Shown here piece by piece: positions 1 to 63,073 of a DNA stretch of 63,073 nucleotides; positions within the stretch are counted from its first letter, which is position 1; the number at the start of each line of letters is the position of its first letter. This DNA comes from a virus (taxonomy: Duplodnaviria; Caudoviricetes): IMG/VR virus record IMGVR_UViG_3300043449_000393, positions 1 through 63,073 of that record. The stretch is one strand, 5' to 3'. A program made the translations under genes and the position numbers. The notes beneath the pieces were generated by a model. The model saw only the letters and a list, made by a program, of their open reading frames with translations, ran no database searches and was not told the DNA's origin.

Positions 1-898
1 AGTATGTGTCAGCAACGCTGGCGATGTTGAGGTCGACGGCGCTCGTTACCAAGACTCGGTCCACGGTGTCCATGAACGAGACAATGTCGAACACCCGTTT
101 GTGCAGCGATACCGTGCTTGCGTCGGAGAATCCTTGCGTAGCGTCAAACTTGTTCAGGCTCGGTGTCAGTCGTGGACTATCCGTCTGGGAAAACTCGTCA
201 AAAATAGGAGCCTTGGTGAACTGCACGTACTTGCGTTCCAGCGCGTATGGCGTGTCCGCAAGCTGCTTGTCTACGTCGCGCCGCAGCGTGTCACTGGTGA
301 ACGCCATGTTCATGATGTTTTTCATGAACTGGTACAGCGATCCGTCGGTTGACTCGAACGAGTCGTTCATGGCAACGCCATCGCCGAACGTCTTTTTCAG
401 AACCCGCATGGGTTCGTCCGACAACTCTAAGGTGTCCACGAGCAGCCTAGCGAAATCGATCGCTCGCAGCTCCGAGAGCACAAGTGTCTCCTCGGCGTAC
501 TTTGCAACAGCGCGTGTAAGGGCATCCGTGACAGCTTGGGTGTCTGCCGCAGTTTTTGTCAGTGAAAGCGCTACATAGCTAAACGCAGTCGTTTCATCCG
601 CAAGAGCCTTGTCTACGACTAACGCCGTCGCGTCCACCATCGCCTGAATGTCTGCGATGTACCGGAAGCGCCCGGTCTCGTCTATAAAGGCGTCAAACGC
701 CAGTTCCTCGTAGATAGCCGAAGCAAGCGCGGTAGCCGATGTGGTCGACACCACCAGCGCAATGTGCGCAACGCTGGCGATCGGTACCTGAACGACTACA
801 CCAGCCGTGGGCTCAACTACAGATATGCTTGCGGAAATACGGGTCGTAGTTACGCTTGCCGACGGCGTCGGTTGAATCGGTTCAACCGTAAGGCGCAT
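1..898 (-). CDS. Partial virion fibre/decoration-like protein; diverged homolog of 59258..60181, runs off the window edge
   Basis: ATG at 898 overlaps the upstream TAA (TAATG); frame appears open to position 1 (MRLTVEPIQPTPSAS...). Shares motifs with the 59258 ORF (IDETGRFRYIAD vs LDELGWYKKVRD; AMNDSFESTDGSLYQFMK vs ALNDGADIGDGSTYAFQK). Confidence 0.75.
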   Translation of the reverse strand, partial: MRLTVEPIQPTPSASVTTTRISASISVVEPTAGVVVQVPIASVAHIALVVSTTSATALASAIYEELAFDAFIDETGRFRYIADIQAMVDATALVVDKALADETTAFSYVALSLTKTAADTQAVTDALTRAVAKYAEETLVLSELRAIDFARLLVDTLELSDEPMRVLKKTFGDGVAMNDSFESTDGSLYQFMKNIMNMAFTSDTLRRDVDKQLADTPYALERKYVQFTKAPIFDEFSQTDSPRLTPSLNKFDATQGFSDASTVSLHKRVFDIVSFMDTVDRVLVTSAVDLNIASVADTY

Positions 899-1230
899 TA
901 GAAGTCCTCACGGACCTTGAACTTCAGCAGCTCGTAGACGGTCTGAACTTGCGAGTCCGGGAACGTGATCTCGATCTCACCCTCGTAATCGCCGGGCTCA
1001 CCCAACAACATTTCGGGGGACGAGGCTGGATAGAACGCGCATTGGCCCGCCAAACCGTCTGTGACAGAGCCGATAACCGTCGCGGTCAGATCGGTGCTTC
1101 CAGCCAGCCTAAACTTCAGTCGTGGCGTTGCGCCAGTGATGTTTACAGCCGAACCGTCTGTGCTATCTGTAATGGTGCAGCGGATCGCTGGGCGGGTATC
1201 GCCCTGAACCAGTTTAATCTTTTCGGCCAT
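898..1230 (-). CDS. Small Ig-like virion protein (BppU N-terminal-like)
   Basis: IKLVQGDTRP...GDYEGEIEITF motif; paralog at 60181..60513. Confidence 0.6.
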   Translation of the reverse strand: MAEKIKLVQGDTRPAIRCTITDSTDGSAVNITGATPRLKFRLAGSTDLTATVIGSVTDGLAGQCAFYPASSPEMLLGEPGDYEGEIEITFPDSQVQTVYELLKFKVREDF

Positions 1231-1238
1231 GGTCTACC

Positions 1239-1898
1239 TCACGCTTTGGGGGTTACGCCAGCAGTGCCGCTGAGTTCAGCGTTCAGTGCGCCAGTGAACG
1301 CGCCGTAGTGCGCCTGCGCACGCTGGGCGTTGCCTGCGAACTCGGTGTCCTTGGTGTAGGCACGGTACAGGATGTAATCGGCCAGCGGGTTGGCATAGAT
1401 GTCAGGAAGGCTGATGTCGCCAGAGATGGCTGTGTACAACGCGCCGTCGGCTGGCTCCGTGATATTCGTTGGGTAAGCAGAGTACACGATCTCAACAGAC
1501 GCGTTTTCCGCCGCTGCAGGGGGATACACGTAGAACACCTTGGGGTCGCGAGGGTCATACATGTAGTGCAGAATCTCGGTCGCACCGGTTTGGTTTTGCC
1601 AGCTGGGTAGCTGCGAGTCCAAGATATTGCGTGTGGTCATACGCACAGCGCGTTGATTGCCGCCCGTGTTGCGTGTGATGTCCAACAGCTTCGATCCATT
1701 GGTGGGTAGCGCCTGCTTCGCACCGGGCACAAGTGCTTTGGTGGCGTTGGTCACCGTAGCGTCGGGGCGCAACATGGCAACTTCACGCTGACCATCGTTG
1801 AGGTAGCGCACCAGCTCGTTGGCAGGCCAACGGATGGAAGTTGTGTCCTGAAGCGTGGTGACAACACGCTGGATGATGGATTGAGCTGTGATTGCCAT
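1239..1898 (-). CDS. Head-tail adaptor / head completion protein
   Basis: RWxxxELxxYLNDGQRE motif, downstream of the capsid gene; paralog at 60523..61182. Confidence 0.65.
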   Translation of the reverse strand: MAITAQSIIQRVVTTLQDTTSIRWPANELVRYLNDGQREVAMLRPDATVTNATKALVPGAKQALPTNGSKLLDITRNTGGNQRAVRMTTRNILDSQLPSWQNQTGATEILHYMYDPRDPKVFYVYPPAAAENASVEIVYSAYPTNITEPADGALYTAISGDISLPDIYANPLADYILYRAYTKDTEFAGNAQRAQAHYGAFTGALNAELSGTAGVTPKA

Positions 1899-1906
1899 GG
1901 TCTACC

Positions 1907-2539
1907 TCAAGCGAAGGGGCGAGTGCGAACGCGCATGGAGCCACGGATCAAGCCGTAGTTGCCCTCGATGCGCGAGCTGATTGTCTGTTTCGCAGCAGAG
2001 TCCAGCAGATATTGCGCCTGTGCGAAGTTTGTGAAAGGCTGGTCTGGAATCTGCATGGCGCGTGCGATTGCGCCAGACACGATGGGGTCGATCCAGATGT
2101 TGTACAAGTCGTCATCCAACTGCGTAGCGTTGCGCGTCGGGCGCAGGTTCACTGCTACGACGACGGTGTATTTACCGTCTGGTGGCGGCGACAACATCAG
2201 AGTGAATGTGTTGTCCGTGCGATCCGAGTAGAAGCCGCGTGGCTGGGCTTGCCCTGTTGGCATGTCGTTGCGGATGGCCTCGAACATGCCGGGGTTGAGC
2301 TCTCTGCCATCAACCGTCACACCCATGATGCGGTTGATTTCGTGGTACTGCGTAGGCGGGTCTAGGTCGTACTGCACCTTGCCCGCTGTGGTCTTGAACG
2401 GGTCAAGGTTCTGACGCAGAGTCAGAGAGCTCTCGGCGAACTCAATCGCCGAGTTAAGCAGAACCTGATCCACCATGGGCTCTGAGCAGCCGGGCAAAAA
2501 CGGCAGGATTCTAGGGTAGAAAGCGCTCAGAGGTTTCAT
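1907..2539 (-). CDS. Head-tail adaptor-like virion protein
   Basis: PFLPGCSEP...AIEFAE motif, structural operon position; paralog at 61191..61823. Confidence 0.6.
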   Translation of the reverse strand: MKPLSAFYPRILPFLPGCSEPMVDQVLLNSAIEFAESSLTLRQNLDPFKTTAGKVQYDLDPPTQYHEINRIMGVTVDGRELNPGMFEAIRNDMPTGQAQPRGFYSDRTDNTFTLMLSPPPDGKYTVVVAVNLRPTRNATQLDDDLYNIWIDPIVSGAIARAMQIPDQPFTNFAQAQYLLDSAAKQTISSRIEGNYGLIRGSMRVRTRPFA

Positions 2540-2550
2540 GGTGGGCTACC

Positions 2551-2826
2551 TTATTCAGCAGCAGGGGCTTGCTCTTCTGCGGGGACTTCCGCAGGTGTGT
2601 CGGCGGATTCTACCGCAGGTGCCGCCTTTTTGCGAGTTTTCGGTGCAGCTGCTTCTGCGGCTGCCATGTTGGAGTGCAGGTTGGCCAACTCTTGACCTTG
2701 CTCCGTCAGAGCCCAGTCAGTGCCTTCCATGCGGGCGATAACGGTGATCTCACCGTTTACCATTGCGCGGATTTTGTGGCCGAGGATTTCGCCGCCGAGG
2801 CGAGCCATGAGATCAAGTGCGTTCAT
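2551..2826 (-). CDS. Hypothetical protein following the major capsid gene
   Basis: GGAG SD; conserved paralog at 61835..62110. Confidence 0.75.
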   Translation of the reverse strand: MNALDLMARLGGEILGHKIRAMVNGEITVIARMEGTDWALTEQGQELANLHSNMAAAEAAAPKTRKKAAPAVESADTPAEVPAEEQAPAAE

Positions 2827-2842
2827 TTATGTGCTCCAGAAA

Positions 2843-2869
2843 TAAAAAGGGGCCCCGGAGGGCCCCTTT
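2843..2869 (-). terminator. Rho-independent terminator after the major capsid gene
   Basis: Minus strand GGGGCCC-TCCG-GGGCCCC followed by a T run. Confidence 0.8.
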
Positions 2870-2882
2870 ACTGTATCACCGA

Positions 2883-3890
2883 TCAGGAGGCAGAGCCAAC
2901 TTGAGCGACGACCAAGGCTTGAGGTTTCACAACCTTGCGGCCATACACAGCCAGACCACGGACGATGTCGCCGAAGTCAGTCTGGTTACGCAGAGGCTCA
3001 GTCTTGTTGATGGTCATGGCGAAAGACGTAGCAGCCTTTGTACCAGCGATCATCGTACGACGTGCCTTAGCACCAGACACAGCGCCGCCTGTGGAAGTAG
3101 CGGACAAGCCAGCCACCAGAGCCTTACCGGCTTCGCCTTTTGGCAGCAGGTTCGACACGTACACAGAGAAGCGATCCAACATACCGATCTTGCCGGTACG
3201 GATGGTGCTGGACTGGTCGCCAGTGAAGTACGCCTGAGCGATGCTAGATTGCATCAACAGGTGACGATCGTAGGGCGACAAGATCAAGAAGCGACCTTCT
3301 TCAGGCACGTTCTGCTCGTCCAGCACGGTGGACATGCGCAAGATGGCCTTGAGCACGTTCTCGGGAGTGGCTTGGTCGATAGGGGTGGTGTCTGTACCCA
3401 AGTTGTAGGCAGCAGAGATAGCACCGGCAGTAGCGCCTTCGTTGGCAGCGGCAGGGCCTTCGGTCACGAAGCTGTTGAAGAACACTTCGTTTTCGATGGC
3501 GATCTTCAGTTGCTTGGCAGCGTCTTCGGTGAACATGTTCATCAAAGCGATGTCAGACTGATAAGCCAGCACGTCGTTGACTTGCACGCCGAAATACTTG
3601 CCCTTGTTCACTTGCATATCTTGGAAGATAGGAGTGGGGACTTCGTAGGACAGGCTTTGGCCAACGGTGTAGTCGCTGATGCTGATCGAAGGAGCCAAGC
3701 GGATGCGAACGGTGTCGCCTTGGTTCTTCAACTCGCCTTCGTAGTCAGTGTTAGTGACTTCGGACAGCATGGTGTTCTGGTAGAACTTGGCCAGCAGCTT
3801 GCCAGACCACAGGGTCGGGATAAAAGCGCCAGAGTACGAAGGGTTGGTGTCAAATGCACCAGAGCCCGTGACAGGATAAACAGCAGCCAT
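2883..3890 (-). CDS. Major capsid protein (P22 coat-like, HK97 fold)
   Basis: FIPTLWSGKLL, NTDYEGELKNQGDTVRI and DIVRGLAVYGRKVVKP motifs; follows the scaffold gene; followed by a terminator. Confidence 0.92.
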   Translation of the reverse strand: MAAVYPVTGSGAFDTNPSYSGAFIPTLWSGKLLAKFYQNTMLSEVTNTDYEGELKNQGDTVRIRLAPSISISDYTVGQSLSYEVPTPIFQDMQVNKGKYFGVQVNDVLAYQSDIALMNMFTEDAAKQLKIAIENEVFFNSFVTEGPAAANEGATAGAISAAYNLGTDTTPIDQATPENVLKAILRMSTVLDEQNVPEEGRFLILSPYDRHLLMQSSIAQAYFTGDQSSTIRTGKIGMLDRFSVYVSNLLPKGEAGKALVAGLSATSTGGAVSGAKARRTMIAGTKAATSFAMTINKTEPLRNQTDFGDIVRGLAVYGRKVVKPQALVVAQVGSAS

Positions 3891-3941
3891 TTTGGCCTCC
3901 TAAATTAAAACAGGTTGGGTAGTAGACCTGCTTCCAGAGAA

Positions 3942-4886
3942 TTACGCGGTGACGCGTCCTTCCTTGTAAGCCAAGTCGATTTCAGCTTCAAGTTTACGTG
4001 CCTCGTCGTGTTGCTGTCTGGACCCCAACTCCACAGCCTTTTTGAACATGTTTTGGATGTCCCGGTCTGAGTAGATTTTGCCTTTTGGAGAGGCAACAGG
4101 GGCGCTAGAAGCGCTTCGACTTGGCTGGACTTGACGAGCGATCTCTTCGGCCTTGCTGTTCGTAGGCTCCACAGCGGGTGCAAGCGTCTGCTTGAACAAA
4201 CCGATGTAGTGTGCGATACCTTCAGCGTCGCCACGGTTGAACGCTTCCTGCGCAACAGCGATTCGTGGACCACGGAGCAGCGGATCAACTTCGTTCAGCC
4301 AAGCGATCCACTTGGGATCGACATTGACATCCTGAAAGTCGGGCACCAGACGGTGCAACCGCTGTTCAAACGAGGCTTCGGACACTTTGGAGCCGGTGGC
4401 GTTCAACTGCTCGCGCAGCTGTTCGTTCTCGGCTTTCATGGCGTCCAGTTCACCACGAAACTCTGCTGCCACTTCGCGGGCAACCTTGCGTTGGACTTCA
4501 ATCAAGTCCGAGCCGAATGCTTCAACGTCAGCATCCGTGACCAACTTCTCTGCCTTGACAGGCTTGGGCTCAGCCTTCGGTGCTTCAGCGGCCTTACGGA
4601 GAGACTCCATCTGGCTCTTGAGCTCACGAATGTCTGAGTGCAAGCGAGGCACTTCGGCGTCGTACATGCCCTTGAGGGTTTTGTACTTCTGCTGCCACGT
4701 CTCTTCTGCGACGACAGGTTCCGTCGGTTCTAGCTTTGGCTCAACAGGTGTAGGCTCAGCAGGTGCAGGAGCTGGTTCAGGGGTGGGCTCTGCTGGCTTT
4801 GGATCAGGGTTCTGGCCCGCTGCTAGCTGCTTCTCTAACGCTTCAACTGCGTCTATCTGGTCTTGAACTTGTTTTGGCAATGCCAT
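3942..4886 (-). CDS. Capsid scaffolding protein
   Basis: Acidic, Pro-rich coiled coil directly upstream of the capsid gene; C-terminal EIDLAYKEGRV. Confidence 0.8.
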   Translation of the reverse strand: MALPKQVQDQIDAVEALEKQLAAGQNPDPKPAEPTPEPAPAPAEPTPVEPKLEPTEPVVAEETWQQKYKTLKGMYDAEVPRLHSDIRELKSQMESLRKAAEAPKAEPKPVKAEKLVTDADVEAFGSDLIEVQRKVAREVAAEFRGELDAMKAENEQLREQLNATGSKVSEASFEQRLHRLVPDFQDVNVDPKWIAWLNEVDPLLRGPRIAVAQEAFNRGDAEGIAHYIGLFKQTLAPAVEPTNSKAEEIARQVQPSRSASSAPVASPKGKIYSDRDIQNMFKKAVELGSRQQHDEARKLEAEIDLAYKEGRVTA

Positions 4887-4973
4887 TTGGTGTTTCCTTT
4901 TAGCTCCAACTCTGCTTCAGGCTCCTGCTGCGGTCTGCCCTGCACATAATGGTTTGCTTCGGATAAAAACCGG

Positions 4974-5219
4974 TCAGTTTCCCAACCGGGCGAGAATCTC
5001 GGGCGATTTTTCAACCGCTTCGAGAAAATCTGTTAAGACCTCGGCCCGACCTTGGAGACGATGGATGCGGGTCATGTCTTCGGCTTGCACCAGAGAAGTT
5101 TTCACTTCTTCCAGCTTGGCCCTGAACAAATCCAGCAGCGCTTCGTTTTCAGGATGCTTACAGCGATACAACGCTTGTATATGCTTCCGGTCAGGCTTTT
5201 GGCCTACAAAAATCTTCAT
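4974..5219 (-). CDS. Small conserved head-region protein
   Basis: IHRLQGRA motif, located between portal and scaffold. Confidence 0.65.
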   Translation of the reverse strand: MKIFVGQKPDRKHIQALYRCKHPENEALLDLFRAKLEEVKTSLVQAEDMTRIHRLQGRAEVLTDFLEAVEKSPEILARLGN

Positions 5220-5225
5220 GTGCGA

Positions 5226-5256
5226 ATTCTATACCCAGATACTAGGTACGTGTCAA
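5226..5256 (-). promoter_or_regulatory. Putative sigma70 promoter for the scaffold/capsid unit
   Basis: TTGACA at 5256-5251; TATAGA with a 17-nt spacer or TAGAAT with a 19-nt spacer. Confidence 0.45.
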
Positions 5257-5627
5257 GATAGGTTCTCTAATTTGTACAAAGTCGAATCCATTTGGGCCAC
5301 GATTTCGTCAATCAGGTTCTGCAACTCGCTGTGATCGCACATGCCATCACGGTTCTCGTCGATGTAGCGGCGCAGGCCGCGAATCATTTGAATCGGGTCG
5401 GACTCAGTTTTGTATGGCAACTCAGGGTAATCCAGAATGCCGTAGCGACCTTGCGTGGCCTCGGCCAGTGAGTCGGTCAGCTCGACAATGCTGTCATAGA
5501 ACTCGTTGAGCGCCACGTGCGCGGCGTAACTGCGCGTGCGCAGGTGCTGAACATGAGCGTTTGTACGAGCGTGGAAGAGCTGCATGATCAATGCAGCGAT
5601 GGTGGGGGTGGCTGAAATGCCCTTCAT
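5253..5627 (-). CDS. Ferritin/Dps-like four-helix bundle protein (DUF5856-like)
   Basis: HxxHL...YAAHVALNEFYD...DSLAE and LIDEI...TLYKL pattern. Confidence 0.7.
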   Translation of the reverse strand: MKGISATPTIAALIMQLFHARTNAHVQHLRTRSYAAHVALNEFYDSIVELTDSLAEATQGRYGILDYPELPYKTESDPIQMIRGLRRYIDENRDGMCDHSELQNLIDEIVAQMDSTLYKLENLS

Positions 5628-5628
5628 A

Positions 5629-7716
5629 TTAAGCTCCGTTCGGACGTGATGACATCATGTTGCCTTCACGACCGCCGACTTGGCTGCCGTCAGGAAGCAT
5701 GTTTTTTGGTGCAGGGCCCTGCGTCATGCCGGGCATTGGTTTGCCGTCTGGGCCGATGCCGGTGATGGCCTGCAGTTGTTGTTGTAGCTGCGCAATCATC
5801 TGTTGCTGCTGCTCCATGGTGCTCATCTGCTTACGGTCGGGGACGATGCGGTCCACGTTGCCGCTCAGATGCTTGGCTTGGCCGCGCAGCAGTTCCGCTG
5901 CACCATCCATACCGACGATCTGCTGAGCCACTGGGCTATTGAGCACGACCTGCAGGAACTCGTTGCGGCGGACAGCTTCAGCTTCCTTCACAACCAGCGA
6001 GCTTGCGCCTTTGGCCACGATGCTCACGTCACCGACCAAGTCTGGATCGTCGCTGTAGCGCAAATTGTCTTGGTACAGGCGCTCGATGGCCGGTGTGATC
6101 ACATCGTGGTCGATGTTGCTGATCACCTGCTTGATGCCCTTGCCAGCGTTGCTGATCAGCATGGACAGGCCAGACGACGTACGGCCAGCGCCCGGGGTGT
6201 TCTCGCCAGTCATGTAGCGAGGGATCATGGTGTCTTCGTCAGCGCGAGCGCTGAACTTCTCGAACACGGTCAGGAGTTCCTGTGCGTTGCTGGTGGGCTG
6301 GAAGAAACTGAGCGGAGCGCTGTTGTCGCCCACGTCAGACGCAGTGAACTGCCAGATTTTCCATGGGTGCATGTCCGTGATGTCCTCGCCGGACGGCAAG
6401 CGGCTCACGTTCACACCGACCTGTGGGCCAGAGCTGATACCCATGTTGTTGGCCAGAGCACGGGCCGAGGCGTTCACCATCGACTGCGCGTCACGGCACA
6501 GGTCAGTCACGCCCTTGCCATCCACGGAGCCGGGCAGGTTCTCGTAGCTCGACAAGTAGTACGGCTTGCGGCCCAGCGGGTCGTAGTTGAGCACAGCGCG
6601 AATTACGGTCGATCCAATGAGCCACACCTCGCATGGGTAAGTCAGGTCTGGGTCAGGAATCTCTTTCTTCGTCAGGCCCCACTCGATGAGCAGACTGCCC
6701 TTGACCGAGTCCCACAGCTGGATGGCGTCTACCAGATCACCGGAGATGACCGCGTCGGTGGTGTACTTGCCCTCGGCCTGCGCCTTGGATGAGTCAGTCC
6801 ACAGCCACTGCTTCATACCCATTGTACCAAAGTCGTTGAGCACCGTGCGGATGGCGTCGTTGTTGTAGCCGGGCACGTCGATCAAGGCTTGCAGAGCTTC
6901 CGCAGTCATGCGGTGGCGCTCGATAACATAGCCGTCGCCGAGATTCCAAGACCAAGCGGCCCAGTAAAGCATGAACGGATCAACGCGCTCCCACTCGTTG
7001 CGCACGGTTTCAATCGGGACGAGCTTGCCGTTTTGCCACTGCAGCGTCTTTCGCTTGCGCTTGATGGGGCCCTTCATGACAGCAAAAGGGAAGGTGACGA
7101 TGTCGTCGAGGAACTCGTTGAACGCTTTGTACCAGCCGCCCTCGGCCAACTGGTCTTCCATCTTGCGTTCCATGCGCTCAACTCGCTCAGCGGACTCTTC
7201 CTTGAGCATGCGATCGGCTTCGTCTTTCATCTGCTGAGCGATGACTCGCAGCTGCTCCTGCGAGGGCGGAACACCCCCCATCTCAAGGTACTGCATCAGT
7301 TGCTGCATCAGGTCTTGCTGCAGACCCTGCAAAATCTCAGGCGGCATCTCCGGGTTGGGTGTGCCAGCGATGCTCCATGGCTTGTCAGCGCCTGAGCCCA
7401 GCAGTGTGTCGCGCAGCCAGCTGGTAGCGGCCCGGCACTTCACCGACGTCAGGTTCACAAAGATGTCGGAGCCACCTTGCTCGTTGATCTCGGCCAGCTT
7501 CTCGGGGTCGTACTCGCCATTGCGTTGGCGCAGACACTGCAGCATGCGTTCTTCCAGCTTGCGCTTGGCGATGCGGGCGCTGTCCCAGCGTTCGCGGACG
7601 TGCGCGGCCAGCCCTTGGATCACGGGCTGATTCTGCATTTCATCACTGCGACGTTTGGACTCAGCCTCCAGATCAGAAGCACGAGCGACGGGAATAAGGG
7701 CGATGCCTGTGGCCAT
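5629..7716 (-). CDS. Portal protein (podovirus type)
   Basis: 695 aa, near terminase; ARALANNMGISSGPQ and GAGRTSSGLSML motifs; Q-rich tail. Confidence 0.88.
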   Translation of the reverse strand: MATGIALIPVARASDLEAESKRRSDEMQNQPVIQGLAAHVRERWDSARIAKRKLEERMLQCLRQRNGEYDPEKLAEINEQGGSDIFVNLTSVKCRAATSWLRDTLLGSGADKPWSIAGTPNPEMPPEILQGLQQDLMQQLMQYLEMGGVPPSQEQLRVIAQQMKDEADRMLKEESAERVERMERKMEDQLAEGGWYKAFNEFLDDIVTFPFAVMKGPIKRKRKTLQWQNGKLVPIETVRNEWERVDPFMLYWAAWSWNLGDGYVIERHRMTAEALQALIDVPGYNNDAIRTVLNDFGTMGMKQWLWTDSSKAQAEGKYTTDAVISGDLVDAIQLWDSVKGSLLIEWGLTKKEIPDPDLTYPCEVWLIGSTVIRAVLNYDPLGRKPYYLSSYENLPGSVDGKGVTDLCRDAQSMVNASARALANNMGISSGPQVGVNVSRLPSGEDITDMHPWKIWQFTASDVGDNSAPLSFFQPTSNAQELLTVFEKFSARADEDTMIPRYMTGENTPGAGRTSSGLSMLISNAGKGIKQVISNIDHDVITPAIERLYQDNLRYSDDPDLVGDVSIVAKGASSLVVKEAEAVRRNEFLQVVLNSPVAQQIVGMDGAAELLRGQAKHLSGNVDRIVPDRKQMSTMEQQQQMIAQLQQQLQAITGIGPDGKPMPGMTQGPAPKNMLPDGSQVGGREGNMMSSRPNGA

Positions 7717-7719
7717 AAT

Positions 7720-8526
7720 TTAGTTCCAAGGTGTTCCGGGGGCGGATGAGTTTGGTCCAGCAATCAACAAGAGTACAAACATTGACGAACAACCGTTATT
7801 GTTCGCGCTTGCTACGGCAGTTGCCTCAACGTCAGTCTTCTCTGGTATTGCAGTTGGAAACTCAAACGCGTAATCAGCCACGCCGTTGTTCAGCGTAGTG
7901 ATCGCAGCAGTGCGGCGTATACCATCTGGTCCGGCTGTCAGCAAACGACCTTGAACTTGCGTAGTCCCGCTGGGCTGACCTGTAGAAAACAAACCCTGCA
8001 TCAAATACGCTGTGTGCCCTGCGGGGACTGTGTAGTGCCCGGTCACTGTGTCGTTGTAGTTGAACTTGATGAGGTCATACACCGTCGCTGGAACCCCAGC
8101 TGTGACGGTGCCAGTGCCGATGTATATGTCGCCTGCTGCACTCTGGCCTGAGCCTGCAGTCGCAACCGCAGCGTAGTTGATCCGCAGGTAGCTGTTAGCA
8201 GTCGTCACGGCTGTCTGGCCGTTCAGTGTTACCACCTCAGAAATCTCGTTATAGCTGGCGTCCAAGCCTTGGATCAAGACTGTGCAAGCCCCCGTGCCAG
8301 CGCTCGTATCGGCAGCGTTGGATGAGCTGACCTTCATCTGAAGTGCAGCCGCTGGGTGTGGGACAAGGCCAGTGTGCGGCCAAACTGTGACTTCAGTCTG
8401 GTCAACGTCAGGGTTAAAGCCGAAGACGGTTACGCTGCGGTGGCCGGGAATCTGTCCCCTAGCAACCTGCAGGGCAAAATCCTCATGGCGGCGTTCAGAG
8501 GTAATCGACGGGTAGAAAAAAGACAT
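7720..8526 (-). CDS. Hypothetical beta-rich protein between terminase and portal
   Basis: GGAG SD and own promoter; LQVARGQIPGH...FGFNPDVD motif; T/G/A-rich. Confidence 0.7.
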   Translation of the reverse strand: MSFFYPSITSERRHEDFALQVARGQIPGHRSVTVFGFNPDVDQTEVTVWPHTGLVPHPAAALQMKVSSSNAADTSAGTGACTVLIQGLDASYNEISEVVTLNGQTAVTTANSYLRINYAAVATAGSGQSAAGDIYIGTGTVTAGVPATVYDLIKFNYNDTVTGHYTVPAGHTAYLMQGLFSTGQPSGTTQVQGRLLTAGPDGIRRTAAITTLNNGVADYAFEFPTAIPEKTDVEATAVASANNNGCSSMFVLLLIAGPNSSAPGTPWN

Positions 8527-8548
8527 GGCTGTCTCCAAGAGTTACCCG

Positions 8549-8576
8549 ATTGTACGCCGACATGTCAAGGGGTCAA
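8549..8576 (-). promoter_or_regulatory. Putative sigma70 promoter
   Basis: TTGACC-N16-TACAAT on the minus strand. Confidence 0.55.
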
Positions 8577-10045
8577 GTGTAGGCGTACTTGACCTTCTTG
8601 ACTTCCCGCTTGCCGGTCTGCAGTCCAGCCCCCCGAACGTTCATGTCGATCACCGAATCGGCGTACTGGTTGGCATCGTGGACGTGCGAAAACGCGTTTT
8701 TGTCCGGCTTGTCCTCCATCTCGCCGCTCTTCTTGATCTTGTACCGGTATCCGTACCGGAACCCCTTGATCAGCTGGTAGCATTTTGGGTCAATGAGGTA
8801 CATCGCCTTGCCCTCCAACTGTTGTACAAGCAAGCGCTCGACGGCTTGGATGCGCTTCTCCGGATCGTTGGACGGAGGCCGCACGCACTTGAACCCAGCC
8901 TGCTTAACGATATCGACCAGCGACATCTCGCCGGACTGCTGCTTGGCGTACCCAGCAGGGTCTGGAGCCACGAGGAAAGTGCAACCTTGCAGGTTGTTGG
9001 CCACGTATGGGTTCAGCTTTGTGCGCAAAAACGTCTCGATACCCATGTTCTCCGACGTCAGCTCACCCAGAGTCACGACGCGCCCGCGTGGATCACGCTG
9101 CTTGAACACTGCCGCTGGCGTGCGCCCGAAATCCAGCCCGATGATCACTGGGTAGTCTTGGCTCTTGATCGCCTTGAGCGGCTCCTTGGCCACGTGAAAG
9201 TCATGTGTGTATGTCTTCTCGTACACCGGTGTGCCCGACAGGCTGCGACCGTACTCCGAGCGCAGATACACACGTAGCCAGTCTTCTGTTTTGCCCGGGA
9301 TGATGTTGGGGTAGTACTGCTTGGGCAGGTGGTTGTAGTTGTCGCACTCCGGGTTCACGGCCCACTCGTTGTCGTCCTTGTCCAGCAGGAGCTCAGGCGC
9401 TTCTTCCCCGAACTTCTCGAGGTACACGTCCGGCTTGATGATTGCAGGCGGCTGCTTGTACACCTCCCAGTTCGATGGCGGGTTCTCCATCTTGTCGTGC
9501 CACCACGTGTCTTCGTCTGGCATGTTGGTATCGAACAGCGCACATGACCGGGTGGGCCCACCGTCCTTGGCCGACGGGTATCGGTTCAGACGCGACAGCA
9601 GGCCGTCAACAACCTCACTGTTGAGCTCTCGGCTCTCGTTGCCCCACAAGAACGTGGTCTCCAGCGACAGCGCTTTTCGCACGTCGTCCGGTGTGTCCAG
9701 CGGGATGAAAATCCATTCGGACTCCACCTGTGTTCCGTCTGGCAGTTTGGCCATCAGGATGAACGTTTTCTCCACGGCCTTCCAGATACCCGCCTCACCC
9801 GGCGGCAGCCAGTCGAACACCGTCTTTCGAGTCGTCAGGGCCAGCTGATCTGCCGTGTTACGCACGATGATCGCCCGAGTCCGGCGAACGCCCTTGGCGT
9901 TGGGCGATTGACCGCATGCCAGTCGCACCAGCTCATGTACACACGTGACGGACTTACCGCCACCGACCGGCCCGGCCAGAACTCGCACGTAGGCTTCGTC
10001 CAGCATGAAGTTCCGCTGGGTCTCTGTCGGTTTGTAGTTGCTCAC
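8573..10045 (-). CDS. terL: Terminase large subunit
   Basis: Walker A GPVGGGKS, Walker B FLWGNE, DTN coupling motif, nuclease IGLDFG and SHVHDA. Confidence 0.95.
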   Translation of the reverse strand: MSNYKPTETQRNFMLDEAYVRVLAGPVGGGKSVTCVHELVRLACGQSPNAKGVRRTRAIIVRNTADQLALTTRKTVFDWLPPGEAGIWKAVEKTFILMAKLPDGTQVESEWIFIPLDTPDDVRKALSLETTFLWGNESRELNSEVVDGLLSRLNRYPSAKDGGPTRSCALFDTNMPDEDTWWHDKMENPPSNWEVYKQPPAIIKPDVYLEKFGEEAPELLLDKDDNEWAVNPECDNYNHLPKQYYPNIIPGKTEDWLRVYLRSEYGRSLSGTPVYEKTYTHDFHVAKEPLKAIKSQDYPVIIGLDFGRTPAAVFKQRDPRGRVVTLGELTSENMGIETFLRTKLNPYVANNLQGCTFLVAPDPAGYAKQQSGEMSLVDIVKQAGFKCVRPPSNDPEKRIQAVERLLVQQLEGKAMYLIDPKCYQLIKGFRYGYRYKIKKSGEMEDKPDKNAFSHVHDANQYADSVIDMNVRGAGLQTGKREVKKVKYAYT

Positions 10046-10572
10046 TTAATCTCCTTGACCTCTGCATCTACTGGACTCACGTCCACCAGTGTAACGGGAG
10101 TCAGGGTCTGCTGGTTGCTTAAAGATATGGACTGGCCACCGCCCAAGTCGATGCTGATACTGAACCCCGGCCCAGTGTCCTTGATCTTTTCCTCCTTGGG
10201 CTCCAGACCTGCGGCCTTGATAAGCGTCTTGAGGACTTCATGCTTCTGGTTCAGGCTTGCATCCGTGCCCGACGCCTGTACGTACACCTGATCAAGCAAC
10301 TCACCGGCCATCCACGCCGCCTTAGCTTTGAACGTGACGCCGTTTTTCTCGAACTCAGACCGCTTGACCTGAACTTGCAGCTGGAACCAAGGCTGGGCCT
10401 CCAGCTCCTTGAACTTCTCCACGCTCATGCCGTGACGGGCGGCCACAACGAGCTCATCTTCCATGCCGAGGGCTATGGACGACACCATCTCATCGCTGAT
10501 CTGCGGAAACGAGACGGTCGAATGCTTGTAGTCCAACGGTACGTCATCCAAGGAGTAATCATCCAGCGACAT
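10042..10572 (-). CDS. terS: Probable terminase small subunit
   Basis: Immediately upstream of terL with overlapping stop/start; helical; GFSISIDLG C-terminal strand; GGAGG SD. Confidence 0.65.
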   Translation of the reverse strand: MSLDDYSLDDVPLDYKHSTVSFPQISDEMVSSIALGMEDELVVAARHGMSVEKFKELEAQPWFQLQVQVKRSEFEKNGVTFKAKAAWMAGELLDQVYVQASGTDASLNQKHEVLKTLIKAAGLEPKEEKIKDTGPGFSISIDLGGGQSISLSNQQTLTPVTLVDVSPVDAEVKEIK

Positions 10573-10732
10573 TTGCTGCCTCCGCCAAGCGTTTTTCGTG
10601 AGCTTCCACCGCCTGCAGGTACTTTTCGAGGGCGATTCTGACCACATCGGCAGCCGGAACACGCTTTTTTGCGGCCAATTTCTTGGTTTTTTCCAGCAGT
10701 TCATCGTCCAAAAAGAGGTTCCAGCGCTTCAT
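10559..10732 (-). CDS. Ribbon-helix-helix (CopG/Arc-like) DNA-binding protein, 57 aa, absent from the ORF track
   Basis: MKRWNLFLDDELLEKTKKLAAKKRVPAADVVRIALEKYL...; AAGGA SD; alternating beta strand then two helices. Confidence 0.85.
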   Translation of the reverse strand: MKRWNLFLDDELLEKTKKLAAKKRVPAADVVRIALEKYLQAVEAHEKRLAEAANVAG

Positions 10733-10759
10733 TTTTTGTCCTTTTTCGGGAGTTTTGAG

Positions 10760-10779
10760 GTGTGTATACGCACATTCTA
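10760..10779 (-). promoter_or_regulatory. -10 box followed by a near-palindromic operator-like site
   Basis: TAGAAT (10779-10774) then GTGCGTATACACAC, upstream of the RHH/terminase operon. Confidence 0.5.
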
Positions 10780-10908
10780 GGGGTTTTTTTAATTTTTTGG
10801 GGCGATTTTACGGGGTGGCGGGGGTAATTTTAGTACTTTTGTTACTAAATAACGTGTGTATGTCGTTAATTTTGGGCATGCTGTGAACGCGGGTCGTAGG
10901 CGGTGGCC

Positions 10909-10942
10909 GGGGCGGGGTGGGGTGTGGGGGGCCTGCCGGGGG
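10909..10942 (+). other. G-run cluster (G-quadruplex motif) at the late/early divergence
   Basis: GGGG-C-GGGG-T-GGGG-TGT-GGGGGG-CCTGCC-GGGGG. Confidence 0.6.
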
Positions 10943-10984
10943 TGGTCGGCTATCAAGGATGCCTAAGTTGTAGGGGCCCTGAGT

Positions 10985-11425
10985 TATCAAGGTTGCCTAC
11001 ATTGTGACGGTGATCGCACCGTCTCGCCCCGCCAAGTGTAGGTGACTTGTGCCGGTATCAATCGCATGGTGTAAACCATCGCGGTCATGCTGGGCAACAT
11101 GGGTCAAGTGCATGGGGACTCGATCATTAAAAATCCATATTGGAATCTCCCTTGGTGACGCGAGGGATGGGTGCGAAATAGTCTAAGACACCCTGACAGC
11201 ATCCGGCACTTCATGTGACGGCTAAGCCCGATACCCATTGCAAGCGTATCACCGGGCACTGCGATGCAGACAAACGGTAAGAGTCCGTTGAGCATAGGCC
11301 TGACAGAAAGGTGTCAGCAAGTAGCGCCGACTTAAACGGGCGATGAGGTATCCGACGCACCAAGACCAGCAAGCCGTAAGCCCCACGCAAGTGGGCTTCA
11401 GTGTGTAGTCAACCGATTACACATC
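10985..11425 (+). ncRNA. Candidate large structured RNA / early leader
   Basis: About ten local hairpins, GNRA loops, two long-range closing helices; no credible ORF. Confidence 0.5.
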
Positions 11426-11454
11426 CAAGTCCATTCAACCAACGAAAGAAATCT

Positions 11455-11901
11455 ATGTCCAATCAAGTTACAGTCCAAGACCTGCAAGTGTCCATCTACA
11501 ACAATGCCGCCAACGGTGGATTGGTCACAATGAGCGCTAAAAAATCAGGCTCATTCGCTCGTGCTATTGCTTTTGGTAATCGCGAAGCCAGAACCAACCT
11601 TGCCGCAGGCATGATGGTGACCCAACTGCAAAATGGTCAGTATCGCCCAATGGTGACTGACATCCTGACCTGCGGTCTGATTCCCAAAGCCAACTTGGAC
11701 TGGGTGTCTGCGTCCATTCCAGCGACTGGCCCAATCAACAAGGATATGCTCGTTGGCCTGTGCAAGCAAGTCAAGCAAGTGTATGACACCAAGCGCACCA
11801 AGTCCGGCGACCCTGTGGTGCTCAAAGGCGAAAAGGCCTTCGTGTTCAACTTCATCAAGGCCATTGTCGATGACGTCACCGAGACTACCGTTGACGCCTG
11901 A
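11455..11901 (+). CDS. First early-region hypothetical protein
   Basis: 148 aa ORF with phage-like codon usage. Confidence 0.75.
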   Translation: MSNQVTVQDLQVSIYNNAANGGLVTMSAKKSGSFARAIAFGNREARTNLAAGMMVTQLQNGQYRPMVTDILTCGLIPKANLDWVSASIPATGPINKDMLVGLCKQVKQVYDTKRTKSGDPVVLKGEKAFVFNFIKAIVDDVTETTVDA

Positions 11902-11918
11902 TGCTTTTGTTCCCTCTG

Positions 11919-12305
11919 CTCCCTGCGTACGCAGGGAGTGTAACATGGTTTTTGTCCATGTGAACATACACACGTACGAATAATCCAAGAAATTTAGCTT
12001 GGATAGTAGCCTTGGATTTTAGGAAACCCAATAACCATGCGGGTTTGCAGGGGTCTACTAGACAATAATCCAATAATCCAAGAATTTACATGACTCACGC
12101 AGGTGAGACGTGTTGCGGGTCATGGGGACTGCGAGCGCGAACAAAAAACAAAGTCCCAAAAACCCCTGACCCTTTTCAGAATTCTTGGATTATTGGATTA
12201 TTCGGCAAGGGTAAACCCTAACCCCCCTCGCCAAGCCAGTATTCATGCGGGTTTCAAGGCATACACACCTTGACTCCAACTATCCAAGCCCATCCCGTTT
12301 TGGAT
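11919..12305. repeat. Inverted/direct repeat cluster, candidate replication origin
   Basis: 20-bp palindrome 11919-11938; 23-bp IR 12064-12086/12180-12202; 11-bp IR 11997-12007/12279-12289; CATGCGGGTTT at 12036 and 12244. Confidence 0.7.
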
Positions 12306-12349
12306 TTCATCCCGTCCATTTTGTCTTTTAACCCACGAAAGGAACGACC

Positions 12350-12517
12350 ATGCAACATACACACCAACACTTCGTGTACACATACACACCCAATGGAGAC
12401 CTCGACGACGAGCCCTTCGTGTTCGAGTCCGACGTACATACACACATCAATCCGTTCGAGACTGATGACCCTGAGGTGGCCTATCATGAATACTTGGCCG
12501 AGCGCTTCAGCCGATAA
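12350..12517 (+). CDS. Small acidic early protein, 55 aa, absent from the ORF track
   Basis: AAAGGA SD; MQHTHQHFVYTYTPNGDLDDEPFVFESD...LAERFSR. Confidence 0.6.
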   Translation: MQHTHQHFVYTYTPNGDLDDEPFVFESDVHTHINPFETDDPEVAYHEYLAERFSR

Positions 12518-12545
12518 CGTACACATACACACCAAGGAAACAAAG

Positions 12546-12737
12546 ATGTCACCACTCACTATTCGCATTGAGCTCAAGGACCAGTATGGCAAGCAGGTTG
12601 CATATCCAGTGTGCGACAACGCCAAGACATTCTCAGACATTGCAGGCACCAAGGTGCTCACAGACATGACCCTGATGCGGATAGCCGCATTGGGCTACAC
12701 GATCATCACAACCCAACGTGAATGGAGACAGCCATGA
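12546..12737 (+). CDS. Small early hypothetical protein
   Basis: AAGGA SD; YGKQVAYPVC...AGTKVLT. Confidence 0.7.
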   Translation: MSPLTIRIELKDQYGKQVAYPVCDNAKTFSDIAGTKVLTDMTLMRIAALGYTIITTQREWRQP

Positions 12738-12947
12738 CCAGACACACAGAACATGGGAGCATCCCGTCCGTATGGCAAGACGATGGCTTCGGTAACTTGG
12801 AGCGCATCACATTTAAACAGCTGATTGCCCGTATCGAATCGGGCTGGAGGGAGTTATGACCTACACAAAACTGTGCATTGCATGGTTGATCGCCTACTGT
12901 GTGGGCATCGGCGTTGTGCTGTTAGATATGCTCGTATGGAGACCGGG

Positions 12948-13214
12948 ATGATTAACCGAGTAATACATGGCAAACGCTACTGGATGGTGCCGTCCATCAA
13001 ACATCACACAGGGTCAGGAACATGCGTCCACTGCGTATTCCACAACCCAGCAAACGAGGACTGTGAGTTAGTGGACAGAGACAAAACTGGGCGGTACGAA
13101 GACTCAAACCTCATTGGGTGCAACCCAGCACAAGGCACTGAGGACTACATCTTCATCCCACGCACCAAGGCAGCATTGGCAGCTTATGCCGCACACAAAC
13201 TGGAGGGCGTATGA
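12948..13214 (+). CDS. Small Cys-containing early protein
   Basis: GGAG SD; CxxC plus further Cys; ATGA coupling to the next gene. Confidence 0.6.
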   Translation: MINRVIHGKRYWMVPSIKHHTGSGTCVHCVFHNPANEDCELVDRDKTGRYEDSNLIGCNPAQGTEDYIFIPRTKAALAAYAAHKLEGV

Positions 13215-13450
13215 AATGGGACGACGCATTCAAAGGCGGCCACGAATGCTACGCATGGTATGACCTGCTGGCTGGCGATGGCACTGACAAAGACGACCTG
13301 CTTGGGTACGTCAGGGAGAACCTCGTCACTGGTGAGTTCATGGCCCAGATCAACGACAGACTCCAACCCACCCGGAAGTTCAACAACCTTGAGGACGCCA
13401 AGGCGCACATCGTCACCTACTACGTGACGCAGAAGCTGGAGGGCGAATGA
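13211..13450 (+). CDS. Small early protein with F-x5-AxA C-terminal helix
   Basis: ATGA-coupled; KFNNLEDAKAHI. Confidence 0.7.
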   Translation: MKWDDAFKGGHECYAWYDLLAGDGTDKDDLLGYVRENLVTGEFMAQINDRLQPTRKFNNLEDAKAHIVTYYVTQKLEGE

Positions 13451-13722
13451 AATTCATATGGGAGAACGGCGAGGTGTACTGTCGTTGCACCGTACGCCCC
13501 AAGGTACGCATCACCACCAAGGAGTGGGCGGGTAATCTCAAACCCATGTGGGTCGATGCTGTTGGGTTTATACGTATCTACGACGACGGCCTGTGTACGG
13601 GCAATTTGTACGGCACGGTATCAGACGCGCACCCTAAGAAATTTGCACACCTCGACCAAGCCAAGGCATGGGTGGAAGAGCAAGCGCTCATAGGGTTAAC
13701 CCTCAACAAACTAACACGCTAA
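13447..13722 (+). CDS. Small early protein with F-x5-AxA C-terminal helix
   Basis: ATGA-coupled; KFAHLDQAKAWV. Confidence 0.7.
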   Translation: MKFIWENGEVYCRCTVRPKVRITTKEWAGNLKPMWVDAVGFIRIYDDGLCTGNLYGTVSDAHPKKFAHLDQAKAWVEEQALIGLTLNKLTR

Positions 13723-13881
13723 CGTGTAGATGTGTAAGGACTGCGTAAGTCACATACACACAATGGGTGTGAGTTCAATTCACACCCTTACCAACCAAAT
13801 TCAGGCTACCCCATCGTCCATGCGTCACGCTTGGGGGCAGGCATCCAGACGCACACATCATCAATCCATATAGGAATCATC

Positions 13882-14880
13882 ATGCGTTACAGCAACATCA
13901 AAACATCCGTGCTCTCTCAGTTCCAAGTCGACGGTGGCAATGCCGTCGTGCCATTCATCCTCGGTGCTCCCGGCGGTGGCAAGTCAGCCTGTGCTCGTGA
14001 CATTGTGCAATCCCTTGGCATCGAGAATGTCGTCGAGTTCACTGCGTCACTGCGTGACCCTGTCGACGTGCTTGGCGTGCCTGACAACACTGGCGAGTAC
14101 ACACGCTGGGTTCCACCCCAAGAGTTCTACAACCTGCGCCAAGGTGTCGGTCGATCAGCACTCATTCTGGAGGAACTGTCGGATGCGCCTGTGCCAATGC
14201 AGAACGCGCTGTGCGGTGTTATCTACGATCGTCGTGCTGGCAACCTCAAGCTGTCTGACGAGCTGTTCATCATCGCCACTGGCAACCGCACCGAGGACAA
14301 GTCAGGTGCCAACCGCATCACATCCAAGCTGGCCAACCGCACACGACGCTTTGACTTCCAAGAGAACATCGACGACTGGACCGAGTGGGCGCTCGGTCGT
14401 GACATTGACCCTGTGTTGATTCAGTTCCTGCGCTTCCGTCCCGGCCTGCTGTCCGACTTCAGCGCTGACCGCTTCGCTAACCCTACGCCTCGTGCGTGGG
14501 AGCGTGTCAACCTCATCCCATCGACGCTCGACTCTGGCCTGTTCTTCGACAACTGCGCTGGTGAGGTAGGCGAGGGTGCAGCTGCTGAGTACACAGGCTT
14601 CAAGCGTATCTACGAGAGCCTTCCTTCGATGGAGGAAATTTTGATGGACCCAAACAAAGCCGAGGTGCCACAAGACCCTGCGACTCTGTATGCTACAATG
14701 GGGGCTCTTGCACGCAAGACCACCAAAGACAACGCTGATCGTGCGTTCGCATACCTCGAACGTGTGTCTCCTGAGTTCCGTGTTATGTGTGTCAAGGACG
14801 TTATCAAGCTGGAGCCCAAAGTGAAACACTCGCGTGCTTTTGTAAACTGGGCTTCTAAAAATGCAGAAGTTTTAATGTAA
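13882..14880 (+). CDS. MoxR/dynein-related AAA+ ATPase
   Basis: Walker A GAPGGGKS, Walker B LILEE, sensor I IATGN, Arg finger LANR, PTPRAWE. Confidence 0.9.
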   Translation: MRYSNIKTSVLSQFQVDGGNAVVPFILGAPGGGKSACARDIVQSLGIENVVEFTASLRDPVDVLGVPDNTGEYTRWVPPQEFYNLRQGVGRSALILEELSDAPVPMQNALCGVIYDRRAGNLKLSDELFIIATGNRTEDKSGANRITSKLANRTRRFDFQENIDDWTEWALGRDIDPVLIQFLRFRPGLLSDFSADRFANPTPRAWERVNLIPSTLDSGLFFDNCAGEVGEGAAAEYTGFKRIYESLPSMEEILMDPNKAEVPQDPATLYATMGALARKTTKDNADRAFAYLERVSPEFRVMCVKDVIKLEPKVKHSRAFVNWASKNAEVLM

Positions 14881-14890
14881 AGGTACTACT

Positions 14891-15484
14891 ATGAAACCGC
14901 ACGACCTGACAGGCCAGACGTTCAACCGGCTTACCGTACTTTCTAGGTACGGCAAAACAAAAAGTGGCGACATTGTTTGGCTATGTCAGTGTTCATGCGG
15001 TAAAGAAACCACAGGGCCTGCATCAAAAATAAAAGTCGGAGCAGTTAAAAGTTGCGGCTGTTTAATCTCTGACACTGTTCGAGAGCGGCTTACCAAACAC
15101 GGCAAGTCCCGCACCAAGGAATACCATATTTGGTTTCACATGAAGACTAGGTGTTACGACAAAAATAACTCAGAGTACAAAAACTATGGCGGTCGTGGCA
15201 TCACTATCTGCGACCGATGGAAAGACAACTTTGAAAACTTTTTGTCTGACATGGGAAAGTCCCCAGCTGGCAAATTTTTAGACAGAAAGGACAACGATGG
15301 AAACTACGAACCTGATAACTGCCGATGGGTTACTCGCATCGAAAATAACAATAACCGGCGCAACTCCGTCAAGTATTTTGGTATGTCCATAACCGAGATC
15401 GCCAATAACTTGGGTGTTACCCACGACGTCATGAAGTCTAGGTTCAAGCGAAACCCAGATTTGTATGTGGATGTTGTCTTATGA
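14891..15484 (+). CDS. HNH homing endonuclease
   Basis: DLTGQTFNRLTV, CxCxCG, YGGRGITICDRW, LDRKDNDGNYEPDNCRW; AT-richer than flanks. Confidence 0.88.
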   Translation: MKPHDLTGQTFNRLTVLSRYGKTKSGDIVWLCQCSCGKETTGPASKIKVGAVKSCGCLISDTVRERLTKHGKSRTKEYHIWFHMKTRCYDKNNSEYKNYGGRGITICDRWKDNFENFLSDMGKSPAGKFLDRKDNDGNYEPDNCRWVTRIENNNNRRNSVKYFGMSITEIANNLGVTHDVMKSRFKRNPDLYVDVVL

Positions 15485-15786
15485 GCGTGTCCTTCACCAA
15501 CTACAGGTGGGAGCCATCGAATGTCCGCAAGGGTGATCGGTACTACTACAAGCGCGACAGAGTGTATGTATTCCCCGGAACGCAGTCACGCAAACCTGAA
15601 GAGCAAGTAATAGCTACCGTCACCTACGACGACAACTCCAAGTCACCTCATTGGGGCAGGTGGCACGTCACCATCGGCGCTCAGTCACCTGAGCTCAACG
15701 CACTGCGCCTGTCGGACATACCCAAGTTCAGCAGCAAGGATGACGCCATCGCTTGGACAACAGCAATGGTGAGGCTAAGCATATGA
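15481..15786 (+). CDS. Small early protein with F-x5-AxA C-terminal helix
   Basis: KFSSKDDAIAWT; ATGA-coupled. Confidence 0.7.
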   Translation: MSVSFTNYRWEPSNVRKGDRYYYKRDRVYVFPGTQSRKPEEQVIATVTYDDNSKSPHWGRWHVTIGAQSPELNALRLSDIPKFSSKDDAIAWTTAMVRLSI

Positions 15787-16073
15787 GATACGTCTGGGAA
15801 GAAGATCTGCTGCCCGACATAAACTTTAAGTGGGCGGTAGAGCACCACCTCAAGAAGGTCTGGGACAAAGACCCCTTGGAGAAGCAGTTCGCCATCCCAC
15901 TGCGCGGCGTATGGAAAGTCACCGTGGCATGGGTCACCAAGATCGGCGATCGCAAGTGGCTCTGCCAATTCGTCAACAAACACGACGAGGGCCGGACGTT
16001 CCGCTCTCTGAAAGCAGCCAAGGCATACGCCGTGGCAATCATCACACTGGAGAATACAAATGACCATCTCTAA
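15783..16073 (+). CDS. Small early protein with F-x5-AxA C-terminal helix
   Basis: TFRSLKAAKAYA; ATGA-coupled. Confidence 0.65.
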   Translation: MRYVWEEDLLPDINFKWAVEHHLKKVWDKDPLEKQFAIPLRGVWKVTVAWVTKIGDRKWLCQFVNKHDEGRTFRSLKAAKAYAVAIITLENTNDHL

Positions 16074-16932
16074 ACTCTCAGACAAGGCAGTTCTCGTGAA
16101 GCTGACGATTCGTCGTGCAGCACTCACTCGCCGTGACCACGGGCTTACAGCAACCTTACAAGCTCAGGAGAACGACAAGTCGCTCACTGTGTTGACCAAG
16201 TTGTTCCGCAATCGCGAGTCGCCCATCAATCAGATCATGGCCAAGTATGGCGAGGTCTATGCGTATCACAAGAAGAACACTCTGCCTTACGTCGACGCTG
16301 GCCCACGCATCCTGCCAAACGATATGTACTTCGAGTACACACAGGAGATGAAGCATCGCATCGCTTCGGTGGACAACTTGCTTGACACCTACATGCCCAT
16401 GTATGACCAGCTTGTGCTTGACGACGTGATGTATCGCAACAGTGGCAGTGCAGCTGGCCGAGCCAACACAGACGAGTACCCCAGTTCCGAGGACTTCAAG
16501 CTGTCCATGTCAGCCGAGCTTCGGTTCCAGCCCATGCCCGATGCGTCGCACTTCCTGTTCGACCTGAGCGATGAGGACGTTGAGTCGTTCAAGCGTGCAG
16601 AGCAAGAAGCTGCTGCCCAAGCCAACGCCGATGCGATCAACCGGATGCTCAAGCCCATGGGTGCGCTGGTCACACGGCTCAAGGAATACCAAGGCGGACA
16701 GAAGGAACGCTTCCACAACAGCTTGATCGACAACGTGATCGAGGGCTGTGACATGGCCAAGAAGTTGGCAATCAACCCGACACCGGAGTTGCTCGCTGAG
16801 ATCGAAGGCATCAAGACCCTTGCTGGTTCCATCTTGGATACGGTAGAGATTGTCAAGGGTTCAGCCAATGCACGAGCCAAGGCCAAGGCAGACCTCGATG
16901 CTGTGGCAAGCAAGCTGGCTGGGTTCTACTGA
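16060..16932 (+). CDS. DUF3150-like helical protein associated with the AAA+/vWA pair
   Basis: HKKNTLPY...GPRILP, DEYPS motifs; lies between the ATPase and the vWA gene. Confidence 0.6.
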   Translation: MTISKLSDKAVLVKLTIRRAALTRRDHGLTATLQAQENDKSLTVLTKLFRNRESPINQIMAKYGEVYAYHKKNTLPYVDAGPRILPNDMYFEYTQEMKHRIASVDNLLDTYMPMYDQLVLDDVMYRNSGSAAGRANTDEYPSSEDFKLSMSAELRFQPMPDASHFLFDLSDEDVESFKRAEQEAAAQANADAINRMLKPMGALVTRLKEYQGGQKERFHNSLIDNVIEGCDMAKKLAINPTPELLAEIEGIKTLAGSILDTVEIVKGSANARAKAKADLDAVASKLAGFY

Positions 16933-17126
16933 TGTTCACCGACCTCGAGTACATCCTGATGGTCGCAGTAGCTGTGCTGCTGTGGCGTAACCAGTCCATG
17001 AAAACGTGGGCTATGTATGAAAAGTACAGGGCTAACAAGTACGCCAACTGGCTGGTTGGTGTGTACGAAAAGAAAGGAAAGATTGTGCAGAAAGACGACG
17101 GATACTTTTTTGAGGAGATCAAATGA
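16932..17126 (+). CDS. Small membrane-anchored protein
   Basis: N-terminal hydrophobic stretch YILMVAVAVLLW. Confidence 0.6.
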   Translation: MFTDLEYILMVAVAVLLWRNQSMKTWAMYEKYRANKYANWLVGVYEKKGKIVQKDDGYFFEEIK

Positions 17127-17668
17127 GCAACATGAACAACAACGAACGGGGGCGTATCACTGGTATGCCCGGCACCGAGACAACGGTAACGCTGTACCCA
17201 CAGCGGCTAGGTGTGAGGATGCGTAACAACATCATCCGCATGATCGAGAACCGTTTCATCACAGGTGGCTGGAGCTCGGGGTCAGCCAAACTAGCAAGGG
17301 CGTTAGCCGTCAAGTACCAGCTGCAGGTTAGCAACAACCGCTGGAACGGCATGCGAATCATGGGCATTACCTCGAGCGCTGCTCCACTGGTATCTGAGAT
17401 TGTGCAAGCCGACTTCACCGCATGGATACTGGAGAATCCAGATTACGCCGCCAACAATTACTACAAGAACGACATGGTATCAAGCATGCGAAACGCCAAT
17501 TCGCTCAACCCGGATTTCTATGTCAGCTTACGCGAGAAAGAGTCTATCCGTAAGGTTTTAGAAATCTTGACAGAGCACACTACACAGGAGACTAAAGACA
17601 AAGCAATGCAAGTAGCCAACCTGCTCAGAGGCACTGAGCCAATCCACCTCATCACTTTTCAGGAGTAA
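17123..17668 (+). CDS. Hypothetical protein
   Basis: GAGGAG SD, 181 aa, coupled to the upstream gene. Confidence 0.7.
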   Translation: MSNMNNNERGRITGMPGTETTVTLYPQRLGVRMRNNIIRMIENRFITGGWSSGSAKLARALAVKYQLQVSNNRWNGMRIMGITSSAAPLVSEIVQADFTAWILENPDYAANNYYKNDMVSSMRNANSLNPDFYVSLREKESIRKVLEILTEHTTQETKDKAMQVANLLRGTEPIHLITFQE

Positions 17669-17670
17669 TC

Positions 17671-18786
17671 ATGGCAGTCACCAAACTCGATCGCGCTAAG
17701 GTAGCTATCGTTACCCAGCATCCGTTCTTCGCCTCTATCCTCATGAAGCGCAAACTCATCGAGGACAACACCATCCCCACTGCGGCTGTCGACCAGCGCG
17801 GTCAGATTTACTACAACAAAGACTTCGTCGAGAAGCTGTCTGTTGACGAGCTTGTGTTCCTGCTGTGTCACGAGGTCGGCCACGTTATCGGTCAGCATGC
17901 CCTGCGTCGCGGTGCTCGTCAGCCCAAGAAGTGGAACATCGCCGGTGACGCATGGATTAACGACATGCTCAAAGACGCTGGCATCGGCGCTGTCATCCCC
18001 GGCTGTGTCAATATGCCCGGCTCCAAAGACGAGACAGTCGACGTCATCTACAACAAGCTGCCTGACGATCCCGACGGCAACGGCCCCGGCGGTACAGGCG
18101 ACGACATCATCGAGCGCGGTGGCCCTGTGTCCGACGAAGAAGCTACACGCATCGACGCCGAGACCCGTGTCGAGATTGCCCAAGCTGCGCAAGCAGCCAA
18201 GGCTCAGGGCAAGATGCCCGGTTCACTGGCCAAGATCGTCGCTGACCTGATCGAGCCTGACACCCCATGGCACGAGATTCTCGAGCGTTACATGACATCG
18301 TTCACTCGCGGTGACTACACATGGTCGCGCCCTAACCGTCGCTTCGCCAACTGCTACCTGCCCTCTGTCGGCAAGACTGCGGAGATGGGTGAGGTCGTCA
18401 TCCAAGTCGACGTGTCCGGCTCTATCAGCAAGCTCGAGCTTGACCATTACAACGGTCACATGCAACGTATCGTGTCGCTGTGCAATCCGTCCCGTGTTCA
18501 TATCTTGTATGTCGACACTGGTGTAGCCAAGCACGACGTGTTCGAGCAAGGCGAAGAAGTAGCACTCACTTTCTACTGCGGCGGCGGCACTGACATGGAA
18601 GCTGGCTTCGACTACATCGCCAAGGAAGGTATCAACCCCGAGGTGTTCGTCTGCTTGACCGACGGCTACACCGACTTCAACCCATCCAAAGCCCCTGAGT
18701 ATCCTGTCGTCTGGTGTATCTCCAGTGACATTCAAGCTCCATACGGCGACAATATCCACTTTAACTTGGAGAACCACAATGGCTGA
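17671..18786 (+). CDS. Zincin-like metallopeptidase plus vWA domain protein (DUF2201-like)
   Basis: HEVGH (HExxH), WNIAGDAWIN, MIDAS DVSGS, GGGTD, LTDGY. Confidence 0.9.
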   Translation: MAVTKLDRAKVAIVTQHPFFASILMKRKLIEDNTIPTAAVDQRGQIYYNKDFVEKLSVDELVFLLCHEVGHVIGQHALRRGARQPKKWNIAGDAWINDMLKDAGIGAVIPGCVNMPGSKDETVDVIYNKLPDDPDGNGPGGTGDDIIERGGPVSDEEATRIDAETRVEIAQAAQAAKAQGKMPGSLAKIVADLIEPDTPWHEILERYMTSFTRGDYTWSRPNRRFANCYLPSVGKTAEMGEVVIQVDVSGSISKLELDHYNGHMQRIVSLCNPSRVHILYVDTGVAKHDVFEQGEEVALTFYCGGGTDMEAGFDYIAKEGINPEVFVCLTDGYTDFNPSKAPEYPVVWCISSDIQAPYGDNIHFNLENHNG

Positions 18787-18946
18787 TACCCCAAACCTGA
18801 AAGCAAAGATCGACGACCTCGTTACCCAGTATGACAAGGTACTGAAGATGTGCTACGACGCACTAGCTGCTGATGCACCACAGGAAAACCGCGATGCTCT
18901 CCGAGAAGCAATCGAAGACCACTTCAAGCCATCCGACGGTAGCTGA
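18779..18946 (+). CDS. Small hypothetical protein
   Basis: GGAG SD; helical, 55 aa. Confidence 0.55.
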   Translation: MADTPNLKAKIDDLVTQYDKVLKMCYDALAADAPQENRDALREAIEDHFKPSDGS

Positions 18947-19115
18947 ACGATCGCCGACTGTCGGCGTCGAGGTAGTTCACAACAAGACTGGGTGGCACGT
19001 CAACGTGTCACTCAATCAAAAACCATGGCAGCATTTTGGGCCATATGAGGAGAAGCTCACGCTCCCGCAAGCAATGCAATTCGTGGCAACAACCATTCAA
19101 CTCGAAGGACTTTAA
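18873..19115 (+). CDS. Small hypothetical protein (start uncertain)
   Basis: Beta-strand core with terminal helix LPQAMQFVATTIQL. Confidence 0.45.
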   Translation: MHHRKTAMLSEKQSKTTSSHPTVAERSPTVGVEVVHNKTGWHVNVSLNQKPWQHFGPYEEKLTLPQAMQFVATTIQLEGL

Positions 19116-19117
19116 TC

Positions 19118-19789
19118 GTGGCAACTGTCTACATCACCAAAGAAGTTATCACTCGCGTCAAGACAAAGATCAACGCAATGCGTATGTCTGAGCGCAACAG
19201 TGACGTACCCAACATCGACAAGAACGCTTTCGTTGACGCCAGTCATCTGTTCAACATCGGATGCTGGGGTCAGAATTACGTACACCTCGTCAATCAAATA
19301 CCCAAGGATTGGCTCAGCAAGCTGGATGATGCCACCATATCCATCAAAGGCGAACTGGATGATGGCCGCCAACTGTCTACCGGAGTCAGGTTCAACGGCA
19401 CGAAGTCTGCGTATGCACGCCCAAAAGATAGCTACTACGCCAAGACAGACTCAGAGTTGACTATCGACTATGTACGTGCCCTGCCAGAGGGGGCATTAGG
19501 TCGCGCTGAGTTACTGCAACGCTGGGAAGAATCCATCATCGCACTGGACATTGACACACGATGGGCCAAGATAGAGACAGAAATCACCGAGTTCCTAGGC
19601 AAGTGCAAGTCACTCAACGAAGCGGTCAAGCTGTTCCCCAATGTGACGATGTACATCCACTCCGAAGATATGGAAAGACTCAATCGCAAGATCGAGCGTG
19701 TATCGCAACGCAAGGCTATCGTAGAAGAGGTCGACACTGAGGGCCTTACAGCTGCGGCTATTGCGGCCAAACTCATGGCGGTAGCATGA
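19118..19789 (+). CDS. Nmad5-like protein (nucleotide modification associated domain 5)
   Basis: FLGKCKSLNEAVKLFP motif and AAAIAAKL end, recalled as Nmad5-like. Confidence 0.5.
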   Translation: MATVYITKEVITRVKTKINAMRMSERNSDVPNIDKNAFVDASHLFNIGCWGQNYVHLVNQIPKDWLSKLDDATISIKGELDDGRQLSTGVRFNGTKSAYARPKDSYYAKTDSELTIDYVRALPEGALGRAELLQRWEESIIALDIDTRWAKIETEITEFLGKCKSLNEAVKLFPNVTMYIHSEDMERLNRKIERVSQRKAIVEEVDTEGLTAAAIAAKLMAVA

Positions 19790-19974
19790 CAGCAAAGATC
19801 ACACACCCAACCATTCCCGTGGGTCATCCCGATTACAAGTGGACGTCAGGCGCTGATGTGCAAGCCACATGGCGACGCTTCGGATGGAAGCCTACGTTCG
19901 GAAATGTGTTCGTGCCCATCCCGCCAAAGGATGAGGTCGTGGAGACAACCAAAAGATATTGGAGAGTCAAATGA
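19786..19974 (+). CDS. Small hypothetical protein
   Basis: DVQATWRRFGW motif; ATGA-coupled. Confidence 0.65.
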   Translation: MTAKITHPTIPVGHPDYKWTSGADVQATWRRFGWKPTFGNVFVPIPPKDEVVETTKRYWRVK

Positions 19975-20056
19975 CATGGCCATTCCCCACACAACCCTTA
20001 CCCAACAAACCCGGCGAGCCTAAGTTCAACCCAGACAACTATGAGGATGCACCGCT

Positions 20057-20704
20057 ATGACACCCATCGAAAGATTTGAGGCGCTGACCAAGCGCCAGCA
20101 AGACGAGATACTGGACAAGCATCGCAACTTCAACACGGAACATCTTTACTGGTGGGACAATGTTTACAGCGACTTCAAGCGTGACATGGACGTCATCGGT
20201 ATCGAGGTTGAGCGCATGTACTTCAGCGGCTTTAGTTCACAGGGTGACGGTGCATGCTTCGATGGTCGTGTGTATTCGTGGGGAGACTTCTTGCCATCCA
20301 TCCTACGCGCAGACCCAGCACTCATAACGCTGGCTGAGCAGGCTTGGGGCTTCCGAGTCGAACACCGAGGCCACTACTACCACGAGAACTGTACGTCGTT
20401 CACATCTGACATGGCATGTCCAAGCGACTATTGCTATTCCGAGTTGGACGAGTTCGTCCATGCTTACAGCCCATACAAGACAGAGATACAGGACGCAGTG
20501 TTCCTAGCAAACTTGCGAGAATACGATTACGACAAGCTGCATGATGAGTTCGAGGAAGCCTTCAAGGACCACATGCGTGACCTATACAGCCGACTCGAAG
20601 TCGAGTACGACGCCATGACCTCTGACGAATCCGTTTTGGAAGCGCTGCATGCCAACGACATGCTTGATGAAATCATTGACGAACTGGAGAATGAATATGC
20701 CTGA
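20057..20704 (+). CDS. Acidic hypothetical protein
   Basis: YFSGFSSQGDGACF and GHYYHEN motifs; GAGG SD. Confidence 0.75.
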   Translation: MTPIERFEALTKRQQDEILDKHRNFNTEHLYWWDNVYSDFKRDMDVIGIEVERMYFSGFSSQGDGACFDGRVYSWGDFLPSILRADPALITLAEQAWGFRVEHRGHYYHENCTSFTSDMACPSDYCYSELDEFVHAYSPYKTEIQDAVFLANLREYDYDKLHDEFEEAFKDHMRDLYSRLEVEYDAMTSDESVLEALHANDMLDEIIDELENEYA

Positions 20705-21185
20705 CTTGAAAACAGAACTTATGAAACTCAACAACCTGAAATTCGACGACGCCGACGAGCCTACACAACCACCCGTTGTGGGCGAAGCTACCACCGAGCG
20801 TGAGCGCGTGTGGAACTACATCAAGGCCAACCCCATGTCGAGCGTCAATGGCGTAGCAGCTGGACTTGGCATCAGCGATTCACATGCTTCGTCGCAAATC
20901 TTTGCACTGCACAACAAAGCAATCCTTGCTCGCGGTCTCATTGGAGACAAGTACCACTACCAAGTAGTCGGCGACTCGTACCCACGGTTCGACCGCAAAG
21001 CCCACGGCAAACACCTGAGCAAGATCATGAAGGGCCGCAAGCACGGCAAGCGCGTGTTGGTCAAGCGAGAGCCTGTGGCTCCAGTCACTGCGCCAATCAG
21101 CAACGTCGACGCCATGATCAACTCCATGAGCGTGATGCAAGCGCGAGCCATCTACGACAAGCTCAAACAAATCTTTGGGGGCTGA
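20697..21185 (+). CDS. Winged-HTH DNA-binding protein
   Basis: VWNYIKANP-SSVNGVAAGLGISDSHASSQIFAL pattern. Confidence 0.65.
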   Translation: MPDLKTELMKLNNLKFDDADEPTQPPVVGEATTERERVWNYIKANPMSSVNGVAAGLGISDSHASSQIFALHNKAILARGLIGDKYHYQVVGDSYPRFDRKAHGKHLSKIMKGRKHGKRVLVKREPVAPVTAPISNVDAMINSMSVMQARAIYDKLKQIFGG

Positions 21186-21186
21186 C

Positions 21187-21489
21187 ATGTACCTGAAGTC
21201 AATCGACAACCCTGTACACCGTTCAGGACACATTGTTGACTACGAGCTATTGCAAAAAGCGTTTGATGACATGAACCGTAACTTCAACGAGCTACAGCTG
21301 CGTGTCCACAGCCAAGGCATACGTAACGTTGAACTTAAAACAATCAACAAGCACCTCATGCAACTTCTTAACTGGATTGCAACAACCAACCCGCAGATAC
21401 TCAATGAATTCCAAGCCACCGCGACTGCCTTCGACAAACTCCTTCCGCCAGACAGAGGAGGAGCAGATGAACAGGCTGCACAGGCTTAA
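21187..21489 (+). CDS. Coiled-coil hypothetical protein
   Basis: 100 aa ORF within the operon. Confidence 0.6.
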   Translation: MYLKSIDNPVHRSGHIVDYELLQKAFDDMNRNFNELQLRVHSQGIRNVELKTINKHLMQLLNWIATTNPQILNEFQATATAFDKLLPPDRGGADEQAAQA

Positions 21490-21593
21490 GAAGTGCGACA
21501 CATGTGGCAACGACGCAGAGCCGTTAGGTGGCATAGAGATGCGCGGCAAGTGGATGTGCCACAGATGCTGGACAAGGTATGCCAACAGAAGAT

Positions 21594-21627
21594 AAAAAGC
21601 CCCAGCGGCTTGTGGCTGCTGGGGCTC
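21594..21627 (-). terminator. Rho-independent terminator oriented for a minus-strand transcript
   Basis: AGCCCCAGCAGC-CACAA-GCCGCTGGGGCT followed by TTTT on the minus strand. Confidence 0.65.
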
Positions 21628-21643
21628 AACCTAAGCTTGTAGC

Positions 21644-21805
21644 TCAGTGGAAATGGAGCGATATGTTAATCGTCCTGTTGCAGCACTCCGGCTCCGGCTT
21701 CGGAGCTGGCTCCGGGTCCGGTTTCGGGTCTGGCTTGTCGTGGTACACAACCTCATCGTGCTCGATGACGCCGCCGTGCCCGTTCACAATAACGCTAAAC
21801 AACAC
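21644..21805 (-). CDS. Possible small Pro-rich protein, counter-oriented
   Basis: GTG start; ...DKPDPKPDPEPAPKPEPECCNRTINISLHFH; ends just before the terminator; no clear SD. Confidence 0.4.
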   Translation of the reverse strand: MLFSVIVNGHGGVIEHDEVVYHDKPDPKPDPEPAPKPEPECCNRTINISLHFH

Positions 21806-22048
21806 ATGGTCAGATAGGGTGCTGCGGTTTGGCCATGCAATAGAAAAAAGGACAAAAGGATAACGAATAGCTTCGGTAGCAACCGACTTTCACTGGGGGT
21901 TTGCCCACCCCGGAAACAGCGCCTTATGCCTTGTAGCGATTTTCCGATGAGACTTTGCGGTCGCTACACAGAGGTCAAGCACGAGGTTGCGTAATTGAAT
22001 ACGTGTAATTTGGCGAACGGGCTTTTACTCAATCACAAGGAACACTGC

Positions 22049-22243
22049 ATGAGAAATGTATCAGGCTATGTCACCGATGACGGCAAGTTTTTCGAGGACA
22101 AGAAACATGCGGAGGCGCACGAGAAGCTGCTGTCCGTTGGTAAGTACATCGACGAGTTCATCCGCGTGCGGTATGAGCAGAAGATGCCCATCGGCGAGAC
22201 CATTCGTCTGTGGGAGAAGTACAAGAGCGAGGTAATCAAATGA
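22049..22243 (+). CDS. Small hypothetical protein
   Basis: AAGGA SD; YVTDDGKFFEDK-AEAHE. Confidence 0.7.
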   Translation: MRNVSGYVTDDGKFFEDKKHAEAHEKLLSVGKYIDEFIRVRYEQKMPIGETIRLWEKYKSEVIK

Positions 22244-22325
22244 CCTGCAAACACCGCTGGGAACCCGGCGACAACAAAGAACGCCCTGCTTATAGATGCG
22301 CCCGTTGTGGCGATTGGAGGTTTGT

Positions 22326-22736
22326 ATGAAAGACAAAGCATTGAAGTTTGATGTGGCTATGCGTGATGCAGCATTTGTACAGAAGCCTGTGGCGTGGGCG
22401 TATGTCAACGAAGATGGAGAGTGTGAGCAGATTGAATATGGTGAGCCGTTTAATGACCCAGATGTAACGCTTCTCTACACCACCCCACCCGCAGCAAAGC
22501 GGCAATGGGTTAGGTTGAGTGAGGAAGAGATTGACGAGATTTTTAACAACCAACCCGGATACTGCTTGGACCATTACATATTTGCCGAAGATGTCATGTC
22601 CAAATATGAAGAGAAAAACGCCGTAGCACAGTTAGTCGTGCCCGATGTTCTTAACCCGAAAGATGAGAACCCTGCATATGCAGCGGGATGGAACGATTGC
22701 AGAGCAGAGATGCTGAAGGAGCGCAACAATGGATAA
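22326..22736 (+). CDS. Mosaic early hypothetical protein
   Basis: GGAGG SD; KPVAW...LYTTPP...WVRLSEEEI...GWNDCR blocks. Confidence 0.7.
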   Translation: MKDKALKFDVAMRDAAFVQKPVAWAYVNEDGECEQIEYGEPFNDPDVTLLYTTPPAAKRQWVRLSEEEIDEIFNNQPGYCLDHYIFAEDVMSKYEEKNAVAQLVVPDVLNPKDENPAYAAGWNDCRAEMLKERNNG

Positions 22737-23004
22737 GACAATACAAATGGCCCGTGAGTCATGGATTGACGTTTACGGGCTTGGACATGAAAGAGTTAAG
22801 TTTATTGATGCACTGAAGCATTTTGAAGCCCTTGTCCGTGCTGATGAACGTGAAGAAATCAATCGCAGAGCAAACGCAAGCTGGACGCTAATGTGCGAAA
22901 AGATGGTGGCGGCAGAGCGTGAGTCAATACTTGATCTTGTTGACGACTACGCTAAGAACAACACTGACCTTATCGCCGCCATTCGAGCAAGGGGAAACAC
23001 ATGA
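22729..23004 (+). CDS. Hypothetical protein ending AIRARG
   Basis: AAGGAG SD; ADERE/AAERE repeats. Confidence 0.7.
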   Translation: MDKTIQMARESWIDVYGLGHERVKFIDALKHFEALVRADEREEINRRANASWTLMCEKMVAAERESILDLVDDYAKNNTDLIAAIRARGNT

Positions 23005-23140
23005 TTGACTTTAAAAATTACCTGACCCGCAAGATCATTGCCGCTGTGTTTGGCGTACTGGTTCTGTTTCCACTGTGCCTGTGGTGGCTGAACCACCGTG
23101 ACAACGAGCGCAAAGACAAACGTGAACAAAGGGGCGTGAA

Positions 23141-23467
23141 ATGACACCAATACTTTTAGACCTAGCATTGAAGGCCGGATTCTCTGATCCCATTGAGGGC
23201 TGGATGGGCGAGGCATATGAAGAACGCCTTGAGGCTTTTGCCAAACTCATCATTGAATCAGAGCGCAAAGTCCTGATGCAACTGTTCACCGACCCAGAAA
23301 ACCAGCCTACTCAATACGGCACAGTGACAATTGAGTATATGCGTTGCGAAATGGCAGCCGAACGTGAGGAGTGTGCTGAATTGGTCTATAACTCGCCACC
23401 ATCTGATGAGTACGAAAGCCCGTTAAAAGCTGTTTATGACGCTATCCGAGCAAGGGGACAAGCATGA
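23141..23467 (+). CDS. Hypothetical protein ending AIRARG
   Basis: LEAFAKLI, AAEREECA, AIRARGQA; related to 22729..23004. Confidence 0.7.
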   Translation: MTPILLDLALKAGFSDPIEGWMGEAYEERLEAFAKLIIESERKVLMQLFTDPENQPTQYGTVTIEYMRCEMAAEREECAELVYNSPPSDEYESPLKAVYDAIRARGQA

Positions 23468-23646
23468 GAGACACTAAGACCAAACGGGTAACCATCCCTG
23501 TCAGTTGCGACATTGACCGTATTCGTGAGCGCTTAGCTGCAGACACTGGCATCACCATGACGTACTCACAAGTCTTTAACTTCTTGGTTCACTTCTACGT
23601 AGAGCGAGCAAGCGAGCCCAAAAGCAAATGGAAGTCACTGACATGA
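23464..23646 (+). CDS. Small RHH-like DNA-binding protein
   Basis: KRVTIPV strand then two helices (TYSQVFNFL). Confidence 0.5.
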   Translation: MRDTKTKRVTIPVSCDIDRIRERLAADTGITMTYSQVFNFLVHFYVERASEPKSKWKSLT

Positions 23647-23861
23647 CCGAACACAAACTTACACATGACCGCTTTGCTGTGGTCGACGTCAACAACCACT
23701 GGCGTGATGCCAAAGAATTCCCACCACCGAAAAGCGCAAAGATGCTGATGATCGATAAGCGCCTTGGCGTTGCAGTCCTTGGCTCGTGGCGCGACGCCGA
23801 CGGCTGGACACACTGGTGCCCATTGCCCACATTTGACAGGAGCCGAGATGGCACAGAGTAA
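23643..23861 (+). CDS. DUF551-like protein
   Basis: WRDAKEFPPP...WTHWCPLP. Confidence 0.6.
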   Translation: MTEHKLTHDRFAVVDVNNHWRDAKEFPPPKSAKMLMIDKRLGVAVLGSWRDADGWTHWCPLPTFDRSRDGTE

Positions 23862-24330
23862 AAAGCCGCGCAAGAAGTACAAGCCCAAGGGTGTCATCCT
23901 CGACACCATCAACTGGGTAAGAGCCGGATTCAAGAAGGTGGACGACGTTAGCGCAGGCACCACCCTGAAAATCCGCAACTACGACGCGATGAACAACCTT
24001 CGCATGGGAGTGGCGTCGCGCCGTGACGTGGATTCGATCATTGACGCGATGAACATGGCCGAAGCGCTGAGCCGACGCGGTATCGGTGGCGACTGGCTGC
24101 CTGAGATCGGCGATGCACAAGACAAGCTGCTGGAGATGGCACGCCGTGGTGTGGCCAACGACTATCGGTTCATAGTGAAGGGGCCGGAACTTACAGCTCT
24201 GAACCTTGCCATGGAAGTGCATGATGTGCAGCTGAGCACCGTGACCGTGCGAGAGTTGGAGATCGCCATCAACGACGTGCTGGAAACACAGCGTCTAAAG
24301 AAGATGCGCCGCATCGTGGAGCTAGCATGA
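23848..24330 (+). CDS. Hypothetical protein
   Basis: AGGAG SD; SKKPRKKYKPK N-terminus. Confidence 0.75.
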   Translation: MAQSKKPRKKYKPKGVILDTINWVRAGFKKVDDVSAGTTLKIRNYDAMNNLRMGVASRRDVDSIIDAMNMAEALSRRGIGGDWLPEIGDAQDKLLEMARRGVANDYRFIVKGPELTALNLAMEVHDVQLSTVTVRELEIAINDVLETQRLKKMRRIVELA

Positions 24331-24572
24331 GAACAGCAACTGCCAAACAAGTTCGCGAGCTACTCAGAGCCAGCGCAGATGGTTTGACGATACGTCAGCT
24401 CAACGAAATACTTAACCGTACTGAATGCAACTTGCGACGAGTATTGCAGACAATGCCTGACACGTACATCGACCGATGGGAGTCAGTTCCACGTCAGACT
24501 TTTAGCGCAGTATGGTGCGTGGTTATCCCACCAGAAGATTGTCCCCATCCAACCAAAGGAACTACAAGATGA
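24327..24572 (+). CDS. Small winged-HTH protein
   Basis: VRELLR-DGLTIRQL-LNRT-NLRRVL. Confidence 0.6.
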   Translation: MRTATAKQVRELLRASADGLTIRQLNEILNRTECNLRRVLQTMPDTYIDRWESVPRQTFSAVWCVVIPPEDCPHPTKGTTR

Positions 24573-24793
24573 CAAACGCACTAGACGTTCAAGTCGACGG
24601 CAGTCACTACAAATCAATGGCCATACAGCCAGTCGAGTTCATCCACGCCAACAGCATCCCTTACCTCGAAGGCAACGTCATCAAGTACGTCAGTCGCTGG
24701 CGCAACAAGAACGGTGTTGCTGACTTGGAAAAAGCCAAACACTACATCGAACTATTGATCGAACTGGAGACACGCGCATGTTCAAAGACCTGA
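24569..24793 (+). CDS. DUF3310 family protein
   Basis: QVDGSHY, IQPVEF, GNVIKYVSRW, DLEKAKHY. Confidence 0.85.
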   Translation: MTNALDVQVDGSHYKSMAIQPVEFIHANSIPYLEGNVIKYVSRWRNKNGVADLEKAKHYIELLIELETRACSKT

Positions 24794-25101
24794 TGCACGC
24801 CTTAACAGGCCACCCACTGCAAAACGCTGCACAAGGCTCAGTCATAGGGGCACAAAACAGCATTTACCCCGGTGGCATTTCCCCAGCGCAATACAACCAG
24901 ATCATGCAAAAGGAGCAGTTGCCAAAGTCTAAAAAGCTGTTTCACGGTACTGTTGAGGTGCTGCAAGCGGCCAACGGATACATCGTCAACATCGGACGCA
25001 AAGAAGGCTACGAGTACGAGACGTATATAGCTGAGACCATCACAGACGTGAACGAGCGCATCGCCGCCGCCATCGTCGCATTCCAACTGGAGAGCAAATG
25101 A
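24778..25101 (+). CDS. Hypothetical protein
   Basis: VLQAANGYIV motif; related to the next ORF. Confidence 0.65.
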   Translation: MFKDLMHALTGHPLQNAAQGSVIGAQNSIYPGGISPAQYNQIMQKEQLPKSKKLFHGTVEVLQAANGYIVNIGRKEGYEYETYIAETITDVNERIAAAIVAFQLESK

Positions 25102-25382
25102 GTATCAAACAATGGCTGCGTAACTGGCTGCTGGACAGTGACCGCCTCTCCTCGCCTATGACGGCTGAAGCAATTCGAGTAGCTAATGACGTCGAAGTGG
25201 AGGCTGCACAGCTAAGCTTCGCAATTATCAAAGCAGTGAACGGTCGCATCGTCAAGGTGTCGGCTTACAAGCCCGCTACTCGTGGCCCTGACTGGACGCA
25301 CGAACTCTACATCGTCAAAGACGACGAAAAAATCCCGGACGTGATCGCTCGGATCATGGCCATCAAAGCACTGGAGCAGTAA
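25098..25382 (+). CDS. Hypothetical protein
   Basis: IIKAVNGRIV motif. Confidence 0.65.
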   Translation: MSIKQWLRNWLLDSDRLSSPMTAEAIRVANDVEVEAAQLSFAIIKAVNGRIVKVSAYKPATRGPDWTHELYIVKDDEKIPDVIARIMAIKALEQ

Positions 25383-25825
25383 TGAGCGTAGACCAAATTG
25401 AACTGTGGCACAAAAGAGCCAGACCTGAGCCAACCGAGGCAGACTTCAACGTACAGCTTGGCTGTCACTTCGAGGAGATTGTTGAGATGCTCGACGCGCT
25501 GGACTTCACCAACGAAGAAGGCATTGAGTACGAAGTACGTGCTACTCGTGTAGCGATCAACGCACTAGCGCGTATGCTCAAGAGCGGAGAACTCAGAGCT
25601 TTCATGGCAGACCGCAAAGAGTTCTTGGACTCGTTGGCTGACCAAGTCGTGACAGCTATCGGCGCTGGCTACTGCGCTGGCATGAAAACAGCTGATGCGG
25701 TCGCCGCTGTGAACCGTAGCAACTACAGCAAGTTCGACAAGAACGGCTACCCCATCTTCAATGAGAACGGCAAGATAGCCAAAGGGCCTGACTATGCACC
25801 ACCAGACTTGGAAGGCATGTACTGA
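25382..25825 (+). CDS. MazG-like nucleoside triphosphate pyrophosphohydrolase
   Basis: EEIVE, LDSLADQVV, VNRSNYSKF, GKIAKGPDY-PPDL. Confidence 0.85.
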   Translation: MSVDQIELWHKRARPEPTEADFNVQLGCHFEEIVEMLDALDFTNEEGIEYEVRATRVAINALARMLKSGELRAFMADRKEFLDSLADQVVTAIGAGYCAGMKTADAVAAVNRSNYSKFDKNGYPIFNENGKIAKGPDYAPPDLEGMY

Positions 25826-26082
25826 TGACCACCAACTGGTACCAATCGCCGCAGCTAACCGTGCAACCAAGAATGACGCTTGATTCTTCCGGCAACCTTG
25901 GTATTGGGACGAGTTCGCCGGGGAGCAACCCGTCAATTACTTTGGGCGAGGAGTCTATTACACTCGAGGACTTAAAATCGTTCAAGAGGGTGGCTGCTTT
26001 TGCAGAGTTCGCTGCAAAGACCGACCCTAGGTTCGCTGAGCTCTGGACTGCTTTCAACGTCGCAAACAAACTGGAAAAATAA
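25825..26082 (+). CDS. Small protein carrying one tail-fibre repeat unit
   Basis: RMTLDSSGNLGIGTSSP; coupled to both neighbours. Confidence 0.65.
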   Translation: MTTNWYQSPQLTVQPRMTLDSSGNLGIGTSSPGSNPSITLGEESITLEDLKSFKRVAAFAEFAAKTDPRFAELWTAFNVANKLEK

Positions 26083-28037
26083 TGACTCCCATCTATATCG
26101 ACTTTGAATCGTACTGGAGCACGACTCACACGCTCACAAGAATGTCTCCAACGGAGTACGTTATGCACCCGGACACTGAGATCATCTCTGTGGCCATCAA
26201 GGTGGGCAACTCGCCTACCTACGTTCTGTTCGGTGAGCAGAAGATCAGAGAGCACCTTCAAGCCCTCGACTGGTCGAACGCTATGGCCATCGGCCACAAC
26301 ATGTCGGGCTTCGACTCGATGATTCTTGCGTGGCGCATGGGCGTCAACCCCAAGATGTACGGCTGCACTGCGGCTATGGCTCGCTCCAAGCATTCCAAGA
26401 CTGGCGTGAAGGTCAACGGCAAGTTCCTGACTGGCGTGTCCCTGAAGAAGCTCTCCGAAGAACTGCGTGTTGGCTCCAAGCTTGACCTCGAAGCCACGAA
26501 CACCAAGGGCAAACACCTGTGTGACTTCAGTGAAGATGAGCTGGCTCAGATGGAAGACTACAACAAGGTCGACACCGACCTGTGCGCTGCGATCTTCAAG
26601 CAGCTGTACAACGACTTCCCCAAGGCCGAGTTGTTGCAGATCGACATGACGACACGCATGCTGGTCGAGCCTAAGTTCTTGCTCAACTATGCGATGGTGG
26701 ACAAGGCCTTGGATGACGTCAAGGAAGAGAAGCGTCGCTCGCTGCTGGAGCTCGCACACATCTTAGGCATCGACGAGTTCGTGGCCAACCACCTTGAGCA
26801 TGGCACAGCCATAGAAGAACAAGTCCGCACTGAGCTGGCGTCTGCCGCGAAGTTCTCTGCGCTGCTGGAGCGCCTTGGCGTCGAAGCGCCCATGAAACGC
26901 TCACCTACCAATCCCGAGAAGATGGTGCCTGCGCTGGCCAAGACTGATGATGCGTTCATTGATTTGCAAAAGCACCCTAACCCCATCGTGGCCGCTGCTG
27001 CATGCGCTAGGTTGGAGGTTAAGTCCACGCTGCTGGAGACACGACTGCAAGCGTTCCTGCGAGCCGCTGATGCCTGCGACGGTAGGCTGCCCGTGCCTTT
27101 GAAGTACGCTGGTGCTGACACGACAGGCCGCTGGTCTGGTGAGCAGTACAACATGCAGAACCTGCCACGCATCGACCCCAAGAAGCCAAAGCCATCTGAT
27201 GCCCTGCGCATGTCACTGAAGGCACCCAAGGGTCACAAGGTGATCGTTGCTGACTTGTCTGGCATTGAGTTGCGAGTCAACATGTTTCTGTGGAGAGTCC
27301 CGTATGCCATGGAGCTGTTTGCATCAAGCCCCGACAAGGCCGACCTGTACCGCTACTTCGCGGCGCATGACCTCTACAACATCACAGAAGATGAAGTCAC
27401 GAAGAACCAGCGTCAGGTGGGCAAGGTAGCTCACTTGGGTCTAGGCTTCGGTGCTGGCGGTGCTACGTTCCAGAAGGTTGCCAAGCTGATGGGCGGCATC
27501 GACCTGACTCTGGAAGAAGCCACTGATGTGGTCAACAAGTACCGCGACGCTCACGGCGAGATCGTCAACGGCTGGCGTCAGTTCCAGAACAACCTGACCA
27601 ACATCCGCCAAGGCATTGCTGGTGCCATCGACCCGTGGGGTATGTGCCAAGTAGAGCACGAAGCTGTTCGCCTACCGTCCGGTCGTCGCATCTATTACCC
27701 GTCGCTGGTCAAGGAGATAGACAACGGCAAGTCCGAATGGTGGTACGGCAACGGTCGTTCACGAGCACGTATCTACGCAGGAAAGGGTGTTGAGAACTTG
27801 GTGCAAGCCCTTGCACGTGACGTCATTGCAGAGCACAGCGTTAAGTTCTTCAAGGACACCGGCCTGCGCCCATCGCTGGCAGTTCATGACGAGTTGGTCT
27901 ATGTGGTTCCAGAGCATTCCGCAGAGCAACATCTCGACCACTTGCAAGGAATTATGCGGCGCGGCGTGTCGTGGTGGCCTGAGTTGGTGACGTGGTCTGA
28001 AGGCGATATTGCTGGCTGCTACGGCGAAGCAAAATAA
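26082..28037 (+). CDS. polA: Family A DNA polymerase with 3'-5' exonuclease
   Basis: ExoI IDFE, ExoII GHN-FD, TTGRWS, NMQNLP, motif A DLSGIELR, motif B RQVGKVAHLGLGFG, motif C VHDE. Confidence 0.95.
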   Translation: MTPIYIDFESYWSTTHTLTRMSPTEYVMHPDTEIISVAIKVGNSPTYVLFGEQKIREHLQALDWSNAMAIGHNMSGFDSMILAWRMGVNPKMYGCTAAMARSKHSKTGVKVNGKFLTGVSLKKLSEELRVGSKLDLEATNTKGKHLCDFSEDELAQMEDYNKVDTDLCAAIFKQLYNDFPKAELLQIDMTTRMLVEPKFLLNYAMVDKALDDVKEEKRRSLLELAHILGIDEFVANHLEHGTAIEEQVRTELASAAKFSALLERLGVEAPMKRSPTNPEKMVPALAKTDDAFIDLQKHPNPIVAAAACARLEVKSTLLETRLQAFLRAADACDGRLPVPLKYAGADTTGRWSGEQYNMQNLPRIDPKKPKPSDALRMSLKAPKGHKVIVADLSGIELRVNMFLWRVPYAMELFASSPDKADLYRYFAAHDLYNITEDEVTKNQRQVGKVAHLGLGFGAGGATFQKVAKLMGGIDLTLEEATDVVNKYRDAHGEIVNGWRQFQNNLTNIRQGIAGAIDPWGMCQVEHEAVRLPSGRRIYYPSLVKEIDNGKSEWWYGNGRSRARIYAGKGVENLVQALARDVIAEHSVKFFKDTGLRPSLAVHDELVYVVPEHSAEQHLDHLQGIMRRGVSWWPELVTWSEGDIAGCYGEAK

Positions 28038-28039
28038 TG

Positions 28040-28067
28040 TTGACAGCACTCACGATGCTGCTACCAT
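28040..28067 (+). promoter_or_regulatory. Putative sigma70 promoter
   Basis: TTGACA-N16-TACCAT. Confidence 0.5.
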
Positions 28068-28133
28068 AGAAGTTCAGAACAAAGCCCCCAACCATCAAAT
28101 GATGCCTTGGGGGCGCAACCGCATTGGAACAAC

Positions 28134-28790
28134 ATGACAAACCCAGCATGGACGTATTCACAATTGGACACGTTCGAGAACTGCCCGCGAAAGTTCTACC
28201 ACTTGAAAGTGAAGCGCGATGTTGTTGAGCCGCCTACCATCCACACTGAGTGGGGTACAAAGGTTCACACGGCGTTTGAAGACTTCATCAAAGACGGAGT
28301 CATGCTCCCCGAGGGCATGGAGCAGTGGCAGAAGCTGGCGTACAAACTGGCTGCGCTGCCCGGCACCAAGCTGTGCGAGAAGGAATACGCCCTCGACCGC
28401 AACTTCCAGCCGACAGCATGGAAAGGCGCATGGACTCGTGGCATCGCTGACTTGATTGTGCTCCATGGGGACAAGGCCATCGTCGCTGACTACAAGACCG
28501 GAAAGCGCAAGCCAACTGAACAGCTTGACCTCTACGCCAACTACGTGTTCGCACACCACCCAGAGATCAACAAAGTTACCACGGGCTTCATCTGGCTCAA
28601 GGAAAAGAAGATAGACTGGAAGCCACGCGAACGCACCGAGGTGCCGATCATCTGGCAGAACTTCGTACCCCGTGTTAACAAGCTGGAGTCGGCATACGAA
28701 CGTGATCGCTGGCCAGCGAAGACGTCAGGACTTTGTAAGGCTTGGTGTTCAGTATTGAGCTGTGAATTCAACGGGAGGAAGAATGGCTAG
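28134..28790 (+). CDS. PD-(D/E)XK exonuclease (Cas4/RecB-like)
   Basis: YSQL-F-NCP, GTKVH, GIAD, DYKTG, QL-LY, C-terminal CxxCx4C. Confidence 0.88.
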   Translation: MTNPAWTYSQLDTFENCPRKFYHLKVKRDVVEPPTIHTEWGTKVHTAFEDFIKDGVMLPEGMEQWQKLAYKLAALPGTKLCEKEYALDRNFQPTAWKGAWTRGIADLIVLHGDKAIVADYKTGKRKPTEQLDLYANYVFAHHPEINKVTTGFIWLKEKKIDWKPRERTEVPIIWQNFVPRVNKLESAYERDRWPAKTSGLCKAWCSVLSCEFNGRKNG

Positions 28791-29127
28791 TACACCAGAA
28801 GGCAAGGTCAAAGACGCTTGCAAGAAAATGTTGAACCGGCATGAGGTGTACTTCTTTATGCCTGTGTCCAACGGCATGGGCTCCATGGGCATATTCGACA
28901 TTGTCGCTTGCGCAGATGGCGTGTTTGTCGGCATTGAATGCAAAAGCGACAGCAGCAAAAAGCCTACCGCGTTGCAGACACACAACGCTACAAAAGCTAA
29001 GAATGCTGGGGCCGTTATTTTTTTAGTGCATGTTGACAACATAACGGATTTGGAGAATACTATAATCCAGATTAAAGGAGGCGAACGTGGAACTGACAGG
29101 CTTTCGTTTTGGCCGTTTAGTGGCTGA
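28783..29127 (+). CDS. VRR-NUC nuclease (Holliday junction resolvase-like)
   Basis: PEGKVK, GIFD, GIECK, PTALQ. Confidence 0.85.
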   Translation: MASTPEGKVKDACKKMLNRHEVYFFMPVSNGMGSMGIFDIVACADGVFVGIECKSDSSKKPTALQTHNATKAKNAGAVIFLVHVDNITDLENTIIQIKGGERGTDRLSFWPFSG

Positions 29128-29710
29128 GTCAAGAACAACCAAAGGCAAACGAGTTGCATGGATTTGCCTGTGTGACTGCGGTGTGCGCACGGTTAAAGCG
29201 CAAGTTGACTTGCGAAGTGGCGACACAACGTCCTGCGGGTGCCGCAAAAATGAAGTTACGGCTGCAAGAAATACTACCCACGGCATGGCCCACACTGCGG
29301 CATACGCAAAATGGCTTGGCATGAAGGCCCGGGTGCGTAACGCAAGCCGAAAAGAAAACCGATGCTATGCAGGCGTCACGATATGCCAGCGATGGCTTTC
29401 GTTTAAAAACTTTTTGTCGGATATGGGTCAGCCACCTGACGGGTATTCCCTAGACCGCAAAGACAACAACAAAGGCTACAGCAAAAGTAACTGCCGTTGG
29501 GTTCCACTTGTAGAGCAATCCAGAAACACGCGAAGGCTAAGAATGCACGAAGGATTTTGCATTTCGCAGTCGGCACGAAAAAATGGGCTGTCGCCTGACG
29601 TTGTTTTAGACAGGATCAACAAGCTGGGGTGGACAATAGAGGACGCCCTAAGTACCCCCAAGCGTAAACAGAGGAAATCAAATGACCAAATCAACACCTC
29701 GCAAACTTGA
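29087..29710 (+). CDS. HNH homing endonuclease
   Basis: LTGFRFGRLV, CLCDCG, SLDRKDNNKGYSKSNCRW. Confidence 0.85.
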   Translation: MELTGFRFGRLVAESRTTKGKRVAWICLCDCGVRTVKAQVDLRSGDTTSCGCRKNEVTAARNTTHGMAHTAAYAKWLGMKARVRNASRKENRCYAGVTICQRWLSFKNFLSDMGQPPDGYSLDRKDNNKGYSKSNCRWVPLVEQSRNTRRLRMHEGFCISQSARKNGLSPDVVLDRINKLGWTIEDALSTPKRKQRKSNDQINTSQT

Positions 29711-29948
29711 ATACCAAAAAGCCTACAACGCTCGCCCTGAAGAGGTGGCCAAGCGTGTGAAGAACAACGCCGCACGGCGCGAAGCCATCAAAGATGGCAA
29801 AGCCCGAGTCGGTGATGGCAAGGACGTAGCCCACAAGAAGTCACTGGAGAACGGCGGTGGCAACGGCAAGGGCAACACCGCAGTCCAAGATCGTGCAACC
29901 AACCGTGGATGGAGAAAAGGCAGTGGCAGTTATAACCCAGACAAGTGA
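29682..29948 (+). CDS. Small basic HNH-like protein
   Basis: GDGKDVAHKK-L-NGG-N...NR. Confidence 0.65.
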   Translation: MTKSTPRKLEYQKAYNARPEEVAKRVKNNAARREAIKDGKARVGDGKDVAHKKSLENGGGNGKGNTAVQDRATNRGWRKGSGSYNPDK

Positions 29949-29979
29949 GGACTATCACCTAAATAATCCGACCAGCGTC

Positions 29980-30162
29980 ATGTTCTTTGGGAGGAGGATG
30001 CCTGATCGGATTCTCGCAACACAGCTTTTCAGGGATTACCTCAACGATCAGTTGGAGGTTAGGTGGCGAGTACGAGGCGACCCAGTCGTCCACAGCATGC
30101 CATTTGAAACGTCAGATGAAGGAGTCATGGCCGCTCTCACCGCAATGAAACTCACATGCTAA
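29980..30162 (+). CDS. Small hypothetical protein (start uncertain)
   Basis: Fills the gap and overlaps the helicase start. Confidence 0.4.
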   Translation: MFFGRRMPDRILATQLFRDYLNDQLEVRWRVRGDPVVHSMPFETSDEGVMAALTAMKLTC

Positions 30163-31727
30163 TTCACAAAGAAAAGAAGGCGGTTGTCCTACGCCTCAAA
30201 AACCCAAGTCGGGTGACTACGGTTATCCCGACTGCCAAACTGGTCAGCCACAACGGATCGACACTGGTAGCAGTGCCACACAGACCTGACGAAACTCGGG
30301 TTCTTCGCAACTTAGGCTTTGAGGTTCCTGACCCCATGCCTATGCACTATGACTGGCCCAAGGTCAGCGGTCGCTACGACCCATTCGACGCGCAGCGTGA
30401 TACAGCATCGTTCCTGTCCATGAACAGCCGCGCCTTCTGCCTCAACGGTATGGGCACTGGCAAGACCAACAGCGCACTGTGGGCATACGACTACTTACGT
30501 CGTACCAAGCAGGTCAAGAAGGTTCTTGTGGTGTGTCCGCTGTCCACCATGGAGCGCACATGGGCCGACTCTGTGTTCAACACGTTCTCGCATCTTGATG
30601 CTGTCGTGCTGCACGGAACACGCGAGCGCCGTAACAAGCTGCTCAAGCAAGAAGTTGACGTCTACATCATCAACATCGACGGGCTGGCATCCATCAAGGC
30701 GGAGCTGGCCAAGAGACCTGACATTGATCTGATCGTCGTGGACGAGCTGGCTCTGGCTCGCAACTCTGGCACAGACCGGTGGAAGATTCTCAACGAGATT
30801 TGCAACAAGCAGACCACCCGCCGCGTGTGGGGCATGACAGGCTCGCCAACACCTAACGCACCAACCGATGCTTGGGCACAGTGCAAGCTTATAACGCCAG
30901 ACAACCAGAACGTGCCCAAGTATTTCAGCGCGTTCCGCGACAAGGTGATGCGCCAGCTGACGCAGTTCAAATGGATTGCCCGGCCCGACGCCAACGACAC
31001 CATCTACCAGATGATGCAACCTGCGATTCGGTTCTCGCTGGATGACTGTACCGACCTGCCTGAGCAGACCTTCATGACCCGTGAGGTTGCGCTGACACCT
31101 GAGCAAGCCAAAGCCTACAAGGACATGCTGTCCAAGCTGGCGACGGACTACCAAGGCGGTCAGATTCTTGCGGTCAACGAAGCGGTCAAGGCCAACAAGT
31201 TGATTCAGATCGCATGTGGTGTCGCGTACGGGACAGGTGGCGAAGAGATCGTCATCCCATCCAAGCCCCGGCTCGACGTGGTCAAGGAGATCATCGAAGA
31301 ATCCGAAGGCAAGGTCATCGTGTTTGTTCCGCTGACTGGTGCGCTCGAAAGCGTGGCGTCAGAACTGCGTAAGGACTGGGCGGTAGAAACGGTACATGGC
31401 GGCACAAGCAAGAGCGAACGTGACCGGATATTTGGCGAGTTTCAACGTAACGATGAACCCCGAGTACTGGTAGCCAACGCAGCAGCTATGAGCCATGGAC
31501 TGACCCTTACGGCGGCTACAACCATCGTTTGGTACGCACCAGTCCACTCGAACGAAGTGTACGAACAGGCCTGTGCCCGTGTACGCCGACCCGGCCAGAC
31601 GAGAACCACGGTGATCGTCCACATTGCAGGCACTGACGTTGAGCGTCGGGTCTACAAAAGACTTCAGGACAAGCAGTCCATGCAAGGGCTGCTGCTGGAG
31701 ATGATGAAAGAGCAGATCAAAGATTAA
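30156..31727 (+). CDS. SNF2-family (SF2) helicase
   Basis: MGTGKT, VVDE, MTGSP, HGLTLTAA, QACARVRRPGQ. Confidence 0.92.
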   Translation: MLIHKEKKAVVLRLKNPSRVTTVIPTAKLVSHNGSTLVAVPHRPDETRVLRNLGFEVPDPMPMHYDWPKVSGRYDPFDAQRDTASFLSMNSRAFCLNGMGTGKTNSALWAYDYLRRTKQVKKVLVVCPLSTMERTWADSVFNTFSHLDAVVLHGTRERRNKLLKQEVDVYIINIDGLASIKAELAKRPDIDLIVVDELALARNSGTDRWKILNEICNKQTTRRVWGMTGSPTPNAPTDAWAQCKLITPDNQNVPKYFSAFRDKVMRQLTQFKWIARPDANDTIYQMMQPAIRFSLDDCTDLPEQTFMTREVALTPEQAKAYKDMLSKLATDYQGGQILAVNEAVKANKLIQIACGVAYGTGGEEIVIPSKPRLDVVKEIIEESEGKVIVFVPLTGALESVASELRKDWAVETVHGGTSKSERDRIFGEFQRNDEPRVLVANAAAMSHGLTLTAATTIVWYAPVHSNEVYEQACARVRRPGQTRTTVIVHIAGTDVERRVYKRLQDKQSMQGLLLEMMKEQIKD

Positions 31728-31744
31728 CTACAAAGGAAACCAAA

Positions 31745-32128
31745 GTGAAATTATCTGAAGCAGTCGAGATGTATATCAAGATGCGCGACAAAAAAGCTGC
31801 GATGAAAGCTGAATTTGACGCTAGCATTGCACCCCTTAACGAGAAGATGGAAAAACTGGAAGCCAAGCTTCTGGACGTCTTCAATAAAACTGGCATGGAC
31901 TCTGTGAAAACTGAGTTTGGTACTGCGTACTCCACGGTGCGCACAACAGCCAGCGTTGCCGATCGTGAGGTCTTCATGGATTACGTGAAGGCCAACGAAG
32001 AGTGGAGCTTGCTCGAGACGCGTGTTTCCAAAACCGCAGTCGAGCAGTTCCGCGCCATCCATGACGACTTGCCTCCCGGAATCAATGTCCGTGAAGAGCG
32101 TGTAGTCAATGTCCGCCGTTCGTCGTAA
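31745..32128 (+). CDS. Conserved replication-region protein
   Basis: AAAGGA SD, GTG start; coiled coil then KTEFGT...LPPG. Confidence 0.75.
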   Translation: MKLSEAVEMYIKMRDKKAAMKAEFDASIAPLNEKMEKLEAKLLDVFNKTGMDSVKTEFGTAYSTVRTTASVADREVFMDYVKANEEWSLLETRVSKTAVEQFRAIHDDLPPGINVREERVVNVRRSS

Positions 32129-32154
32129 ACTCTCAACCTCAACCACCAAAGACC

Positions 32155-33102
32155 ATGAACATCATTCCTTTTGACAGTGGCAGCAAGCTGCCTGCGTACC
32201 TCAAGCAAGTTGACGTAGCATCCCTGAACTCCGACCTTACCAGCCACGCTGGCGGCGGCTTCCCCGCAATCTCCATCAAGGGCAAAGTCTTTGCCGTGGT
32301 GCGTGATGGCGAGCGCGAAGTTCTGCGTAACCCCAAAGACCCTGACAGCGCCGCGACCAGCTTGGACGTGGTGTTGCTTAAAGCCAACAAAGGCACAAGC
32401 AAGGTGTTCTACCTGAAGGGCTACAACCCTGAGCAGAGCGAAGGCCAGAAGCCTGACTGCTACTCCGGCGACGGCATCACACCCGCTGGCGATGCCAAGA
32501 CACCTCAAGCCAAGAAGTGCGCTACCTGCCCACACAATCAGTGGGGCTCGCGCATCACTGAGAAGGGTGCCTCCAAGGGCAAGGCCTGTAACGACACCGT
32601 TCGTATGGCTGTGGCTGCTGCGGGTCTGTTGAACGACCCCATGCTGCTGCGTGTGCCACCTGCATCCATCCGTGCGTTGGGTGAGTACGGTCAGACTCTG
32701 GCCAAGCGTGGCGCTGCGTACAACATGGTTGTCACCAAGGTTGCCTTCGACATGGACGCTGAGTCCCCCAAGTTGACCTTCAAGCCAGTCGGCTTCCTCG
32801 ACGACGCTGCATACGCAGAAGTCCAAGAGACCGTTGACTCGGACATTGTGGCCAGCATCTTGGGTGCCAGCTTCAACGCTGTCGAAGCCGCTCCTGCTGC
32901 CGAAGACACTGAAGTGCCCGAAGAAGCACCAGCCCCTGTGGCCAAGCCAAAGCCAGCTGCCAAACCTGCTCCGGTGCAAGCCGAAGAGGAAGCCCCAGCT
33001 CCTGTGGCCAAGCCAAAGCCAGCTGCCAAAGCTGCACCTAAGCCAGCTCCTGTTGAGGACGACCTCGATCTGGACTTGGACGGCATCAGCTTCGACGATT
33101 AA
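32155..33102 (+). CDS. Probable ssDNA-binding/annealing protein
   Basis: PDCYS, CATCPHN, GKAC Zn motif; acidic tail DDLDLDLDGISFDD; duplicated APVAKPKPAAK linker. Confidence 0.7.
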   Translation: MNIIPFDSGSKLPAYLKQVDVASLNSDLTSHAGGGFPAISIKGKVFAVVRDGEREVLRNPKDPDSAATSLDVVLLKANKGTSKVFYLKGYNPEQSEGQKPDCYSGDGITPAGDAKTPQAKKCATCPHNQWGSRITEKGASKGKACNDTVRMAVAAAGLLNDPMLLRVPPASIRALGEYGQTLAKRGAAYNMVVTKVAFDMDAESPKLTFKPVGFLDDAAYAEVQETVDSDIVASILGASFNAVEAAPAAEDTEVPEEAPAPVAKPKPAAKPAPVQAEEEAPAPVAKPKPAAKAAPKPAPVEDDLDLDLDGISFDD

Positions 33103-33144
33103 TCAACACGGGGAGCTTCGGCTCCCCACAACTTAGGAAACATC

Positions 33145-33354
33145 ATGAACTACAACATCAAACTCGAAATGAGCATGGACGCCAACTCTTTGAACACACT
33201 GCTCGGTACGCTCGGTAGTGGTCCGCACAACTTTGTGCGGCCTATCATAGACAACGTGCTGGCGCAAGCCAAGGAGCAAGAAGACGCTGCTAGGGCAGCA
33301 CAAGCTGCTACAACCACTGACGCCGAAGTCATGGAAGTCGGCGGCACTGACTGA
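33145..33354 (+). CDS. Small hypothetical protein
   Basis: AGGA SD; followed by a terminator. Confidence 0.6.
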   Translation: MNYNIKLEMSMDANSLNTLLGTLGSGPHNFVRPIIDNVLAQAKEQEDAARAAQAATTTDAEVMEVGGTD

Positions 33355-33374
33355 CTTTAGCGCCAAACCCAAGG

Positions 33375-33400
33375 AGCCCGCTTGCGGGCTTTTTCCTTTT
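33375..33400 (+). terminator. Rho-independent terminator
   Basis: AGCCCGC-TT-GCGGGCT then TTTT. Confidence 0.65.
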
Positions 33401-33448
33401 CTGGAGTAGTCATGAGTAGCAAAAAAACAACAGCGGGAGGGGAGAGCT

Positions 33449-36400
33449 ATGGACACCCTTGAATTTCTGAGAGTCATACTCCCTGAGCATGGCATCCACT
33501 ATCTGGCCCTGTTCAAAGAGGGCTACAAATTCCCCGCTCACAAGGTCTACACTGACCTTGAGACAATGGCCGAAGCCATCGAGGGTATGGCTGGCAGCAA
33601 GCAGCTGTCGGTGTACCACGCATGTGCGTCCTATCAAAAAGCCGTCATCGAACTGGACGAGCTGGACAAGAACGGCAACAACAAACGCAAGTATCGCATC
33701 CCTGAGAACTGGGACAAGGCCAAAGCATTCTGGGTGGACGTTGACTGCGGTCAAGAGAAGTTCGACAAGGGTCAGGGATACCTGACCAAGAAAGAAGCTG
33801 TTGTGGCCATGGCCAAGTTCGCCAAGGACGTCGGCATCCCACGCCCCATGCTTGTAGATTCAGGCAATGGCATCCATGCCTACTGGCCACTGACCCACGA
33901 GATTGGCCCTGAGCTGTGGCGCAAGGTCGCTACGGTGTTGAAGTCCACACTGGCCCACTGCAAGGTCATCGCTGACCCAACCCGTACAGCTGACTTTAGC
34001 TCCATCCTGCGCCCCGTGGGTTCGACCAACCGTAAGAACGGCGACGCCAAGACAGTCAAGGTGCTGGCCACCTGCGAAGCCATTGACCCGAAAGAGTTTG
34101 CTACGCCGCTGTTTGCCTACGCCAAAGAGAATGACGTCAAACTGATTCGCGAAGCGCCCAAGAAGCAGTACAACAACGACCTGAACTCTGACCTGACTGC
34201 CCACCTGCCGCAGTACCCTGAGATTCCCGCCGATGCAAACGTCATGGCCGACAAGTGCCAGCAAGCCGCTACGATGCGCGACACCATGGGTGACGTGGAG
34301 TACGAGGTCTGGCGTCGTGTCATCGGTCTGCTTACCTTCTGCGAAAGTGGTCGGGAGACTGCCCAAGCATGGACGTCCAACCGCGAAGAGTCTGGCCATA
34401 CCAGCCTTGACTGGGATGTGAAGTACGACACGTGGAACGCTGGCCCCAGCACCTGCGAGTCTTTCCAGAGCTGCAACCCGGATGGCTGCAATGGCTGCCA
34501 GTTCAAGGGCAAGATCACCACCCCGCTGCAACTGGCTAGGGTTATCCCTGAGCCCGAAGAGACCGTTGAGGAGACCGTCAACGAAGAAAGCGTCACCGAG
34601 GAAGTGTCCATCCCTGCGCTGCCCCGTGGCTACCAGTGGGACTCGGGCTTGCTCAGCCGCTTATTGCCAGACAAGGAGGGTGTCCTCCAAGCGTTCCCGT
34701 TCTGCGAGAACCTGTTCTACCCCATGACCCGTATCCGTGGTGAAGACGGCACGTTCCGTTATGGCATCCGTCTGCACCTGCCCGACAAGCGCATCCGTGA
34801 CTTCGAGATTTCCGGTGAGTCTGTGGCGTCGCCAACCGACTTGCTTCGGGCCATGGCCCGCTACGAACTGACCAAGAGCAACCACAAAAACGCAGGAGAG
34901 CACATGGCCGCGTATCTGCTGGACCAGCTGCAGTCACTCAAGCGCAGCATCACTGAGACCAACACCCTCACATCGTTTGGCTACAAGGACGACAACAAAG
35001 CGTTCCTATTAGGGGAAACCCTATACGAAGCGGACGGTTCGGAGCGCAAAGTTTTGGTCGGCGGCAACGCCAAGGAGCGCATGGCCACGTTCAAGAACGG
35101 TCGAGGCAGCTTGGAAGGCTACGCCAAGGCTCTGAACTTCATGTACAACCGACCCGGAGCTGTTCACTGGCAGTACACCATCTGCTCTGGCTGGGGCTCA
35201 CTGCTTGCCCACCACTGCGAAGACCTGTACAAGGGCTTGATTCTGGCCCTGCAAGGCGGCGAGTCAGGTCGCGGCAAGACCACGGTATGTCACGCTGCGC
35301 TGGCTGCGTTTGGCAACCCTGAGAAGTTGACCCTGAACTCCAAGGACGGCTTCACCACCAACGCTCTGTGGGCGACTCTCGGTGTGTTCAACAACGTCCC
35401 AATTCTGGTGGACGAGCTCACGGGCATGGACTCTGCTGTGTTCAGCGACGTTGCATACGGCGTGTCGAATGGCCAAGACAAAGTTCGCCTCACATCCAAG
35501 AATGGCGGCGTGGTGTTTGCCAAGTCGTCGGAGTGGCGTCTGAACGTGTACATCACCGGAAACCGGGATTTCTACGGTCTGCTGGCAGCCAACCAAGCCA
35601 ACTCACAGGCAGAAGCTGTGCGCTTGATTCAGCTGAACGTTGATCGCTACGAAGGCCTGATGCTGGTTGATCGCGCAAACTACCCCAAGACACCCGAGGG
35701 CAAGAAGGCATGGGAAGCTGCTTCAGGTCTGGTTGCTGCGGAGCACATCAAGAAGATGACCGCCAACTCCGGCCATGCCGGTGCTGCGCTGATTCAGTAC
35801 ATCTTGGCCAACCACGATGAAGTCCACAAGGACATACACACCATGCTCGGCAAGTTCACCGAGGTGCTATCCAACCCCAAGTTCCGCTTCTACCGTGCGC
35901 ACAGCGCCTGCACCATCGTGATCGCCAAGATCGCTCGCAAGCTGGGCATCATGGAGTTCGACATCAAGGAGATGTACAAGTTCACCGTGAACCTGTTGCG
36001 CGAGCTGTCTGAGTCTGTGGCTGAGAACAATACCGTGACCTCAGAGGACGCCTTCCAGCGCATGGTCAGTATCTTGAGCTCTCGAATTATTGTCACTACC
36101 GAATGTCGCGATCGTCGTGATGGACGCGGCCCTGAGACTCCGCGCAACCGAATCAACGGCCCGATCGCTGGCCGCTACATCTTGGGCAGCCAGAGCAGCA
36201 AAGAGTTCGCTGGGCGGTTGATTCTGTCTCAGAAGGAAGTGCGCGACTGGTGCATGGCCAACCGCATGGACTTTCACTCGATGATGAAAAGCTTGCAGGA
36301 CGCCAAAGCCTTGGTGGCTCAGGGCGACAAGTTCGTTATCACTCGGGGGACTGACTGCCCATCCATGCAGACTCGCTGCATCATCGTTGACATGCACAAG

Positions 36401-36478
36401 CTGAACGCAGAGGCCAACGCCCCTGTACTGTCTCTAGTCACCAATCAATTTGACGGGGAAGCTGCTGAAGCAGTATGA
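33449..36478 (+). CDS. Primase-helicase (RepB/AEP-type primase, Cys cluster, DUF927-like P-loop domain)
   Basis: WVDVD, DSGNGIHAYW, ILRPVGS, CxxFxxxNPxxCxxC, Walker A GESGRGKT, Walker B LVDE. Confidence 0.9.
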   Translation: MDTLEFLRVILPEHGIHYLALFKEGYKFPAHKVYTDLETMAEAIEGMAGSKQLSVYHACASYQKAVIELDELDKNGNNKRKYRIPENWDKAKAFWVDVDCGQEKFDKGQGYLTKKEAVVAMAKFAKDVGIPRPMLVDSGNGIHAYWPLTHEIGPELWRKVATVLKSTLAHCKVIADPTRTADFSSILRPVGSTNRKNGDAKTVKVLATCEAIDPKEFATPLFAYAKENDVKLIREAPKKQYNNDLNSDLTAHLPQYPEIPADANVMADKCQQAATMRDTMGDVEYEVWRRVIGLLTFCESGRETAQAWTSNREESGHTSLDWDVKYDTWNAGPSTCESFQSCNPDGCNGCQFKGKITTPLQLARVIPEPEETVEETVNEESVTEEVSIPALPRGYQWDSGLLSRLLPDKEGVLQAFPFCENLFYPMTRIRGEDGTFRYGIRLHLPDKRIRDFEISGESVASPTDLLRAMARYELTKSNHKNAGEHMAAYLLDQLQSLKRSITETNTLTSFGYKDDNKAFLLGETLYEADGSERKVLVGGNAKERMATFKNGRGSLEGYAKALNFMYNRPGAVHWQYTICSGWGSLLAHHCEDLYKGLILALQGGESGRGKTTVCHAALAAFGNPEKLTLNSKDGFTTNALWATLGVFNNVPILVDELTGMDSAVFSDVAYGVSNGQDKVRLTSKNGGVVFAKSSEWRLNVYITGNRDFYGLLAANQANSQAEAVRLIQLNVDRYEGLMLVDRANYPKTPEGKKAWEAASGLVAAEHIKKMTANSGHAGAALIQYILANHDEVHKDIHTMLGKFTEVLSNPKFRFYRAHSACTIVIAKIARKLGIMEFDIKEMYKFTVNLLRELSESVAENNTVTSEDAFQRMVSILSSRIIVTTECRDRRDGRGPETPRNRINGPIAGRYILGSQSSKEFAGRLILSQKEVRDWCMANRMDFHSMMKSLQDAKALVAQGDKFVITRGTDCPSMQTRCIIVDMHKLNAEANAPVLSLVTNQFDGEAAEAV

Positions 36479-36479
36479 T
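36450..36479 (+). promoter_or_regulatory. sigma70 promoter at the 3' end of the primase gene
   Basis: TTGACG-N18-TATGAT. Confidence 0.6.
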
Positions 36480-36484
36480 CCACG

Positions 36485-36555
36485 GGCCGGTTGTCATGGC
36501 CGGTTCCTTTGTGGTTGATGAACTCGCCCCCGGCTTAAACACCGGGGGCTTTTTT
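36485..36555 (+). ncRNA. Candidate ~70-nt sRNA with an anti-Shine-Dalgarno seed
   Basis: Promoter, 5' hairpin, UUCCUUUGUGGUUGAU seed, intrinsic terminator. Confidence 0.5.
36526..36555 (+). terminator. Rho-independent terminator ending the plus-strand block
   Basis: GCCCCCGG-CTTAAACA-CCGGGGGC-TTTTTT. Confidence 0.88.
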
Positions 36556-36734
36556 CACTTCTTACCTTTGTGCATGCCGGGCTCAAACTTCTTCTCCATG
36601 GCGGCGTAAGCCTTCTTGGAGGGAGCCATTTTCTTCTCGGCAGCTTCCATCTTCTTGGATTCGCCTTTACCAAATGGGTTGGCTTTGGCTTTGTTGGTAG
36701 CGGTACGTTGACCGCGCATTGGCATCGACTTCAT
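36555..36734 (-). CDS. Small basic (Lys/Met-rich) protein
   Basis: GGAG SD; MKSMPMRGQRTATNK. Confidence 0.7.
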   Translation of the reverse strand: MKSMPMRGQRTATNKAKANPFGKGESKKMEAAEKKMAPSKKAYAAMEKKFEPGMHKGKK

Positions 36735-36753
36735 GGGAATCTCCAGTTGGGGG

Positions 36754-36987
36754 TTAGCGGTACTTCGCGGTTTTTGCAGCAATCTTTTTGGGTTGCGCTA
36801 CAAACTGTTTGCCTTGCGCCTTACCTGCACGCTTGGCCTTGGTCGTTTCTGCATACTCAGCAGGACTCAGTGATTTGATGGCGGCTTCTGGCAAGTACCG
36901 CTCACCCGTTTTAGAGGACGGCTTGCCACTTTTTGTTCGCCATTTAGCGTCCGTCCAGTCCTTCAGAGATTTTTGAGGGGCTTTCAA
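36754..36987 (-). CDS. Small basic protein, C-terminal half of a DUF5872-like pair
   Basis: TTG start overlapping the upstream TGA; QKSLKDWT-KWRTKSGK, GERYLP, GKQFV. Confidence 0.7.
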   Translation of the reverse strand: MKAPQKSLKDWTDAKWRTKSGKPSSKTGERYLPEAAIKSLSPAEYAETTKAKRAGKAQGKQFVAQPKKIAAKTAKYR

Positions 36988-37172
36988 TCTCGATACCCCC
37001 CACCAGCAGCCTTGTATTTCTTGGCTACGAGCTGTGCCTTGCGGGCAGACCACTGACCCGCACCAGTGCCTTGGGTAGCTGCGGCTTTTACCTGAGACAC
37101 AATCCGCCTGCGCATCTCGGGTTTGGTGTAGTTGCCAGCAGCGTTGACTGTAGATTTAGACTTGGTGGCCAT
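36984..37172 (-). CDS. Small basic protein, N-terminal half of a DUF5872-like pair
   Basis: NYTKP, GQWSARKAQL, YKAAGGGY. Confidence 0.75.
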   Translation of the reverse strand: MATKSKSTVNAAGNYTKPEMRRRIVSQVKAAATQGTGAGQWSARKAQLVAKKYKAAGGGYRD

Positions 37173-37173
37173 G

Positions 37174-37428
37174 TCAGCACTTCCACGCACGCAACGACTT
37201 GTTGATGCGGCTGTTGGGGTCGTTGGCAGTTTTGGCGCTGGTCAACTTCTCCTTCATGCCTTCCATTCTGGCACAAAAAGAGTCCTTGCGGGGACCACCT
37301 TCGGGTTGAGGAGCCTTGAGTCCCGGCTTGCCGGGGTTAGCTTTATTGTAGGAGGCACGCCCTTTGGCGTTGAGCCCACCCTTGGGGTCTTTGCCTTCTT
37401 TGCGTGTCCATGCAGGTGTCTTAGCCAT
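37174..37428 (-). CDS. Small basic conserved phage protein (DUF6321-like)
   Basis: GGLNAKGRAS, SFCARM, SRINKSLRAWKC. Confidence 0.75.
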   Translation of the reverse strand: MAKTPAWTRKEGKDPKGGLNAKGRASYNKANPGKPGLKAPQPEGGPRKDSFCARMEGMKEKLTSAKTANDPNSRINKSLRAWKC

Positions 37429-40400
37429 TAGATTTGCTCCTCAACGAATCGTTTGTTTGCCTTGTTGAACTGTACACCATCAACGACTTGCCGCTCACGC
37501 TTGGCTTGAGACTGTGGAGCCTTAAGCAATTCAGACAGTGGTTGGCGAGTGTAGCCGTTCTTGACTCTGGCTTCCTGCAGCTTTGCCCACGCATCGCGAG
37601 CTTCAGCCGTAGACTCACCAGCGCGGATGGCCTTGATGTAGTCAGCCTTGACCTTGGTAGACCGGTCTTGGTAGAACTGGTTCATCTCCAGCGTGTTCTG
37701 CTGGCGTTCCATTATCACGGACTGCTGGACTGGCTGAATACCCATGGCCTGCACAACAGCTTCCCAAGCACTGACCTCCGACGCTGGCAGTACTATGTCA
37801 CCGTTACGGCGTGTCATTCCTTGCGTGGAAATGCGGTAAGCCTTGGCGGCGTCACCCAGACCCTTGGGGAGAACTTGCTCCATGCCCTTGTACCATTCAC
37901 CGCTGAGCATCTGGCCGAGGCCGTCAGCCACACGAGCGGCCATACCAACTGGAGCGCCGCCCAGCAAAGTACCAGCAGCCTCAATCACGCCGGACTTGGT
38001 AGTCAGGTCAGCTTGGCTGAACGGCATGATGGACAGCATGTTGCCTGCGCCCACTTTGCCAGAGATGTCCACACCAGCCAGCGTCGGAGCACCGCGCATG
38101 ATCAAGTTGGCCATGTCCTCGTCGCCGATAAACTTGCGCAACTCAGCTGTGACATCCAATGGATCGTCGTCATCACCGAACAGAGCTCCGATAGCCCAAG
38201 CAATCGCGGAGTAGCCGGGCAAGCCCATGGCACCAGCCAGCAATGCAGTGTGGCCAAGTGAGTAGGCCAGAGCCTTGGTAGCTGCGAGTTTTTCTTTGCT
38301 GTCAAAGCCAGCGTCCTTGAGCAGCTTGGCGTAGTACGTCAGCTGAATCAACTGGAACTTGCGGAACTGCAACGCCACCTTGCCGACTGGATTGTTGAAG
38401 AATCGTGGGGCGTTGAACGCCGAGTAGTCACCATGGGTCTCAGTCAGGATGCGGTCAGCGTAGTTGATGGCGGCTTCTTTGTCACCAGTCTTGGCCAACT
38501 CCAAACGGTATGCAGCCATGGCTGTGGACAAGCGGTTGATAGATTCAACCTTCTGCACGGCAACACGCAAGAACTTATCGACCTTGTTCCAGCCTTTGCT
38601 GAACGCGCTATCGCCGTCGATCTTGAACTCGCCCAGTTCGGTCTCCAAGCCAATGTCGATCTTGCCTCGATTGGCCAGCTCTTGGATGGCGTCGCGCACG
38701 TCGGCAGGAACCTTGCTAAAGTCAAACTGCTGGTCGTACCGAGCAGACTTCATAACGTTGCCCAGCTGGCTGTACGCTGTGAACAACGCAGTGGAGGTCT
38801 TGGTGTAATCGTGGCGACCGGCCATGGCTGGAACCGACATCATCCAAGGCTGTGTCAAGTTCTGCATGTAGTACGCAGGGCTTGTGGCCAAGAAGTAGAT
38901 CGAGCTTAGGCGCGTGACCTTGCTGATAGCTGGAATAGGCTTGACGTCCAACGATGAGTCGTATCGGCGCGTGATCTCATTCAGAATTTCTGACTTGCGG
39001 TTCAAGTCACCGCTGCCAGCGTTTTCCTCTTTGCGCATGGCCTGAATCACGTCTTGCACCTGTGGGTTGTACTCCACGGACGCCACGAAATTGGCATCAG
39101 CGCGACCCTGAGAGGCAAACGAGCGCAGCATGTCGATCTCACCAGACACACCACGGCGACGCATCTCTGACTTACGAGCGCTACCTTCGGCCAAAGCCTG
39201 CAGGTACATGTCACTGACCATGCGTTGAATCTGAGCTGCGCCTTTGTCGCCAGCGTTGGCCTTGGCGTCTGCCATAGCACGCAGTCGGGTAATTGCGCCA
39301 AGTGAGTCACGGCTACCGAACAACTCTTTGTCAGCAACAGAACGCTCTTTGAACGCAACCGTGCCGCCGTTAAAATGGCCTTGGGCGGTCAACTGGTCTG
39401 CCAAATTGCGAGCTTCATTCTTGGTCTCAGTGAAACTCACGTGGTAGTGGTCTGGGTCTTTCTCCAGACGAGACAGCAGTTTAGTGTCGTTGGCAGCCTT
39501 GGCAGCAATGTACTCTTTGGACTTGGCCACAACAACATGGTCGCCGAAGCGCTTGATTGGAGCGTACGGGATGCCCTCACGAATCTTGAACAGTCGAGCA
39601 AATCGCTTCAGGTCGTTGGCCTTCTCTTTGACCAACTTGGCTTTCTTCAGTGGATCAGTCTCGGCGGCAATGCGAGCGTCGTACTCGGATGTGGCGTAGT
39701 CCACCACAGCCTTCTTCTTGGCCGACAACATCTTGTCACCGTGGGCAAAGATAGCCTTGGCATACGCTTGAGCCTTCGGGCCCAGTGCGTTGAACATCGC
39801 AGCCATCTTAGGGTCAGCCTTAAAGGTGCCCTTGTCGTAGCCCCACTTGCCGGTGCGGGTGGACTCAAAGAGGAACTGGTTGACGCTGTTGGGGCCGTCG
39901 CCTTTGTTGGCTTCTTCGATGGTTGCGTACATGTCAGCAACGCGCTCGACTTCGCGCTCCAAGGAACGAGCCTTGGTATCACGCTTGGCCAACAGGCTTT
40001 CAAACGTAGCGGCAGACTTGATGCCGACATCCACAGCTCGCTTGATGAGATCGCTGGTAAACACCACGCGGTCCAAACCCTGACGAACCCAGTCGCCGAT
40101 GGTGTTGATGCTGTCACTCACAGGCTTTTGGGCCTGCTCAGGCAGCTTGGAGACGGCCTTGTTTACTTGGGCTTGTCGGCTGGCTCGAGAAACTGCGCCA
40201 ACAGGCTGCGTGCCTTGCTGTCCAGCTTGAACTTGTCCTGACTGAGCACCTTGCTGGGCACCTTGGGCGCGTTGGTAGTTTGTGGCTTTGACTTGTTCAT
40301 GTGCTTTCTCCATAAAAGCGTGTGTTGCTGGCAGGTTATCACGGAGGAAATCCATGCCGCCGTTCATGTTTGAGAAAGCCCACACCTGTGCAAAGACTTC

Positions 40401-43400
40401 CTCACGCAGTTCTTGCATAGTCAACGAGCGGTTCTCTGCATCCGACATGTCGAGCGGATAGTTAAGCAAATAGCCGATGGGCGAAGTTTCGCTGCTGTCA
40501 TCAAAGTGGTTCAGGATTTCGTCCATAACGGAACCGGGGCGCAGGGCCAACAGCTCGCCGTTAACACGAGAGACCTTGAACTCCTTGTCGTTAGAGAACT
40601 TACCAGCGCCGCCCTCAACAGCGTCGATGCCATGACCGACTTCGTGGAGCGTAGCAACGGTCGCCAGCTGCTTGTCCTTGAGAATCAAGCCGTTATAGAT
40701 GATGGTGCGTTTGCCGTCAATCACGGTGTAGAGTGCGTCCCACTTTACAGGAGAGAACGTAACCATCCAAGAGTCAATGGCATCAACAGCGTTGCCCATG
40801 CCCATGTTCTGCAACCCACGGATACCGGCGGCAATACCTTCGGAATAGCCCGACAAGTCGTCGAGCGAAGCCTCAACGGACTCAAACTCAGTCCCGCTCT
40901 GGTCAGCAGTGCGGACGCTACGACGCGACTTACGAGCAAACTTGGTCAACTCAGTCTCAACGTCAGCCTTGGTCCAGTTGCCTTCACCGAAGCCGATGAA
41001 TGTGTTCTGCTGAGCCTTGGTCAGGTCAGCGAACTTGGGAGCTTGCGGATACTCAGAAGCGACTACATCCCACGCTTGGGCTGCTTGCTCGGCTTGAGTA
41101 AGGATGACGCTTGGGGCTTGGGCTTTACCTTCTGCGGCAGGCTTTTTGACACGCCGTACTTGTCCGCCCACTCCTTTGCCAGTTTCGGCTTCTGGCTGAA
41201 CAGATACGCTTGTTGGGCTTTTGACTTGAACGGCATTGGTTTTCTCCAGTTTGGCCAGTTTGACGGACAGCTCTTTGGTCTGTCCGCTTTGGAACGCCAC
41301 AGTCACCGTGGTCGCATCGCCATCACCGGCAAAACTCTTGACCACACCAGTACCCAGCTTGGGGTTCATAACGGTGTCGCCAACAGCCAGACCTTTGCGA
41401 TCAGCTTCCAGCTTGGCAGCACGCTCAGCGCGGAACTTGGCAGCCTCAGCTTCTTTGGCAGCGTCTTTTTCCTCAGCAACCACTTGAGCAGCTTCAGTCT
41501 TGGCTTTGCCTTTCTTGCGCTCACCTTTTGTCTTGGTAGCGTTGGCCACCAGAGCTTCGTATTTAGCGGTCAGGCTTTCAATTTGTTCAGCAGCCGCAGC
41601 AGCGGCTTGTGGCAGATTCAGCTGTTGTAGCTCTTCGGCAGCAGTTCGCAGTGCATCAATAGAGTCAGCAATGGCCACCAGATCGACGGCCATTTGGCTA
41701 CCAGCGGTACTGGCTTTTTGCCATTCGCGGGCGTCGTCCATGGTCGAGAACGCTTCACCAGCCTCGCCCTCAAACCCCATGTCCTTCAGCGCAGCGGCCA
41801 AGTCGCCGGATTCGATATTGCCTTTGACGCGATCAATTTGCTCGCTGAGCTCGGACATGCGATCAATATCAGCCTGAGTTGGCTTGCCCTTGGACTCAAG
41901 GCGGCTCAGTTCGCCTTCCAACTTACCCAGTTCGGTAGCGGCTGCTTTTTTGGCAGACTGAATGCCGAGGCTATCAAACACTTGGCTGCGGTCAAACCCC
42001 ATGGATGTCGCAATGTTTGCGAGCAACTCAGGGTTGCCGATCTGTCGCACACGAGACTCTGCAATACCAAAGGACGCAGCGATCTCCTTGGCAATGTTGC
42101 CTTTGTACCCTTCGGGCACAGACCGACGCGCCGTGATGTAGGCGTTCAAGATTTGGCGGTCGCGCTCTTTGTCTTTGGATTTAGACAGGTGCTGCTCGAT
42201 AACAGCTTCCAAGTCGTCCGCCGTAAAGTCAGTCTGGTTGCCGCGCAAGCCAGCTTCGTCTTCCAACACAGCATCAATGCCACCAGCGTTGCCGGTCATC
42301 CGGGCAATGTCAGCGATGTTTGTGATGTCAGTCTCGCCGGGCAGCTTTTCCTGCTTGGGCAGACGCAGAGTCGTGTTGGGCTTTATCGCAGGGGCGGCAC
42401 TTGGGACGGTGGTTGTGGTTTGTCCTTGCGGCGCTGTTTGGATGGTTTGAGAGGCTTGAGTGCCACTTGGGGCTCCAGTAGTTACAGTGGTAGTCGGTTG
42501 GCCGGGGGTGACTGAAAGAATGCCAGCTTCTCGAAGTGGGGCTCCAGTTGTTGGGGTAGCTCCAACCACCGCTCCTGCGACAGGAGCAGCTGGTCCTGCA
42601 TTTCCCACAGTTCCTTGAACGTCAACGCCCCCGACTCCCACGCCTCCTGCAGGCTGCTGTACAGTAGAAACTCCTGTGCCACGTGGACTCCTTGCGCGGA
42701 TGATTTCACCGACTGCCTTACGGGCGTCGACAAGCTTACTACTGGCCAGAGCATTCAGAACAGGCTCAGCTTCTGGCGAAGCAGGATCAATGCCCTTGGA
42801 CACCATGTATTCATAGATGCCGCGAGTACTCTTGGTAGGCTTGATGCCGTGGCCGTTGAGCTCCTCATCCAGTGGACTGAAGATCGAAGGCGCAGCGGGC
42901 TTGGTTTCCGCAGCAGGTGCGGCGGCGGTAGGAGCAACCTCAGCAGGCGTAGCCGCAGGCGCGGTCAGGTCTGTCTCTTGACTGAGAATGGTCGGTGTTA
43001 CCAGCGATGACCCAGCGTAAGCCCCACCAAGCAAATTGGCGTTTGCGTATGGGCTGCCCATCAGCGAAGCTGTATCCAGCCCGGTCAGGGTTCCAGTTCG
43101 TGGCGCTGGAGCTTGTTGCTCCGTGCTTGTGTCTGGCTGGGTCAAGTCAATTTGACCCGACTCAGGGCGTGGGGCTCGAATACCACCAACGCCGCCCATT
43201 AAGCCGCCAAGAGTAGCTCCGCCTACGAACGAGTCCAAATAGCGTTTGTTGGCCTCCTCATTGAACAGTGTCTCGTTGGGGTTGACCGCCATACGACCGG
43301 CGTACTGGTTGATCATTTCTTGGCCGGTTTCGCCAAGGCTTTCGCCCACCGTACCTTCAGCAATTCCAGTGGCTACGCGGCGACCAATACCAGCTTCGCC

Positions 43401-44087
43401 CCGAATAAGTGGTCGCAGGCCACGAGCTGCCATACCCTCAACGCCAACAGCATTTAACGCAGCATAGGGGATACCGCCGAGAGCTGCGGCTCCAAGGTTT
43501 TCACCGCCAGCTTCGCGCTGAGCAGACAGGATGTCACCAACTGCACTGGGATAGCTAGCACCGACAGCACCTGCGGTAGCGGCAGCAGCGCGGCCAAGAC
43601 CCATTCGAGCCGCAGTACCGCCCAAAGCCAAACCGCCAGTCAGACCGCCAGCTACAGCCTCGCCAAGATATGGAAGCGACTGGGCAGCTAGACCACCGGC
43701 ATAGTTAAGGGCGCTGCCAACACCAGTAATGTCACGCCAGTCTTCAACGCCACCGAGCTCACGGGCGCGTTGAGCCGCATAGGCAGCGGCACTTTCATTA
43801 GCAGCACGACGTTGGTCAAACGCTGCGGCTGTGTCCTCCGCACCAACACCTCGAGCAATAGCTCCGCCAAGGCCGAGCAGGTTAGCTTGGTACTGGTCAA
43901 TGCCAGCAGAGATACGACTGCCTGTAAGACCGCGCTTAGCGCCCCCATACCCTATTTCAGCTGCGTAATCGTCTAGTGAAGGGTAGTAGCTTTTGTACTG
44001 TTGGAAGGTGCTTTGCAGAATATCTTCGTCAGTGAGGTTTTCAAGACCGCCATTGGCTTTACGAATATCTGCAATGGAACGTGGCAT
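37428..44087 (-). CDS. Giant polyvalent internal virion/ejection protein, 2219 aa
   Basis: Last of three ejection-type genes; Gly/Ala hydrophobic N-terminus, HTH, Tudor-like domain, HEVGH metallopeptidase, PLxRFG-like YAPIKRFG, conserved helical C-terminus. Confidence 0.85.
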   Translation of the reverse strand: MPRSIADIRKANGGLENLTDEDILQSTFQQYKSYYPSLDDYAAEIGYGGAKRGLTGSRISAGIDQYQANLLGLGGAIARGVGAEDTAAAFDQRRAANESAAAYAAQRARELGGVEDWRDITGVGSALNYAGGLAAQSLPYLGEAVAGGLTGGLALGGTAARMGLGRAAAATAGAVGASYPSAVGDILSAQREAGGENLGAAALGGIPYAALNAVGVEGMAARGLRPLIRGEAGIGRRVATGIAEGTVGESLGETGQEMINQYAGRMAVNPNETLFNEEANKRYLDSFVGGATLGGLMGGVGGIRAPRPESGQIDLTQPDTSTEQQAPAPRTGTLTGLDTASLMGSPYANANLLGGAYAGSSLVTPTILSQETDLTAPAATPAEVAPTAAAPAAETKPAAPSIFSPLDEELNGHGIKPTKSTRGIYEYMVSKGIDPASPEAEPVLNALASSKLVDARKAVGEIIRARSPRGTGVSTVQQPAGGVGVGGVDVQGTVGNAGPAAPVAGAVVGATPTTGAPLREAGILSVTPGQPTTTVTTGAPSGTQASQTIQTAPQGQTTTTVPSAAPAIKPNTTLRLPKQEKLPGETDITNIADIARMTGNAGGIDAVLEDEAGLRGNQTDFTADDLEAVIEQHLSKSKDKERDRQILNAYITARRSVPEGYKGNIAKEIAASFGIAESRVRQIGNPELLANIATSMGFDRSQVFDSLGIQSAKKAAATELGKLEGELSRLESKGKPTQADIDRMSELSEQIDRVKGNIESGDLAAALKDMGFEGEAGEAFSTMDDAREWQKASTAGSQMAVDLVAIADSIDALRTAAEELQQLNLPQAAAAAAEQIESLTAKYEALVANATKTKGERKKGKAKTEAAQVVAEEKDAAKEAEAAKFRAERAAKLEADRKGLAVGDTVMNPKLGTGVVKSFAGDGDATTVTVAFQSGQTKELSVKLAKLEKTNAVQVKSPTSVSVQPEAETGKGVGGQVRRVKKPAAEGKAQAPSVILTQAEQAAQAWDVVASEYPQAPKFADLTKAQQNTFIGFGEGNWTKADVETELTKFARKSRRSVRTADQSGTEFESVEASLDDLSGYSEGIAAGIRGLQNMGMGNAVDAIDSWMVTFSPVKWDALYTVIDGKRTIIYNGLILKDKQLATVATLHEVGHGIDAVEGGAGKFSNDKEFKVSRVNGELLALRPGSVMDEILNHFDDSSETSPIGYLLNYPLDMSDAENRSLTMQELREEVFAQVWAFSNMNGGMDFLRDNLPATHAFMEKAHEQVKATNYQRAQGAQQGAQSGQVQAGQQGTQPVGAVSRASRQAQVNKAVSKLPEQAQKPVSDSINTIGDWVRQGLDRVVFTSDLIKRAVDVGIKSAATFESLLAKRDTKARSLEREVERVADMYATIEEANKGDGPNSVNQFLFESTRTGKWGYDKGTFKADPKMAAMFNALGPKAQAYAKAIFAHGDKMLSAKKKAVVDYATSEYDARIAAETDPLKKAKLVKEKANDLKRFARLFKIREGIPYAPIKRFGDHVVVAKSKEYIAAKAANDTKLLSRLEKDPDHYHVSFTETKNEARNLADQLTAQGHFNGGTVAFKERSVADKELFGSRDSLGAITRLRAMADAKANAGDKGAAQIQRMVSDMYLQALAEGSARKSEMRRRGVSGEIDMLRSFASQGRADANFVASVEYNPQVQDVIQAMRKEENAGSGDLNRKSEILNEITRRYDSSLDVKPIPAISKVTRLSSIYFLATSPAYYMQNLTQPWMMSVPAMAGRHDYTKTSTALFTAYSQLGNVMKSARYDQQFDFSKVPADVRDAIQELANRGKIDIGLETELGEFKIDGDSAFSKGWNKVDKFLRVAVQKVESINRLSTAMAAYRLELAKTGDKEAAINYADRILTETHGDYSAFNAPRFFNNPVGKVALQFRKFQLIQLTYYAKLLKDAGFDSKEKLAATKALAYSLGHTALLAGAMGLPGYSAIAWAIGALFGDDDDPLDVTAELRKFIGDEDMANLIMRGAPTLAGVDISGKVGAGNMLSIMPFSQADLTTKSGVIEAAGTLLGGAPVGMAARVADGLGQMLSGEWYKGMEQVLPKGLGDAAKAYRISTQGMTRRNGDIVLPASEVSAWEAVVQAMGIQPVQQSVIMERQQNTLEMNQFYQDRSTKVKADYIKAIRAGESTAEARDAWAKLQEARVKNGYTRQPLSELLKAPQSQAKRERQVVDGVQFNKANKRFVEEQI
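40163..40300 (-). CDS. Nested +1-frame ORF D, 45 aa, basic
   Basis: GGAG-N7-ATG; MNKSKPQTTNAPKVPSKVLSQDKFKLDSKARSLLAQFLEPADKPK. Confidence 0.55.
   Translation of the reverse strand: MNKSKPQTTNAPKVPSKVLSQDKFKLDSKARSLLAQFLEPADKPK
41063..41236 (-). CDS. Nested +1-frame ORF C, 57 aa, MPFKS-type small basic protein
   Basis: GGAG-N7-ATG; MPFKSKAQQAYLFSQKPKLAKEWADKYGVSKSLPQKVK... Confidence 0.75.
   Translation of the reverse strand: MPFKSKAQQAYLFSQKPKLAKEWADKYGVSKSLPQKVKPKPQASSLLKPSKQPKRGM
42383..42466 (-). CDS. Nested +1-frame ORF B, 27 aa, basic
   Basis: GGAG-N6-GTG; MALKPLKPSKQRRKDKPQPPSQVPPLR. Confidence 0.5.
   Translation of the reverse strand: MALKPLKPSKQRRKDKPQPPSQVPPLR
42482..42682 (-). 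CDS. Nested +1-frame ORF A, 66 aa, acidic and helical
   Basis: AAGGAG-N5-GTG; MAQEFLLYSSLQEAWESGALTFKELWEMQDQLL... Confidence 0.65.
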   Translation of the reverse strand: MAQEFLLYSSLQEAWESGALTFKELWEMQDQLLLSQERWLELPQQLEPHFEKLAFFQSPPANRLPL

Positions 44088-44148
44088 GGCAACAACCTTG
44101 TCTTAATCTAGGTAGCTAGTATAAAGTCGTTTGCCATGCCGGACAACA

Positions 44149-45585
44149 TCAGTCTTTAGGGCTAAACCGGTTAATGCCAGCTCCATATGAAGGTGTACGC
44201 AGCAATCCACGAGCATCTATAGTGGCGTATCCCGGATTTACCAAGCCAACAGGCGAGCCCATATAGTCTTCGTCGTTTGCATACAGCGGACCTCTAACGG
44301 GCACAACAGTTTTAGTTGCGGATGCTGCGGCGGCTTTTGCTTTGTCAGCATTAGCTTTTTGCAACCCTGCATCAATGTTAGCGGGGCCACGACCATACAG
44401 CGTATCAGCTTCGATCTTTGCCGATGCAGGAGTCATGCCAGCGTTTACGAAACTCGCCACGGTAACTGCGTAGTCTTTGGGATCAAACTCTTTTGGAGGT
44501 TTGCCCAAAGAAACCTGACCGCCAGCTTTGACGTTCGCCATGTTGAACTGACGAATGAGGCCTTGGCCAACTGGCCCAGCTTGTTCTGTGGGTGTAAGGT
44601 TGTTGTACTTGTCTGCGATATCAGCGGCAGCAATACGCCCGGCGGTGGTGTCTTTGATGACGCCAATCTGTGCATTACGAAGTGCAGCAGCCGACGACGC
44701 GTTAAGGCCTGCCGTAAAATCAGTGTTAGCGTAATGCGCGGCAGTGTTGCTGGCTGTGACACCCTTGGTCTGGGCTTCAAACGCTTGACTGGCCAGCTGA
44801 CGAACCTTGTCGGAGACTTTATCCATCTCACCGCGAGCCCGCATGGGATCGTGCTCCATGGCATTGGTCAGGGCGAACAGCTCACCGGCTTCCTTGGCCG
44901 ACAGCTTGATTGGGTCTTGGCCGGGAGCCATATAGTTCATGTAACCGGCCTGCTTGCCTTTGCCGGGCACCCACGTGCCGAAGCCCTTGATGTTGGTGTC
45001 GTAGCTGGCCTTGTCGATCAACGCTTGCTTGGCCTCGTCATCCATTGCGCTCCAGTCGGCAAGGGATTTCTTGTACGCGTCTTCGTACTTGTAGCCCTTT
45101 GCGGACACCTGAGCGGCACGGAAACCGGCGGTATCACCTTTGAGCAAAGCCATGCGACCAAGAATCTCTTCGGCACCAGCGCCTGTAGGGGCAGCATTGA
45201 ACGTGGGTTGACGGGTGTCAGCCATAGGAGTCCGCAGCCCGCCGGGCGCAGCGGCTTCACGCATACCAAGACCGCCAGCGGGGGCAGCCATCTGAGGCAT
45301 GGCCAGACCTTCTTCTGGTAGCTGAGCAGCCGGTTGAGCGCCCATGCGCAAGCCGACACCCTGACCGGGCGCAGCCAATGCGTAGTTCTCGGCGTTGGGT
45401 CGAGTCAACTGCTGACGCAGCATGTCCTCTTCGTTGCGAAGACCGATCAGCCGTGCGCGATCTTCCTGAGCCTGTGCAAACTCAGTGGCGCGGCGATCTT
45501 CAGCTGCCTGTTCAAGACGGTTACGTTCGGCTTGGTTATAGGCGCTGCCGCCCATCTGAAAGCCTGCTGCAAATGATCCAGCCAT
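44149..45585 (-). CDS. Ejection (DNA transfer) protein
   Basis: AAGGAG SD; SFAAGFQMG N-terminus; Ala/Gly/Gln-rich; position between the small and giant ejection genes. Confidence 0.65.
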   Translation of the reverse strand: MAGSFAAGFQMGGSAYNQAERNRLEQAAEDRRATEFAQAQEDRARLIGLRNEEDMLRQQLTRPNAENYALAAPGQGVGLRMGAQPAAQLPEEGLAMPQMAAPAGGLGMREAAAPGGLRTPMADTRQPTFNAAPTGAGAEEILGRMALLKGDTAGFRAAQVSAKGYKYEDAYKKSLADWSAMDDEAKQALIDKASYDTNIKGFGTWVPGKGKQAGYMNYMAPGQDPIKLSAKEAGELFALTNAMEHDPMRARGEMDKVSDKVRQLASQAFEAQTKGVTASNTAAHYANTDFTAGLNASSAAALRNAQIGVIKDTTAGRIAAADIADKYNNLTPTEQAGPVGQGLIRQFNMANVKAGGQVSLGKPPKEFDPKDYAVTVASFVNAGMTPASAKIEADTLYGRGPANIDAGLQKANADKAKAAAASATKTVVPVRGPLYANDEDYMGSPVGLVNPGYATIDARGLLRTPSYGAGINRFSPKD

Positions 45586-45597
45586 GTTTGTTACTCC

Positions 45598-46344
45598 TTA
45601 ACCGAATTTCTTGAGGCCGTAGGCCGTACCTACACCTGCAGCAGCGCCGAGAATAGTGTTCATGGGGTCTGTCTGAGCAGAGGTGTTGTACACGCTTGTC
45701 TGCGAGTTGAGGATGCCACCCATGGTGTTACCAGCAGAACTGAGCCCTTGCATGTACTGGTTGCCCGGAGCCATTGCAGACCCCAGCCCAGCGGAGCCAG
45801 CGCCAGTAGCACCCTGATATGCAGCGGTCGATGCGCCTGCGAGGCCCCGACCAAGACCTGTGACGTCCATACGGCGAGCAAAGCCGAGCTGTTCCGCCTG
45901 ATTGCGTGCGCCGGTCATGGCATTGGCGCGTTGTGCGGCAAGACCCAAATTACCCTGAGCCTGCAGCGCCATCGCAGCGCCGGAATTAGGATTTACCCCA
46001 CGTGCCGCCATGGCGCGTTGACCCATGTCCTGCTGAACACCAAAAGCGCGACTAACCGCAGCAGCAGCTTGACCCGCCAGCTGTTCGCGGTACCCTTCGG
46101 TGCTGAAATTCTGCGCGTCTCGAACAAGCCCCTGCTCTACCGGGCGAAACGTCTGCTGTTGGTAGTCGAAGTAGTTCTTCGCTTGTTCCATCTGCTGGCG
46201 CTGCGCGTCCATCTGCTGGCCATAGACCTGACGGGCCAGAGGCATCATCTCAGCATACTGTTGTTTGGAAAACGCCAACTGCTCTCTGCCGAGAGCTTCC
46301 ATGCCAGAATAGTCTGGTGGTGGAGGACTAGATTTACCGCCCAT
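45598..46344 (-). CDS. Ejection (DNA transfer) protein, P22 gp7-like position
   Basis: MGGKSSPPPPDY; Q/A/G-rich; hydrophobic Gly-rich C-terminus; follows the GNAT gene. Confidence 0.7.
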   Translation of the reverse strand: MGGKSSPPPPDYSGMEALGREQLAFSKQQYAEMMPLARQVYGQQMDAQRQQMEQAKNYFDYQQQTFRPVEQGLVRDAQNFSTEGYREQLAGQAAAAVSRAFGVQQDMGQRAMAARGVNPNSGAAMALQAQGNLGLAAQRANAMTGARNQAEQLGFARRMDVTGLGRGLAGASTAAYQGATGAGSAGLGSAMAPGNQYMQGLSSAGNTMGGILNSQTSVYNTSAQTDPMNTILGAAAGVGTAYGLKKFG

Positions 46345-46347
46345 GAT

Positions 46348-46764
46348 TTACTCCTTGCGCAGCCACCGACAAGTGTCAGGCCGCATAACCAAAACGTGCA
46401 TGTCGGCACCCGGTGCGCCGTCCTTCATCACAAACTCTTCCTCAAACCCGAGGTGTTTGTCGAATGCCAGTATTTTAGGCTCATTTGACGGAACCATGCC
46501 AGTCAATCTTTTCAGGCCACAGTGGCGGAACGCGTAGTCGCACACCGCTTGGAACAGCGGGACGATCTGTTTGGTCTGCCGAGCGATGGCAATGTGACAT
46601 GTGGCGTTGGCCCCATTGTAGTTGTTGATGACCACTCCGGCCAAGACATCGTCACCACTCATAACGCCAATGGCGTAGAAGCTGCCCCAGTCCGCGTTCT
46701 GGTCGACCTGCTCGGCGACCCATGCACCGATACGTTCTTTCTGGTCGTAGACAAGATGAGGCAT
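46348..46764 (-). CDS. GNAT acetyltransferase-like virion assembly protein
   Basis: YAFRHCGLKRLTG-V-SNE...HLGFEEE; typical position before ejection genes. Confidence 0.75.
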   Translation of the reverse strand: MPHLVYDQKERIGAWVAEQVDQNADWGSFYAIGVMSGDDVLAGVVINNYNGANATCHIAIARQTKQIVPLFQAVCDYAFRHCGLKRLTGMVPSNEPKILAFDKHLGFEEEFVMKDGAPGADMHVLVMRPDTCRWLRKE

Positions 46765-46783
46765 GTGCGGATTATGGCTCGTG

Positions 46784-47845
46784 TTAGCTTGGATACCTAG
46801 CTAGGTCGATTGTATACACACGAGCAAGACCGGATACAGTAGTAATAGGAAAAAACGTATTGTATGGGGAACTTGCCCAGTAGTCTGTAACCCAGCCAGA
46901 GTACATTGTCCCGCTTTGCTTTTTTATACCGCCGTGGTAGTATTTTAAATATATATTACCGCCGGAATTAACTTCGCCGCCGTGAAAACTTTGCATAGGA
47001 CAAAATGACGCAGAGCTAGTTGGTATGGTTCCAGAACTACTAAGAGCTGTGTTAGACAACAACCTGAAAAATATGGTTCCATTATTGCTATATGTAGTGG
47101 GTGCTACAACATAGTTTGCGTAAGAAGCCGCCGATAAAACGCGTTTTGTGGAGTCAAAGTCTATACCCCCACTACTGGAAAATACCTGAATCCCGTTGCC
47201 CGTACCCACGGACGCAACTGGAGCAAAGCAGAGCACCCTTGGGTTTGCGTCACTCGACTTTACAACGCGTATGCGCCAGCTTCCGCTGATCAACCTTACT
47301 CTAGTAATAGAACATGTTTGGCCTTCTATATTTTGTACGAAGGGGATAGGCACAACACTAGACGCAATGCTGTACTCTGCGAAGCTATCAACATAGGCGT
47401 TAGTATTTACACTACTAACTAACGTAGCATCGCCTATATAAGCATAGTTTTTAGTGAAGTCTGTACTAGCCAGTTCAAACTCGTCGTTGGCCACTACAAA
47501 CCCATATGTGCTAGCTGCGGGGGCAGTTTTTACAACTACAAATACTACCATTTCTGCGTAGTTTAGCGATCCGTTGGAGTATGCTTGGTTATAGTCCCAA
47601 GACACAACAGGATATCCAGCCGCATACGATATGGAAAATAAACGCGGCGCGTTACCAAATAAACCGACTGTGTCTGTGTTTATCGTCGCGTGAACATCTA
47701 TCGTGCAGCCAGCCAACTCAGGATAAGCCTTAGAGGACCTTGTAACGCGTGGTATGGTGAACACGTCATACATACTAAATGCTCTAGAGTTAGAGTCAAA
47801 CACTAGGTTACCAGCGCCGTCAAAAGTTTGCAGGCCAAAACTCAT
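46784..47845 (-). CDS. Tail tip-associated / receptor-binding protein
   Basis: Repeated FGLQTFDGAGNLVFDS / GIQVFSSSGGIDFDS motifs; coupled to the J-like gene; AT-richer. Confidence 0.65.
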   Translation of the reverse strand: MSFGLQTFDGAGNLVFDSNSRAFSMYDVFTIPRVTRSSKAYPELAGCTIDVHATINTDTVGLFGNAPRLFSISYAAGYPVVSWDYNQAYSNGSLNYAEMVVFVVVKTAPAASTYGFVVANDEFELASTDFTKNYAYIGDATLVSSVNTNAYVDSFAEYSIASSVVPIPFVQNIEGQTCSITRVRLISGSWRIRVVKSSDANPRVLCFAPVASVGTGNGIQVFSSSGGIDFDSTKRVLSAASYANYVVAPTTYSNNGTIFFRLLSNTALSSSGTIPTSSASFCPMQSFHGGEVNSGGNIYLKYYHGGIKKQSGTMYSGWVTDYWASSPYNTFFPITTVSGLARVYTIDLARYPS

Positions 47846-50800
47846 GCTGACAAGTCTCCAATCTTTACCCTCAAAACACCCGCCGAGTCAAACACCTTGA
47901 TGACGTTATTCTTGATTTCCATACGAGCACCGGAAGCAGCGCTTTTGACGTTTAACCCGCCAGTAAATGTCCCAGTAGCCGCAGATATATCGCCAGCAAA
48001 CGTGGCATTACCCGTCGCCCCATCCAACGCAAAAGTAACTTCCCCCGCAGAGTTGTAAGCCGCAAGACCGTTGGCACTGAACCCCACGCCATAGCCGCTT
48101 GTGCGCACACCGGAAGAGTTCCACTGCAGACTCCCAACAGCCAAACCGCCAGAGCCTGCCAACACGTTGCGTGCGTCGGAGTTGAGCTTGGTGGTCAGGC
48201 CAGTTAACGCAGCAGTGGCATCTGTTTGCGCTGCATCAGCAGCATCCTGAGCCGTAGAAGCCGCAGTGGCTGCGTCGTTCGCCGTAGTTACCAAGGTGCT
48301 TGCATCAGTGCCGTCTACTGTGCCTATGACGTTGCCAGAGAATTCACTTGTGCCAGCGTTCAAGATGACAGCGCCAGCAGCAGTTCGGATCGTCAGCCCG
48401 TTAGAGTTAATTTGAGCCGCAGTCAATTGCCCACGAATGGAAGCAGCAGCAAATTCGGCTGTGCCGTTGCCAGTAATTCTCCAGCCTGCCGAACCCGTGA
48501 CAAACCCAGTGGACTGGATGTAATCATCTACGTTGATAGAACCGGCAGTGAGTTTGCCTACATTAAGGCTTGCAATCTTGGCGTTGTCTACAGCAAGGTC
48601 AGCAATCTGCGCGTTCTGAATCGTAGCGTTCAGGATGTAACCAGCGTCAAAATACACACCAGCAGGGACTGGTTGCCCGTTGATACTGCTTGGCACTGCC
48701 TGCACTGAGAGAGGAACTCGGCTGGCTACCTGCCACGTCACCGTGCCGTCTACGATCAACGTGCCAATGTTGCCAACAGTGATGCTGCCCGTACCTGTCG
48801 AGCCGCCGATCTTGCACACCAGAGTTTTGCTGTCTTGGCCAGCCACACGAGCAATGGCTCCTTGAGCGTACGTGGTGCTTATAGCCCGGACTTGGATGGA
48901 TGTCTGCGGTGTCGTCACCGCGAAGCGGTCTACGTTTGCAATGAATTCGGAGCCGCCTTCGTCAGCATAAACACCATAGCCCGCCACATTGCCATTGACG
49001 TCCAGCTTGACGAAGTACTGGGCCTGCAAGCCATCGTTAAGGGTCTTCTGGGCAGTAGCGCGGGTCTCCAAAGTGGCTGAGTTTGTGCCGTCGCTGACAC
49101 TTACCTGCTTGACCGCCGTGGCTATGGGGATGCCGACGTTCCATGTTCCGCCTGCAGCTTCGCAAGCTGCCTTGTTCGTGTTGTCAGAAGCAAGACCGCC
49201 AATGGTGCAGTAGCCAATCTTGGTATTCTCAACCGTCGTGACACGAGCATCTACAGCCGTCACAGAACCTGTGATAACAGCATCGGGCGAGTACACCCAC
49301 GCAGTGCCGGACCAGAGGTACAGTTTGTTGCTGTCGTTCGTGTCGTACCAGACATCTCCTGAGCGCAGTGGGATGTCGACATCAGGGTCTGGTTCAGCGT
49401 TCACACCACGTTTGGTAGGGGGGTCCGCTTGCCTGAACACCTTGGACTGGATGTCCGCATACGCACGCAAAAACGTAGCGCTTTGGGCGATGGCATTCTC
49501 AGTGTCAGTAGCCGTCAGATAATCTGTAGTCAGTGTGGCAGACAGCGCAGTCACAGACGCTGTGATGGCCCCATCAGGGGAGTACACCCACGCAGTACCA
49601 GACCACTGGTACAACTTGTTCAGGTCGTTGCTGTCCACCCACACGTCGCCTGCCTGTAGGGATATGTCAGTCGCCCCATCTACACCGCGTTTTGTAGGTG
49701 GGTCGTTTTGTCTGAAGGTGCGAGATGCTGTAGTGTTGGTGTATGCCTTGAGCGTTGTAGTGCTGTTAGCGATAGCTGTGTTAACTGTAGCCGTCGTTGA
49801 GTAGTCGTTGATGAGCGTAGCCCGAGTAACTGGCAAGCCCGTCGTGGCGTTGTTGACTTGCGAATTAAGCGTCGTAATCTGTGAAGACAACGCAGTGTCA
49901 GCATTGGCTCGTGTGGTGGTCTCTACCTGAAGGTCTGCACGAATAGCCACATCATTGGCGTTGACGCCTGCATTGAGCGTCAAAATGTCTTGGGCAAGCG
50001 CGTCATCGGCTGTGGCTCTGGCAGTTTGCTCGCGCACGACCAGTGCGAAGTTGTCTTCAATGTCAACGTCAGTAATATCCAGCCATGCCGCGCCGTCCCA
50101 CTGGTACTGCTTGTTCTTGACCTTGGAAAAATCCTGCTCAAAATACGATTCCGAGTAACTGACCTTTGTGTCCACCCAAATGTCGTTGGCCTGCGGTGAC
50201 GATGGTGCTGTAGCCTGACGAAAAATTCTGTTCTTGCCTGCAGCAGTGGCGCTAACTGACGAAATGGAAGAGGCAAGTCCTGTGTCAGCGCTTGCACGCG
50301 CTGTGCGCTCAGAAAAAATCAACCCTGTGGTAACAGAGGCAAGGTCAGTGCCAGTGTAACCCCCGCGCATCTGCGTAGCCAGAGCTTGACGAGCAGTGAC
50401 TTCACCGCCAAGGTCCGTTGTCAGCGTAGCAATGTCTGCTGTATGAGCGGCCACAATGTCGGCCAGCGACGAGTAGTCGCCAATCTTGAGCCAGAAAGTA
50501 GCGTTCGTTGGCAAGTTGCCAGTCGTGGAACTCAGTGCCTTGTACAGTCCGCCGTTGTATTTAACGATGTCGCCCGTAGCGTAAGTTGTTCCCCCGGCGT
50601 AGTCAGGGTACGAAGTGATTGCGTCTACCTGCCCCTGCAAAAAAGCCAGCTGGTTGGGGATGGTTCCCGTTGTTGTGGATGGGCCGTCGATCAAGTTGAT
50701 GCGGTTGTTCAGCGCCGTAGCCAGCTGCGTGGTGGTTATTTGCCCAGCCAAAAGCCCTAGCGTGTATGTAACATCAGAACCTGTCGTAGCGGATGTGCTC

Positions 50801-51255
50801 ACCAGTGCGTTGTAAGGCCCGGGGGTGTCGTTGGTGTTGACGAACCGCACCCAGTAGTACCGAGTGACGCTAGGCCCAACTTCATCCACATAAATGGCTC
50901 CGGGTGTCATGCCCAGAAGAACTGCAGCAGACTGCAAAGTAGTGCTGGAACCCCACACTTCTGCGTGCGCATGGCCGACGTACGCCGGGTTATCCCATGT
51001 GACGATGATGTTGCGGATTGCAGCAGTAGCTGTGACTGTTGTAGGCGGCGGGGGAGTACCTACGAAAACCGCTGGTGGAGGTTTGATGTTTCCGGCACCA
51101 TCCACAGACGCAAGACCTGAACCAACCAAATCATTGGCGGACAGCAAGCGATCGGCACCGGAGCCAGATACGAGCTCGCGCACGCGATCAAGGAACGACC
51201 GCAGGTCGCGGGGAATATCAGACGTTACGAACGGTAGTTTTTTAGACACCGGCAA
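47842..51255 (-). CDS. Long tail fibre / host-specificity protein with lambda J-like C-terminus
   Basis: FN3-like start, CBM5/12-like YATGDIVKYNGGLY, three GD-W-D repeats, DUF1983-like VKLDVNGNVAGYG, terminal LRVKIGDL. Confidence 0.8.
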   Translation of the reverse strand: MPVSKKLPFVTSDIPRDLRSFLDRVRELVSGSGADRLLSANDLVGSGLASVDGAGNIKPPPAVFVGTPPPPTTVTATAAIRNIIVTWDNPAYVGHAHAEVWGSSTTLQSAAVLLGMTPGAIYVDEVGPSVTRYYWVRFVNTNDTPGPYNALVSTSATTGSDVTYTLGLLAGQITTTQLATALNNRINLIDGPSTTTGTIPNQLAFLQGQVDAITSYPDYAGGTTYATGDIVKYNGGLYKALSSTTGNLPTNATFWLKIGDYSSLADIVAAHTADIATLTTDLGGEVTARQALATQMRGGYTGTDLASVTTGLIFSERTARASADTGLASSISSVSATAAGKNRIFRQATAPSSPQANDIWVDTKVSYSESYFEQDFSKVKNKQYQWDGAAWLDITDVDIEDNFALVVREQTARATADDALAQDILTLNAGVNANDVAIRADLQVETTTRANADTALSSQITTLNSQVNNATTGLPVTRATLINDYSTTATVNTAIANSTTTLKAYTNTTASRTFRQNDPPTKRGVDGATDISLQAGDVWVDSNDLNKLYQWSGTAWVYSPDGAITASVTALSATLTTDYLTATDTENAIAQSATFLRAYADIQSKVFRQADPPTKRGVNAEPDPDVDIPLRSGDVWYDTNDSNKLYLWSGTAWVYSPDAVITGSVTAVDARVTTVENTKIGYCTIGGLASDNTNKAACEAAGGTWNVGIPIATAVKQVSVSDGTNSATLETRATAQKTLNDGLQAQYFVKLDVNGNVAGYGVYADEGGSEFIANVDRFAVTTPQTSIQVRAISTTYAQGAIARVAGQDSKTLVCKIGGSTGTGSITVGNIGTLIVDGTVTWQVASRVPLSVQAVPSSINGQPVPAGVYFDAGYILNATIQNAQIADLAVDNAKIASLNVGKLTAGSINVDDYIQSTGFVTGSAGWRITGNGTAEFAAASIRGQLTAAQINSNGLTIRTAAGAVILNAGTSEFSGNVIGTVDGTDASTLVTTANDAATAASTAQDAADAAQTDATAALTGLTTKLNSDARNVLAGSGGLAVGSLQWNSSGVRTSGYGVGFSANGLAAYNSAGEVTFALDGATGNATFAGDISAATGTFTGGLNVKSAASGARMEIKNNVIKVFDSAGVLRVKIGDLSA

Positions 51256-52861
51256 GCTCCTGCATGGATTGCGCTGTAGCTACCGAGAATACCTCAGTAT
51301 TGCCCTCAATGCGGAACTCCCAGTCACGACCAACTATCACAGGCAGTCTGAACGGATTGCGGTTTGCTACGGTCTGTGTGTGGACCAGCGACCCGTTGAC
51401 GTAGTACTTGGCAGTGACAGGGTAGGCCTCAGCCTCCACCTGCGAGCATGAGTAAGACATCTCGTAGGGCATGGTGAATTTCTTGGAGGTCCAGATGTAG
51501 CTGAGCGGTGTGCCTGCCTGCCAGACTTTGATCGTGCGGTCTGCGAATGCCAGAAACAACTTGTCGTTGACAAGGTCCGTGTAACCCGCAGTAGCGTACA
51601 CACTGTGCAAGGTAAACTGACCAGTGAGAAGATCGTAGATGAAGCCGCCTGTCGTCGTCCCGGTGTCGTAGAACGCCACGTACTTGCGGTCGTGCATGTA
51701 GGCATGGATCGACGATGGGTTGAACAGCGCTTGCCACTGGGCGTAGGTGAACGCAGCCTCTGACACGAGCTTAGAGCCCCCAGAATTAAGCATCACGAGG
51801 CCGTCAGGGCTGGCGTACATCACCACACCGTTGGCGCTTACGATACTGCGCTTGGATGCACAGGCTTGGTCCAGATCGGACTTGACCACCACCATGGAGT
51901 CAGGGTGGCTACCCTGCAGGAAATACGGCGTGCCCGTCGTCATCACAGCGAGAGTTGTATCCATGCGCCCAAGGCCAACCACAGGGAAGTCAATGGTCTG
52001 GTTGTACGCCACTGGCCATGCGTGCGGGCGATAGGGGTCACAGAAGTAAATGTCCCGGCCCACGAAGCCAGCCATGATGCCGTTGGGTAGGTTTATGAGT
52101 CCTCGCATCGTAGCAGGAGGCGGGAGCCACGTTAGACTTGGGATTTCTTCGCCGAGGTTTTCGGCCAGCACGGAGTCTGTGTAGCTGGTGGTGGCCGCTG
52201 TGATCTCCGCAACAAACAGGTACGTGCCCGATACCGAGCGGTAAATTCGTCTGTGGGTGGCTGTGTACCCAGAAGGAATCGCGTCGAAGTTGGTCACTGC
52301 AACGGTCTGGCCAACCTTGACATCAATGCTTGCTGAAGCAGGCGCTGGTGCGGACTCGAAGTCGTATCCAGCTTCTTTGTTGATTAGCGTGTATGTGTAC
52401 ACACGTGTTTCAGGCAGGGCTGTAGCATCAGTCGGAGTGCCTCCAAGCGTCAACAACGCAAGCGTCGTGGGAGCTGGGATACCAAGAGGTCGAGATACTG
52501 TGGGGTAGTCCGTACCAGACAATGCGATCGTGGAGTAGGTAGCCTTTGGCAATGTGCCGTCAGTGTAAAAGGTCCACTCAGACGTATCACCGGCGATTTG
52601 GCTGCGGCATGCGTCTACGTCAGTGGTCCAGTGGAACCAGTATTGCGATGTGGAGGTGATGTCTTGGCCAAAGCGGTAGATGGTCAGCGGCGTCCCAGTC
52701 TTTGTCAGTGTAGCCACTGCAGCGCTTACACCTTTGAGCGGCTGCAAAGAGCCGTTAAATACAATGCAGTTGCTGGCATCCTGCGCACTAGTGTCGGGCA
52801 GATAGCGCGGCGGCACCTTGGGCGAGATGCCACCAAAAGACTTGATCGGAATTACGGCCAT
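51242..52861 (-). CDS. Tail nozzle / DNA stabilisation protein
   Basis: FGGISP-V-PRYLP, RPHAWP, YASPDGLV, WTSKKF; beta-rich. Confidence 0.7.
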   Translation of the reverse strand: MAVIPIKSFGGISPKVPPRYLPDTSAQDASNCIVFNGSLQPLKGVSAAVATLTKTGTPLTIYRFGQDITSTSQYWFHWTTDVDACRSQIAGDTSEWTFYTDGTLPKATYSTIALSGTDYPTVSRPLGIPAPTTLALLTLGGTPTDATALPETRVYTYTLINKEAGYDFESAPAPASASIDVKVGQTVAVTNFDAIPSGYTATHRRIYRSVSGTYLFVAEITAATTSYTDSVLAENLGEEIPSLTWLPPPATMRGLINLPNGIMAGFVGRDIYFCDPYRPHAWPVAYNQTIDFPVVGLGRMDTTLAVMTTGTPYFLQGSHPDSMVVVKSDLDQACASKRSIVSANGVVMYASPDGLVMLNSGGSKLVSEAAFTYAQWQALFNPSSIHAYMHDRKYVAFYDTGTTTGGFIYDLLTGQFTLHSVYATAGYTDLVNDKLFLAFADRTIKVWQAGTPLSYIWTSKKFTMPYEMSYSCSQVEAEAYPVTAKYYVNGSLVHTQTVANRNPFRLPVIVGRDWEFRIEGNTEVFSVATAQSMQELAGV

Positions 52862-52874
52862 GATGATTTCCTCA

Positions 52875-53492
52875 CTAGGCCAGATTGTAATTGGGATCAC
52901 CGAACAGGGCCAGAGCTTGGTTGGTGTGCAAAATGCGGTCGTTCAGGCCGATCGTGCCGCCGTTGATCTTCTTGGTCAGGGCAAGGTTGTTACCCGACTC
53001 GGCAACGGCATTCAGCTTCTGCGTGCTCCAGAAATACCCTGCCGTCAGGGCGGCGTACTGGGGCGTGGCCACTAAGTCGGGCTCCATGATGAAGTCGATG
53101 CCCAGCGCCTTGCCTGCGTGGAAGTAATTTGCAGAGCCTGTCAGCTGGATGCAACCTCTGCCCCTGAACCGGAACCCGTCACCCGACGCCTCATCACGGT
53201 TTCCCATGCGGTTGGCGTAGACAAAGTTGGCGATCTTCTTGGGGTTGCGCTCAAACGTCTTGGCGAACTCCAGCGTCGGAAAGCGCTTGGGCCAGAGCTT
53301 CACCAGCGTCTCGGCGCGGTAGTTCAGGTTCTCCTCCAACACGCGAAAGTTGCCGCACTCGTGGCCACACTGCCCGATGAAAGCGGCTTGTTGGCGTGGC
53401 GTCAGGATGCCGAAGCGCTCAAACGTCTCGTTCAGGGGGTCGACCCACTTGGGGTCGATATGCAGTTGTTTGAGTTGGCTAGCGTTGACCAT
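52875..53492 (-). CDS. Endolysin, glycoside hydrolase family 19
   Basis: AAFIGQCGHE, ENLNY, FRGRGCIQLTG, TKKINGG-GL-DR. Confidence 0.92.
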   Translation of the reverse strand: MVNASQLKQLHIDPKWVDPLNETFERFGILTPRQQAAFIGQCGHECGNFRVLEENLNYRAETLVKLWPKRFPTLEFAKTFERNPKKIANFVYANRMGNRDEASGDGFRFRGRGCIQLTGSANYFHAGKALGIDFIMEPDLVATPQYAALTAGYFWSTQKLNAVAESGNNLALTKKINGGTIGLNDRILHTNQALALFGDPNYNLA

Positions 53493-53952
53493 TCACAATG
53501 CTCCTCATTTCGTCATAGGCTGCGATGCAGGCGTTGAGCTGGTTGATGGCCCGGTCTCCGTCGGCTGCGATCTCAGCAATAAGGCGGAGAGTCTCTCGGT
53601 CAGATTCGCTTGCCGCTTCTGGGCTATTTCCGGGGGCAGGGGCGGCACTTGGGCTGGCTTGTACACAACTGGCGGTGGGGAGGCGCACCCGGCCAGCAGC
53701 AATGAGGCGATTGAGATCAGTTTGTTTCTTAGCGACATCGGTGTTGGCCTTTCTCAGCTCTTCGTCTTTGGACGCGACGGCCTTGGCCATCTCCTGCTCT
53801 TTGGTGCGTGCCTCGTCGTTCTTTCGGGCAATCTCCACCTGCATCTGAGCATCACGCTCGTACCAGCCGTTGTGGTGACCGTAGAAGTACGACCCTAGGC
53901 CAATGACGAGCGCACCCGTCGCGGCCCATGGGAGCGGCACGCCAAACATCAC
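53479..53952 (-). CDS. Rz: Inner-membrane spanin (Rz-like)
   Basis: N-terminal TM, coiled coil, GRVRL, GDRAINQLNAC. Confidence 0.8.
   Translation of the reverse strand: MMFGVPLPWAATGALVIGLGSYFYGHHNGWYERDAQMQVEIARKNDEARTKEQEMAKAVASKDEELRKANTDVAKKQTDLNRLIAAGRVRLPTASCVQASPSAAPAPGNSPEAASESDRETLRLIAEIAADGDRAINQLNACIAAYDEMRSIVNGQR
53505..53738 (-). CDS. Rz1: Outer-membrane spanin lipoprotein embedded in Rz
   Basis: Signal peptide with lipobox LLAGC, Pro-rich, alternative frame inside Rz. Confidence 0.8.
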   Translation of the reverse strand: MSLRNKLISIASLLLAGCASPPPVVYKPAQVPPLPPEIAQKRQANLTERLSALLLRSQPTETGPSTSSTPASQPMTK

Positions 53953-54455
53953 GCCTTCACTTCCTGACGGGCAGCGGCCAGAACCTCGCGCTCAGCGTCG
54001 TCTTCCATGTGCTCGGGCGGAGTCGTCGGGGGTGGGCCGGGAGTCCATGACTCGTCCAGCTCTGGGTTCTGGTAACCCATCCAGTTGAAGTTGGGCAGGG
54101 CGGAAGCGACTGGCAGCGGTGCCGGTGGAGTTGGGCCGGATACGGGCGGTGCCTCAGACTTTGGGGGTGGATTACCCGTCACGGCGTTGACAGCCATGCC
54201 CACGCCCTTTTTGCCAACCACGCCACCAATACCACCTACTATCAACAGCACGATGTCGTTGAGCATCTTGGTGTACGCCTGATCAATGGGGGCCATCGAC
54301 TTGATTGGCTGAGTGACAAAGGTCACCGAATACAGCAGTGAGAACACAATGCCCGCGAGGATCAGCGTGATCATGACGACCACAAAAGCCCAAACGTACG
54401 TCTCGATCATCTCAGCGCTTAGCGGCTGGCTCGGATGCTTGTTTTGTTGACTCAA
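53949..54455 (-). CDS. Two-TM holin-like membrane protein with Pro-rich tail
   Basis: GGAG SD before TTG; two hydrophobic segments; lysis cassette position. Confidence 0.6.
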   Translation of the reverse strand: MSQQNKHPSQPLSAEMIETYVWAFVVVMITLILAGIVFSLLYSVTFVTQPIKSMAPIDQAYTKMLNDIVLLIVGGIGGVVGKKGVGMAVNAVTGNPPPKSEAPPVSGPTPPAPLPVASALPNFNWMGYQNPELDESWTPGPPPTTPPEHMEDDAEREVLAAARQEVKA

Positions 54456-54630
54456 TTTGCTTCTCCAAAATAGGGGCAACGAGGTACTCAGGGCACTGCT
54501 GAGTGAACTGGCACTTGGGTTTTTGGCAGGCTTCTTTGTAGAAGTTATCTGGGTTTTGGCAGGGGTACCTGTACCTGTCCTCACAGGCCGTCAGGACCAA
54601 GGCAACGCACAGCGCAATGACATATTTCAT
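54412..54630 (-). CDS. Cys-rich lipoprotein
   Basis: Lipobox LTAC, RYRYPCQNP, four additional Cys. Confidence 0.75.
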   Translation of the reverse strand: MKYVIALCVALVLTACEDRYRYPCQNPDNFYKEACQKPKCQFTQQCPEYLVAPILEKQIESTKQASEPAAKR

Positions 54631-54785
54631 ATACCCAGTTTCCCCAACAAACCTTCAATGATTCTATCGACGAGCTTTGGCGGCAGGTACTTCAGCAGGT
54701 CGATGAACACCCAGAAAAACGCAAGGTAACAACTTATTTTAAGCCACTGGTTGAAACCATTCCTGACCTCTTCCCAGCGGTCCAT
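54627..54785 (-). CDS. Small membrane protein
   Basis: One hydrophobic segment; ATGA-coupled. Confidence 0.55.
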   Translation of the reverse strand: MDRWEEVRNGFNQWLKISCYLAFFWVFIDLLKYLPPKLVDRIIEGLLGKLGI

Positions 54786-54786
54786 G

Positions 54787-55281
54787 TCACCGCACGCACT
54801 TACCTGCAGAGTAGCAGTAGTCCATAAACTCCACCAGCCCCCAGAGCGCAAACACCAGCATGACCGAAATCAGCCCGATGGCGAGGAACAGTTCGTTGAG
54901 CTCAGCCTGACGCTTCTTGGCGTTCCGCACACGGTCTTTCTCGCGGGAAGCCTCGGCTTTGTCCTCGGCGTCCATCTCGATTACACGCTGCATGATGCTG
55001 TCCCACACGTCCATGTTGTTGGAGGCGAAGAACAGATTTTTGAGCTCAGTCTCAAAGTCACGCTGGGACTTCAACGCCAGCTCGATTTCGATGGCTTTGC
55101 CCATGTTGGAGCCACCGGCCTTCTTCGCCTCGCGTGCGGCCTTGGTTGCCGTGTGCTTAGCGTCAAAATACTTGCCGATCAACGGGCCGAGACTGGCCAC
55201 ATCGTCGACGGTCGACGATGCTTTTTTGATCAGTTTGACAGCGGACTGAACCGCCGCAAAGGCCGTGATCGGGTCAATCAT
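54787..55281 (-). CDS. Coiled-coil protein with C-terminal TM
   Basis: GAGGAG SD; MIDPITAFA. Confidence 0.7.
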   Translation of the reverse strand: MIDPITAFAAVQSAVKLIKKASSTVDDVASLGPLIGKYFDAKHTATKAAREAKKAGGSNMGKAIEIELALKSQRDFETELKNLFFASNNMDVWDSIMQRVIEMDAEDKAEASREKDRVRNAKKRQAELNELFLAIGLISVMLVFALWGLVEFMDYCYSAGKCVR

Positions 55282-55315
55282 TATGTGCTCCTCAGCTTGG
55301 ACTTGATGACCGCGA

Positions 55316-55408
55316 TTATCGCAGCACCTCAACTAACACCTTCGCCGTCCAGACGACGATGCCAACAAGAAGGGCCGCAGCAATAAAGCTAACAGCCCAT
55401 TCTTTCAT
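55316..55408 (-). CDS. 30-aa single-TM peptide, absent from the ORF track
   Basis: MKEWAVSFIAAALLVGIVVWTAKVLVEVLR; ATGA overlap; AAGG SD. Confidence 0.55.
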   Translation of the reverse strand: MKEWAVSFIAAALLVGIVVWTAKVLVEVLR

Positions 55409-55653
55409 GACACCTTAACCCCGTGATTTTTTAAGAAGTCTACAAGTATGTAGCCAACCCCGACAATTGCCGCCCATACAAGGCCAGCAAGACTTTTCTC
55501 AATAACTGCATCACGAAAACGGATTTTTCTTGCTTGTGCAGAAATAGCTAGTCGAACCCATTGGAGTTCTTCTTCACTAAGATTATGCTTTGCTGACGAC
55601 TGAATAGCAGACGCAATTTCAGCAATTAACAAAGCTCGGTCTTCTGGCGTCAT
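55405..55653 (-). CDS. Small membrane protein
   Basis: C-terminal TM. Confidence 0.6.
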   Translation of the reverse strand: MTPEDRALLIAEIASAIQSSAKHNLSEEELQWVRLAISAQARKIRFRDAVIEKSLAGLVWAAIVGVGYILVDFLKNHGVKVS

Positions 55654-55711
55654 CTTTTCAACCTTTGATACTTTTATCAAATTGCCGATTTTTGAAAAAC
55701 GATAGGGTCAT

Positions 55712-56020
55712 TCATACGTTTCCCCAAGGCGTACCAGTAGCGGTCACAGGGTTTTTCTGCAACTCAATCTGAGCAGCCAGAGCAGCTTCAGTAGCGTCTT
55801 TGTCCACGCCATCAGACCAGCACCAGCCAAGAACGTCTTGCTCTGTAATCTCATCGTAAGGCGTAAGATCAACATTTTCTTCAGGTTTTGTGAAAGAGCA
55901 AGTCGAATAGATGGAGGCTGTGTAGTCGCCATCAGTGGCTGTGGCAGTCCAGTGGGCAACATTTATGAAATTGTCTGCTGTCAAGCGGTCGCACTGAGTG
56001 ATTGTCCAAATGATATTCAT
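55712..56020 (-). CDS. Tail fibre-associated acidic protein
   Basis: WTITQCDR, PYDEITEQDVLGW, GTPW end; AAGGA SD. Confidence 0.65.
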   Translation of the reverse strand: MNIIWTITQCDRLTADNFINVAHWTATATDGDYTASIYSTCSFTKPEENVDLTPYDEITEQDVLGWCWSDGVDKDATEAALAAQIELQKNPVTATGTPWGNV

Positions 56021-56029
56021 GATGAGTCC

Positions 56030-56218
56030 TTACTTTTGGTTAATGGGTTGAGTGGTAATGATTCGCAGCAGCGTGACAGCAACTGCAATTGCTACGCCCA
56101 CAAACATCTGTTCTGTGGGGCCAAGCGGGAGGAGACCGATGTAACCTTGCACAACAGACAGCACTGCAAGGATGATGGAAAACCAGACGGTTCTTGACTT
56201 GAGCATTTGCATCAGCAT
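56030..56218 (-). CDS. Holin-like two-TM protein
   Basis: LKSRTVWF...LRIITTQP. Confidence 0.65.
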   Translation of the reverse strand: MLMQMLKSRTVWFSIILAVLSVVQGYIGLLPLGPTEQMFVGVAIAVAVTLLRIITTQPINQK

Positions 56219-56230
56219 TGTGATCTTTCT

Positions 56231-56485
56231 TTAAAAGTAAGAGCAATAAAAACCAAGAGCGCCACCAGCCGATGTAACCAGAGCGTCCCAAATGTCAGGT
56301 GTATGGTTTTCCTTGTTTAAAGCGTCATAGAGTTCTTTTACAAACCCTGCAATGACGGATATGACCAAGGCGTAAACCGGGGCAGTAAAAGGTACGGCCA
56401 CAGCGAACAGCACCACCCCCATCAGGCAGTGCATTACTTTGTCTGCGGGGATGCTGCTTAGGCGTGTGAGGGCTTGCTCAATCAT
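56231..56485 (-). CDS. Small multi-TM protein (VanZ-like)
   Basis: DKVMH, KELYD, WDALVT-GG motifs. Confidence 0.6.
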   Translation of the reverse strand: MIEQALTRLSSIPADKVMHCLMGVVLFAVAVPFTAPVYALVISVIAGFVKELYDALNKENHTPDIWDALVTSAGGALGFYCSYF

Positions 56486-56531
56486 GCTGTGTCCAGTTGT
56501 ATGCGATGGTCATGATGAGTCCTTTCGGGGG

Positions 56532-58775
56532 TTAAGGGTGCGATGCTTTGTAGGCATCAAATTCTGCTTTGAGTTCTTGCAATGCTTTCATCAGGGCGTA
56601 TTGCAAATCAGTCTGGTAAATGGACAAGCGCATTTTTGGGTCTTCTTCGGTGCCCCAGTTGCTTTCCACCACCAGTTCAGGCGCAACGGCTTGAACATCT
56701 TGAGCAACAACACCAAGAGTCAGGCCGGCGTCATCTTCCATATTTTGGTCGGTGTAATTGAAGGTCTGCACAGGGATAGCGCAGATGGTTTCAAGGTACG
56801 ATTTAGCTGGTGCAAAGTTTGTTTTTTCCCTGCGATCAGACAGGTTTGTGTTATTGGCTTGGTAGTTACTGATACCGCCATTTTGACCAACAAAGAATTT
56901 GGCTCCTGCCGAGTTTTGGTCATACGCATAATAAAAGTACGCCGAGCCGCCACTGCTTGTTGTGGCCATGGTGGCGTAGTTGCAATACGCAGAGCTAAAC
57001 GCCCCTAAGTTTTTTGAAATCTCTTGGTAGACCGCGTATTGAGTGTTATAAACGCCCGTAACCTTGGCATTGATGCCGGTGCAATTGCCTTGATCTACCT
57101 CGTTAATGTCAATTGAAATACCAGTATTTATACCTTGCCCTCTGCCTTGCTGACCGTCAATTCGGATTGATCCTAAATTGGCAGAACCGCTATAAGCAGC
57201 GTTGTTCATGCTCAAATGCAAAGCGTATTTGTCTGCTGCTGCGCCTAAAACGTAAACTCGATCTGGATTCGTCCCTTGGACAGTAGTATTGATGCCCCAT
57301 CTGCCGCTGGAGTCGATACGGGCGCGTTCTGCGCCAGCCGTGTAGAACGTCTGGTAACCTCCATACGCATTTGGGCCGACATATAGCTGAAGCTCACCGG
57401 AGCTAGCATTTAATTTTAGAAATCCGTACTCAGCACTATCGCCAGACGTTGCTCCGATAACATAGCCACGCCAACTATTAGTCGTTCCGTCGCCAACACG
57501 AACTACAGTACCGCCATTTCCGTAGAAAAAAGCGCGGTTGGTTCCGGCATTTGAAGTTGAACCAACCAGCAAGTTACCGCTGGAGTCGATACGGGCGCGT
57601 TCGGTGTTGTTGGTTGCAAACACCATTGGAGAATTGACAGTGCTCCAGAGATAAGTTCCGTATGCGGCCCCTGTCTGATTTGAGCCAGTGCTGTTATCAA
57701 TACCAAGTGATAAATTACCACCTGTATTGGCCATCTGGTAAATCACATCTTGTGTTCCAGTTGTTGACTGAATTCTTGATAAGGCACGGGCAGCCTGAAC
57801 ATCAAGTCTCCACCCGCTTGTAGGCGATGTAGTCCCCACCCCCAAATTCCCACTCGCATCCAGCGTCATCGCCTGAGTAAAGCTAATAGCGGCGTTTGCC
57901 GAACCAGATGCGGCATTGAACCATTTGAACGTGCCTGAATCTGCTGAAAACTTGTTTGCTGCACCTGCTTGGTAGTAGCGTTCAACTGTTGATGCGTCTA
58001 TGTAGCCGTTTGTGTACTGGTCAAAATTCAAACCAGCAGCAGCAATAACGCCAACAGAGCCGCCAATTTGCAGTGCTTTGCGGTTGCTGAACCAAGCACT
58101 CGGAGTAACCCACAAGCCGAGGTTGCCGGAGGAGTTCAAGGTCATCAGAAGCGTTCCGTCTGAGTAGCCCTTGCCCCCATATCGCCAATTAAAATCGCGC
58201 CCCCCTATGTTGTTGTTGGCGTCAACTTGAAAATTCAAACTGTAATCGGATGCAATAGTAGCGTTGTCGGTGTTGTTCCCGCCCGTGACATTCAACGTTG
58301 AGGTTGTTGCACCTCCCCCCACAACATTTAACCGCTCACCCGGCGAACTCGTCCCAATACCCAGACCTGTGCTGGTCAGGCGCATTTGTTCGGAGCCGTT
58401 GACGTTGTAGATCGTTGCCGACCCATCCAAAGTCAGTGGCGCATAAGCAGAGTTGGCGTTGTTGGTGACGAGAAGCTGAACGCCGCTACCAGCAGTTTGC
58501 GGAAATACGTTGAGACGGTCGCCTGTGCTTCCATAGAAGAATGCGTTGCCAGCAGACCTAAACGTAGGCGTGGTCAGCAATGAACCATCAAACGTCAGCG
58601 CAGACCCAGTGGTCAGTACTTTGGAGCCGTTGAGGTAGGCCACGCCGTTGGCTGTGCCGGAGGAGTATGTGCCACCAAGCTGAAGTTTGTCCGTGTTCAG
58701 GTTGTCAAAGTTAGCATCGACCTCAGCATTGGTCAGGGGTGTTCCCTTGACACTGCGCAAAACGATGGTGCTCAT
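56532..58775 (-). CDS. Tail fibre with C-terminal intramolecular chaperone (peptidase S74-like)
   Basis: PLTNAEVDANF anchor; repeated MxLxSSGNLGIG / ERARIDSSG units; SDRREKTN, GVVAQDV, LMKALQEL. Confidence 0.88.
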   Translation of the reverse strand: MSTIVLRSVKGTPLTNAEVDANFDNLNTDKLQLGGTYSSGTANGVAYLNGSKVLTTGSALTFDGSLLTTPTFRSAGNAFFYGSTGDRLNVFPQTAGSGVQLLVTNNANSAYAPLTLDGSATIYNVNGSEQMRLTSTGLGIGTSSPGERLNVVGGGATTSTLNVTGGNNTDNATIASDYSLNFQVDANNNIGGRDFNWRYGGKGYSDGTLLMTLNSSGNLGLWVTPSAWFSNRKALQIGGSVGVIAAAGLNFDQYTNGYIDASTVERYYQAGAANKFSADSGTFKWFNAASGSANAAISFTQAMTLDASGNLGVGTTSPTSGWRLDVQAARALSRIQSTTGTQDVIYQMANTGGNLSLGIDNSTGSNQTGAAYGTYLWSTVNSPMVFATNNTERARIDSSGNLLVGSTSNAGTNRAFFYGNGGTVVRVGDGTTNSWRGYVIGATSGDSAEYGFLKLNASSGELQLYVGPNAYGGYQTFYTAGAERARIDSSGRWGINTTVQGTNPDRVYVLGAAADKYALHLSMNNAAYSGSANLGSIRIDGQQGRGQGINTGISIDINEVDQGNCTGINAKVTGVYNTQYAVYQEISKNLGAFSSAYCNYATMATTSSGGSAYFYYAYDQNSAGAKFFVGQNGGISNYQANNTNLSDRREKTNFAPAKSYLETICAIPVQTFNYTDQNMEDDAGLTLGVVAQDVQAVAPELVVESNWGTEEDPKMRLSIYQTDLQYALMKALQELKAEFDAYKASHP
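57304..57602. repeat. 26-bp exact direct repeat inside the tail fibre gene
   Basis: CCGCTGGAGTCGATACGGGCGCGTTC at 57304 and 57577 (encodes ERARIDSSG). Confidence 0.85.
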
Positions 58776-58810
58776 ATATTCCTCTCTGGTACTGGACTCA
58801 TGGCGTCAAA

Positions 58811-59248
58811 TTACGAGACTGTAATGGTCCAAGTCACTGACATGCTGTCGTCCGCGCCCTTGTTGACCACAGCAAAAGTAGTTCGGCACAACAGAGTACC
58901 AGCGCTTCCAGCGTTCAAAATACCGGCCTCTGTTACCGCGCCAGTTCCAACTCCAGCCCCAAAAGACGCTACGTACGTCACCACTGCGCCAGCTGAAGCG
59001 CTAGAAGTCAAAGTCACACGGCCCAGTTCAGTTTGCAGCGTAGTGTCGCCGACAGCTGGCGCAGTGGTGCCAGAGCCAACAGACATATGGCTCATAGCCG
59101 TGGGGGTTCCCACCATGCGAGCTGCGATGAACGTCTTACCAGTCGTTACAACCAAGTTGGGGACAATCTTCTCGCTCTTGAGTTTGCCGTCTGGGCCGAA
59201 CAGTTTAATGCTCAACTCGCCTTTGGCTTTGATGGTTTCTTGGATCAT
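58811..59248 (-). CDS. Small virion fibre-base protein
   Basis: NLVVTTG, VGSGTTAP-GDTTL, VTEAGI, WTIT motifs. Confidence 0.65.
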   Translation of the reverse strand: MIQETIKAKGELSIKLFGPDGKLKSEKIVPNLVVTTGKTFIAARMVGTPTAMSHMSVGSGTTAPAVGDTTLQTELGRVTLTSSASAGAVVTYVASFGAGVGTGAVTEAGILNAGSAGTLLCRTTFAVVNKGADDSMSVTWTITVS

Positions 59249-59257
59249 GGCAATCTC

Positions 59258-60181
59258 CTATGCAAACGTGCGGTACTCACCGACGTAATCAGCTTCAAAA
59301 TATGTCAGGTCACAGTATCCTTGCGAGATCACCAAACCTGACTCCGAAAACCCAAATGAATCTACGACCGCTTTGGTGGTGGACCATACTGCTGAATCCG
59401 CTGTACCTGCTGTGTCAGAGAAAAGTTTGGTGGACGCTACAGCCGCAACGTCTGCAGCCGTTAGTGTATCCGCAAGTGCCTTACTAAAGCTAGTAAATGT
59501 GGCAGAACTTGCGCCAAACGCATCCGCAAGGGCTTTTACAGCTCTTAGAGCTACTTTGTCCGCCACTCCCAGTGTGTCAGTAAGCGTCTTGGCAATGTCA
59601 AAAAACCGGGCATCTCCTATAGAGGCTACGTTGCTGATGTACTTTTGAAATGCGTACGTAGACCCATCTCCAATATCCGCCCCATCATTCAAAGCAAACG
59701 CGTCGGCTAGCACTTTGCTGACAGCCCGGGACACGGCGTCTGAAGTCACTACCGTGTGCTGCAGGTTTTTAAAGGCATGCTTTGTCGTAGTTGTGCCCAC
59801 GGCCACTGTGTCGTTCACAGTTCGCAGCGTCGTCTTGACGATGTTGATGACGTCCACCACAGACACCGAGTGGGTCAGACGCTTTGTTACCGCTGCGCGG
59901 GTGACGTCAGTTACCGCCACGACGTCAGTCTTCAGGCTACTCAACGCGAACGTTTTGTTGTCCGCCACAGATACAACGTCCCGAACCTTTTTATACCAGC
60001 CCAGTTCGTCAAGAGCTGCAGAAGCCGCTATAGCCATATAGGACAGCGTAAAACCAGCTACCGAGGCCGAGGCACTAGCCTGAGCTACTACGGACACAGA
60101 AATGGCGGAAACACCAGACGCGGCCTCCACCAAAAAAGTAGAAGCGCCAACCAGACTTACGCTGATGTTAGCGCTCGTCAT
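59258..60181 (-). CDS. Virion fibre/decoration-like protein with short K-x-x-x-D repeats
   Basis: A/V/T/S-rich repeats; YF-DYVG end; homolog at 1..898. Confidence 0.7.
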   Translation of the reverse strand: MTSANISVSLVGASTFLVEAASGVSAISVSVVAQASASASVAGFTLSYMAIAASAALDELGWYKKVRDVVSVADNKTFALSSLKTDVVAVTDVTRAAVTKRLTHSVSVVDVINIVKTTLRTVNDTVAVGTTTTKHAFKNLQHTVVTSDAVSRAVSKVLADAFALNDGADIGDGSTYAFQKYISNVASIGDARFFDIAKTLTDTLGVADKVALRAVKALADAFGASSATFTSFSKALADTLTAADVAAVASTKLFSDTAGTADSAVWSTTKAVVDSFGFSESGLVISQGYCDLTYFEADYVGEYRTFA

Positions 60182-60513
60182 CAGAAGTCCTGACGCAGCT
60201 TGAACTTGAGCAAGTCGTACACAGTCTGAATGGTGCTGTCAGCGAACGTGATCTCGATCTCACCTTCGTAGTCACCGGGGGCCCCATCAAGCGATGTGGG
60301 TTCATCAGACCAATCAAATACCACAGTACCTGCTGCGCCGTTGGTCACAGTGCCAACAATCGTGGCCTGCAGCGTGGTAGCTCCAGCAGCTCGGAACTTC
60401 AGGCGAACTGTAGCCCCGGTGATGTTGATCGCAGCGCCAGTCGTAGAGTCTGTGAGGGTGGTTACGAGGCTTGGGCGGGTGTCGCCCTGAACCAGTCGAA
60501 TCTTTTCGGCCAT
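60181..60513 (-). CDS. Small Ig-like virion protein (copy 2)
   Basis: Homolog of 898..1230. Confidence 0.65.
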   Translation of the reverse strand: MAEKIRLVQGDTRPSLVTTLTDSTTGAAINITGATVRLKFRAAGATTLQATIVGTVTNGAAGTVVFDWSDEPTSLDGAPGDYEGEIEITFADSTIQTVYDLLKFKLRQDF

Positions 60514-60522
60514 GATATTTCC

Positions 60523-61182
60523 TTACGCCTTGGGAGCCACGCCTGTGGTACCACTGAGCTCTGCGGCCAGAGCTGCGGAGAAGGCTCCGTAGTGGGCTTG
60601 CGCCCGAGTTGCGTTACTAGAAAACTCAGCGTCTTTTGTGTACGCACGATACAGAACGTAGTCAACCAACGTGTTGCCATAAATGTCAGGGACACTTATG
60701 TTTCCAGAAACAGCAGAGTACAACGCGCCGTCAGCTGGTTCCGCGATATCCGTCGGGTAAGCGGAGTAGACCAAATCAACTGACGCGCCTGACGAAGCAG
60801 CTGGGGGGTAAACGTAGAATACTTTGGGGTCGCGCACATCGTATACGTAGTGCAAGATTTCGGTCACGCCTGTCTGGTTGTACCAGCTGGGAATCTGCGA
60901 GTCCAAAATAGTTCTGGTCGTCATGCGAACCGCTCGCTTGTTTCCGCCCGTATTTTTGATGACATCAATCAACTTGGAAGCTGCGGAAGGCAGCGCTTGC
61001 TTTGCGCCAGCCGTAAGCGCAACAGTTGCATTGGCAACCAGTGCGTCAGGACGCAAAAGTGCAATCTCGCGTTGACCGTCATTGAGGTAGCGAACCAGCT
61101 CATTTGCAGGCCAACGTATCGACGTAGTATCCTGAAGAGTGATTACAGCACGCTGGATTAGTGATTGCGCGGTTAAGGCCAT
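60523..61182 (-). CDS. Head-tail adaptor (copy 2)
   Basis: Homolog of 1239..1898. Confidence 0.65.
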   Translation of the reverse strand: MALTAQSLIQRAVITLQDTTSIRWPANELVRYLNDGQREIALLRPDALVANATVALTAGAKQALPSAASKLIDVIKNTGGNKRAVRMTTRTILDSQIPSWYNQTGVTEILHYVYDVRDPKVFYVYPPAASSGASVDLVYSAYPTDIAEPADGALYSAVSGNISVPDIYGNTLVDYVLYRAYTKDAEFSSNATRAQAHYGAFSAALAAELSGTTGVAPKA

Positions 61183-61190
61183 GATTTACC

Positions 61191-61823
61191 TCAAGCAAAA
61201 GGACGGGTGCGAACGCGCATGGAGCCACGGATCAAGCCGTAGTTGCCTTCGATGCGGGAGCTGATTGTTTGTTTCGCGGCGGAGTCCAACAGGTACTGCG
61301 CCTGCGCGAAGTTTGTAAAAGGCTGGTCTGGAATCTGCATTGCTCGGGCGATCGCGCCGGACACAATGGGGTCGATCCAGATGTTGTACAGGTCGTCGTC
61401 CAGCTGCGTAGCATTGCGAGTCGGACGCAACGTAACAGCAACGATTACGTCGTATCTGTCATCAGGAGGGGGTGACAACATCAGTGTGAATGTGTTGTCT
61501 GTGCGGTCAGAATAGAACCCGCGAGGCTTGGCTTGTCCAGTAGGCATGTCGTTGCGGATGGCCTCGAACAAGCCCGGTGTGAGCTCTTTGCCATCGACAG
61601 TCACACCCATGATGCGGTTGATGTCGTGGTATTTTGTTGGGGGGTCCAGATCGTACTGGACAATGCCTGCGGTCGTCTTGAACGGATCAAGATTCTGGCG
61701 CAGCGTCATCGAGCTTTCGGCAAACTCGATGGCGGCATTGACCAAAACCTGATCCACCATGGGCTCTGAGCAGCCGGGGAGAAACGGCAGGATTCTCGGG
61801 TAAAAAGCGCTCAGAGGTTTCAT
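61191..61823 (-). CDS. Head-tail adaptor-like protein (copy 2)
   Basis: Homolog of 1907..2539, about 15 substitutions in 210 aa by eye. Confidence 0.65.
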   Translation of the reverse strand: MKPLSAFYPRILPFLPGCSEPMVDQVLVNAAIEFAESSMTLRQNLDPFKTTAGIVQYDLDPPTKYHDINRIMGVTVDGKELTPGLFEAIRNDMPTGQAKPRGFYSDRTDNTFTLMLSPPPDDRYDVIVAVTLRPTRNATQLDDDLYNIWIDPIVSGAIARAMQIPDQPFTNFAQAQYLLDSAAKQTISSRIEGNYGLIRGSMRVRTRPFA

Positions 61824-61834
61824 GGTGGGCTACC

Positions 61835-62110
61835 TTATTCAGCAGCGGGTTGATCGGCCACAGCTTCTGGCTCAACAGTTGGTTCAGCGAATTCTACCGC
61901 AGGTGCTGCCTTTTTGCGAGTTTTTGGCGCAGCAGCTTCGTCTGCGGCTAAGTTGGAGTGCAGGTTAGCCAACTCTTGACCGCGATCGGTGTACACCCAG
62001 TCTTGGCCTTCCATGCGAGCCAAGATGACAATCTCGCCGTCGATGATGGCGCGAATCTTGTTGTTGAGGGTTTCGCCACCAAGGCGAGCCATGAGGTCGA
62101 GTGCGTTCAT
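61835..62110 (-). CDS. Hypothetical protein following capsid (copy 2)
   Basis: Homolog of 2551..2826. Confidence 0.75.
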   Translation of the reverse strand: MNALDLMARLGGETLNNKIRAIIDGEIVILARMEGQDWVYTDRGQELANLHSNLAADEAAAPKTRKKAAPAVEFAEPTVEPEAVADQPAAE

Positions 62111-62128
62111 GTGTGTTCTCCAAAAATG

Positions 62129-62152
62129 AAAAAGGGCCCCGAAGGGCCCTTT
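62129..62152 (-). terminator. Terminator after capsid (copy 2)
   Basis: GGGCCC-TTCG-GGGCCC followed by TTTTT on the minus strand. Confidence 0.8.
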
Positions 62153-62165
62153 ACTGTATCACCGA

Positions 62166-63073
62166 TCAGGTGGCAGAGCCAACTGTTGCGGTAACCAAGG
62201 CTTCAGGCTTCACAACCTTACGGCCATACACAGCCAGACCACGGACGATGTCGCCGAAGTCAGTCTGGTTACGCAGAGGCTCAGTCTTGTTGATGGTCAT
62301 GGCGAAAGACGTAGCAGCCTTTGTACCAGCAACCATCAAACGACGGGCCTTAGCGCCGGACACTGCGCCACCGCTGGAGGTAGCGGACAGACCAGCCACC
62401 AGAGCTTTACCAGCTTCGCCGCGTGGCAGCAAGTTGCTGACGTACACGCTGAAGCGGTCCAACATACCGATCTTGCCGGTACGGATGGTGCTGGCTTGGT
62501 CACCAGTGAAGTACGCCTGAGCGATGCTCGATTGCATCAACAACTGGCGGTCGTAGGGGCTGATGATCAGGAAGCGGCCATCTTCAGGCACGTTCTGCTC
62601 GTCCAACACGGTCGACATACGCAGGATCGCCTTCAACACGTTTTCAGGCGTGGCTTGGTCAATAGGGGTAGTGTCGGTGCCGAGGTTGTAAGCGGCAGAA
62701 ATCTTGCCAGCGGTAGCGCCTTCGTTGGCAGCAGCAGGGCCTTCGGTCACGAAGCTGTTAAAGAACACTTCGTTTTCGATGGCGATCTTCAGTTGCTTGG
62801 CCGCGTCTTCGGTGAACATGTTCATCAAAGCGATGTCAGACTGATAGGCCAGCACATCGTTGACTTGCACGCCGAAGTACTTGCCCTTGTTCACTTGCAT
62901 ATCTTGGAAGATAGGAGTGGGGACTTCGTACGACAGAGATTGGCCGACGGTGTAGTCGCTGATGCTGATCGAAGGAGCCAAGCGGATGCGAACGGTGTCG
63001 CCTTGGTTCTTCAACTCGCCTTCGTAGTCAGTGTTAGTGACTTCGGACAGCATGGTGTTCTGGTAGAACTTGG
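62166..63073 (-). CDS. Major capsid protein (copy 2, 5' end cut by the window edge)
   Basis: Nearly identical protein to 2883..3890. Confidence 0.92.
   Translation of the reverse strand, partial: KFYQNTMLSEVTNTDYEGELKNQGDTVRIRLAPSISISDYTVGQSLSYEVPTPIFQDMQVNKGKYFGVQVNDVLAYQSDIALMNMFTEDAAKQLKIAIENEVFFNSFVTEGPAAANEGATAGKISAAYNLGTDTTPIDQATPENVLKAILRMSTVLDEQNVPEDGRFLIISPYDRQLLMQSSIAQAYFTGDQASTIRTGKIGMLDRFSVYVSNLLPRGEAGKALVAGLSATSSGGAVSGAKARRLMVAGTKAATSFAMTINKTEPLRNQTDFGDIVRGLAVYGRKVVKPEALVTATVGSAT
62947..63073. repeat. 127-nt exact repeat of 3664-3790
   Basis: Base-by-base identity; first mismatch at 62946/3663. Confidence 0.9.

What the first reader, a model, noticed from the sequence alone, without database searches (positions are those of the whole stretch)
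10985..11425. ~440-nt densely structured non-coding region at the head of the early operon
Seen hairpins: AGGTTGCCTACA/TGTAGGTGACTT enclosing GACGGTG-ATCG-CACCGTC; ATGGT-GTAA-ACCAT; CCCTTG/CGAGGG; GGGTG/CACCC; GCCCG/CGGGC with GATAC/GTATC; AACGG/CCGTT; CTGACA/TGTCAG; CCCAC-GCAA-GTGGG; TGTGTAGTC/GATTACACA. Two long-range helices close multibranch domains: GTGCCGG 11049 with CCGGCAC 11203, and ACGGCT 11218 with AGCCGT 11372. GNRA loops and G-U pairs favour the plus strand. I cannot match it to a known class. Inference: a novel large phage ncRNA or antitermination leader.
Basis: partly seen in the sequence, partly recalled or inferred. Interest (0 to 1): 0.7.

Follow-up and report, generated by a model that had tools for sequence, protein, structure and literature searches.

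The report
Structured phage leader RNA with boxA-like site
The untranslated start of this freshwater phage's first operon is a roughly 450-base RNA folded into about fifteen evolutionarily maintained hairpins and carries a short motif resembling the signal that bacteria use to keep ribosomal RNA transcription from stopping early.

Summary
The region is real, non-coding and structured on the + strand. Fold energy is -159.6 kcal/mol, z -2.71, against z -0.42 for the other strand. Over 11295-11432, 92.5% of cells pair and 25 of 29 pairs changed on both sides. Over 11124-11202 it is 92.5% and 11 of 11. Over 11198-11310 it is 91.5% and 13 of 18.

Both long-range helices and the outermost helix are not supported.

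No Rfam family matches, and no small ORF is conserved.

New here: the leader is a mosaic of hairpin modules with near-invariant loops. It follows a G-rich tract and two tandem 20-mers. Its best-conserved element, GATCATTAAAA(AT) at 11122-11134, resembles boxA, the NusB/NusE site of rrn and lambda antitermination. In some relatives the motif directly follows a 5' hairpin, as in B. subtilis rrn leaders.

In the window alone the boxA match is not above chance. Relatives match better.

Best reading: an rrn-like antitermination leader carrying novel structured modules. Its function is untested.

The parts
10900..10949 (+). G-rich tract (runs of 4-6 G; GGGGGGCCTG core) upstream of the leader
   Evidence: Read. 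The core is invariant in alignment A1. It served as the anchor in 43 unique leaders. A G-rich tract is also present in the distant relative L114. Its role is unknown and it is probably not part of the RNA.
10951..10970 (+). Promoter-like 20-mer, copy 1 (TATCAAGGATGCCTAAGTTG)
   Evidence: The 20-mer occurs only twice in the 63-kb window, against 0.00 expected. Relatives carry two tandem copies of their own class-specific version at the same place.
10985..11004 (+). Promoter-like 20-mer, copy 2 (TATCAAGGTTGCCTACATTG), directly before the 5' hairpin
11006..11023 (+). 5' hairpin GACGGUG-AUCG-CACCGUC with a conserved AUCG loop
   Evidence: 3 of 7 pairs changed on both sides among 5 sequences. In 25 of 43 unique leaders at least 6 uninterrupted pairs directly flank ATCG, and most include a G-U pair. 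Several others have a shifted-register version.
11033..11049 (+).
   Evidence: Pair table printed: 5 of 5 pairs in the window and L003, 4 of 5 in L002 and L004, 2 of 5 in L007. No formal count was run.
11063..11083 (+). Hairpin CGCAUGGU-GUAA-ACCAU(C)GCG with a GNRA loop
   Evidence: 94.9% of cells paired, and 4 of 8 pairs changed on both sides among 5 sequences.
11122..11134 (+). boxA-like motif GATCATTAAAAAT, the best-conserved element of the leader
   Evidence: TTAA[AC]AA[TC] is present in 31 of 43 unique leaders, twice in 4 of them. The T, T, A and A core positions are invariant in 43 instances. The window matches 8 of the 10 specified positions of GYTCTTTAANA. It matches 12 of 17 positions of the E. 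coli rrnH boxA stretch; relatives reach 13-15 of 17. ATTAAAAA is unpaired in the MFE structure.
11149..11166 (+). Hairpin CCCUUG-GUGACG-CGAGGG with a conserved GUGRCG loop, about 14 nt after the boxA-like motif
   Evidence: Model R2, alignment A7: 6 of 6 pairs changed on both sides and 87.3% of cells paired. RNAalifold recovered it independently.
11169..11193 (+). Hairpin GGGUG/CACCC with a conserved 15-nt loop (CGAAAUAGUCUAAGA)
   Evidence: 5 of 5 pairs changed on both sides and 98.8% of cells paired. RNAalifold recovered it.
11203..11221 (+). Hairpin CCGGCAC-UUCAU-GUGACGG with a kept G.A mismatch.
   Evidence: Alignment A8, helix 1: 5 of 6 pairs changed on both sides and 91.1% of cells paired.
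11226..11257 (+). Hairpin GCCCG-AUAC...GUAU-(CAC)-CGGGC with a 3' bulge
   Evidence: Alignment A8, helices 2-4: the inner helix has 5 of 5 pairs changed on both sides, and the outer pairs are kept.
11259..11269 (+). Small hairpin CUGC-GAU-GCAG
   Evidence: Seen by eye in the sequences printed. Relatives have different stems at this place. It did not align in register and was not counted.
11273..11289 (+). Hairpin AACGG-UAAGAGU-CCGUU with a conserved 7-nt loop
   Evidence: Alignment A8, helix 5: 96.9% of cells paired, and 2 of 4 pairs changed on both sides.
11300..11317 (+). Hairpin H1, CUGACA-GAAAGG-UGUCAG
   Evidence: Model R1, alignment A5, helix 1: 6 of 6 pairs changed on both sides and 87.6% of cells paired.
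11325..11342 (+). Hairpin H2, CGCCG-ACUUAAA-C(G)GGCG, flanked by conserved AGUA and UGAGG
   Evidence: Alignment A5, helix 2: 5 of 5 pairs changed on both sides and 91.0% of cells paired.
11355..11377 (+). Hairpin H3, a variable stem carrying a 14-nt loop ACCAAGACCAGCAA
   Evidence: Alignment A5, helix 3: 4 of 4 pairs changed on both sides and 96.3% of cells paired. Twenty-five distinct rows carry this conserved 14-nt loop on many different stems.
11382..11395 (+). Hairpin H4, CCCAC-GCAA-GUGGG
   Evidence: Alignment A5, helix 4: 4 of 5 pairs changed on both sides and 88.3% of cells paired.
11402..11423 (+). Hairpin H5, UGUGUAGUC-AACC-GAUUACACA
   Evidence: Alignment A5, helix 5: 6 of 9 pairs changed on both sides and 98.1% of cells paired, with many G-U pairs.
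11425..11457 (+). Conserved single-stranded tail (CCAAG..CAACC), ribosome-binding region and ATG of the first gene (148 aa, 11455-11901)
   Evidence: The gene is 70-86% identical in 15 close related loci, while L018 and L019 are only 38% and 44% identical. It matches no Pfam or PHROG family.

Best explanation
The stretch from about 11005 to 11454 is the untranslated 5' leader RNA of the phage's + strand (early, replication-side) operon. Transcription is inferred to start at or just after the second of two tandem 20-mers. The RNA opens with a hairpin that has an AUCG loop and then folds into about fifteen mostly independent hairpins. Their stems drift by compensatory change while their loops stay nearly fixed. 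Whole hairpin modules are exchanged between related phages, regardless of which first gene follows.

Between two blocks of hairpins lies an unpaired motif, GAUCAUUAAAAAU. I read it as a boxA-type site that recruits host NusB/NusE (S10), and with them NusA/NusG, to the host RNA polymerase. On this reading the polymerase becomes resistant to Rho and to pausing while it crosses a long, ribosome-free, strongly folding leader and the operon behind it. Ribosomal RNA operons work the same way.

The hairpins with fixed loops are most likely docking sites for proteins or tertiary contacts, and they probably also stabilise the RNA.

Shown: the region is non-coding; the structure is on the + strand; the helices covary; the leader is modular; the motif is conserved and resembles boxA.
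Inferred: the transcription start; use of the host polymerase; Nus binding; antitermination; what the loops bind.

The confidence given (0.45) is for the whole statement including the boxA mechanism. That this is a structured + strand leader RNA I hold at about 0.9.
For: Structure.
- z -2.71 on the + strand against -0.42 on the - strand.
- Model R1 found 45 matches (37 distinct rows): 92.5% of cells paired, 25 of 29 pairs changed on both sides, slid controls 30-53%.
- Model R2 found 23 matches (17 distinct): 92.5% paired, 11 of 11 pairs changed on both sides, slid controls 28-52%. RNAalifold recovered both hairpins on its own.
- The MAFFT alignment A8, not fitted to a model, has 8 sequences: 91.5% paired and 13 of 18 pairs changed on both sides.
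- 43 of the 45 R1 matches and all 23 R2 matches lie on the leader strand.

Not coding. The six small ORFs of the region give only partial, module-limited tblastn matches, several with stops.

boxA-like motif.
- The motif is in 31 of 43 unique leaders, with invariant core positions.
- Published consensus sequences are GYTCTTTAANA (PMC5725501, passages read), E. coli UGCUCUUUAACA and B. subtilis AUGAUCUUUGAAA. The B. subtilis motif lies immediately after a small 5'-terminal hairpin (PMC13753749, passages read).
- Relatives such as L005 and L010 have GATCTTTAAAAAT about 10 nt after the 5' hairpin.
- Against the E. coli rrnH 17-mer read from the genome, the window matches 12 of 17; 43 of 2000 shuffles reach that. 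Twenty of the 43 leaders match 13-15 of 17; 5 of 2000 shuffles reach 13 and none reaches 15.

Host polymerase.
- None of the 27 ORFs I scanned against PHROGs matched an RNA polymerase family.
- The 2,219-aa virion protein has no polymerase match among PDB sequences.
- The distant relative L114 has a TTGTCA-N16-TATACT sequence at the same position (read by eye).
Against: - In the window the motif has two mismatches to GYTCTTTAANA. Matches of that quality occur 61 times in the window against 64 expected, so the window alone gives no statistical support.
- One mismatch is at consensus position 5 (A for T), in the U-rich core. I could not check how much that position matters, because the paper's supplementary table is closed.
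- 12 of 43 unique leaders lack the motif although they are equally long. These are mainly the class whose first gene begins MEKAQ.
- I compared the motif with boxA after noticing it, so the E. coli comparison is post hoc, and the relatives are not independent tests.
- No sigma-70-type promoter was found on the + strand in 10500-12100. The polymerase and the start site therefore remain inferred.
- Thermodynamic support in other leaders is modest. With 15 shuffles each, + strand z values were -0.12 (L025, on a segment my script cut short), -1.84, -2.69 and -1.73.
- Alignments A5 and A7 were fitted to the models, which biases pair counts towards the structure.
Confidence: 0.45

Rival explanations
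1. The leader is mainly a vehicle for one or more stable trans-acting RNAs. These would be cut out at the AU-rich linker and would act on host or phage factors as decoys, sponges or anti-defence RNAs. The boxA-like site, if functional, would serve only to get this ribosome-free RNA made, as it does for rRNA.
For: - Loops stay nearly fixed on freely varying stems. For example, the same conserved 14-nt loop sits on many different stems in 25 distinct rows, and there is a 15-nt loop in M2.
- Modules are exchanged independently of the downstream gene. L025 shares 11114-11446 at 86% identity but has a different first gene.
- The RNA sits at the very start of the early operon.
Against: There is no evidence of processing or of a separate RNA end. 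No terminator follows the structured part, and the leader runs straight into a ribosome-binding site. No target is known.
Confidence: 0.25
2. The structure controls translation or stability of the first gene's mRNA. It could be a protective 5' structure, an operator for a phage protein, or part of the target region of the phage small RNA at 36450-36555.
For: - A 5' hairpin sits at the inferred RNA start.
- The tail and ribosome-binding region are conserved.
- The exposed stretch of the small RNA can pair with 11427-11455: -20.3 kcal/mol against -14.8 (sd 3.0) for shuffles, with 11 of 300 shuffles as good.
Against: The ribosome-binding site is not sequestered in any conserved helix. About 400 nt is far more than such control needs. 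The modules do not track the identity of the first gene.
Confidence: 0.12
3. The AU-rich motif is not boxA but a -10-like promoter element or an RNase E site, so the region holds two separate RNAs (11005-11121 and 11135-11454).
For: TAAAAT matches TATAAT in 5 of 6 positions. The motif sits between two structural blocks and is single-stranded in the MFE structure. The window-level boxA match is at chance.
Against: There is no conserved -35 element or TG extension, and the promoter scan finds nothing on the + strand. The conserved positions extend upstream (G.TC) in the boxA register.
Confidence: 0.08
4. The region is a DNA-level element, such as a replication origin or packaging site, next to the terminase genes, and the hairpins are cruciforms or protein sites.
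For: It lies between the terminase operon and the replication genes, beside a G-rich tract and repeated 20-mers. Many metagenome contigs end near the G tract.
Against: The fold is strand-asymmetric. 72 of 879 paired cells are G-U, which would be C-A mismatches on the other strand. Stems vary freely while pairing is kept. All strong model matches lie on one strand.
Confidence: 0.05
5. A small protein is encoded in the region.
For: There are ORFs of 37-63 codons on both strands. The 63-codon ORF at 11104-11295 (- strand) is open in L025.
Against: Every ORF gives only partial matches that end at module borders, and several matches have stops. Overlapping frames all 'hit' because the DNA is conserved. 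Indels are not in multiples of three.
Confidence: 0.02

Closest known systems
rrn operon leader antitermination signal (boxB hairpin - boxA - boxC; NusA/B/E/G, SuhB, S4)
   Same: An unpaired boxA-like motif sits in a long ribosome-free, strongly folding transcript. In some relatives it lies directly after a small 5' hairpin, as described for B. subtilis rrn leaders (PMC13753749). The sequence resembles the E. coli rrnH stretch, flank AATTTAT included, at up to 15 of 17 positions. Some leaders hold two copies; rrn operons have leader and spacer copies (recalled).
   Different: This element lies in a phage, ahead of protein genes. The window's copy deviates at two consensus positions. No boxC-like G/U-rich stretch follows. 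Binding was not tested.
Lambda-type nut site (boxA + boxB, N protein)
   Same: A phage early leader carries a boxA-like motif followed by a hairpin with a conserved loop, upstream of the first early gene.
   Different: The hairpin loop is a hexaloop, GUGRCG, and not the GAAAA-type pentaloop (boxB features recalled). The first gene product has no arginine-rich N-terminus. The leader is about ten times longer than a nut site.
boxA sites outside rrn (suhB 5' UTR; CRISPR arrays)
   Same: boxA is used on other transcripts to modulate Rho-dependent termination (PMC5725501; review PMC12360218). The CRISPR-array paper was seen only as a reference title and could not be opened.
   Different: Those sites are chromosomal, and in suhB the effect is repression. 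Here the motif precedes several hundred bases of conserved structure.
HK022 put RNAs (recalled from memory, not tested)
   Same: Both are cis-acting structured RNA in a phage early leader that makes the polymerase resistant to terminators.
   Different: put is about 70 nt with two stem-loops and needs no Nus factors. I had no model or sequence to compare against.
Large phage-associated structured RNAs such as GOLLD and ROOL (their presence in Rfam is recalled)
   Same: Both are large, phage-borne, have many conserved unpaired nucleotides, and have no known function.
   Different: No Rfam family matches, even at E up to 10. This RNA is a leader made of exchangeable hairpins with no supported long-range closure.

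Membership tests
boxA (NusB/NusE-binding antitermination element) | Sequence match to the consensus GYTCTTTAANA / UGCUCUUUAACA | tested here: inconclusive
   The window matches 8 of 10 specified positions. Matches of that quality occur 61 times in the window against 64 expected. Relatives reach 9 of 10 (my count on the motif instances printed). Against the rrnH 17-mer the window scores 12 of 17 (43 of 2000 shuffles as good) and relatives 13-15 of 17.
boxA (NusB/NusE-binding antitermination element) | Lies unpaired in the nascent RNA, promoter-proximal, ahead of a long untranslated or termination-prone transcript | tested here: met
   It lies about 117 nt after the inferred RNA start, and about 10 nt after the 5' hairpin in L005-type leaders. 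ATTAAAAA is unpaired in the MFE structure. The leader is about 450 nt without an ORF. The start site itself is inferred.
boxA (NusB/NusE-binding antitermination element) | Binds NusB-NusE and confers resistance to Rho-dependent termination | not testable with these tools
   Needs binding assays and terminator read-through assays.
Lambda nut site | boxB hairpin with a GNRA-like pentaloop bound by an arginine-rich N protein encoded just downstream | tested here: not met
   The loop is GUGRCG. The N-terminus of the first gene product (MSNQVTVQDLQV...) is not arginine-rich, and the protein matches no family. boxB and N features are recalled.
Any Rfam 15 family (riboswitches, ribozymes, RNase P, tmRNA, 6S, large ncRNAs) | Covariance-model match | tested here: not met
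   There were 0 matches at gathering score in the window and 0 at E up to 10 in 10700-11500. The only match in 18 related loci was Atu_At1 in L018, outside the leader and on the other strand. ARAGORN found no tRNA or tmRNA.
Structured non-coding RNA (general) | Compensatory base changes that keep the helices, more than slid-partner and shuffle controls give | tested here: met
   In all three counts, 0 of 500 shuffles reach the observed paired percentage or covariation score, and slid controls give 28-53% paired against 91.5-92.5% observed.

The most novel reading that the evidence does not exclude
These phages begin infection by making a large, modular, rRNA-style non-coding RNA. On this reading a 5' hairpin plus boxA borrows the host's ribosomal antitermination and RNA-chaperone machinery to transcribe and fold 400-650 nt of hairpin modules. 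The fixed loops of those modules would then capture host proteins or defence sensors in trans. That would make this a new class of phage 'rrn-mimic' effector RNA, diversifying by module exchange.
Probability: 0.15. Interest if true: 0.85.

Novelty: new variant of a known kind. Interest (0 to 1): 0.6.

Why it matters
Outside lambdoid phages, little is known about how phages that rely on the host polymerase protect long early transcripts. This is a widespread uncultured freshwater phage group: 297 terminase relatives in IMG/VR. Its members keep an unusually long early leader with about fifteen covarying hairpins and a boxA-like motif.

If the motif works as boxA, it would show phages outside the lambda family using the ribosomal RNA antitermination system. 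It would also give an experimentally simple handle: a short motif with two published inactivating positions.

The hairpin modules have invariant loops on free-running stems and are swapped between phages. They form a well-defined set of candidate protein-binding RNA elements with no family assignment. The alignments and two covariance models built here make them searchable.

Tried and rejected
- Rfam scans found no family: the window at gathering score, the region at E up to 10, and 18 related loci.
- ARAGORN found no tRNA or tmRNA.
- blastn of 10700-11950 against GenBank phages found no match. The best TerL identity to any cultured phage is 38%, so no annotated relative could be consulted.
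- No RNA holder was listed among public sequencing runs.
- RNAalifold on the raw MAFFT alignment A3 gave only 10 pairs because the stems were misaligned. I moved to covariance models for that reason.
- The first viral-contig pattern had too long a gap and returned two coding false positives. The corrected pattern returned 10 loci, of which L100, L101 and L105 are coding false positives and were dropped.
- I looked by eye for loop-loop or loop-helix pseudoknots involving the 14-nt H3 loop, the 15-nt M2 loop, the UAAGAGU loop and the ACUUNAA loop. No partner covaries with any of them. This was inspection only, with no formal test.
- I asked whether the H3 loop is an (A-R-N)n Hfq-type site (motif recalled). 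It fits the commonest loop but not the variants listed, so I dropped the idea.
- I looked for a sigma-70 promoter on the + strand. None was found at 9 of 12 matches, and my inspection of the 20-mers found no conserved -10 or -35.
- I asked whether the RHH (Arc-like) repressor binds the 20-mers. Its identity to the window's copy does not track the 20-mer class. L003 is 41% identical with the same class, while L002 is 62.5% identical with a different class. This is only a weak argument.
- Host identification from MAG labels gave five hits with discordant labels (Phycisphaerales, Pseudomonadota, Burkholderiaceae, Sericytochromatia, Lamprobacter). These look like binned phage contigs, so I drew no conclusion about the host.
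- Fold z-scores for other leaders: the first script timed out. The second finished 4 of 6 leaders and then stopped on a script error. One of the four (L025) was computed on a segment my start-finder cut short.
- Literature: one search for a described phage leader of this kind listed only general motif-discovery papers (titles and abstract starts seen). 'Not in print' rests on that single search and on Rfam.
- Supplementary tables of PMC5725501, which list critical boxA positions, are closed and may bear on how damaging the window's two mismatches are.
Full report
WHAT THE WINDOW IS. The window is a complete IMG/VR virus record. Its two ends are diverged copies of each other at an offset of 59,283-59,284 bases, so the genome is about 59.3 kb. 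It is a tailed phage. PHROG matches include large terminase, portal/adaptor, major head, internal virion protein, tail fibres, DNA polymerase, helicase and primase. No cultured phage has a large terminase more than 38% identical. IMG/VR holds 297 terminase relatives.

The finding lies in a 720-base gap. On one side is a - strand Arc-like (RHH) gene at 10559-10732, followed by the terminase genes. On the other side is the first + strand gene, 11455-11901, encoding 148 aa with no family match. Behind it lie small ORFs and the replication genes.

THE OBSERVATION. The + strand folds better than dinucleotide shuffles: -159.6 against -142.3 kcal/mol, z -2.71, with 2 of 100 shuffles as good. The - strand does not: z -0.42, with 35 of 100 as good. 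In four other leaders the + strand z values, from 15 shuffles each, were -0.12 (L025, on a segment my script cut short), -1.84, -2.69 and -1.73. The + strand MFE was lower than the - strand MFE in all four. Thermodynamics alone is therefore moderate evidence.

RELATIVES. I collected related loci through the 148-aa protein, the terminase and a DNA pattern. Anchoring on the G-rich tract gave 43 unique leaders.

All share one plan:
- a G-rich tract;
- two tandem copies of a class-specific 20-mer;
- a hairpin with an AUCG-type loop;
- 400-650 non-coding bases;
- two terminal hairpins;
- a conserved tail and ribosome-binding site;
- a first gene that differs between phages (three main families, beginning MSNQ, MELAQ and MEKAQ).

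Similarity to the window is patchy and module-wise. For example, L025 shares 11114-11446 at 86% identity. Yet L025 has a different first block, a different 20-mer class and a different first gene.

COVARIATION. I built a covariance model for 11295-11432 (five hairpins) from 12 sequences with a hand-set structure. It found 45 matches in 64 sources. Of these, 43 lie on the leader strand and the other two are weak (E 0.002-0.005). On the 37 distinct rows:
- 92.5% of cells pair;
- 25 of 29 pairs changed on both sides;
- no shuffle out of 500 reaches the observed values;
- sliding the partner by 1-3 columns gives 30-53% pairing.

A second model, for 11124-11202 (motif plus two hairpins), found 23 matches (17 distinct). 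It gave 92.5% pairing, 11 of 11 pairs changed on both sides, and slid controls of 28-52%. RNAalifold recovered both hairpins without being given the structure. Both alignments were fitted to their models, which biases counts towards the structure.

A plain MAFFT alignment of 11198-11310 with 8 sequences still gives 91.5% pairing and 13 of 18 pairs changed on both sides. For the first block, only five sequences share the window's version. There the 5' hairpin has 3 of 7 pairs changed on both sides, and the GUAA hairpin has 4 of 8.

G-U pairs make up 72 of 879 paired cells in A5 (my sum). This fixes the structure on the + strand RNA.

WHAT IS NOT SUPPORTED. The outer helix pairs the second 20-mer with 11037-11048. 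It holds only in the two sequences of the same 20-mer class (65% of cells). The helix 11049/11203 never varies informatively: 0 pairs changed on both sides. The helix 11218/11372 does no better than shuffles: 69% paired, with 500 of 500 shuffles as good. Both long-range helices use strands that belong to covarying local hairpins, at 11203-11221 and 11355-11377. The RNA is therefore better described as a chain of hairpins than as two closed multibranch domains. An alternative conformer using 11049/11203 cannot be excluded.

NOT CODING, NOT A KNOWN FAMILY. The six ORFs of 37-63 codons in the region give only partial matches that end at module borders, and several matches have stops. Rfam gave nothing at gathering score or at E up to 10. 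It gave nothing in the leaders of 18 relatives. ARAGORN found nothing.

THE CONSERVED MOTIF. The best-conserved element in this mosaic is an AU-rich stretch, GATCATTAAAAAT in the window (11122-11134). TTAA[AC]AA[TC] occurs in 31 of 43 unique leaders, and twice in four of them. Over 43 instances the consensus is CG[AG]TC[AT]TTAAAAATT[TC]A, with several invariant positions.

It resembles boxA, the RNA site that recruits NusB/NusE. Published consensus sequences are:
- GYTCTTTAANA for gamma-proteobacteria (PMC5725501);
- UGCUCUUUAACA for E. coli;
- AUGAUCUUUGAAA for B. subtilis, where it lies immediately after a small hairpin at the 5' end of the rrn transcript (PMC13753749).

I read the E. coli rrnH leader itself. 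Its 17-mer GCTCTTTAACAATTTAT matches the window at 12 of 17 positions, exactly at the motif. Mononucleotide shuffles of the window leader reach 12 or more in 43 of 2000 trials. Twenty of the 43 leaders match at 13-15 of 17. Shuffles reach 13 or more in 5 of 2000 trials and never reach 15. Leaders of the L005 and L010 type carry GATCTTTAAAAAT about ten bases after the 5' hairpin, which is the B. subtilis arrangement.

Against this reading:
- The window's copy has two mismatches to the 11-letter consensus. Such matches are as frequent in the window as chance predicts, 61 against 64.
- Twelve leaders, mostly of the MEKAQ class, lack the motif.
- The comparison was made after the motif had caught my eye.

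WHICH POLYMERASE. None of the 27 ORFs I scanned against PHROGs matched an RNA polymerase family. The 2,219-aa virion protein matches only a UvrD C-terminal stretch among PDB sequences, weakly (E 0.023). A distant relative has a sigma-70-like TTGTCA-N16-TATACT sequence after its G tract (read by eye). Host polymerase is thus the likely enzyme, which is what a boxA reading needs. Even so, the 20-mers do not look like sigma-70 promoters, and no RNA data exist. No RNA holder was listed.

MECHANISM, WITH ODDS. I hold it as near certain (about 0.9) that this is a + strand structured leader RNA. I put about 0.45 on the specific reading. On that reading the 5' hairpin and the boxA-like motif assemble a Nus-factor complex, as on rrn operons. 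The complex would then carry the host polymerase through a long ribosome-free leader and into the early operon. The reviews read describe this for rrn, lambda and other transcripts.

The hairpins with fixed loops remain unexplained. Examples are the 14-nt loop of 11359-11372, kept at the same length on many different stems in 25 distinct rows, and the 15-nt and GUGRCG loops of 11149-11193. They look like binding sites, and they could make the RNA a trans-acting effector (rival, 0.25).

COMPARISON WITH WHAT IS KNOWN. The closest system is the rrn leader signal, followed by lambda nut. Membership in boxA is inconclusive on sequence and untestable on function. The nut definition is not met: the hairpin loop is of another type and there is no N-like protein. 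I therefore file the finding as a new variant of a known kind. It is a phage early leader with an antitermination-type element, joined to a set of structured modules that have no family.

Noticed in passing
window 10900-10949; also L114: A G-rich tract with runs of 4-6 G and an invariant GGGGGGCCTG core precedes the early control region in all relatives, and a similar tract is present in a phage with only 47% terminase identity. Seven of the metagenome contigs end 200-540 bases before the first gene, four of them at about the distance of this tract, which suggests an assembly or sequencing break there. Its function is unknown.
   Followed up: partly
window 10951-10970 and 10985-11004; same place in L002-L107: Two tandem 20-mers, unique in the genome, come in at least eight class-specific versions across relatives (for example TATCAAGGTTGCC.., GTAGCGGCCTGACC.., GTAGCAAGCCCGCC.., TTGACACC..). 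Both copies in a genome are always of the same class. They look like promoters or sites for a co-evolving factor. The class does not track the identity of the RHH protein.
   Followed up: partly
L020, L022, L047, L050, L051, L055, L073 (leaders before the MEKAQ-type first gene): This leader class lacks the boxA-like motif. It has an H-type pseudoknot (GCGCC-AACAG-CCGGG-GGCGC-UAAUU-CCCGG) whose second stem covaries: UAGGG/CCCUA in L047 and CCGAG/CUCGG in L050. Seen by eye and not counted.
   Followed up: no
window 36490-36525 against 11427-11455: The exposed stretch of the small RNA after the primase gene (noted by another agent) can pair with the ribosome-binding region of the first gene behind this leader. 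The duplex is -20.3 kcal/mol against -14.8 (sd 3.0) for shuffles, and 11 of 300 shuffles are as good.
   Followed up: partly
L018:801-907 (- strand): The only Rfam match in 18 related loci is the Rhizobiales sRNA family Atu_At1 (79.9 bits, E 1.6e-11). It lies upstream of the leader region of a distant relative (38% identical first gene).
   Followed up: no
window 11455-11901 and the first genes of L023, L020 and others: The first gene behind the leader is exchanged between relatives. There are three unrelated-looking families of 148-174 aa (beginning MSNQ.., MELAQFTPA.., MEKAQILKNIG..), and the window's own MSNQ family has no Pfam or PHROG match. The leader modules are shuffled independently of these genes.
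   Followed up: partly
window 11917-11936: A perfect 9-bp hairpin (CTCCCTGCG-TA-CGCAGGGAG) lies 16 bases after the stop of the first gene, with a short T run about 12 bases further on. The terminator scan did not call it. It could be a weak terminator or a processing site behind gene 1.
   Followed up: no
L112 (MAG contig of 118,807 bases): One related contig binned in a Pseudomonadota MAG is almost exactly twice the phage genome length. That suggests a concatemer assembly and not a prophage. The five MAG labels disagree with one another.
   Followed up: no

Follow-up and report, generated by a model that had tools for sequence, protein, structure and literature searches.

The DNA analysed here (the window) is a stretch of 63,073 nt from an uncultured freshwater phage of the Caudoviricetes (IMG/VR record IMGVR_UViG_3300043449_000393). 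Directly 3' of its primase gene lies a segment, 36450-36555, that looks like a very short gene with its own promoter and terminator. A preliminary description had taken it for a small RNA (sRNA) complementary to ribosome-binding sites (RBSs) of the phage itself. Is this segment an RNA gene and, if it is, which phage gene would its RNA act on? The promoter, spacer, terminator, target strings and 19-aa ORF quoted in that description were all found in place in the window. The stretch of the RNA that would contact a target is called the seed below, and SD stands for Shine-Dalgarno sequence.

Position and distribution of the unit

A predicted RNA gene of ~70 bases directly 3' of the primase gene is common to the window phage and dozens of its relatives. 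The primase gene (33449..36478, + strand) encodes a DUF927 primase/helicase-like protein of 1009 aa, and its 3' end holds the predicted promoter. The unit was kept after this gene in relatives with primase identity down to ~41%. Relatives were located in one Pseudomonadota MAG and, partly, in one Limnohabitans genome. A megablast search of 35900-37100 against the phage collection gave zero matches. The nearest named phage by protein was Pseudomonas phage Rollin (25% identity), which is uninformative on the unit because its homolog is followed by two further genes and by no gap. Literature searches turned up no publication on this group of phages, nor any that describes an sRNA following a DUF927 primase gene.

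The unit persisted where its downstream context varied. In the window it is followed by a convergent late operon, and in the L089 relative by HTH_17 (excisionase-like) and integrase genes; an integrase is thus absent beside the unit in the window and present in a related clade. A + strand gene begins a few bases past the terminator in L040-L043, L045, L077, L085, L089 and L099. This arrangement would suit a promoter-proximal terminator cassette or attenuator for downstream + strand genes in the style of the lambda PR'/6S RNA arrangement, acting on the excisionase-like gene of temperate relatives, with the window copy as a leftover. We regard such a cassette as very improbable, as the terminator of the window clade faces the end of the convergent late operon with the unit fully conserved, and the covariation of seed and target described below would be left unexplained.

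Predicted promoter

The -35-like hexamer TTGACG (36450..36455, + strand) lies within the final codons of the 1009-aa gene. The -10-like hexamer TATGAT (36474..36479, + strand) overlaps the end of the same gene, whose stop codon TGA (36476-36478) falls inside it. Both hexamers were assigned by consensus scan and conservation, and the spacer between them is 18 nt. With 10 of 12 consensus matches, TTGACG-N18-TATGAT was the top promoter-like site in 30000-45000, equalled by one other site. The scan detected 10 promoter-like sites in this range, compared with 5.5 +/- 2.4 in shuffled sequences.

Both hexamers were invariant in 18 close relatives despite varying C-terminal residues. The background invariance of the 1009-aa gene in these relatives was 16-19% for third codon positions and 2% for hexamers. 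Distant clades carried a TTGxCx-type hexamer at the same position, and a TAnnAT-type -10 (CATAAT in one clade) was found 38-57 nt upstream of the terminator in 49 of 50 distinct sequences. Across the 50 sequences, the stop codon varied in type (TGA, TAA or TAG) and shifted by -8 to +14 nt relative to the -10 hexamer; the best promoter-like match had an 18-nt spacer in 38 of them and a score of at least 8.5 in 35. For 24 of 34 loci, the promoter score at the fixed position ranked among the highest 5% of the background (median fraction 0.005). By these comparisons, the predicted promoter is conserved as nucleotides rather than as codons. Since the hexamers and their 18-nt spacing are kept independent of the end of the reading frame, they are hard to explain without a promoter.

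The element could also lack a promoter of its own and be no more than a 3' untranslated region of the mRNA from the primase operon, acting inside that mRNA or after nuclease processing, which is the route of 3'-UTR-derived sRNAs. Because the terminator of the unit also ends the mRNA of the 1009-aa gene, the element is part of each operon transcript, and the long operon mRNA would carry both target sites described below as well. Some distant clades (L051, L055-L058, L068, L069) had weak promoter matches, scoring 6.5-7.5, and still kept the complementarity of seed and target; L076 had a seed-like stretch without a convincing promoter. We nevertheless consider a promoterless origin unlikely, given that the hexamers and the 18-nt spacing are kept at synonymous or non-coding positions in most clades.

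Hairpin, seed and terminator

The predicted sRNA (36485..36555, + strand) is ~70 nt long, with its start placed from the position of the -10 hexamer and its end at the U-tract. A 5' hairpin with CAUG in its loop (hairpin 1; 36484..36506, + strand) was assigned by folding and covariation. It is followed by the seed (36502..36521, + strand), a C/U-rich anti-SD stretch and then a G/U-rich stretch, assigned by pairing and by covariation with the target. In the minimum-energy fold of the window, the seed was partly paired in a weak second hairpin. The intrinsic terminator (36526..36555, + strand; GCCCCCGG-loop-CCGGGGGC then T6) has eight G-C pairs and an 8-nt loop and was the first-ranked terminator-like site in the scan; relatives carrying the unit have a terminator with 4-7 T.

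On 23 diverse sequences, 92% of the cells of hairpin 1 were paired, all five pairs showed compensatory (both-side) changes, and the covariation score was matched by none of 500 shuffles. The order of 5' hairpin, seed and terminator recurred across relatives with very different stem sequences. A covariance model (R1) found a single strong copy in the window (64.8 bits; runner-up 14.7 bits) and one copy in each of the five complete relatives. The promoter-to-terminator unit on the + strand is therefore conserved by sequence across relatives, as the preliminary description would lead one to expect. When the whole window was scanned with cmscan, no Rfam 15 family, c4 included, reached its gathering threshold.

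On the minus strand, the same letters read AAAGGAA-N6-ATG, which could start a small gene, 19 aa long in the window, or a mini-ORF that has to be translated; this had been offered as the alternative to an sRNA. A good SD and ATG were present in close relatives and in one distant clade. The peptide was not conserved and the nucleotide unit was: the ORF had 7, 10, 17, 18, 19, 52 or 56 aa in two frames, with 19 aa in 11 of 22 sequences, and L059-type relatives lacked the ATG and had a degraded SD with the unit still kept. The L089 clade has no late operon running into the unit, and the ATG can be explained as mirroring the start codon of the target in those clades whose predicted pairing extends from SD to AUG. 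A minus-strand translation start is therefore scarcely credible. Neither the 22 sequences nor the L059-type relatives had a conserved gene or initiation region opposite the unit, as a cis-antisense RNA of the sar or OOP type would.

Other functions were considered for the unit. A replication origin or primer RNA was rejected, as iterons were absent by eye and the covariation would be unexplained. A mimic of the initiator tRNA anticodon loop was rejected because the loop geometry did not fit. An N4-type hairpin promoter was set aside as well; there was no incidental hint of a virion RNA polymerase.

One of the 17 runs listed was an RNA library (share of sampled words, 0.06). Metatranscriptome contigs of a relative ~90-95% alike covered parts of 34502-36637 and 37464-37969. 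One 450-nt contig covered 36195-36637; the contigs come without ends or strand and may include DNA carry-over. Bins 36644-37313 had zero depth in that RNA library in these contig-level data.

Predicted pairing with the 31745 initiation region

The main predicted target (31722..31747, + strand), assigned by pairing and covariation, comprises a CA-rich stretch, the SD AAAGGAA and the GTG start of a 127-aa gene (31745..32128, + strand). Bases 36504-36519 pair with 31723-31738 over 16 contiguous nt with two G-U pairs. This run, which had been pointed out in the preliminary description, is real. It was the longest, with the fewest G-U pairs, on either strand outside the locus itself and the best contiguous trans match in the window.

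With the 31745 initiation region, the seed formed 18 pairs in two runs separated by a one-base bulge (-24.2 kcal/mol), an energy matched by none of 1000 mononucleotide shuffles of the seed. When starts were corrected, this region ranked 2nd of 98 crude initiation regions. A first test set the seed against a list of 99 crude initiation regions that omitted 31745 and 32155, whose starts were mis-called. There the seed did no better than flank-shuffled seeds retaining the UCCUU core, 0.13 to 0.82 of which were as extreme.

A genome-wide scan of duplex energy did not single out the target, as 412 of 31402 33-nt windows scored equal or better in the DNA analysed. The corresponding counts in other genomes were 57/29864, 78/29864, 553/29865, 864/29694 and 22/29149. 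GC-rich coding windows frequently outscored the target under this permissive energy. Because of the 412 windows, the evidence from this DNA alone is suggestive, not decisive.

Covariation of seed and target

We compared the seed of each relative with its own and with exchanged initiation regions of the Gp157-like gene, the ortholog of the 31745 gene. For 30 representatives, the mean energy was -19.9 kcal/mol for own pairs and -13.3 kcal/mol (sd 0.75) for swapped pairs; 0 of 5000 permutations reached the own-pair mean, with shared descent uncorrected. When the 20 distinct seed types were used, 0 of 20000 permutations reached the own-pair value, again uncorrected for shared descent. Restricting the target to bases -30 to -14, upstream of the SD, gave z -5.3 and 0 of 5000 permutations under the same lack of correction. 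These counts are not true probabilities because relatives inherit both partners. Control initiation regions were flat (primase, z -1.55, 323/5000; helicase, -0.1; DUF6321, +0.2).

The boxes upstream of the SD differed by clade, and each was mirrored in the seed of that clade. By sequence comparison across ~30 diverged relatives, the predicted seed changes together with the start region of the 31745 ortholog, and the target that had been rated highest for this locus is thereby upheld. SD-like complements are common and such duplex energies are frequent genome-wide, as would be expected if the unit were a terminator only and its resemblances to RBSs had arisen by chance. The conservation and covariation across ~50 distinct sequences make chance a most implausible explanation.

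The covariation could instead arise at the DNA level, if a phage protein bound the 31745 start region and an inverted copy after the primase gene and its specificity shifted between clades. Identical DNA copies are expected to give neutral strand tests, and both tests were neutral. The mean energy was -19.9 for the sense strands; the complementary strands gave -19.74, with 11 better, 17 worse and 2 tied, and the best ungapped matches contained 11 wobble-compatible and 11 A-C differences. The complementary segment, in turn, changed its position: it covered the upstream bases and the SD in the window clade, ran from SD to AUG in L042/L045, and was split into two boxes in the 41-43% clade. Since the segment slides along the initiation region, RNA pairing fits better than a fixed protein site. 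The segment is also split by bulges of differing size between clades, always includes or abuts the SD, and lies between a conserved promoter and terminator oriented to make the antisense strand; by eye, the window shows no palindrome typical of a dimeric operator. A protein-binding motif is accordingly an improbable cause.

Other candidate targets and target proteins

The initiation region of the next gene (32132..32155, + strand) was examined by duplex energy and covariation. This gene (32155-33102, + strand) encodes a 315-aa protein and was considered from the pairing of its initiation region. The seed paired there with -17.8 kcal/mol, a value reached by 27 of 1000 shuffled seeds. The comparison of own and swapped pairs gave z -5.3 for this site, yet it ranked poorly in most single genomes. 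The 32155 gene is thus a possible, weaker second target on these sequence comparisons.

The strings near 12330, 24550 and 22031 that had been proposed as further target sites are present in the window as quoted. Two of five relatives searched had an ortholog of the 24569 gene, but its start region was not comparable. In three of the five the 12350 gene had an ortholog; only the closest relative showed good complementarity (-28.0 kcal/mol), and the values for the remaining two were -10.9 and -15.5. In the L033 and L048 relatives, neither the 12350 match nor the 24569 match was kept. The proposal that the RNA silences several early or middle genes is therefore not borne out: covariation was seen only for 31745 and, more weakly, for 32155, and the 12350 and 24569 sites were not conserved. 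The suggestion of a repressor-free lysogeny gained no support from the analysis. Overall, the earlier interpretation is partly supported.

The product of the main target gene is probably a 127-aa Mu Gam/Sipho_Gp157-like protein by the profile matches of its orthologs. PF22709 was matched by all 21 orthologs (E <= 0.01; best, 3.2e-8), DUF7307 by 20 of the 21; the copy in the window scored 25.2 bits against the Pfam model, whose cut-off is 27. Against profiles of solved structures, the 127-aa protein gave hits at E >= 0.27 only, and a Foldseek search with its model (mean pLDDT 84) returned nothing informative and no hit at E <= 0.001.

The 315-aa protein had no hit against profiles of solved structures, and its model (mean pLDDT 60) had none at E <= 0.001 in Foldseek. 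In Foldseek it came closest to a phiC31 integrase-RDF fusion chain (E 1.9e-3); weak hits to OB-fold single-strand-binding proteins ranked next (E 0.1-1). This protein has an SSB-like acidic tail.

Proposed mode of action

We propose that 36450-36555 encodes a small non-coding RNA, ~70 nt in length. A sigma-70-like promoter of the host type within the last primase/helicase codons would start the RNA, which would fold its 5' hairpin, expose the C/U-rich and then G/U-rich stretch and stop at the intrinsic terminator. The exposed stretch would pair with the initiation region of the 31745 gene, ~4.7 kb upstream on the same strand. Pairing would span the SD and the preceding CA-rich bases, in some clades also the spacer and AUG, and in some clades the seed may pair with the 32155 initiation region as well. 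Covering the SD would keep the 30S subunit off and lower translation of the target gene or genes. The same sequence also forms part of the 3' untranslated region of the long operon transcript and could act from there additionally.

Since the exposed stretch changes in step with the RBS of one gene, the RNA most likely lowers translation of that gene. As an explanation of the whole locus, we give a promoter-driven ~70-nt sRNA that pairs with the 31745 initiation region and lowers its translation a probability of roughly 0.6. The sequence features, their conservation and the covariation within the hairpin and between seed and target are shown by the sequences; that the RNA is made from this promoter, that pairing occurs in the cell and is repressive, and the time at which it would act, we infer.

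A wider role can be put forward as a tentative and rather doubtful idea. The sRNA would shut off a Gam-like end-protection protein, in some clades together with its SSB-like-tailed neighbour, and so act as a conserved post-transcriptional switch on DNA-end handling. The switch would operate once transcription of the replication operon is complete, or it would hold these proteins silent in temperate-clade lysogens. In the course of evolution, the site of pairing could drift freely within the initiation region. If such a switch exists, it would be the first phage module for recombination or replication mode under sRNA control, and its compensatory sRNA/target pairs would form a large natural series among uncultured phages.

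According to PMC12197685, few phage sRNAs with phage targets are known, mostly from a handful of model temperate phages. The sRNA proposed here would be an uncharacterised RNA gene kept across a wide group of uncultured freshwater phages. Its many natural 'compensatory mutation' pairs would indicate one target ahead of experiment, and it would provide a handle on the stage of infection that requires the Gam/Gp157-like protein. As to annotation, the short interval that follows the DUF927 primase gene of these phages would contain more than a terminator.

Comparison with known phage RNAs

c4 RNA lies in the same operon as its targets, and its differences between P1 and P7 are compensatory. According to PMC12197685, c4 of P1 and P7 pairs around the RBS of a phage mRNA and blocks translation, with complementary parts that differ between related phages. 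The present unit is like it in being a predicted phage RNA complementary to a phage RBS region, with complementary parts varying among relatives. Unlike c4, it sits downstream of its target, at a distance of 4.7 kb, and has its own apparent promoter and terminator. A Gam/Gp157-like gene, and not an antirepressor system, is the predicted target, most carriers have no integrase within the stretch examined, and the window contains no sequence or structure match to c4 at the Rfam gathering threshold.

The sar RNA and its target lie on opposite strands of one locus. PMC12197685 gives sar of P22 as a promoter-to-terminator RNA of ~69 nt that pairs with the ant initiation region and lowers translation. 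The present unit resembles sar in its predicted layout, size and kind of target site, and differs in that its opposite strand has no conserved gene and its co-varying target is elsewhere.

OOP RNA runs from promoter to terminator at the 3' end of a phage gene, between converging transcription units. PMC12197685 describes OOP of lambda as 77 nt long. The unit in the window is likewise a predicted promoter-to-terminator RNA at the 3' end of a phage gene between converging units. OOP is antisense to the overlapped gene cII and works with RNase III, whereas the present unit overlaps the upstream gene by its promoter only and runs in the same direction.

VpdS of VP882 and PreS of lambda are described as Hfq-dependent trans-encoded phage sRNAs with mRNA targets (PMC12197685; bioRxiv 10.1101/2024.10.31.621285). 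The target of PreS is host dnaN, and VpdS alters phage and host mRNA levels and represses or competes with host sRNAs for Hfq; the only target supported here is a phage gene. We read the unit as a new phage sRNA family of a known, c4/sar-like kind.

Genomic context and anatomy of the unit

The window spans an entire virus record of 63,073 bases. Late and virion genes lie on the minus strand (1–10.7 kb and 36.55–63 kb), and plus-strand genes extend from about 11.4 to 36.5 kb. The unit sits at the convergent junction between a plus-strand gene of 1009 aa (33449–36478), called the primase gene here because of its matches to DUF927 and to PHROGs annotated as primase or primase/helicase, and the small gene that ends the minus arm. 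The terminus of this late arm (36555–37428, minus strand) encodes four small basic proteins, one matching DUF6321, a domain that corresponds to the C-terminal portion of far longer PHROG profiles. The two ends of the record (1189–3790 and 60472–63073) are diverged copies with identical gene order and 82.7% identity over 2.6 kb, and reflect either a circularly permuted assembly that joined two strains or a true duplication.

The preliminary description read 36450–36555 (plus strand) as the gene of a small RNA complementary to ribosome-binding sites of the phage, and every string that it quoted was found where it had been placed. TTGACG-N18-TATGAT (36450–36479; 10 of 12 consensus matches) was the top-listed promoter-like site of the 30–45 kb region, and the terminator (36526–36555) was top-listed among terminators in the same scan. 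The −10 hexamer contains the TGA stop codon of the primase gene. The predicted fold of RNA starting at about 36485 (−30.1 kcal/mol, z −2.55) has a 5′ hairpin (hairpin 1), then the C/U-rich stretch within a weak second hairpin, and finally the terminator. The C/U-rich stretch, complementary to the Shine-Dalgarno (SD) sequence, and the following G/U-rich stretch form the predicted seed (36502–36521).

Distribution of the unit and conservation of the predicted promoter

A DNA search of the named phage collection gave no close relative of the window. In IMG/VR, 23 related loci were obtained by protein search alone and 80 by profile search, with primase identities from 88% down to 26%; loci with a relative of the primase gene are designated by L and a number. 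The same kind of unit occupies the gap after the primase gene down to about 41% primase identity. Weaker traces are present in L072 and L076 (39%), and the unit is absent from relatives at 26–27% and from L074 and L079–L081, where another gene directly follows the primase. With a covariance model of the unit, the window gave a single strong hit (64.8 bits; next best 14.7), and each of five complete relatives gave one copy. No Rfam family matches the unit at gathering thresholds.

In 18 close relatives, whose primase genes share 78–84% of nucleotides, the final ten residues of the protein are variable, yet both TTGACG and TATGAT are invariant; the background in the same gene is 16–19% invariant third codon positions and 2% invariant hexamers. 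In distant clades the protein ends differ, and the stop codon (TGA, TAA or TAG) moves relative to the end of the −10 hexamer, from 8 nt downstream of it to 14 nt upstream; one clade carries TTGACA-N18-CATAAT. Among 50 distinct sequences, the best promoter-like match had an 18-nt spacer in 38, scored at least 8.5 in 35, and ended 38–57 nt upstream of the terminator in 49. Scored at a fixed position, the promoter fell within the top 5% of background windows at 24 of 34 loci (median fraction 0.005), and was weak in the L051/L055–L057 clade and a few others. This pattern of conservation suggests that the hexamers behave as a promoter.

Hairpin 1 and the minus strand

Single-sequence folds of 20 diverse members mostly gave a 5′ hairpin, a short C/U-rich region and the terminator. 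The hairpin stems were unrelated in sequence between members, and no clear 5′ hairpin was seen in L044, L045 and L085. In a 23-member alignment, 92% of the hairpin cells pair, five of five pairs are changed on both sides, and no shuffle out of 500 covaried as strongly. Pairing is missing from three rows, those of the window's subclade, in which the 3′ arm is one base out of register in this alignment. Judged from the alignment, the 5′ hairpin appears to be a conserved structure.

The preliminary description also offered an alternative, in which the seed is the ribosome-binding site of a 19-aa minus-strand peptide. SD-N5/6-ATG is readable on the minus strand of close relatives. The peptide was rejected: the open reading frame is 7, 10, 17, 18, 19, 52 or 56 aa long in two frames across relatives, and L059-type relatives have no ATG at that place.

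At five loci (L026, L030, L031, L033 and L046), hairpin 1 is complementary through its loop and 3′ arm, over 12–13 nt with 1–2 G-U pairs, to the start region of a minus-strand 68-aa gene, the ortholog of window gene 36984–37190; in L046, the hairpin and this start region differ together. Hairpin 1 of the window has no match to the start of its own 36984–37190 gene. After the primase stop of L040, L041 and L110 there is a variant of the unit with the promoter-like sequence GTGACA-N18-TATGAT and a 10-nt match to the start of the phage's own Gp157-like gene. This variant has neither the 5′ arm nor the loop of hairpin 1, and its 3′ part is longer and different.

Covariation of seed and predicted target

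The preliminary description paired the seed over 16 nt with 31723–31738, the ribosome-binding site of the 31745 gene (127 aa), and no contiguous match elsewhere than at the locus itself proved better. When gene starts are corrected, the initiation region of this gene pairs with the seed at 18 positions, in two runs around a one-base bulge (−24.2 kcal/mol). The region is second among 98 initiation regions, and its energy was reached by none of 1000 shuffled seeds; against the set of initiation regions without the 31745 gene, the seed was flat. At the same permissive energy, 412 of 31,402 windows genome-wide score as well, and thus the match in the window alone is not decisive. Matches to the 12350 and 24569 genes, also proposed as targets, are not retained beyond the nearest relative.

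The decisive evidence for the target is the comparison of seed and target across relatives. For each locus, the initiation region of the 31745 ortholog, whose product begins with MKLS in the window and most relatives and with MKIS or MKLN/MKLD in some, was compared with the seed of the same phage. In almost all clades one mirrors the other, with letters that differ by clade. The match covers 15–17 nt upstream of and across the SD in the window subclade. In the 41–43% clade it falls into two boxes, one at the SD and one, specific to the clade, upstream of it. In L042, L045, L077 and L089 it spans the SD, spacer and AUG, which accounts for the retention of CAU in the hairpin loop. L099 and L040/L041 show additional variants.

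Own pairs of 30 representatives averaged −19.9 kcal/mol, compared with −13.3 (sd 0.75) for seeds swapped with the starts of other phages. The own value was reached in 0 of 5000 permutations and, for 20 distinct seed types, in 0 of 20,000, all of which ignore shared descent. With the SD left out (bases −30 to −14 only), z was −5.3 and 0 of 5000 permutations, likewise blind to shared descent, reached the value. Control starts of other orthologs were flat in the same test (primase z −1.55, helicase −0.1, DUF6321 +0.2); therefore, the covariation is no general per-phage "flavour" of ribosome-binding sites. The start of the neighbouring 32155 gene gave z −5.3 for the whole region, only −2.7 upstream of the SD, and ranked poorly in most single genomes; this gene is a possible second target, clearest in the 41–43% clade.

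Two tests able to reveal the plus-strand RNAs as the pairing partners were neutral, one by energy (sense pair −19.9 versus −19.74 for the complementary strands) and one by mismatch type (11 wobble-compatible versus 11 A-C differences). Contigs of the only RNA library containing related sequence show neither ends nor strand.

Products of the predicted target genes

All 21 orthologs of the 127-aa protein matched the Mu Gam/Sipho_Gp157-like Pfam model (best 3.2e-8), and 20 of 21 matched DUF7307; the window's copy scores slightly below the curated Pfam cut-off. Its structure model comprises a 47-residue helix and a small alpha/beta domain, with no clear relative among solved structures. Four cysteines are conserved in the 315-aa protein (32155–33102), which also has a long linker rich in Pro and Ala and an acidic tail with ISFDD as its last residues. 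Acidic tails of this type are typical of single-strand-binding proteins. This protein has no Pfam match, and its fold matches were weak: a phiC31 integrase-RDF fusion chain came first (E 1.9e-3), ahead of weak matches to OB-fold single-strand-binding proteins.

Proposed action and comparison with known RNAs

The unit most likely specifies an RNA of about 70 nt that blocks translation of the Gam/Gp157-like protein. This RNA would be made from a host-type promoter located where the replication operon ends, and the 3′ end of each operon transcript has the same sequence. The seed would base-pair to the SD region in the message of the Gam/Gp157-like gene, perhaps also in that of its neighbour, and so block ribosome binding. 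The anatomy of the unit, its conservation, and the covariation of the hairpin and of the seed/target pair are observed directly; we infer that the RNA is transcribed from this promoter and pairs in vivo, as well as the direction of its effect and any role in timing.

Genomes that look lytic retain the unit, among them the window, in which the terminator adjoins the late operon. So does a clade that carries an integrase gene (PF00589) and an HTH_17 excisionase-like gene shortly downstream of the unit; therefore, its role would be independent of lysogeny. In this 52–60% clade, the HTH_17 gene lies on the plus strand between the terminator and the late operon (L089, L040–L043, L045, L077, L085 and L099), with the RNA unit directly upstream; in L089, the locus examined (region 7074–8211), a minus-strand tyrosine integrase lies there as well. 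Because of these genes beside the unit, the relatives of this clade look temperate. L110 belongs to a Pseudomonadota MAG, on a contig of 119 kb, and is thus probably a prophage. L113, a contig of the cultured Limnohabitans sp. Hippo3, encodes a relative of the first 364 primase residues (70% identity) with an unrelated C-terminal part, a hint at the host group of these phages.

The literature searched contained nothing on this phage group. According to the review PMC12197685, the c4 RNA of P1/P7 and the sar RNA of P22, both encoded by phages, each cover the ribosome-binding site of a phage message, and the proposed action of the unit is alike. The unit belongs to none of the curated families of Rfam. 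Unlike sar and OOP, which are antisense to a gene at their own locus, the unit is not directed against such a gene.

What the first reader, a model, noticed from the sequence alone, without database searches (positions are those of the whole stretch)
40163..42682. Four SD-led small genes nested in the same +1 frame inside the giant ejection-protein gene
Seen: within the 2219-aa ORF there are four short ORFs, all offset by +1, each with a well-spaced SD. A 42682-42482 (AAGGAG-N5-GTG, 66 aa); B 42466-42383 (GGAG-N6-GTG, 27 aa, starting 15 nt after A's stop like an operon); C 41236-41063 (GGAG-N7-ATG, 57 aa); D 40300-40163 (GGAG-N7-ATG, 45 aa). Over these stretches the main frame turns into Q/A/G/V/P/T-rich linker, while the nested frame uses the phage's usual G/C-ending codons (AAG, CTG, GAG, CCG). 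That is the pattern expected when the alternative frame is the constrained one. Inference: the flexible inter-domain linkers of the giant protein double as genes for small, mostly basic proteins, which could be co-packaged chaperones, DNA-condensing peptides or regulators of the adjacent domains. Standard gene callers would miss all four.
Basis: partly seen in the sequence, partly recalled or inferred. Interest (0 to 1): 0.88.

Follow-up and report, generated by a model that had tools for sequence, protein, structure and literature searches.

The report
Four hidden genes inside giant gene
Four small protein genes are written one base out of step inside the linker stretches of a phage's 2,219-codon virion-protein gene, and related phages show that in those stretches evolution protects the small genes, not the giant one.

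Summary
The window is a complete 63-kb viral record. Its 2219-codon virion gene (37428-44087, minus strand) holds four +1-frame ORFs, each with a Shine-Dalgarno (SD) site and a start codon. I fetched 22 related viral contigs using main-frame peptides only. Starts and SD are kept in them: A 21/21, C 23/23 ATG and 22/23 GGAG, D 8/8, B 19/19 starts and 11/19 GGAG.

Along the whole gene, main-frame third-position diversity collapses (about 0.6 to 0.04-0.17) only over A and C. Subset alignments show the same over B and D. The most variable position there is the wobble of the +1 frame. Nested-frame dN/dS is 0.22-0.32 and main-frame dN/dS is 0.75-1.62. The flanks show the reverse.

ORF C belongs to a widespread small phage protein family (MPFKSKAQ...). 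That family is sometimes free-standing and sometimes nested +1 in giant genes, including cultured Flavobacterium Elemovirus phages. The ORF A family was nested +1 in a giant gene in all 33 further divergent loci examined.

Translation and function are untested. My best guess is late, head- or ejection-associated accessory proteins. The scan had already confirmed the ORF C layout in another genome (e1-6151757). A, B and D are first tested here.

The parts
37428..44087 (-). Host gene: 2219-aa giant mosaic (polyvalent-type) virion protein, the last gene of the minus-strand structural operon.
   Evidence: ORF. The C-terminal third (aa ~1430-2218) hits PHROG 10089 'DarB-like antirestriction' at 8.6e-55. 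It also hits PLxRFG/DarB-like giant proteins of ~60-kb phages at 23-28% identity. The frame is open through all four nested ORFs in all 22 related loci. Neighbouring genes are tail fibres, an internal virion protein and a virion structural protein.
42482..42682 (-). Nested gene A: 66 aa, acidic (pI 4.4), predicted three helices, conserved C-terminal N-x-L-P-L. SD AAGGAG at 42693-42688, GTG start.
   Evidence: Start codon in 21/21 and GGAG in 21/21 sequences that reach it; length 66 aa in 20 and 53 aa in 1; the alignment keeps the same L-P-[LV] end. Fitch steps at nested positions 1/2/3 are 62/50/143. dN/dS is 0.22 nested against 1.62 main. Main-frame position-3 diversity is 0.04-0.21 here against about 0.6 elsewhere. 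A profile search found 32 cluster representatives, 28 of them 66-71 aa. 33/33 divergent loci are nested +1 in giant ORFs. Model pLDDT 65.
42383..42466 (-). Nested gene B: 27 aa, very basic (pI 11.8), Pro/Lys-rich, core LKPLKPSKQ[RK]RKDK. SD GGAG at 42476-42473, GTG start 15 nt after A's stop.
   Evidence: Start codon in 19/19 and GGAG in 11/19. Steps 18/20/44. dN/dS 0.28 nested against 1.24 main. Position 1 is more variable than position 3 over codons 0-25. B-like +1 ORFs occur in 20 of 33 divergent A loci. There they have an AGGAGA-type SD and are longer, 40-60 aa.
41063..41236 (-). Nested gene C: 57 aa, basic (pI 10.4), two N-terminal helices and a disordered K/P/S/Q tail. Member of the MPFKSKAQ... 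small phage protein family. SD GGAG at 41247-41244, ATG start directly after the Tudor-like domain of the host protein.
   Evidence: ATG in 23/23 and GGAG in 22/23, in several different upstream contexts. Steps 51/57/91. dN/dS 0.29 nested against 1.31 main. Main-frame position-3 diversity 0.04-0.17. 213 database proteins at E<=0.01. phrog_1375 at E 2e-4. Of 80 viral loci, 31 are nested +1, 0 nested +2 and 45 free-standing. Model pLDDT 74.
40163..40300 (-). Nested gene D: 45 aa, basic (pI 10.1), invariant KVLSQD-FK core. SD GGAG at 40311-40308, ATG start. Lies after the HExxH module of the host protein.
   Evidence: ATG in 8/8 and GGAG in 8/8. In 7 loci main-frame position-3 diversity falls to 0.00-0.13 over D codons 5-49, against 0.2-0.6 in the flanks. 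dN/dS 0.32 nested against 0.75 main. Steps 11/13/22, which differ from the flanks at P=3e-4. Diverged D-like +1 ORFs (43-45% identity) occur in L106, L108 and L110.

Best explanation
A, B, C and D are genuine protein-coding genes overprinted in the +1 frame of the giant virion-protein gene. Each is translated from the same late mRNA by ribosomes that start independently at its own Shine-Dalgarno site and start codon. This is the arrangement of Rz1 inside Rz.

In these four stretches the giant protein needs only an open, flexible linker between its domains. Selection therefore acts on the nested frame.

Shown here:
- the nested frame, not the main frame, is under purifying selection;
- starts, SD sites and stops are conserved;
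- A and C belong to diverse protein families, and diverged +1-frame relatives of B and D occur in other giant genes; none of the four has another copy in this genome.

Inferred:
- the ORFs are translated;
- the products are late accessory proteins of the head or ejection apparatus (one acidic helical protein and three small basic ones);
- at least C is an older free-standing late gene that was swallowed when neighbouring genes fused by reading through it in another frame.
For: 1. The comparison set is independent of the nested ORFs. 22 viral loci were fetched with six main-frame peptide patterns, none of which lies in a nested stretch. All 22 keep the giant frame open, and the A-D homologues lie in +1.

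2. A scan of the whole gene was guided by the main-frame protein alignment, so it carries no selection bias. Using 20-codon windows over 2219 codons, the only windows where main position 1 varies more than position 3 are aa 461-530 (A) and 941-990 (C). Position-3 diversity there drops from about 0.6 to 0.04-0.21. Subset alignments give the same pattern for D (7 loci) and for B (19 sequences).

3. Fitch steps on FastTree trees at nested positions 1/2/3 are A 62/50/143, B 18/20/44, C 51/57/91 and D 11/13/22. All six flanks peak at main position 3 instead. Contingency tests against the flanks give P=6e-22, 5e-6, 2e-6 and 3e-4.

4. Nei-Gojobori dN/dS: nested 0.22/0.28/0.29/0.32 against main 1.62/1.24/1.31/0.75. 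In the flanks, main is 0.13-0.46 and +1 is 0.80-1.43.

5. Translation signals: start codon A 21/21, B 19/19, C 23/23, D 8/8. GGAG: A 21/21, B 11/19, C 22/23, D 8/8. C keeps GGAG although the surrounding upstream sequence differs between loci.

6. Families.
- The C profile finds 213 proteins at E<=0.01.
- The A profile finds 32 representatives at the 50%-identity level, 28 of them 66-71 aa, sharing GALS/EAW/QD and C-terminal NxLPL motifs.
- All 33 divergent A loci are nested +1 at host codon ~480-595 with an ATG start (32 at the aligned codon, L138 one codon upstream). The main frame over them is unconserved G/A/P/V-rich sequence.

7. In cultured Elemovirus phages and in MW202828 the C homologue is also +1 inside a giant CDS; the frame was computed for MT497067.1 (offset 3661 mod 3 = 1) and MW202828.1 (2596 mod 3 = 1).

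8. Single-sequence signals: the shuffle excess and the codon-usage windows.

9. There are no paralogues of A-D elsewhere in the genome and no sigma-70-like promoter inside the gene upstream of them.

10. Context of free-standing C genes. They sit about 10 nt after the stop of a giant ORF (L038, L073, L089), between portal and scaffold (L059), or after the large terminase (L063).
Against: - There is no direct evidence of translation or of the peptides themselves.
- An open +1 frame is expected by chance for B (0.96) and is not rare for D (0.28) or A (0.11).
- B is only 24-28 aa in this clade. 8 of 19 copies lack an SD core. B gave no hit in L007 and L014, which do have A.
- D rests on 8 sequences. 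Its own position test gives P=0.11. Main-frame dN/dS there is 0.75, so both frames are constrained. D is absent from 2 of 8 loci whose giant ORF is complete at the 3' end (L013, L015).
- The alignments for searches were built from loci that gave a tblastn hit to the nested peptide. This biases B and D somewhat. It does not bias A or C, where every locus reaching the region had a hit.
- The dN/dS values come from non-independent pairs, and flank pS is near saturation (0.5-0.7). Main-frame values above 1 reflect depressed dS, not positive selection.
- The shuffle rule was chosen after the fact.
- The structure models are of only moderate confidence (pLDDT 65 and 74). No family or fold match gives a function.
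Confidence: 0.85

Rival explanations
1. Chance ORFs. A/G/P/T/Q-rich linkers seldom create +1 stops, and GGAG plus a start codon turns up by accident. The four ORFs would then be non-functional shadows.
For: P(+1 open by chance) is 0.96 for B, 0.28 for D and 0.11 for A. The +1 frame of the gene has 17 open stretches of at least 50 codons. The SD rule was defined after the fact.
Against: This cannot explain the collapse of main-frame synonymous variation, nor the shift of substitutions to the +1 wobble position exactly over the ORFs. It cannot explain nested dN/dS of 0.22-0.32 or the conserved starts and SD sites. It also cannot explain the protein families with hundreds of members (C) and dozens (A). 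Shuffles give 0.5-0.8 such ORFs against 4 observed.
Confidence: 0.03
2. The conserved islands are nucleic-acid elements rather than proteins. They could be RNA structures controlling translation of the giant mRNA, or conserved 'linker' DNA that promotes recombination between the mosaic modules of the giant gene.
For: A sits at a module boundary. Among the 22 loci there are at least five unrelated N-termini of the giant protein while A stays 67-86% identical. Conserved junction sequences would favour module shuffling.
Against: Variation is three-periodic and phased on the +1 frame. Start and stop codons are conserved. Family members down to about 32-45% identity to the window's A keep protein-like motifs while the DNA has diverged. 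C exists as a free-standing gene. A recombination-promoting side effect is not excluded.
Confidence: 0.04
3. Frameshift isoforms. Ribosomes translating the giant ORF slip into +1 near these sites. This would make truncated giant-protein variants that end in the A, C or D peptide, as with T7 10A/10B or lambda G/GT (recalled examples).
For: SD-like sequences can stimulate frameshifting (recalled: prfB, dnaX). The +1 frame is open for some codons upstream of each start.
Against: Conservation begins at the start codon, and upstream +1 dN/dS is about 0.8-1.25. A start codon is present in every copy: 21/21, 19/19, 23/23 and 8/8, and 33/33 for divergent A. C-family members start with the same MPFKS as free-standing genes. 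I did not search for slippery sites.
Confidence: 0.05
4. Alternative function: the small cationic products (B, C, D) are 'disruptin'-type lysis peptides like phiKT gp28, a 56-aa cationic amphipathic peptide that replaces spanins.
For: Size and charge are similar: gp28 is 56 aa with net charge +7 (abstract and passages of 10.1101/515445). C is 57 aa with 14 K+R and 2 D+E. A distant free-standing C-like gene in Streptomyces phage Vorvolakos lies just before the holin.
Against: Profile comparison of gp28 with the C family shows no similarity (hhalign probability 0.2%). This phage already has an endolysin and an embedded Rz/Rz1-like spanin pair with a lipobox, so it does not need a disruptin. Other free-standing C genes sit in head-morphogenesis positions.
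Confidence: 0.08

Closest known systems
Lambda-type embedded two-component spanin genes Rz/Rz1. The architecture is recalled from memory. Kongari et al. 2018 (PMC6139136) and PMC5295617 were seen only as a search listing.
   Same: A small gene lies wholly inside a larger same-strand gene in the +1 frame, has its own SD and start, and sits over a part of the host protein that tolerates it. This same phage carries such a pair at 53479-53952 / 53505-53738.
   Different: None of A-D has a Cys or a lipobox, so they are not o-spanins. There are four nested genes in one host gene rather than one. The host is a 2219-aa virion protein, not a lysis protein. No functional link between nested and host products is known.
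The MPFKSKAQ... small phage protein family (phrog_1375, function unknown). An earlier report of this scan (e1-6151757) described a member nested in a giant virion gene.
   Same: ORF C is a member. It shares the N-terminal motif, the two short helices, the LP motif and the basic tail, and has the same +1 nesting in giant genes.
   Different: Here C is one of four nested genes. The family has no Pfam or NCBIfam model and no known function.
Polyvalent proteins of phages and conjugative elements (Iyer et al. 2017, PMC5512222). I saw the listing, the start of the abstract and a term search only.
   Same: The host gene is a giant multidomain virion-type protein. It has a weak Tudor-like hit, an HExxH module and a DarB-like/PLxRFG C-terminal region.
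   Different: A term search of that paper found 0 occurrences of 'overlapping', 'linker' and 'low-complexity'. Nested genes in the linkers are not part of the described concept.
Classical overprinted genes of small viruses, such as phiX174 B in A and E in D (recalled; review PMC8227390 seen as a listing only).
   Same: Two proteins are read from one DNA stretch in different frames, with asymmetric constraint between the frames.
   Different: Those are usually seen as de novo births in tiny genomes. Here at least C looks like an older free-standing gene that a growing fusion gene read across. The genome is 63 kb.
phiKT gp28 disruptin (10.1101/515445; abstract and passages read).
   Same: A small, strongly cationic, helical phage peptide expressed late.
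   Different: No sequence similarity, and the phage has spanins.

Membership tests
Embedded out-of-frame overlapping gene (Rz1-in-Rz type architecture) | The whole ORF lies inside a longer same-strand ORF in another frame | tested here: met
   All four ORFs are offset +1 inside 37428-44087. The same holds in 22 related loci.
Embedded out-of-frame overlapping gene (Rz1-in-Rz type architecture) | Own ribosome-binding site and start codon, conserved in relatives | tested here: met
   Starts: A 21/21, B 19/19, C 23/23, D 8/8. GGAG: A 21/21, B 11/19, C 22/23, D 8/8.
Embedded out-of-frame overlapping gene (Rz1-in-Rz type architecture) | Purifying selection on the nested frame and suppressed synonymous change in the host frame | tested here: met
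   D is the weakest case (8 sequences).
Embedded out-of-frame overlapping gene (Rz1-in-Rz type architecture) | The nested product is actually made | not testable with these tools
   No proteomic or ribosome-profiling data were available.
o-spanin (Rz1-like lipoprotein) | Signal peptide with a lipobox Cys | tested here: not met
   No Cys in A, B, C or D. The phage's real Rz1-like ORF (53505-53738) has LLAGC.
MPFKSKAQ small phage protein family (phrog_1375) | N-terminal M-P-F-K-S-x-A-Q, conserved P17, A20, K21 and L33-P34, length about 40-65 aa with a basic tail | tested here: met
   ORF C: phrog_1375 at E 2e-4, 213 homologues, and invariant columns in A3 and A4.
Pfam PF10668 phage terminase small subunit | Score above the Pfam gathering threshold | tested here: not met
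   ORF C scores 17.8 bits against a cut-off of 22. Typical family members give no Pfam hit.
Disruptin (phiKT gp28) | Sequence or profile similarity to gp28 | tested here: not met
   hhalign probability 0.2%.
Disruptin (phiKT gp28) | Occurs in a phage without spanins | tested here: not met
   An Rz/Rz1-like pair is present at 53479-53952 / 53505-53738.
Programmed frameshift isoform | Slippery site, and conservation of the +1 frame upstream of any start codon | tested here: inconclusive
   Upstream +1 dN/dS is about 0.8-1.25 and starts are always present, which argues against this. I did not search for slippery heptamers.
Polyvalent / DarB-like giant virion protein (host gene) | Giant multidomain protein in the virion module with the conserved C-terminal PLxRFG/DarB-like region | tested here: met
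   PHROG 10089 at 8.6e-55 over aa 1503-2176; tblastn hits to annotated PLxRFG/DarB-like proteins; structural-operon context. Presence in virions was not tested.

The most novel reading that the evidence does not exclude
Giant polyvalent virion genes of a large group of uncultivated ~60-kb phages carry a hidden second gene layer. The inter-domain linkers are fusion scars where formerly separate late genes were joined by reading across small intervening genes in another frame. The small genes stayed functional underneath.

The A family was found only nested (54 of 54 copies seen here). With B it would form a dedicated partner, for example a loading or packaging adaptor or chaperone, of the giant protein whose mRNA encodes it. 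Supply of host protein and helper would then be tied to one transcript.
Probability: 0.3. Interest if true: 0.88.

Novelty: new variant of a known kind. Interest (0 to 1): 0.78.

Why it matters
Same-strand nested genes are known in phages mostly as single cases such as Rz1. Here one host gene carries four, each with clear comparative evidence of selection, and the pattern recurs in hundreds of viral contigs and in a cultured phage genus.

- **Annotation.** Standard pipelines forbid nested calls. Whole conserved protein families (A, B, D and many C copies) are therefore missing or rare in protein databases. D had only 4 called relatives among 5.8 billion clusters.
- **Evolution.** The data suggest a route by which giant polyvalent proteins grow: neighbouring genes fuse across a small gene, which survives in the other frame. 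Free-standing, just-downstream and nested states of the same small gene can all be seen.
- **Phage biology.** It names four concrete, testable small proteins made alongside an ejected giant protein.
- **Engineering.** Recoding or codon-optimising such giant genes for phage engineering would silently destroy four other genes.

Tried and rejected
**Function searches that gave nothing**
- Pfam gave only a sub-threshold PF10668 hit for C and nothing meaningful for family members (no hits for five of six; three hits far below cut-off for P0017).
- PADLOC and NCBIfam gave no hits.
- PDB sequence profiles for A5 and A4 gave 0 hits at E<=1.
- Foldseek of the A model against the PDB gave 0 hits at E<=0.001. 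The model has pLDDT 65, so this says little.
- ESM Atlas for A returned only 'hypothetical protein' clusters.

**DNA and homology searches**
- DNA search of the nested region against the phage collection found no match.
- tblastn of the giant protein against the 80 C-family loci found homology only in 7 close relatives. I therefore could not show that the genes flanking free-standing C copies are homologous to the domains flanking nested C. The fusion model rests on gene order only.
- The ~400-aa acidic host of nested C in L035-type contigs has no PHROG hit.

**Expression and interaction**
- No RNA holder was listed for the region.
- Complex prediction was not used. B is under 30 aa and I make no binding claim.

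**Literature**
- Full-text searches found no paper describing genes nested in giant virion or polyvalent genes. The library is limited and supplements were not opened.

**Rejected readings**
- Chance ORFs, an RNA or DNA element, frameshift isoforms, and disruptin or spanin function. See the rival explanations.
- In-frame indels were considered as evidence and rejected. The host frame forces all indels to be multiples of three anyway.

Full report
**What is there**

The window is a complete 63,073-bp viral record. On the minus strand a 2219-codon ORF (37428-44087) closes a structural operon that also holds tail fibres, an internal virion protein and a virion structural protein. Its C-terminal third matches the DarB-like / PLxRFG region of giant proteins of ~60-kb phages (PHROG 10089, 8.6e-55; 23-28% identity by tblastn). 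The rest has only a sub-threshold Tudor-like Pfam hit at aa 902-949.

All four are +1 relative to the giant frame.

**Is it more than chance?**

- Shuffle test. Synonymous shuffles give 0.52 (P=0.0015) and block shuffles 0.79 (P=0.004). The rule was chosen after the fact.
- Codon usage. Against the phage's own codon table, only 8 of 217 fifty-codon windows favour +1 over the main frame. All 8 lie on A, C or D.
- Caveat. Openness alone is weak. Given the linker's amino-acid composition, +1 stays open with probability 0.11 (A), 0.96 (B), 0.04 (C) and 0.28 (D).

**Comparative test**

I fetched 22 related viral loci using six main-frame peptide patterns from outside the nested stretches. All keep a giant open frame, and the A-D homologues lie in +1.

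A codon alignment guided by the main-frame protein was scanned in 20-codon windows over the whole gene.
- Everywhere except two places, position 3 is the most variable (about 0.4-0.67).
- Only at aa 461-530 (A) and 941-990 (C) is position 1 more variable than position 3.
- In those two places position-3 diversity falls to 0.04-0.21.
- Main position 1 is the wobble position of the +1 frame.

B and D were not flagged in that all-sequence alignment because the region is mosaic. They show the same switch in subset alignments.
- D: 7 loci, position 3 at 0.00-0.13 over D codons 5-49 against 0.2-0.6 in the flanks.
- B: 19 sequences, position 1 above position 3 through codon ~25.

Tree-based Fitch counts and dN/dS agree.

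| ORF | Fitch steps, nested pos 1/2/3 | P vs flanks | Nested dN/dS | Main dN/dS |
|---|---|---|---|---|
| A | 62/50/143 | 6e-22 | 0.22 | 1.62 |
| B | 18/20/44 | 5e-6 | 0.28 | 1.24 |
| C | 51/57/91 | 2e-6 | 0.29 | 1.31 |
| D | 11/13/22 | 3e-4 | 0.32 | 0.75 |

All six flanks peak at main position 3. In the flanks, main dN/dS is 0.13-0.46 and +1 dN/dS is 0.80-1.43.

Translation signals are conserved.

| ORF | Start codon kept | GGAG kept |
|---|---|---|
| A | 21/21 (GTG, TTG, or ATG/GTG one codon upstream) | 21/21 |
| B | 19/19 | 11/19 |
| C | 23/23 (ATG) | 22/23 |
| D | 8/8 (ATG) | 8/8 |

For C the GGAG persists although the surrounding upstream sequence differs between loci.

**Limits of these tests**

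- The pairs used for dN/dS are not independent, and flank pS is near saturation.
- Main-frame dN/dS above 1 reflects depressed dS, not positive selection.
- The B and D alignments include only loci with a tblastn hit. B gave no hit in L007 and L014.
- D is absent from 2 of 8 loci with a 3'-complete giant ORF. In 13 further loci that lack a D hit, the held DNA ends before the giant ORF does, so D's presence cannot be judged.

**The products are members of protein families**

*C.* It weakly hits phrog_1375 (2e-4). Its profile finds 213 proteins of 27-105 aa, most of those listed 39-69 aa, sharing MPFKSxAQ...P..A(K)...LP and a basic tail. No Pfam or NCBIfam model exists for it. In IMG/VR the N-terminal pattern hit at least 600 stretches, of which 324 were confirmed relatives. 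The best 80 loci break down as follows:
- 31 nested +1 in a long same-strand ORF (20 in giant ORFs of at least 1248 aa open, 11 in ~400-aa acidic proteins);
- 0 nested +2;
- 45 apparently free-standing;
- 4 antisense to a long ORF.

tblastn against annotated phages hit 68 Flavobacterium Elemovirus records and MW202828, always under a giant 'structural protein' CDS. In the two records I opened, the offset is +1.

Free-standing C copies sit about 10 nt after the stop of a giant ORF (L038, L073, L089), between portal and scaffold (L059), or after the large terminase (L063). A distant copy in Streptomyces phage Vorvolakos precedes the holin.

*A.* The profile finds 22 called proteins. Among 1.84 billion representatives it finds 32, of which 28 are 66-71 aa, with GALS, EAW, QD and C-terminal NxLPL motifs. 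All 33 divergent loci fetched with two sub-alignments are nested +1 in giant ORFs at host codon ~480-595. Each has an ATG start (L138 one codon upstream of the aligned position), 32 of them reading MSA. The main frame over them is unconserved G/A/P/V-rich sequence.

*B and D.* B-like +1 ORFs follow in 20 of those 33 loci. They have an AGGAGA-type SD and a longer form ending in C-[KL]-[IV]-L-N-[LV]-P-D. D-like ORFs occur in 3 of the 33. D has only 4 called relatives in the protein database, as expected for a gene that callers cannot call.

None of the four has a paralogue elsewhere in this genome.

**How it most likely works**

No sigma-70-like promoter lies inside the gene upstream of the ORFs. 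The simplest reading is internal initiation on the late mRNA at each SD and start, as for Rz1 within Rz. This phage has such a spanin pair too.

The giant protein needs only an open, flexible linker between its domains. The nested genes fall at three junctions:
- A and B after the N-terminal module;
- C directly after the Tudor-like module;
- D after the HExxH module.

The nested frame therefore carries the constraint.

The products are one acidic protein and three basic ones.
- A: 66 aa, pI 4.4, three predicted helices, pLDDT 65.
- B: pI 11.8.
- C: pI 10.4, two predicted helices and a disordered tail, pLDDT 74.
- D: pI 10.1.

Function is inferred only from context. These are late genes in head or ejection-protein neighbourhoods, so they are probably small head-internal or ejection-associated proteins, or assembly helpers.

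The range of states seen for C (free-standing, just after a giant ORF, nested) suggests that giant genes grew by fusing across it. I could not confirm this by homology of the flanking domains.

**Rivals**

Chance ORFs, a nucleic-acid element and frameshift isoforms are each contradicted by the phased variation, the conserved starts and the free-standing family members. A disruptin-like lysis role is unlikely: there is no similarity to phiKT gp28 (paper passages) and spanins are present.

**Known or new**

Nested out-of-frame genes are a known kind. Full-text searches found no description of genes nested in giant virion or polyvalent genes. The polyvalent-protein paper contains no occurrence of 'overlapping' or 'linker'.

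Within this scan, the C layout was already confirmed on another genome (e1-6151757). First readers noted the same four-ORF layout on related genomes without follow-up (e1-6237368, e1-6262437, e1-6262445).

New here are the tests of A, B and D, the finding that family A was nested in every copy seen (54 of 54), and the order-of-genes evidence for fusion.

**Verdict**

This is a new variant of a known kind. Confidence that at least A and C are real genes is about 0.93, and that all four are real is about 0.75.

Noticed in passing
window 52875-53952 (-): Lysis cassette. It has a GH19-like endolysin (52875-53492) and an Rz-like i-spanin with an N-terminal TM segment (53479-53952). An Rz1-like o-spanin with lipobox LLAGC (53505-53738) is fully embedded in the +1 frame of the Rz-like gene (offset 214 mod 3 = 1). 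This is a textbook nested pair in the same genome.
   Followed up: partly
window 41241-41384 (-), aa 902-949 of the giant protein: Sub-threshold PcrA/UvrD Tudor-domain hit (PF21196, 17.7 bits against a cut-off of 23.9). It ends 5 nt before the ATG of nested gene C. The codons of its last residues supply C's SD.
   Followed up: no
L002-L023, 5' parts of the giant genes: The giant proteins of close relatives start with at least five unrelated N-terminal sequences, yet nested gene A just downstream stays 67-86% identical. A therefore sits at a recombination or module boundary of a mosaic gene.
   Followed up: partly
L057:6001-7086: Here the C-family motif is the in-frame N-terminus of a 361-aa ORF, so a fused form of the family exists.
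   Followed up: no
L035, L036, L037, L049, L051, L056, L082, L085, L090, L098, L105: In an AT-richer phage group the C-family gene is nested +1 at codon ~42-57 of a ~400-aa, very acidic protein with no PHROG hit. That protein looks scaffold-like by eye only.
   Followed up: partly
L113-L134 (e.g. L124:6478-6609): Long-form B proteins (40-60 aa) end in C-[KL]-[IV]-L-N-[LV]-P-D, and A proteins end in N-x-L-P-[LAV]. A shared C-terminal N-x-(L/V)-P motif might be a common docking tail. The window's B lacks this tail.
   Followed up: no
L110:7030-7113: The C-like nested ORF here stops after 27 residues although similarity continues beyond the stop. This may be a decaying copy.
   Followed up: no
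MT497067.1 (L024) and MW202828.1 (L025): The annotations of these phage records list only the giant CDS over the C-family ORF. The nested gene is unannotated in the two records opened, and by the feature column in all 69 matching records.
   Followed up: partly
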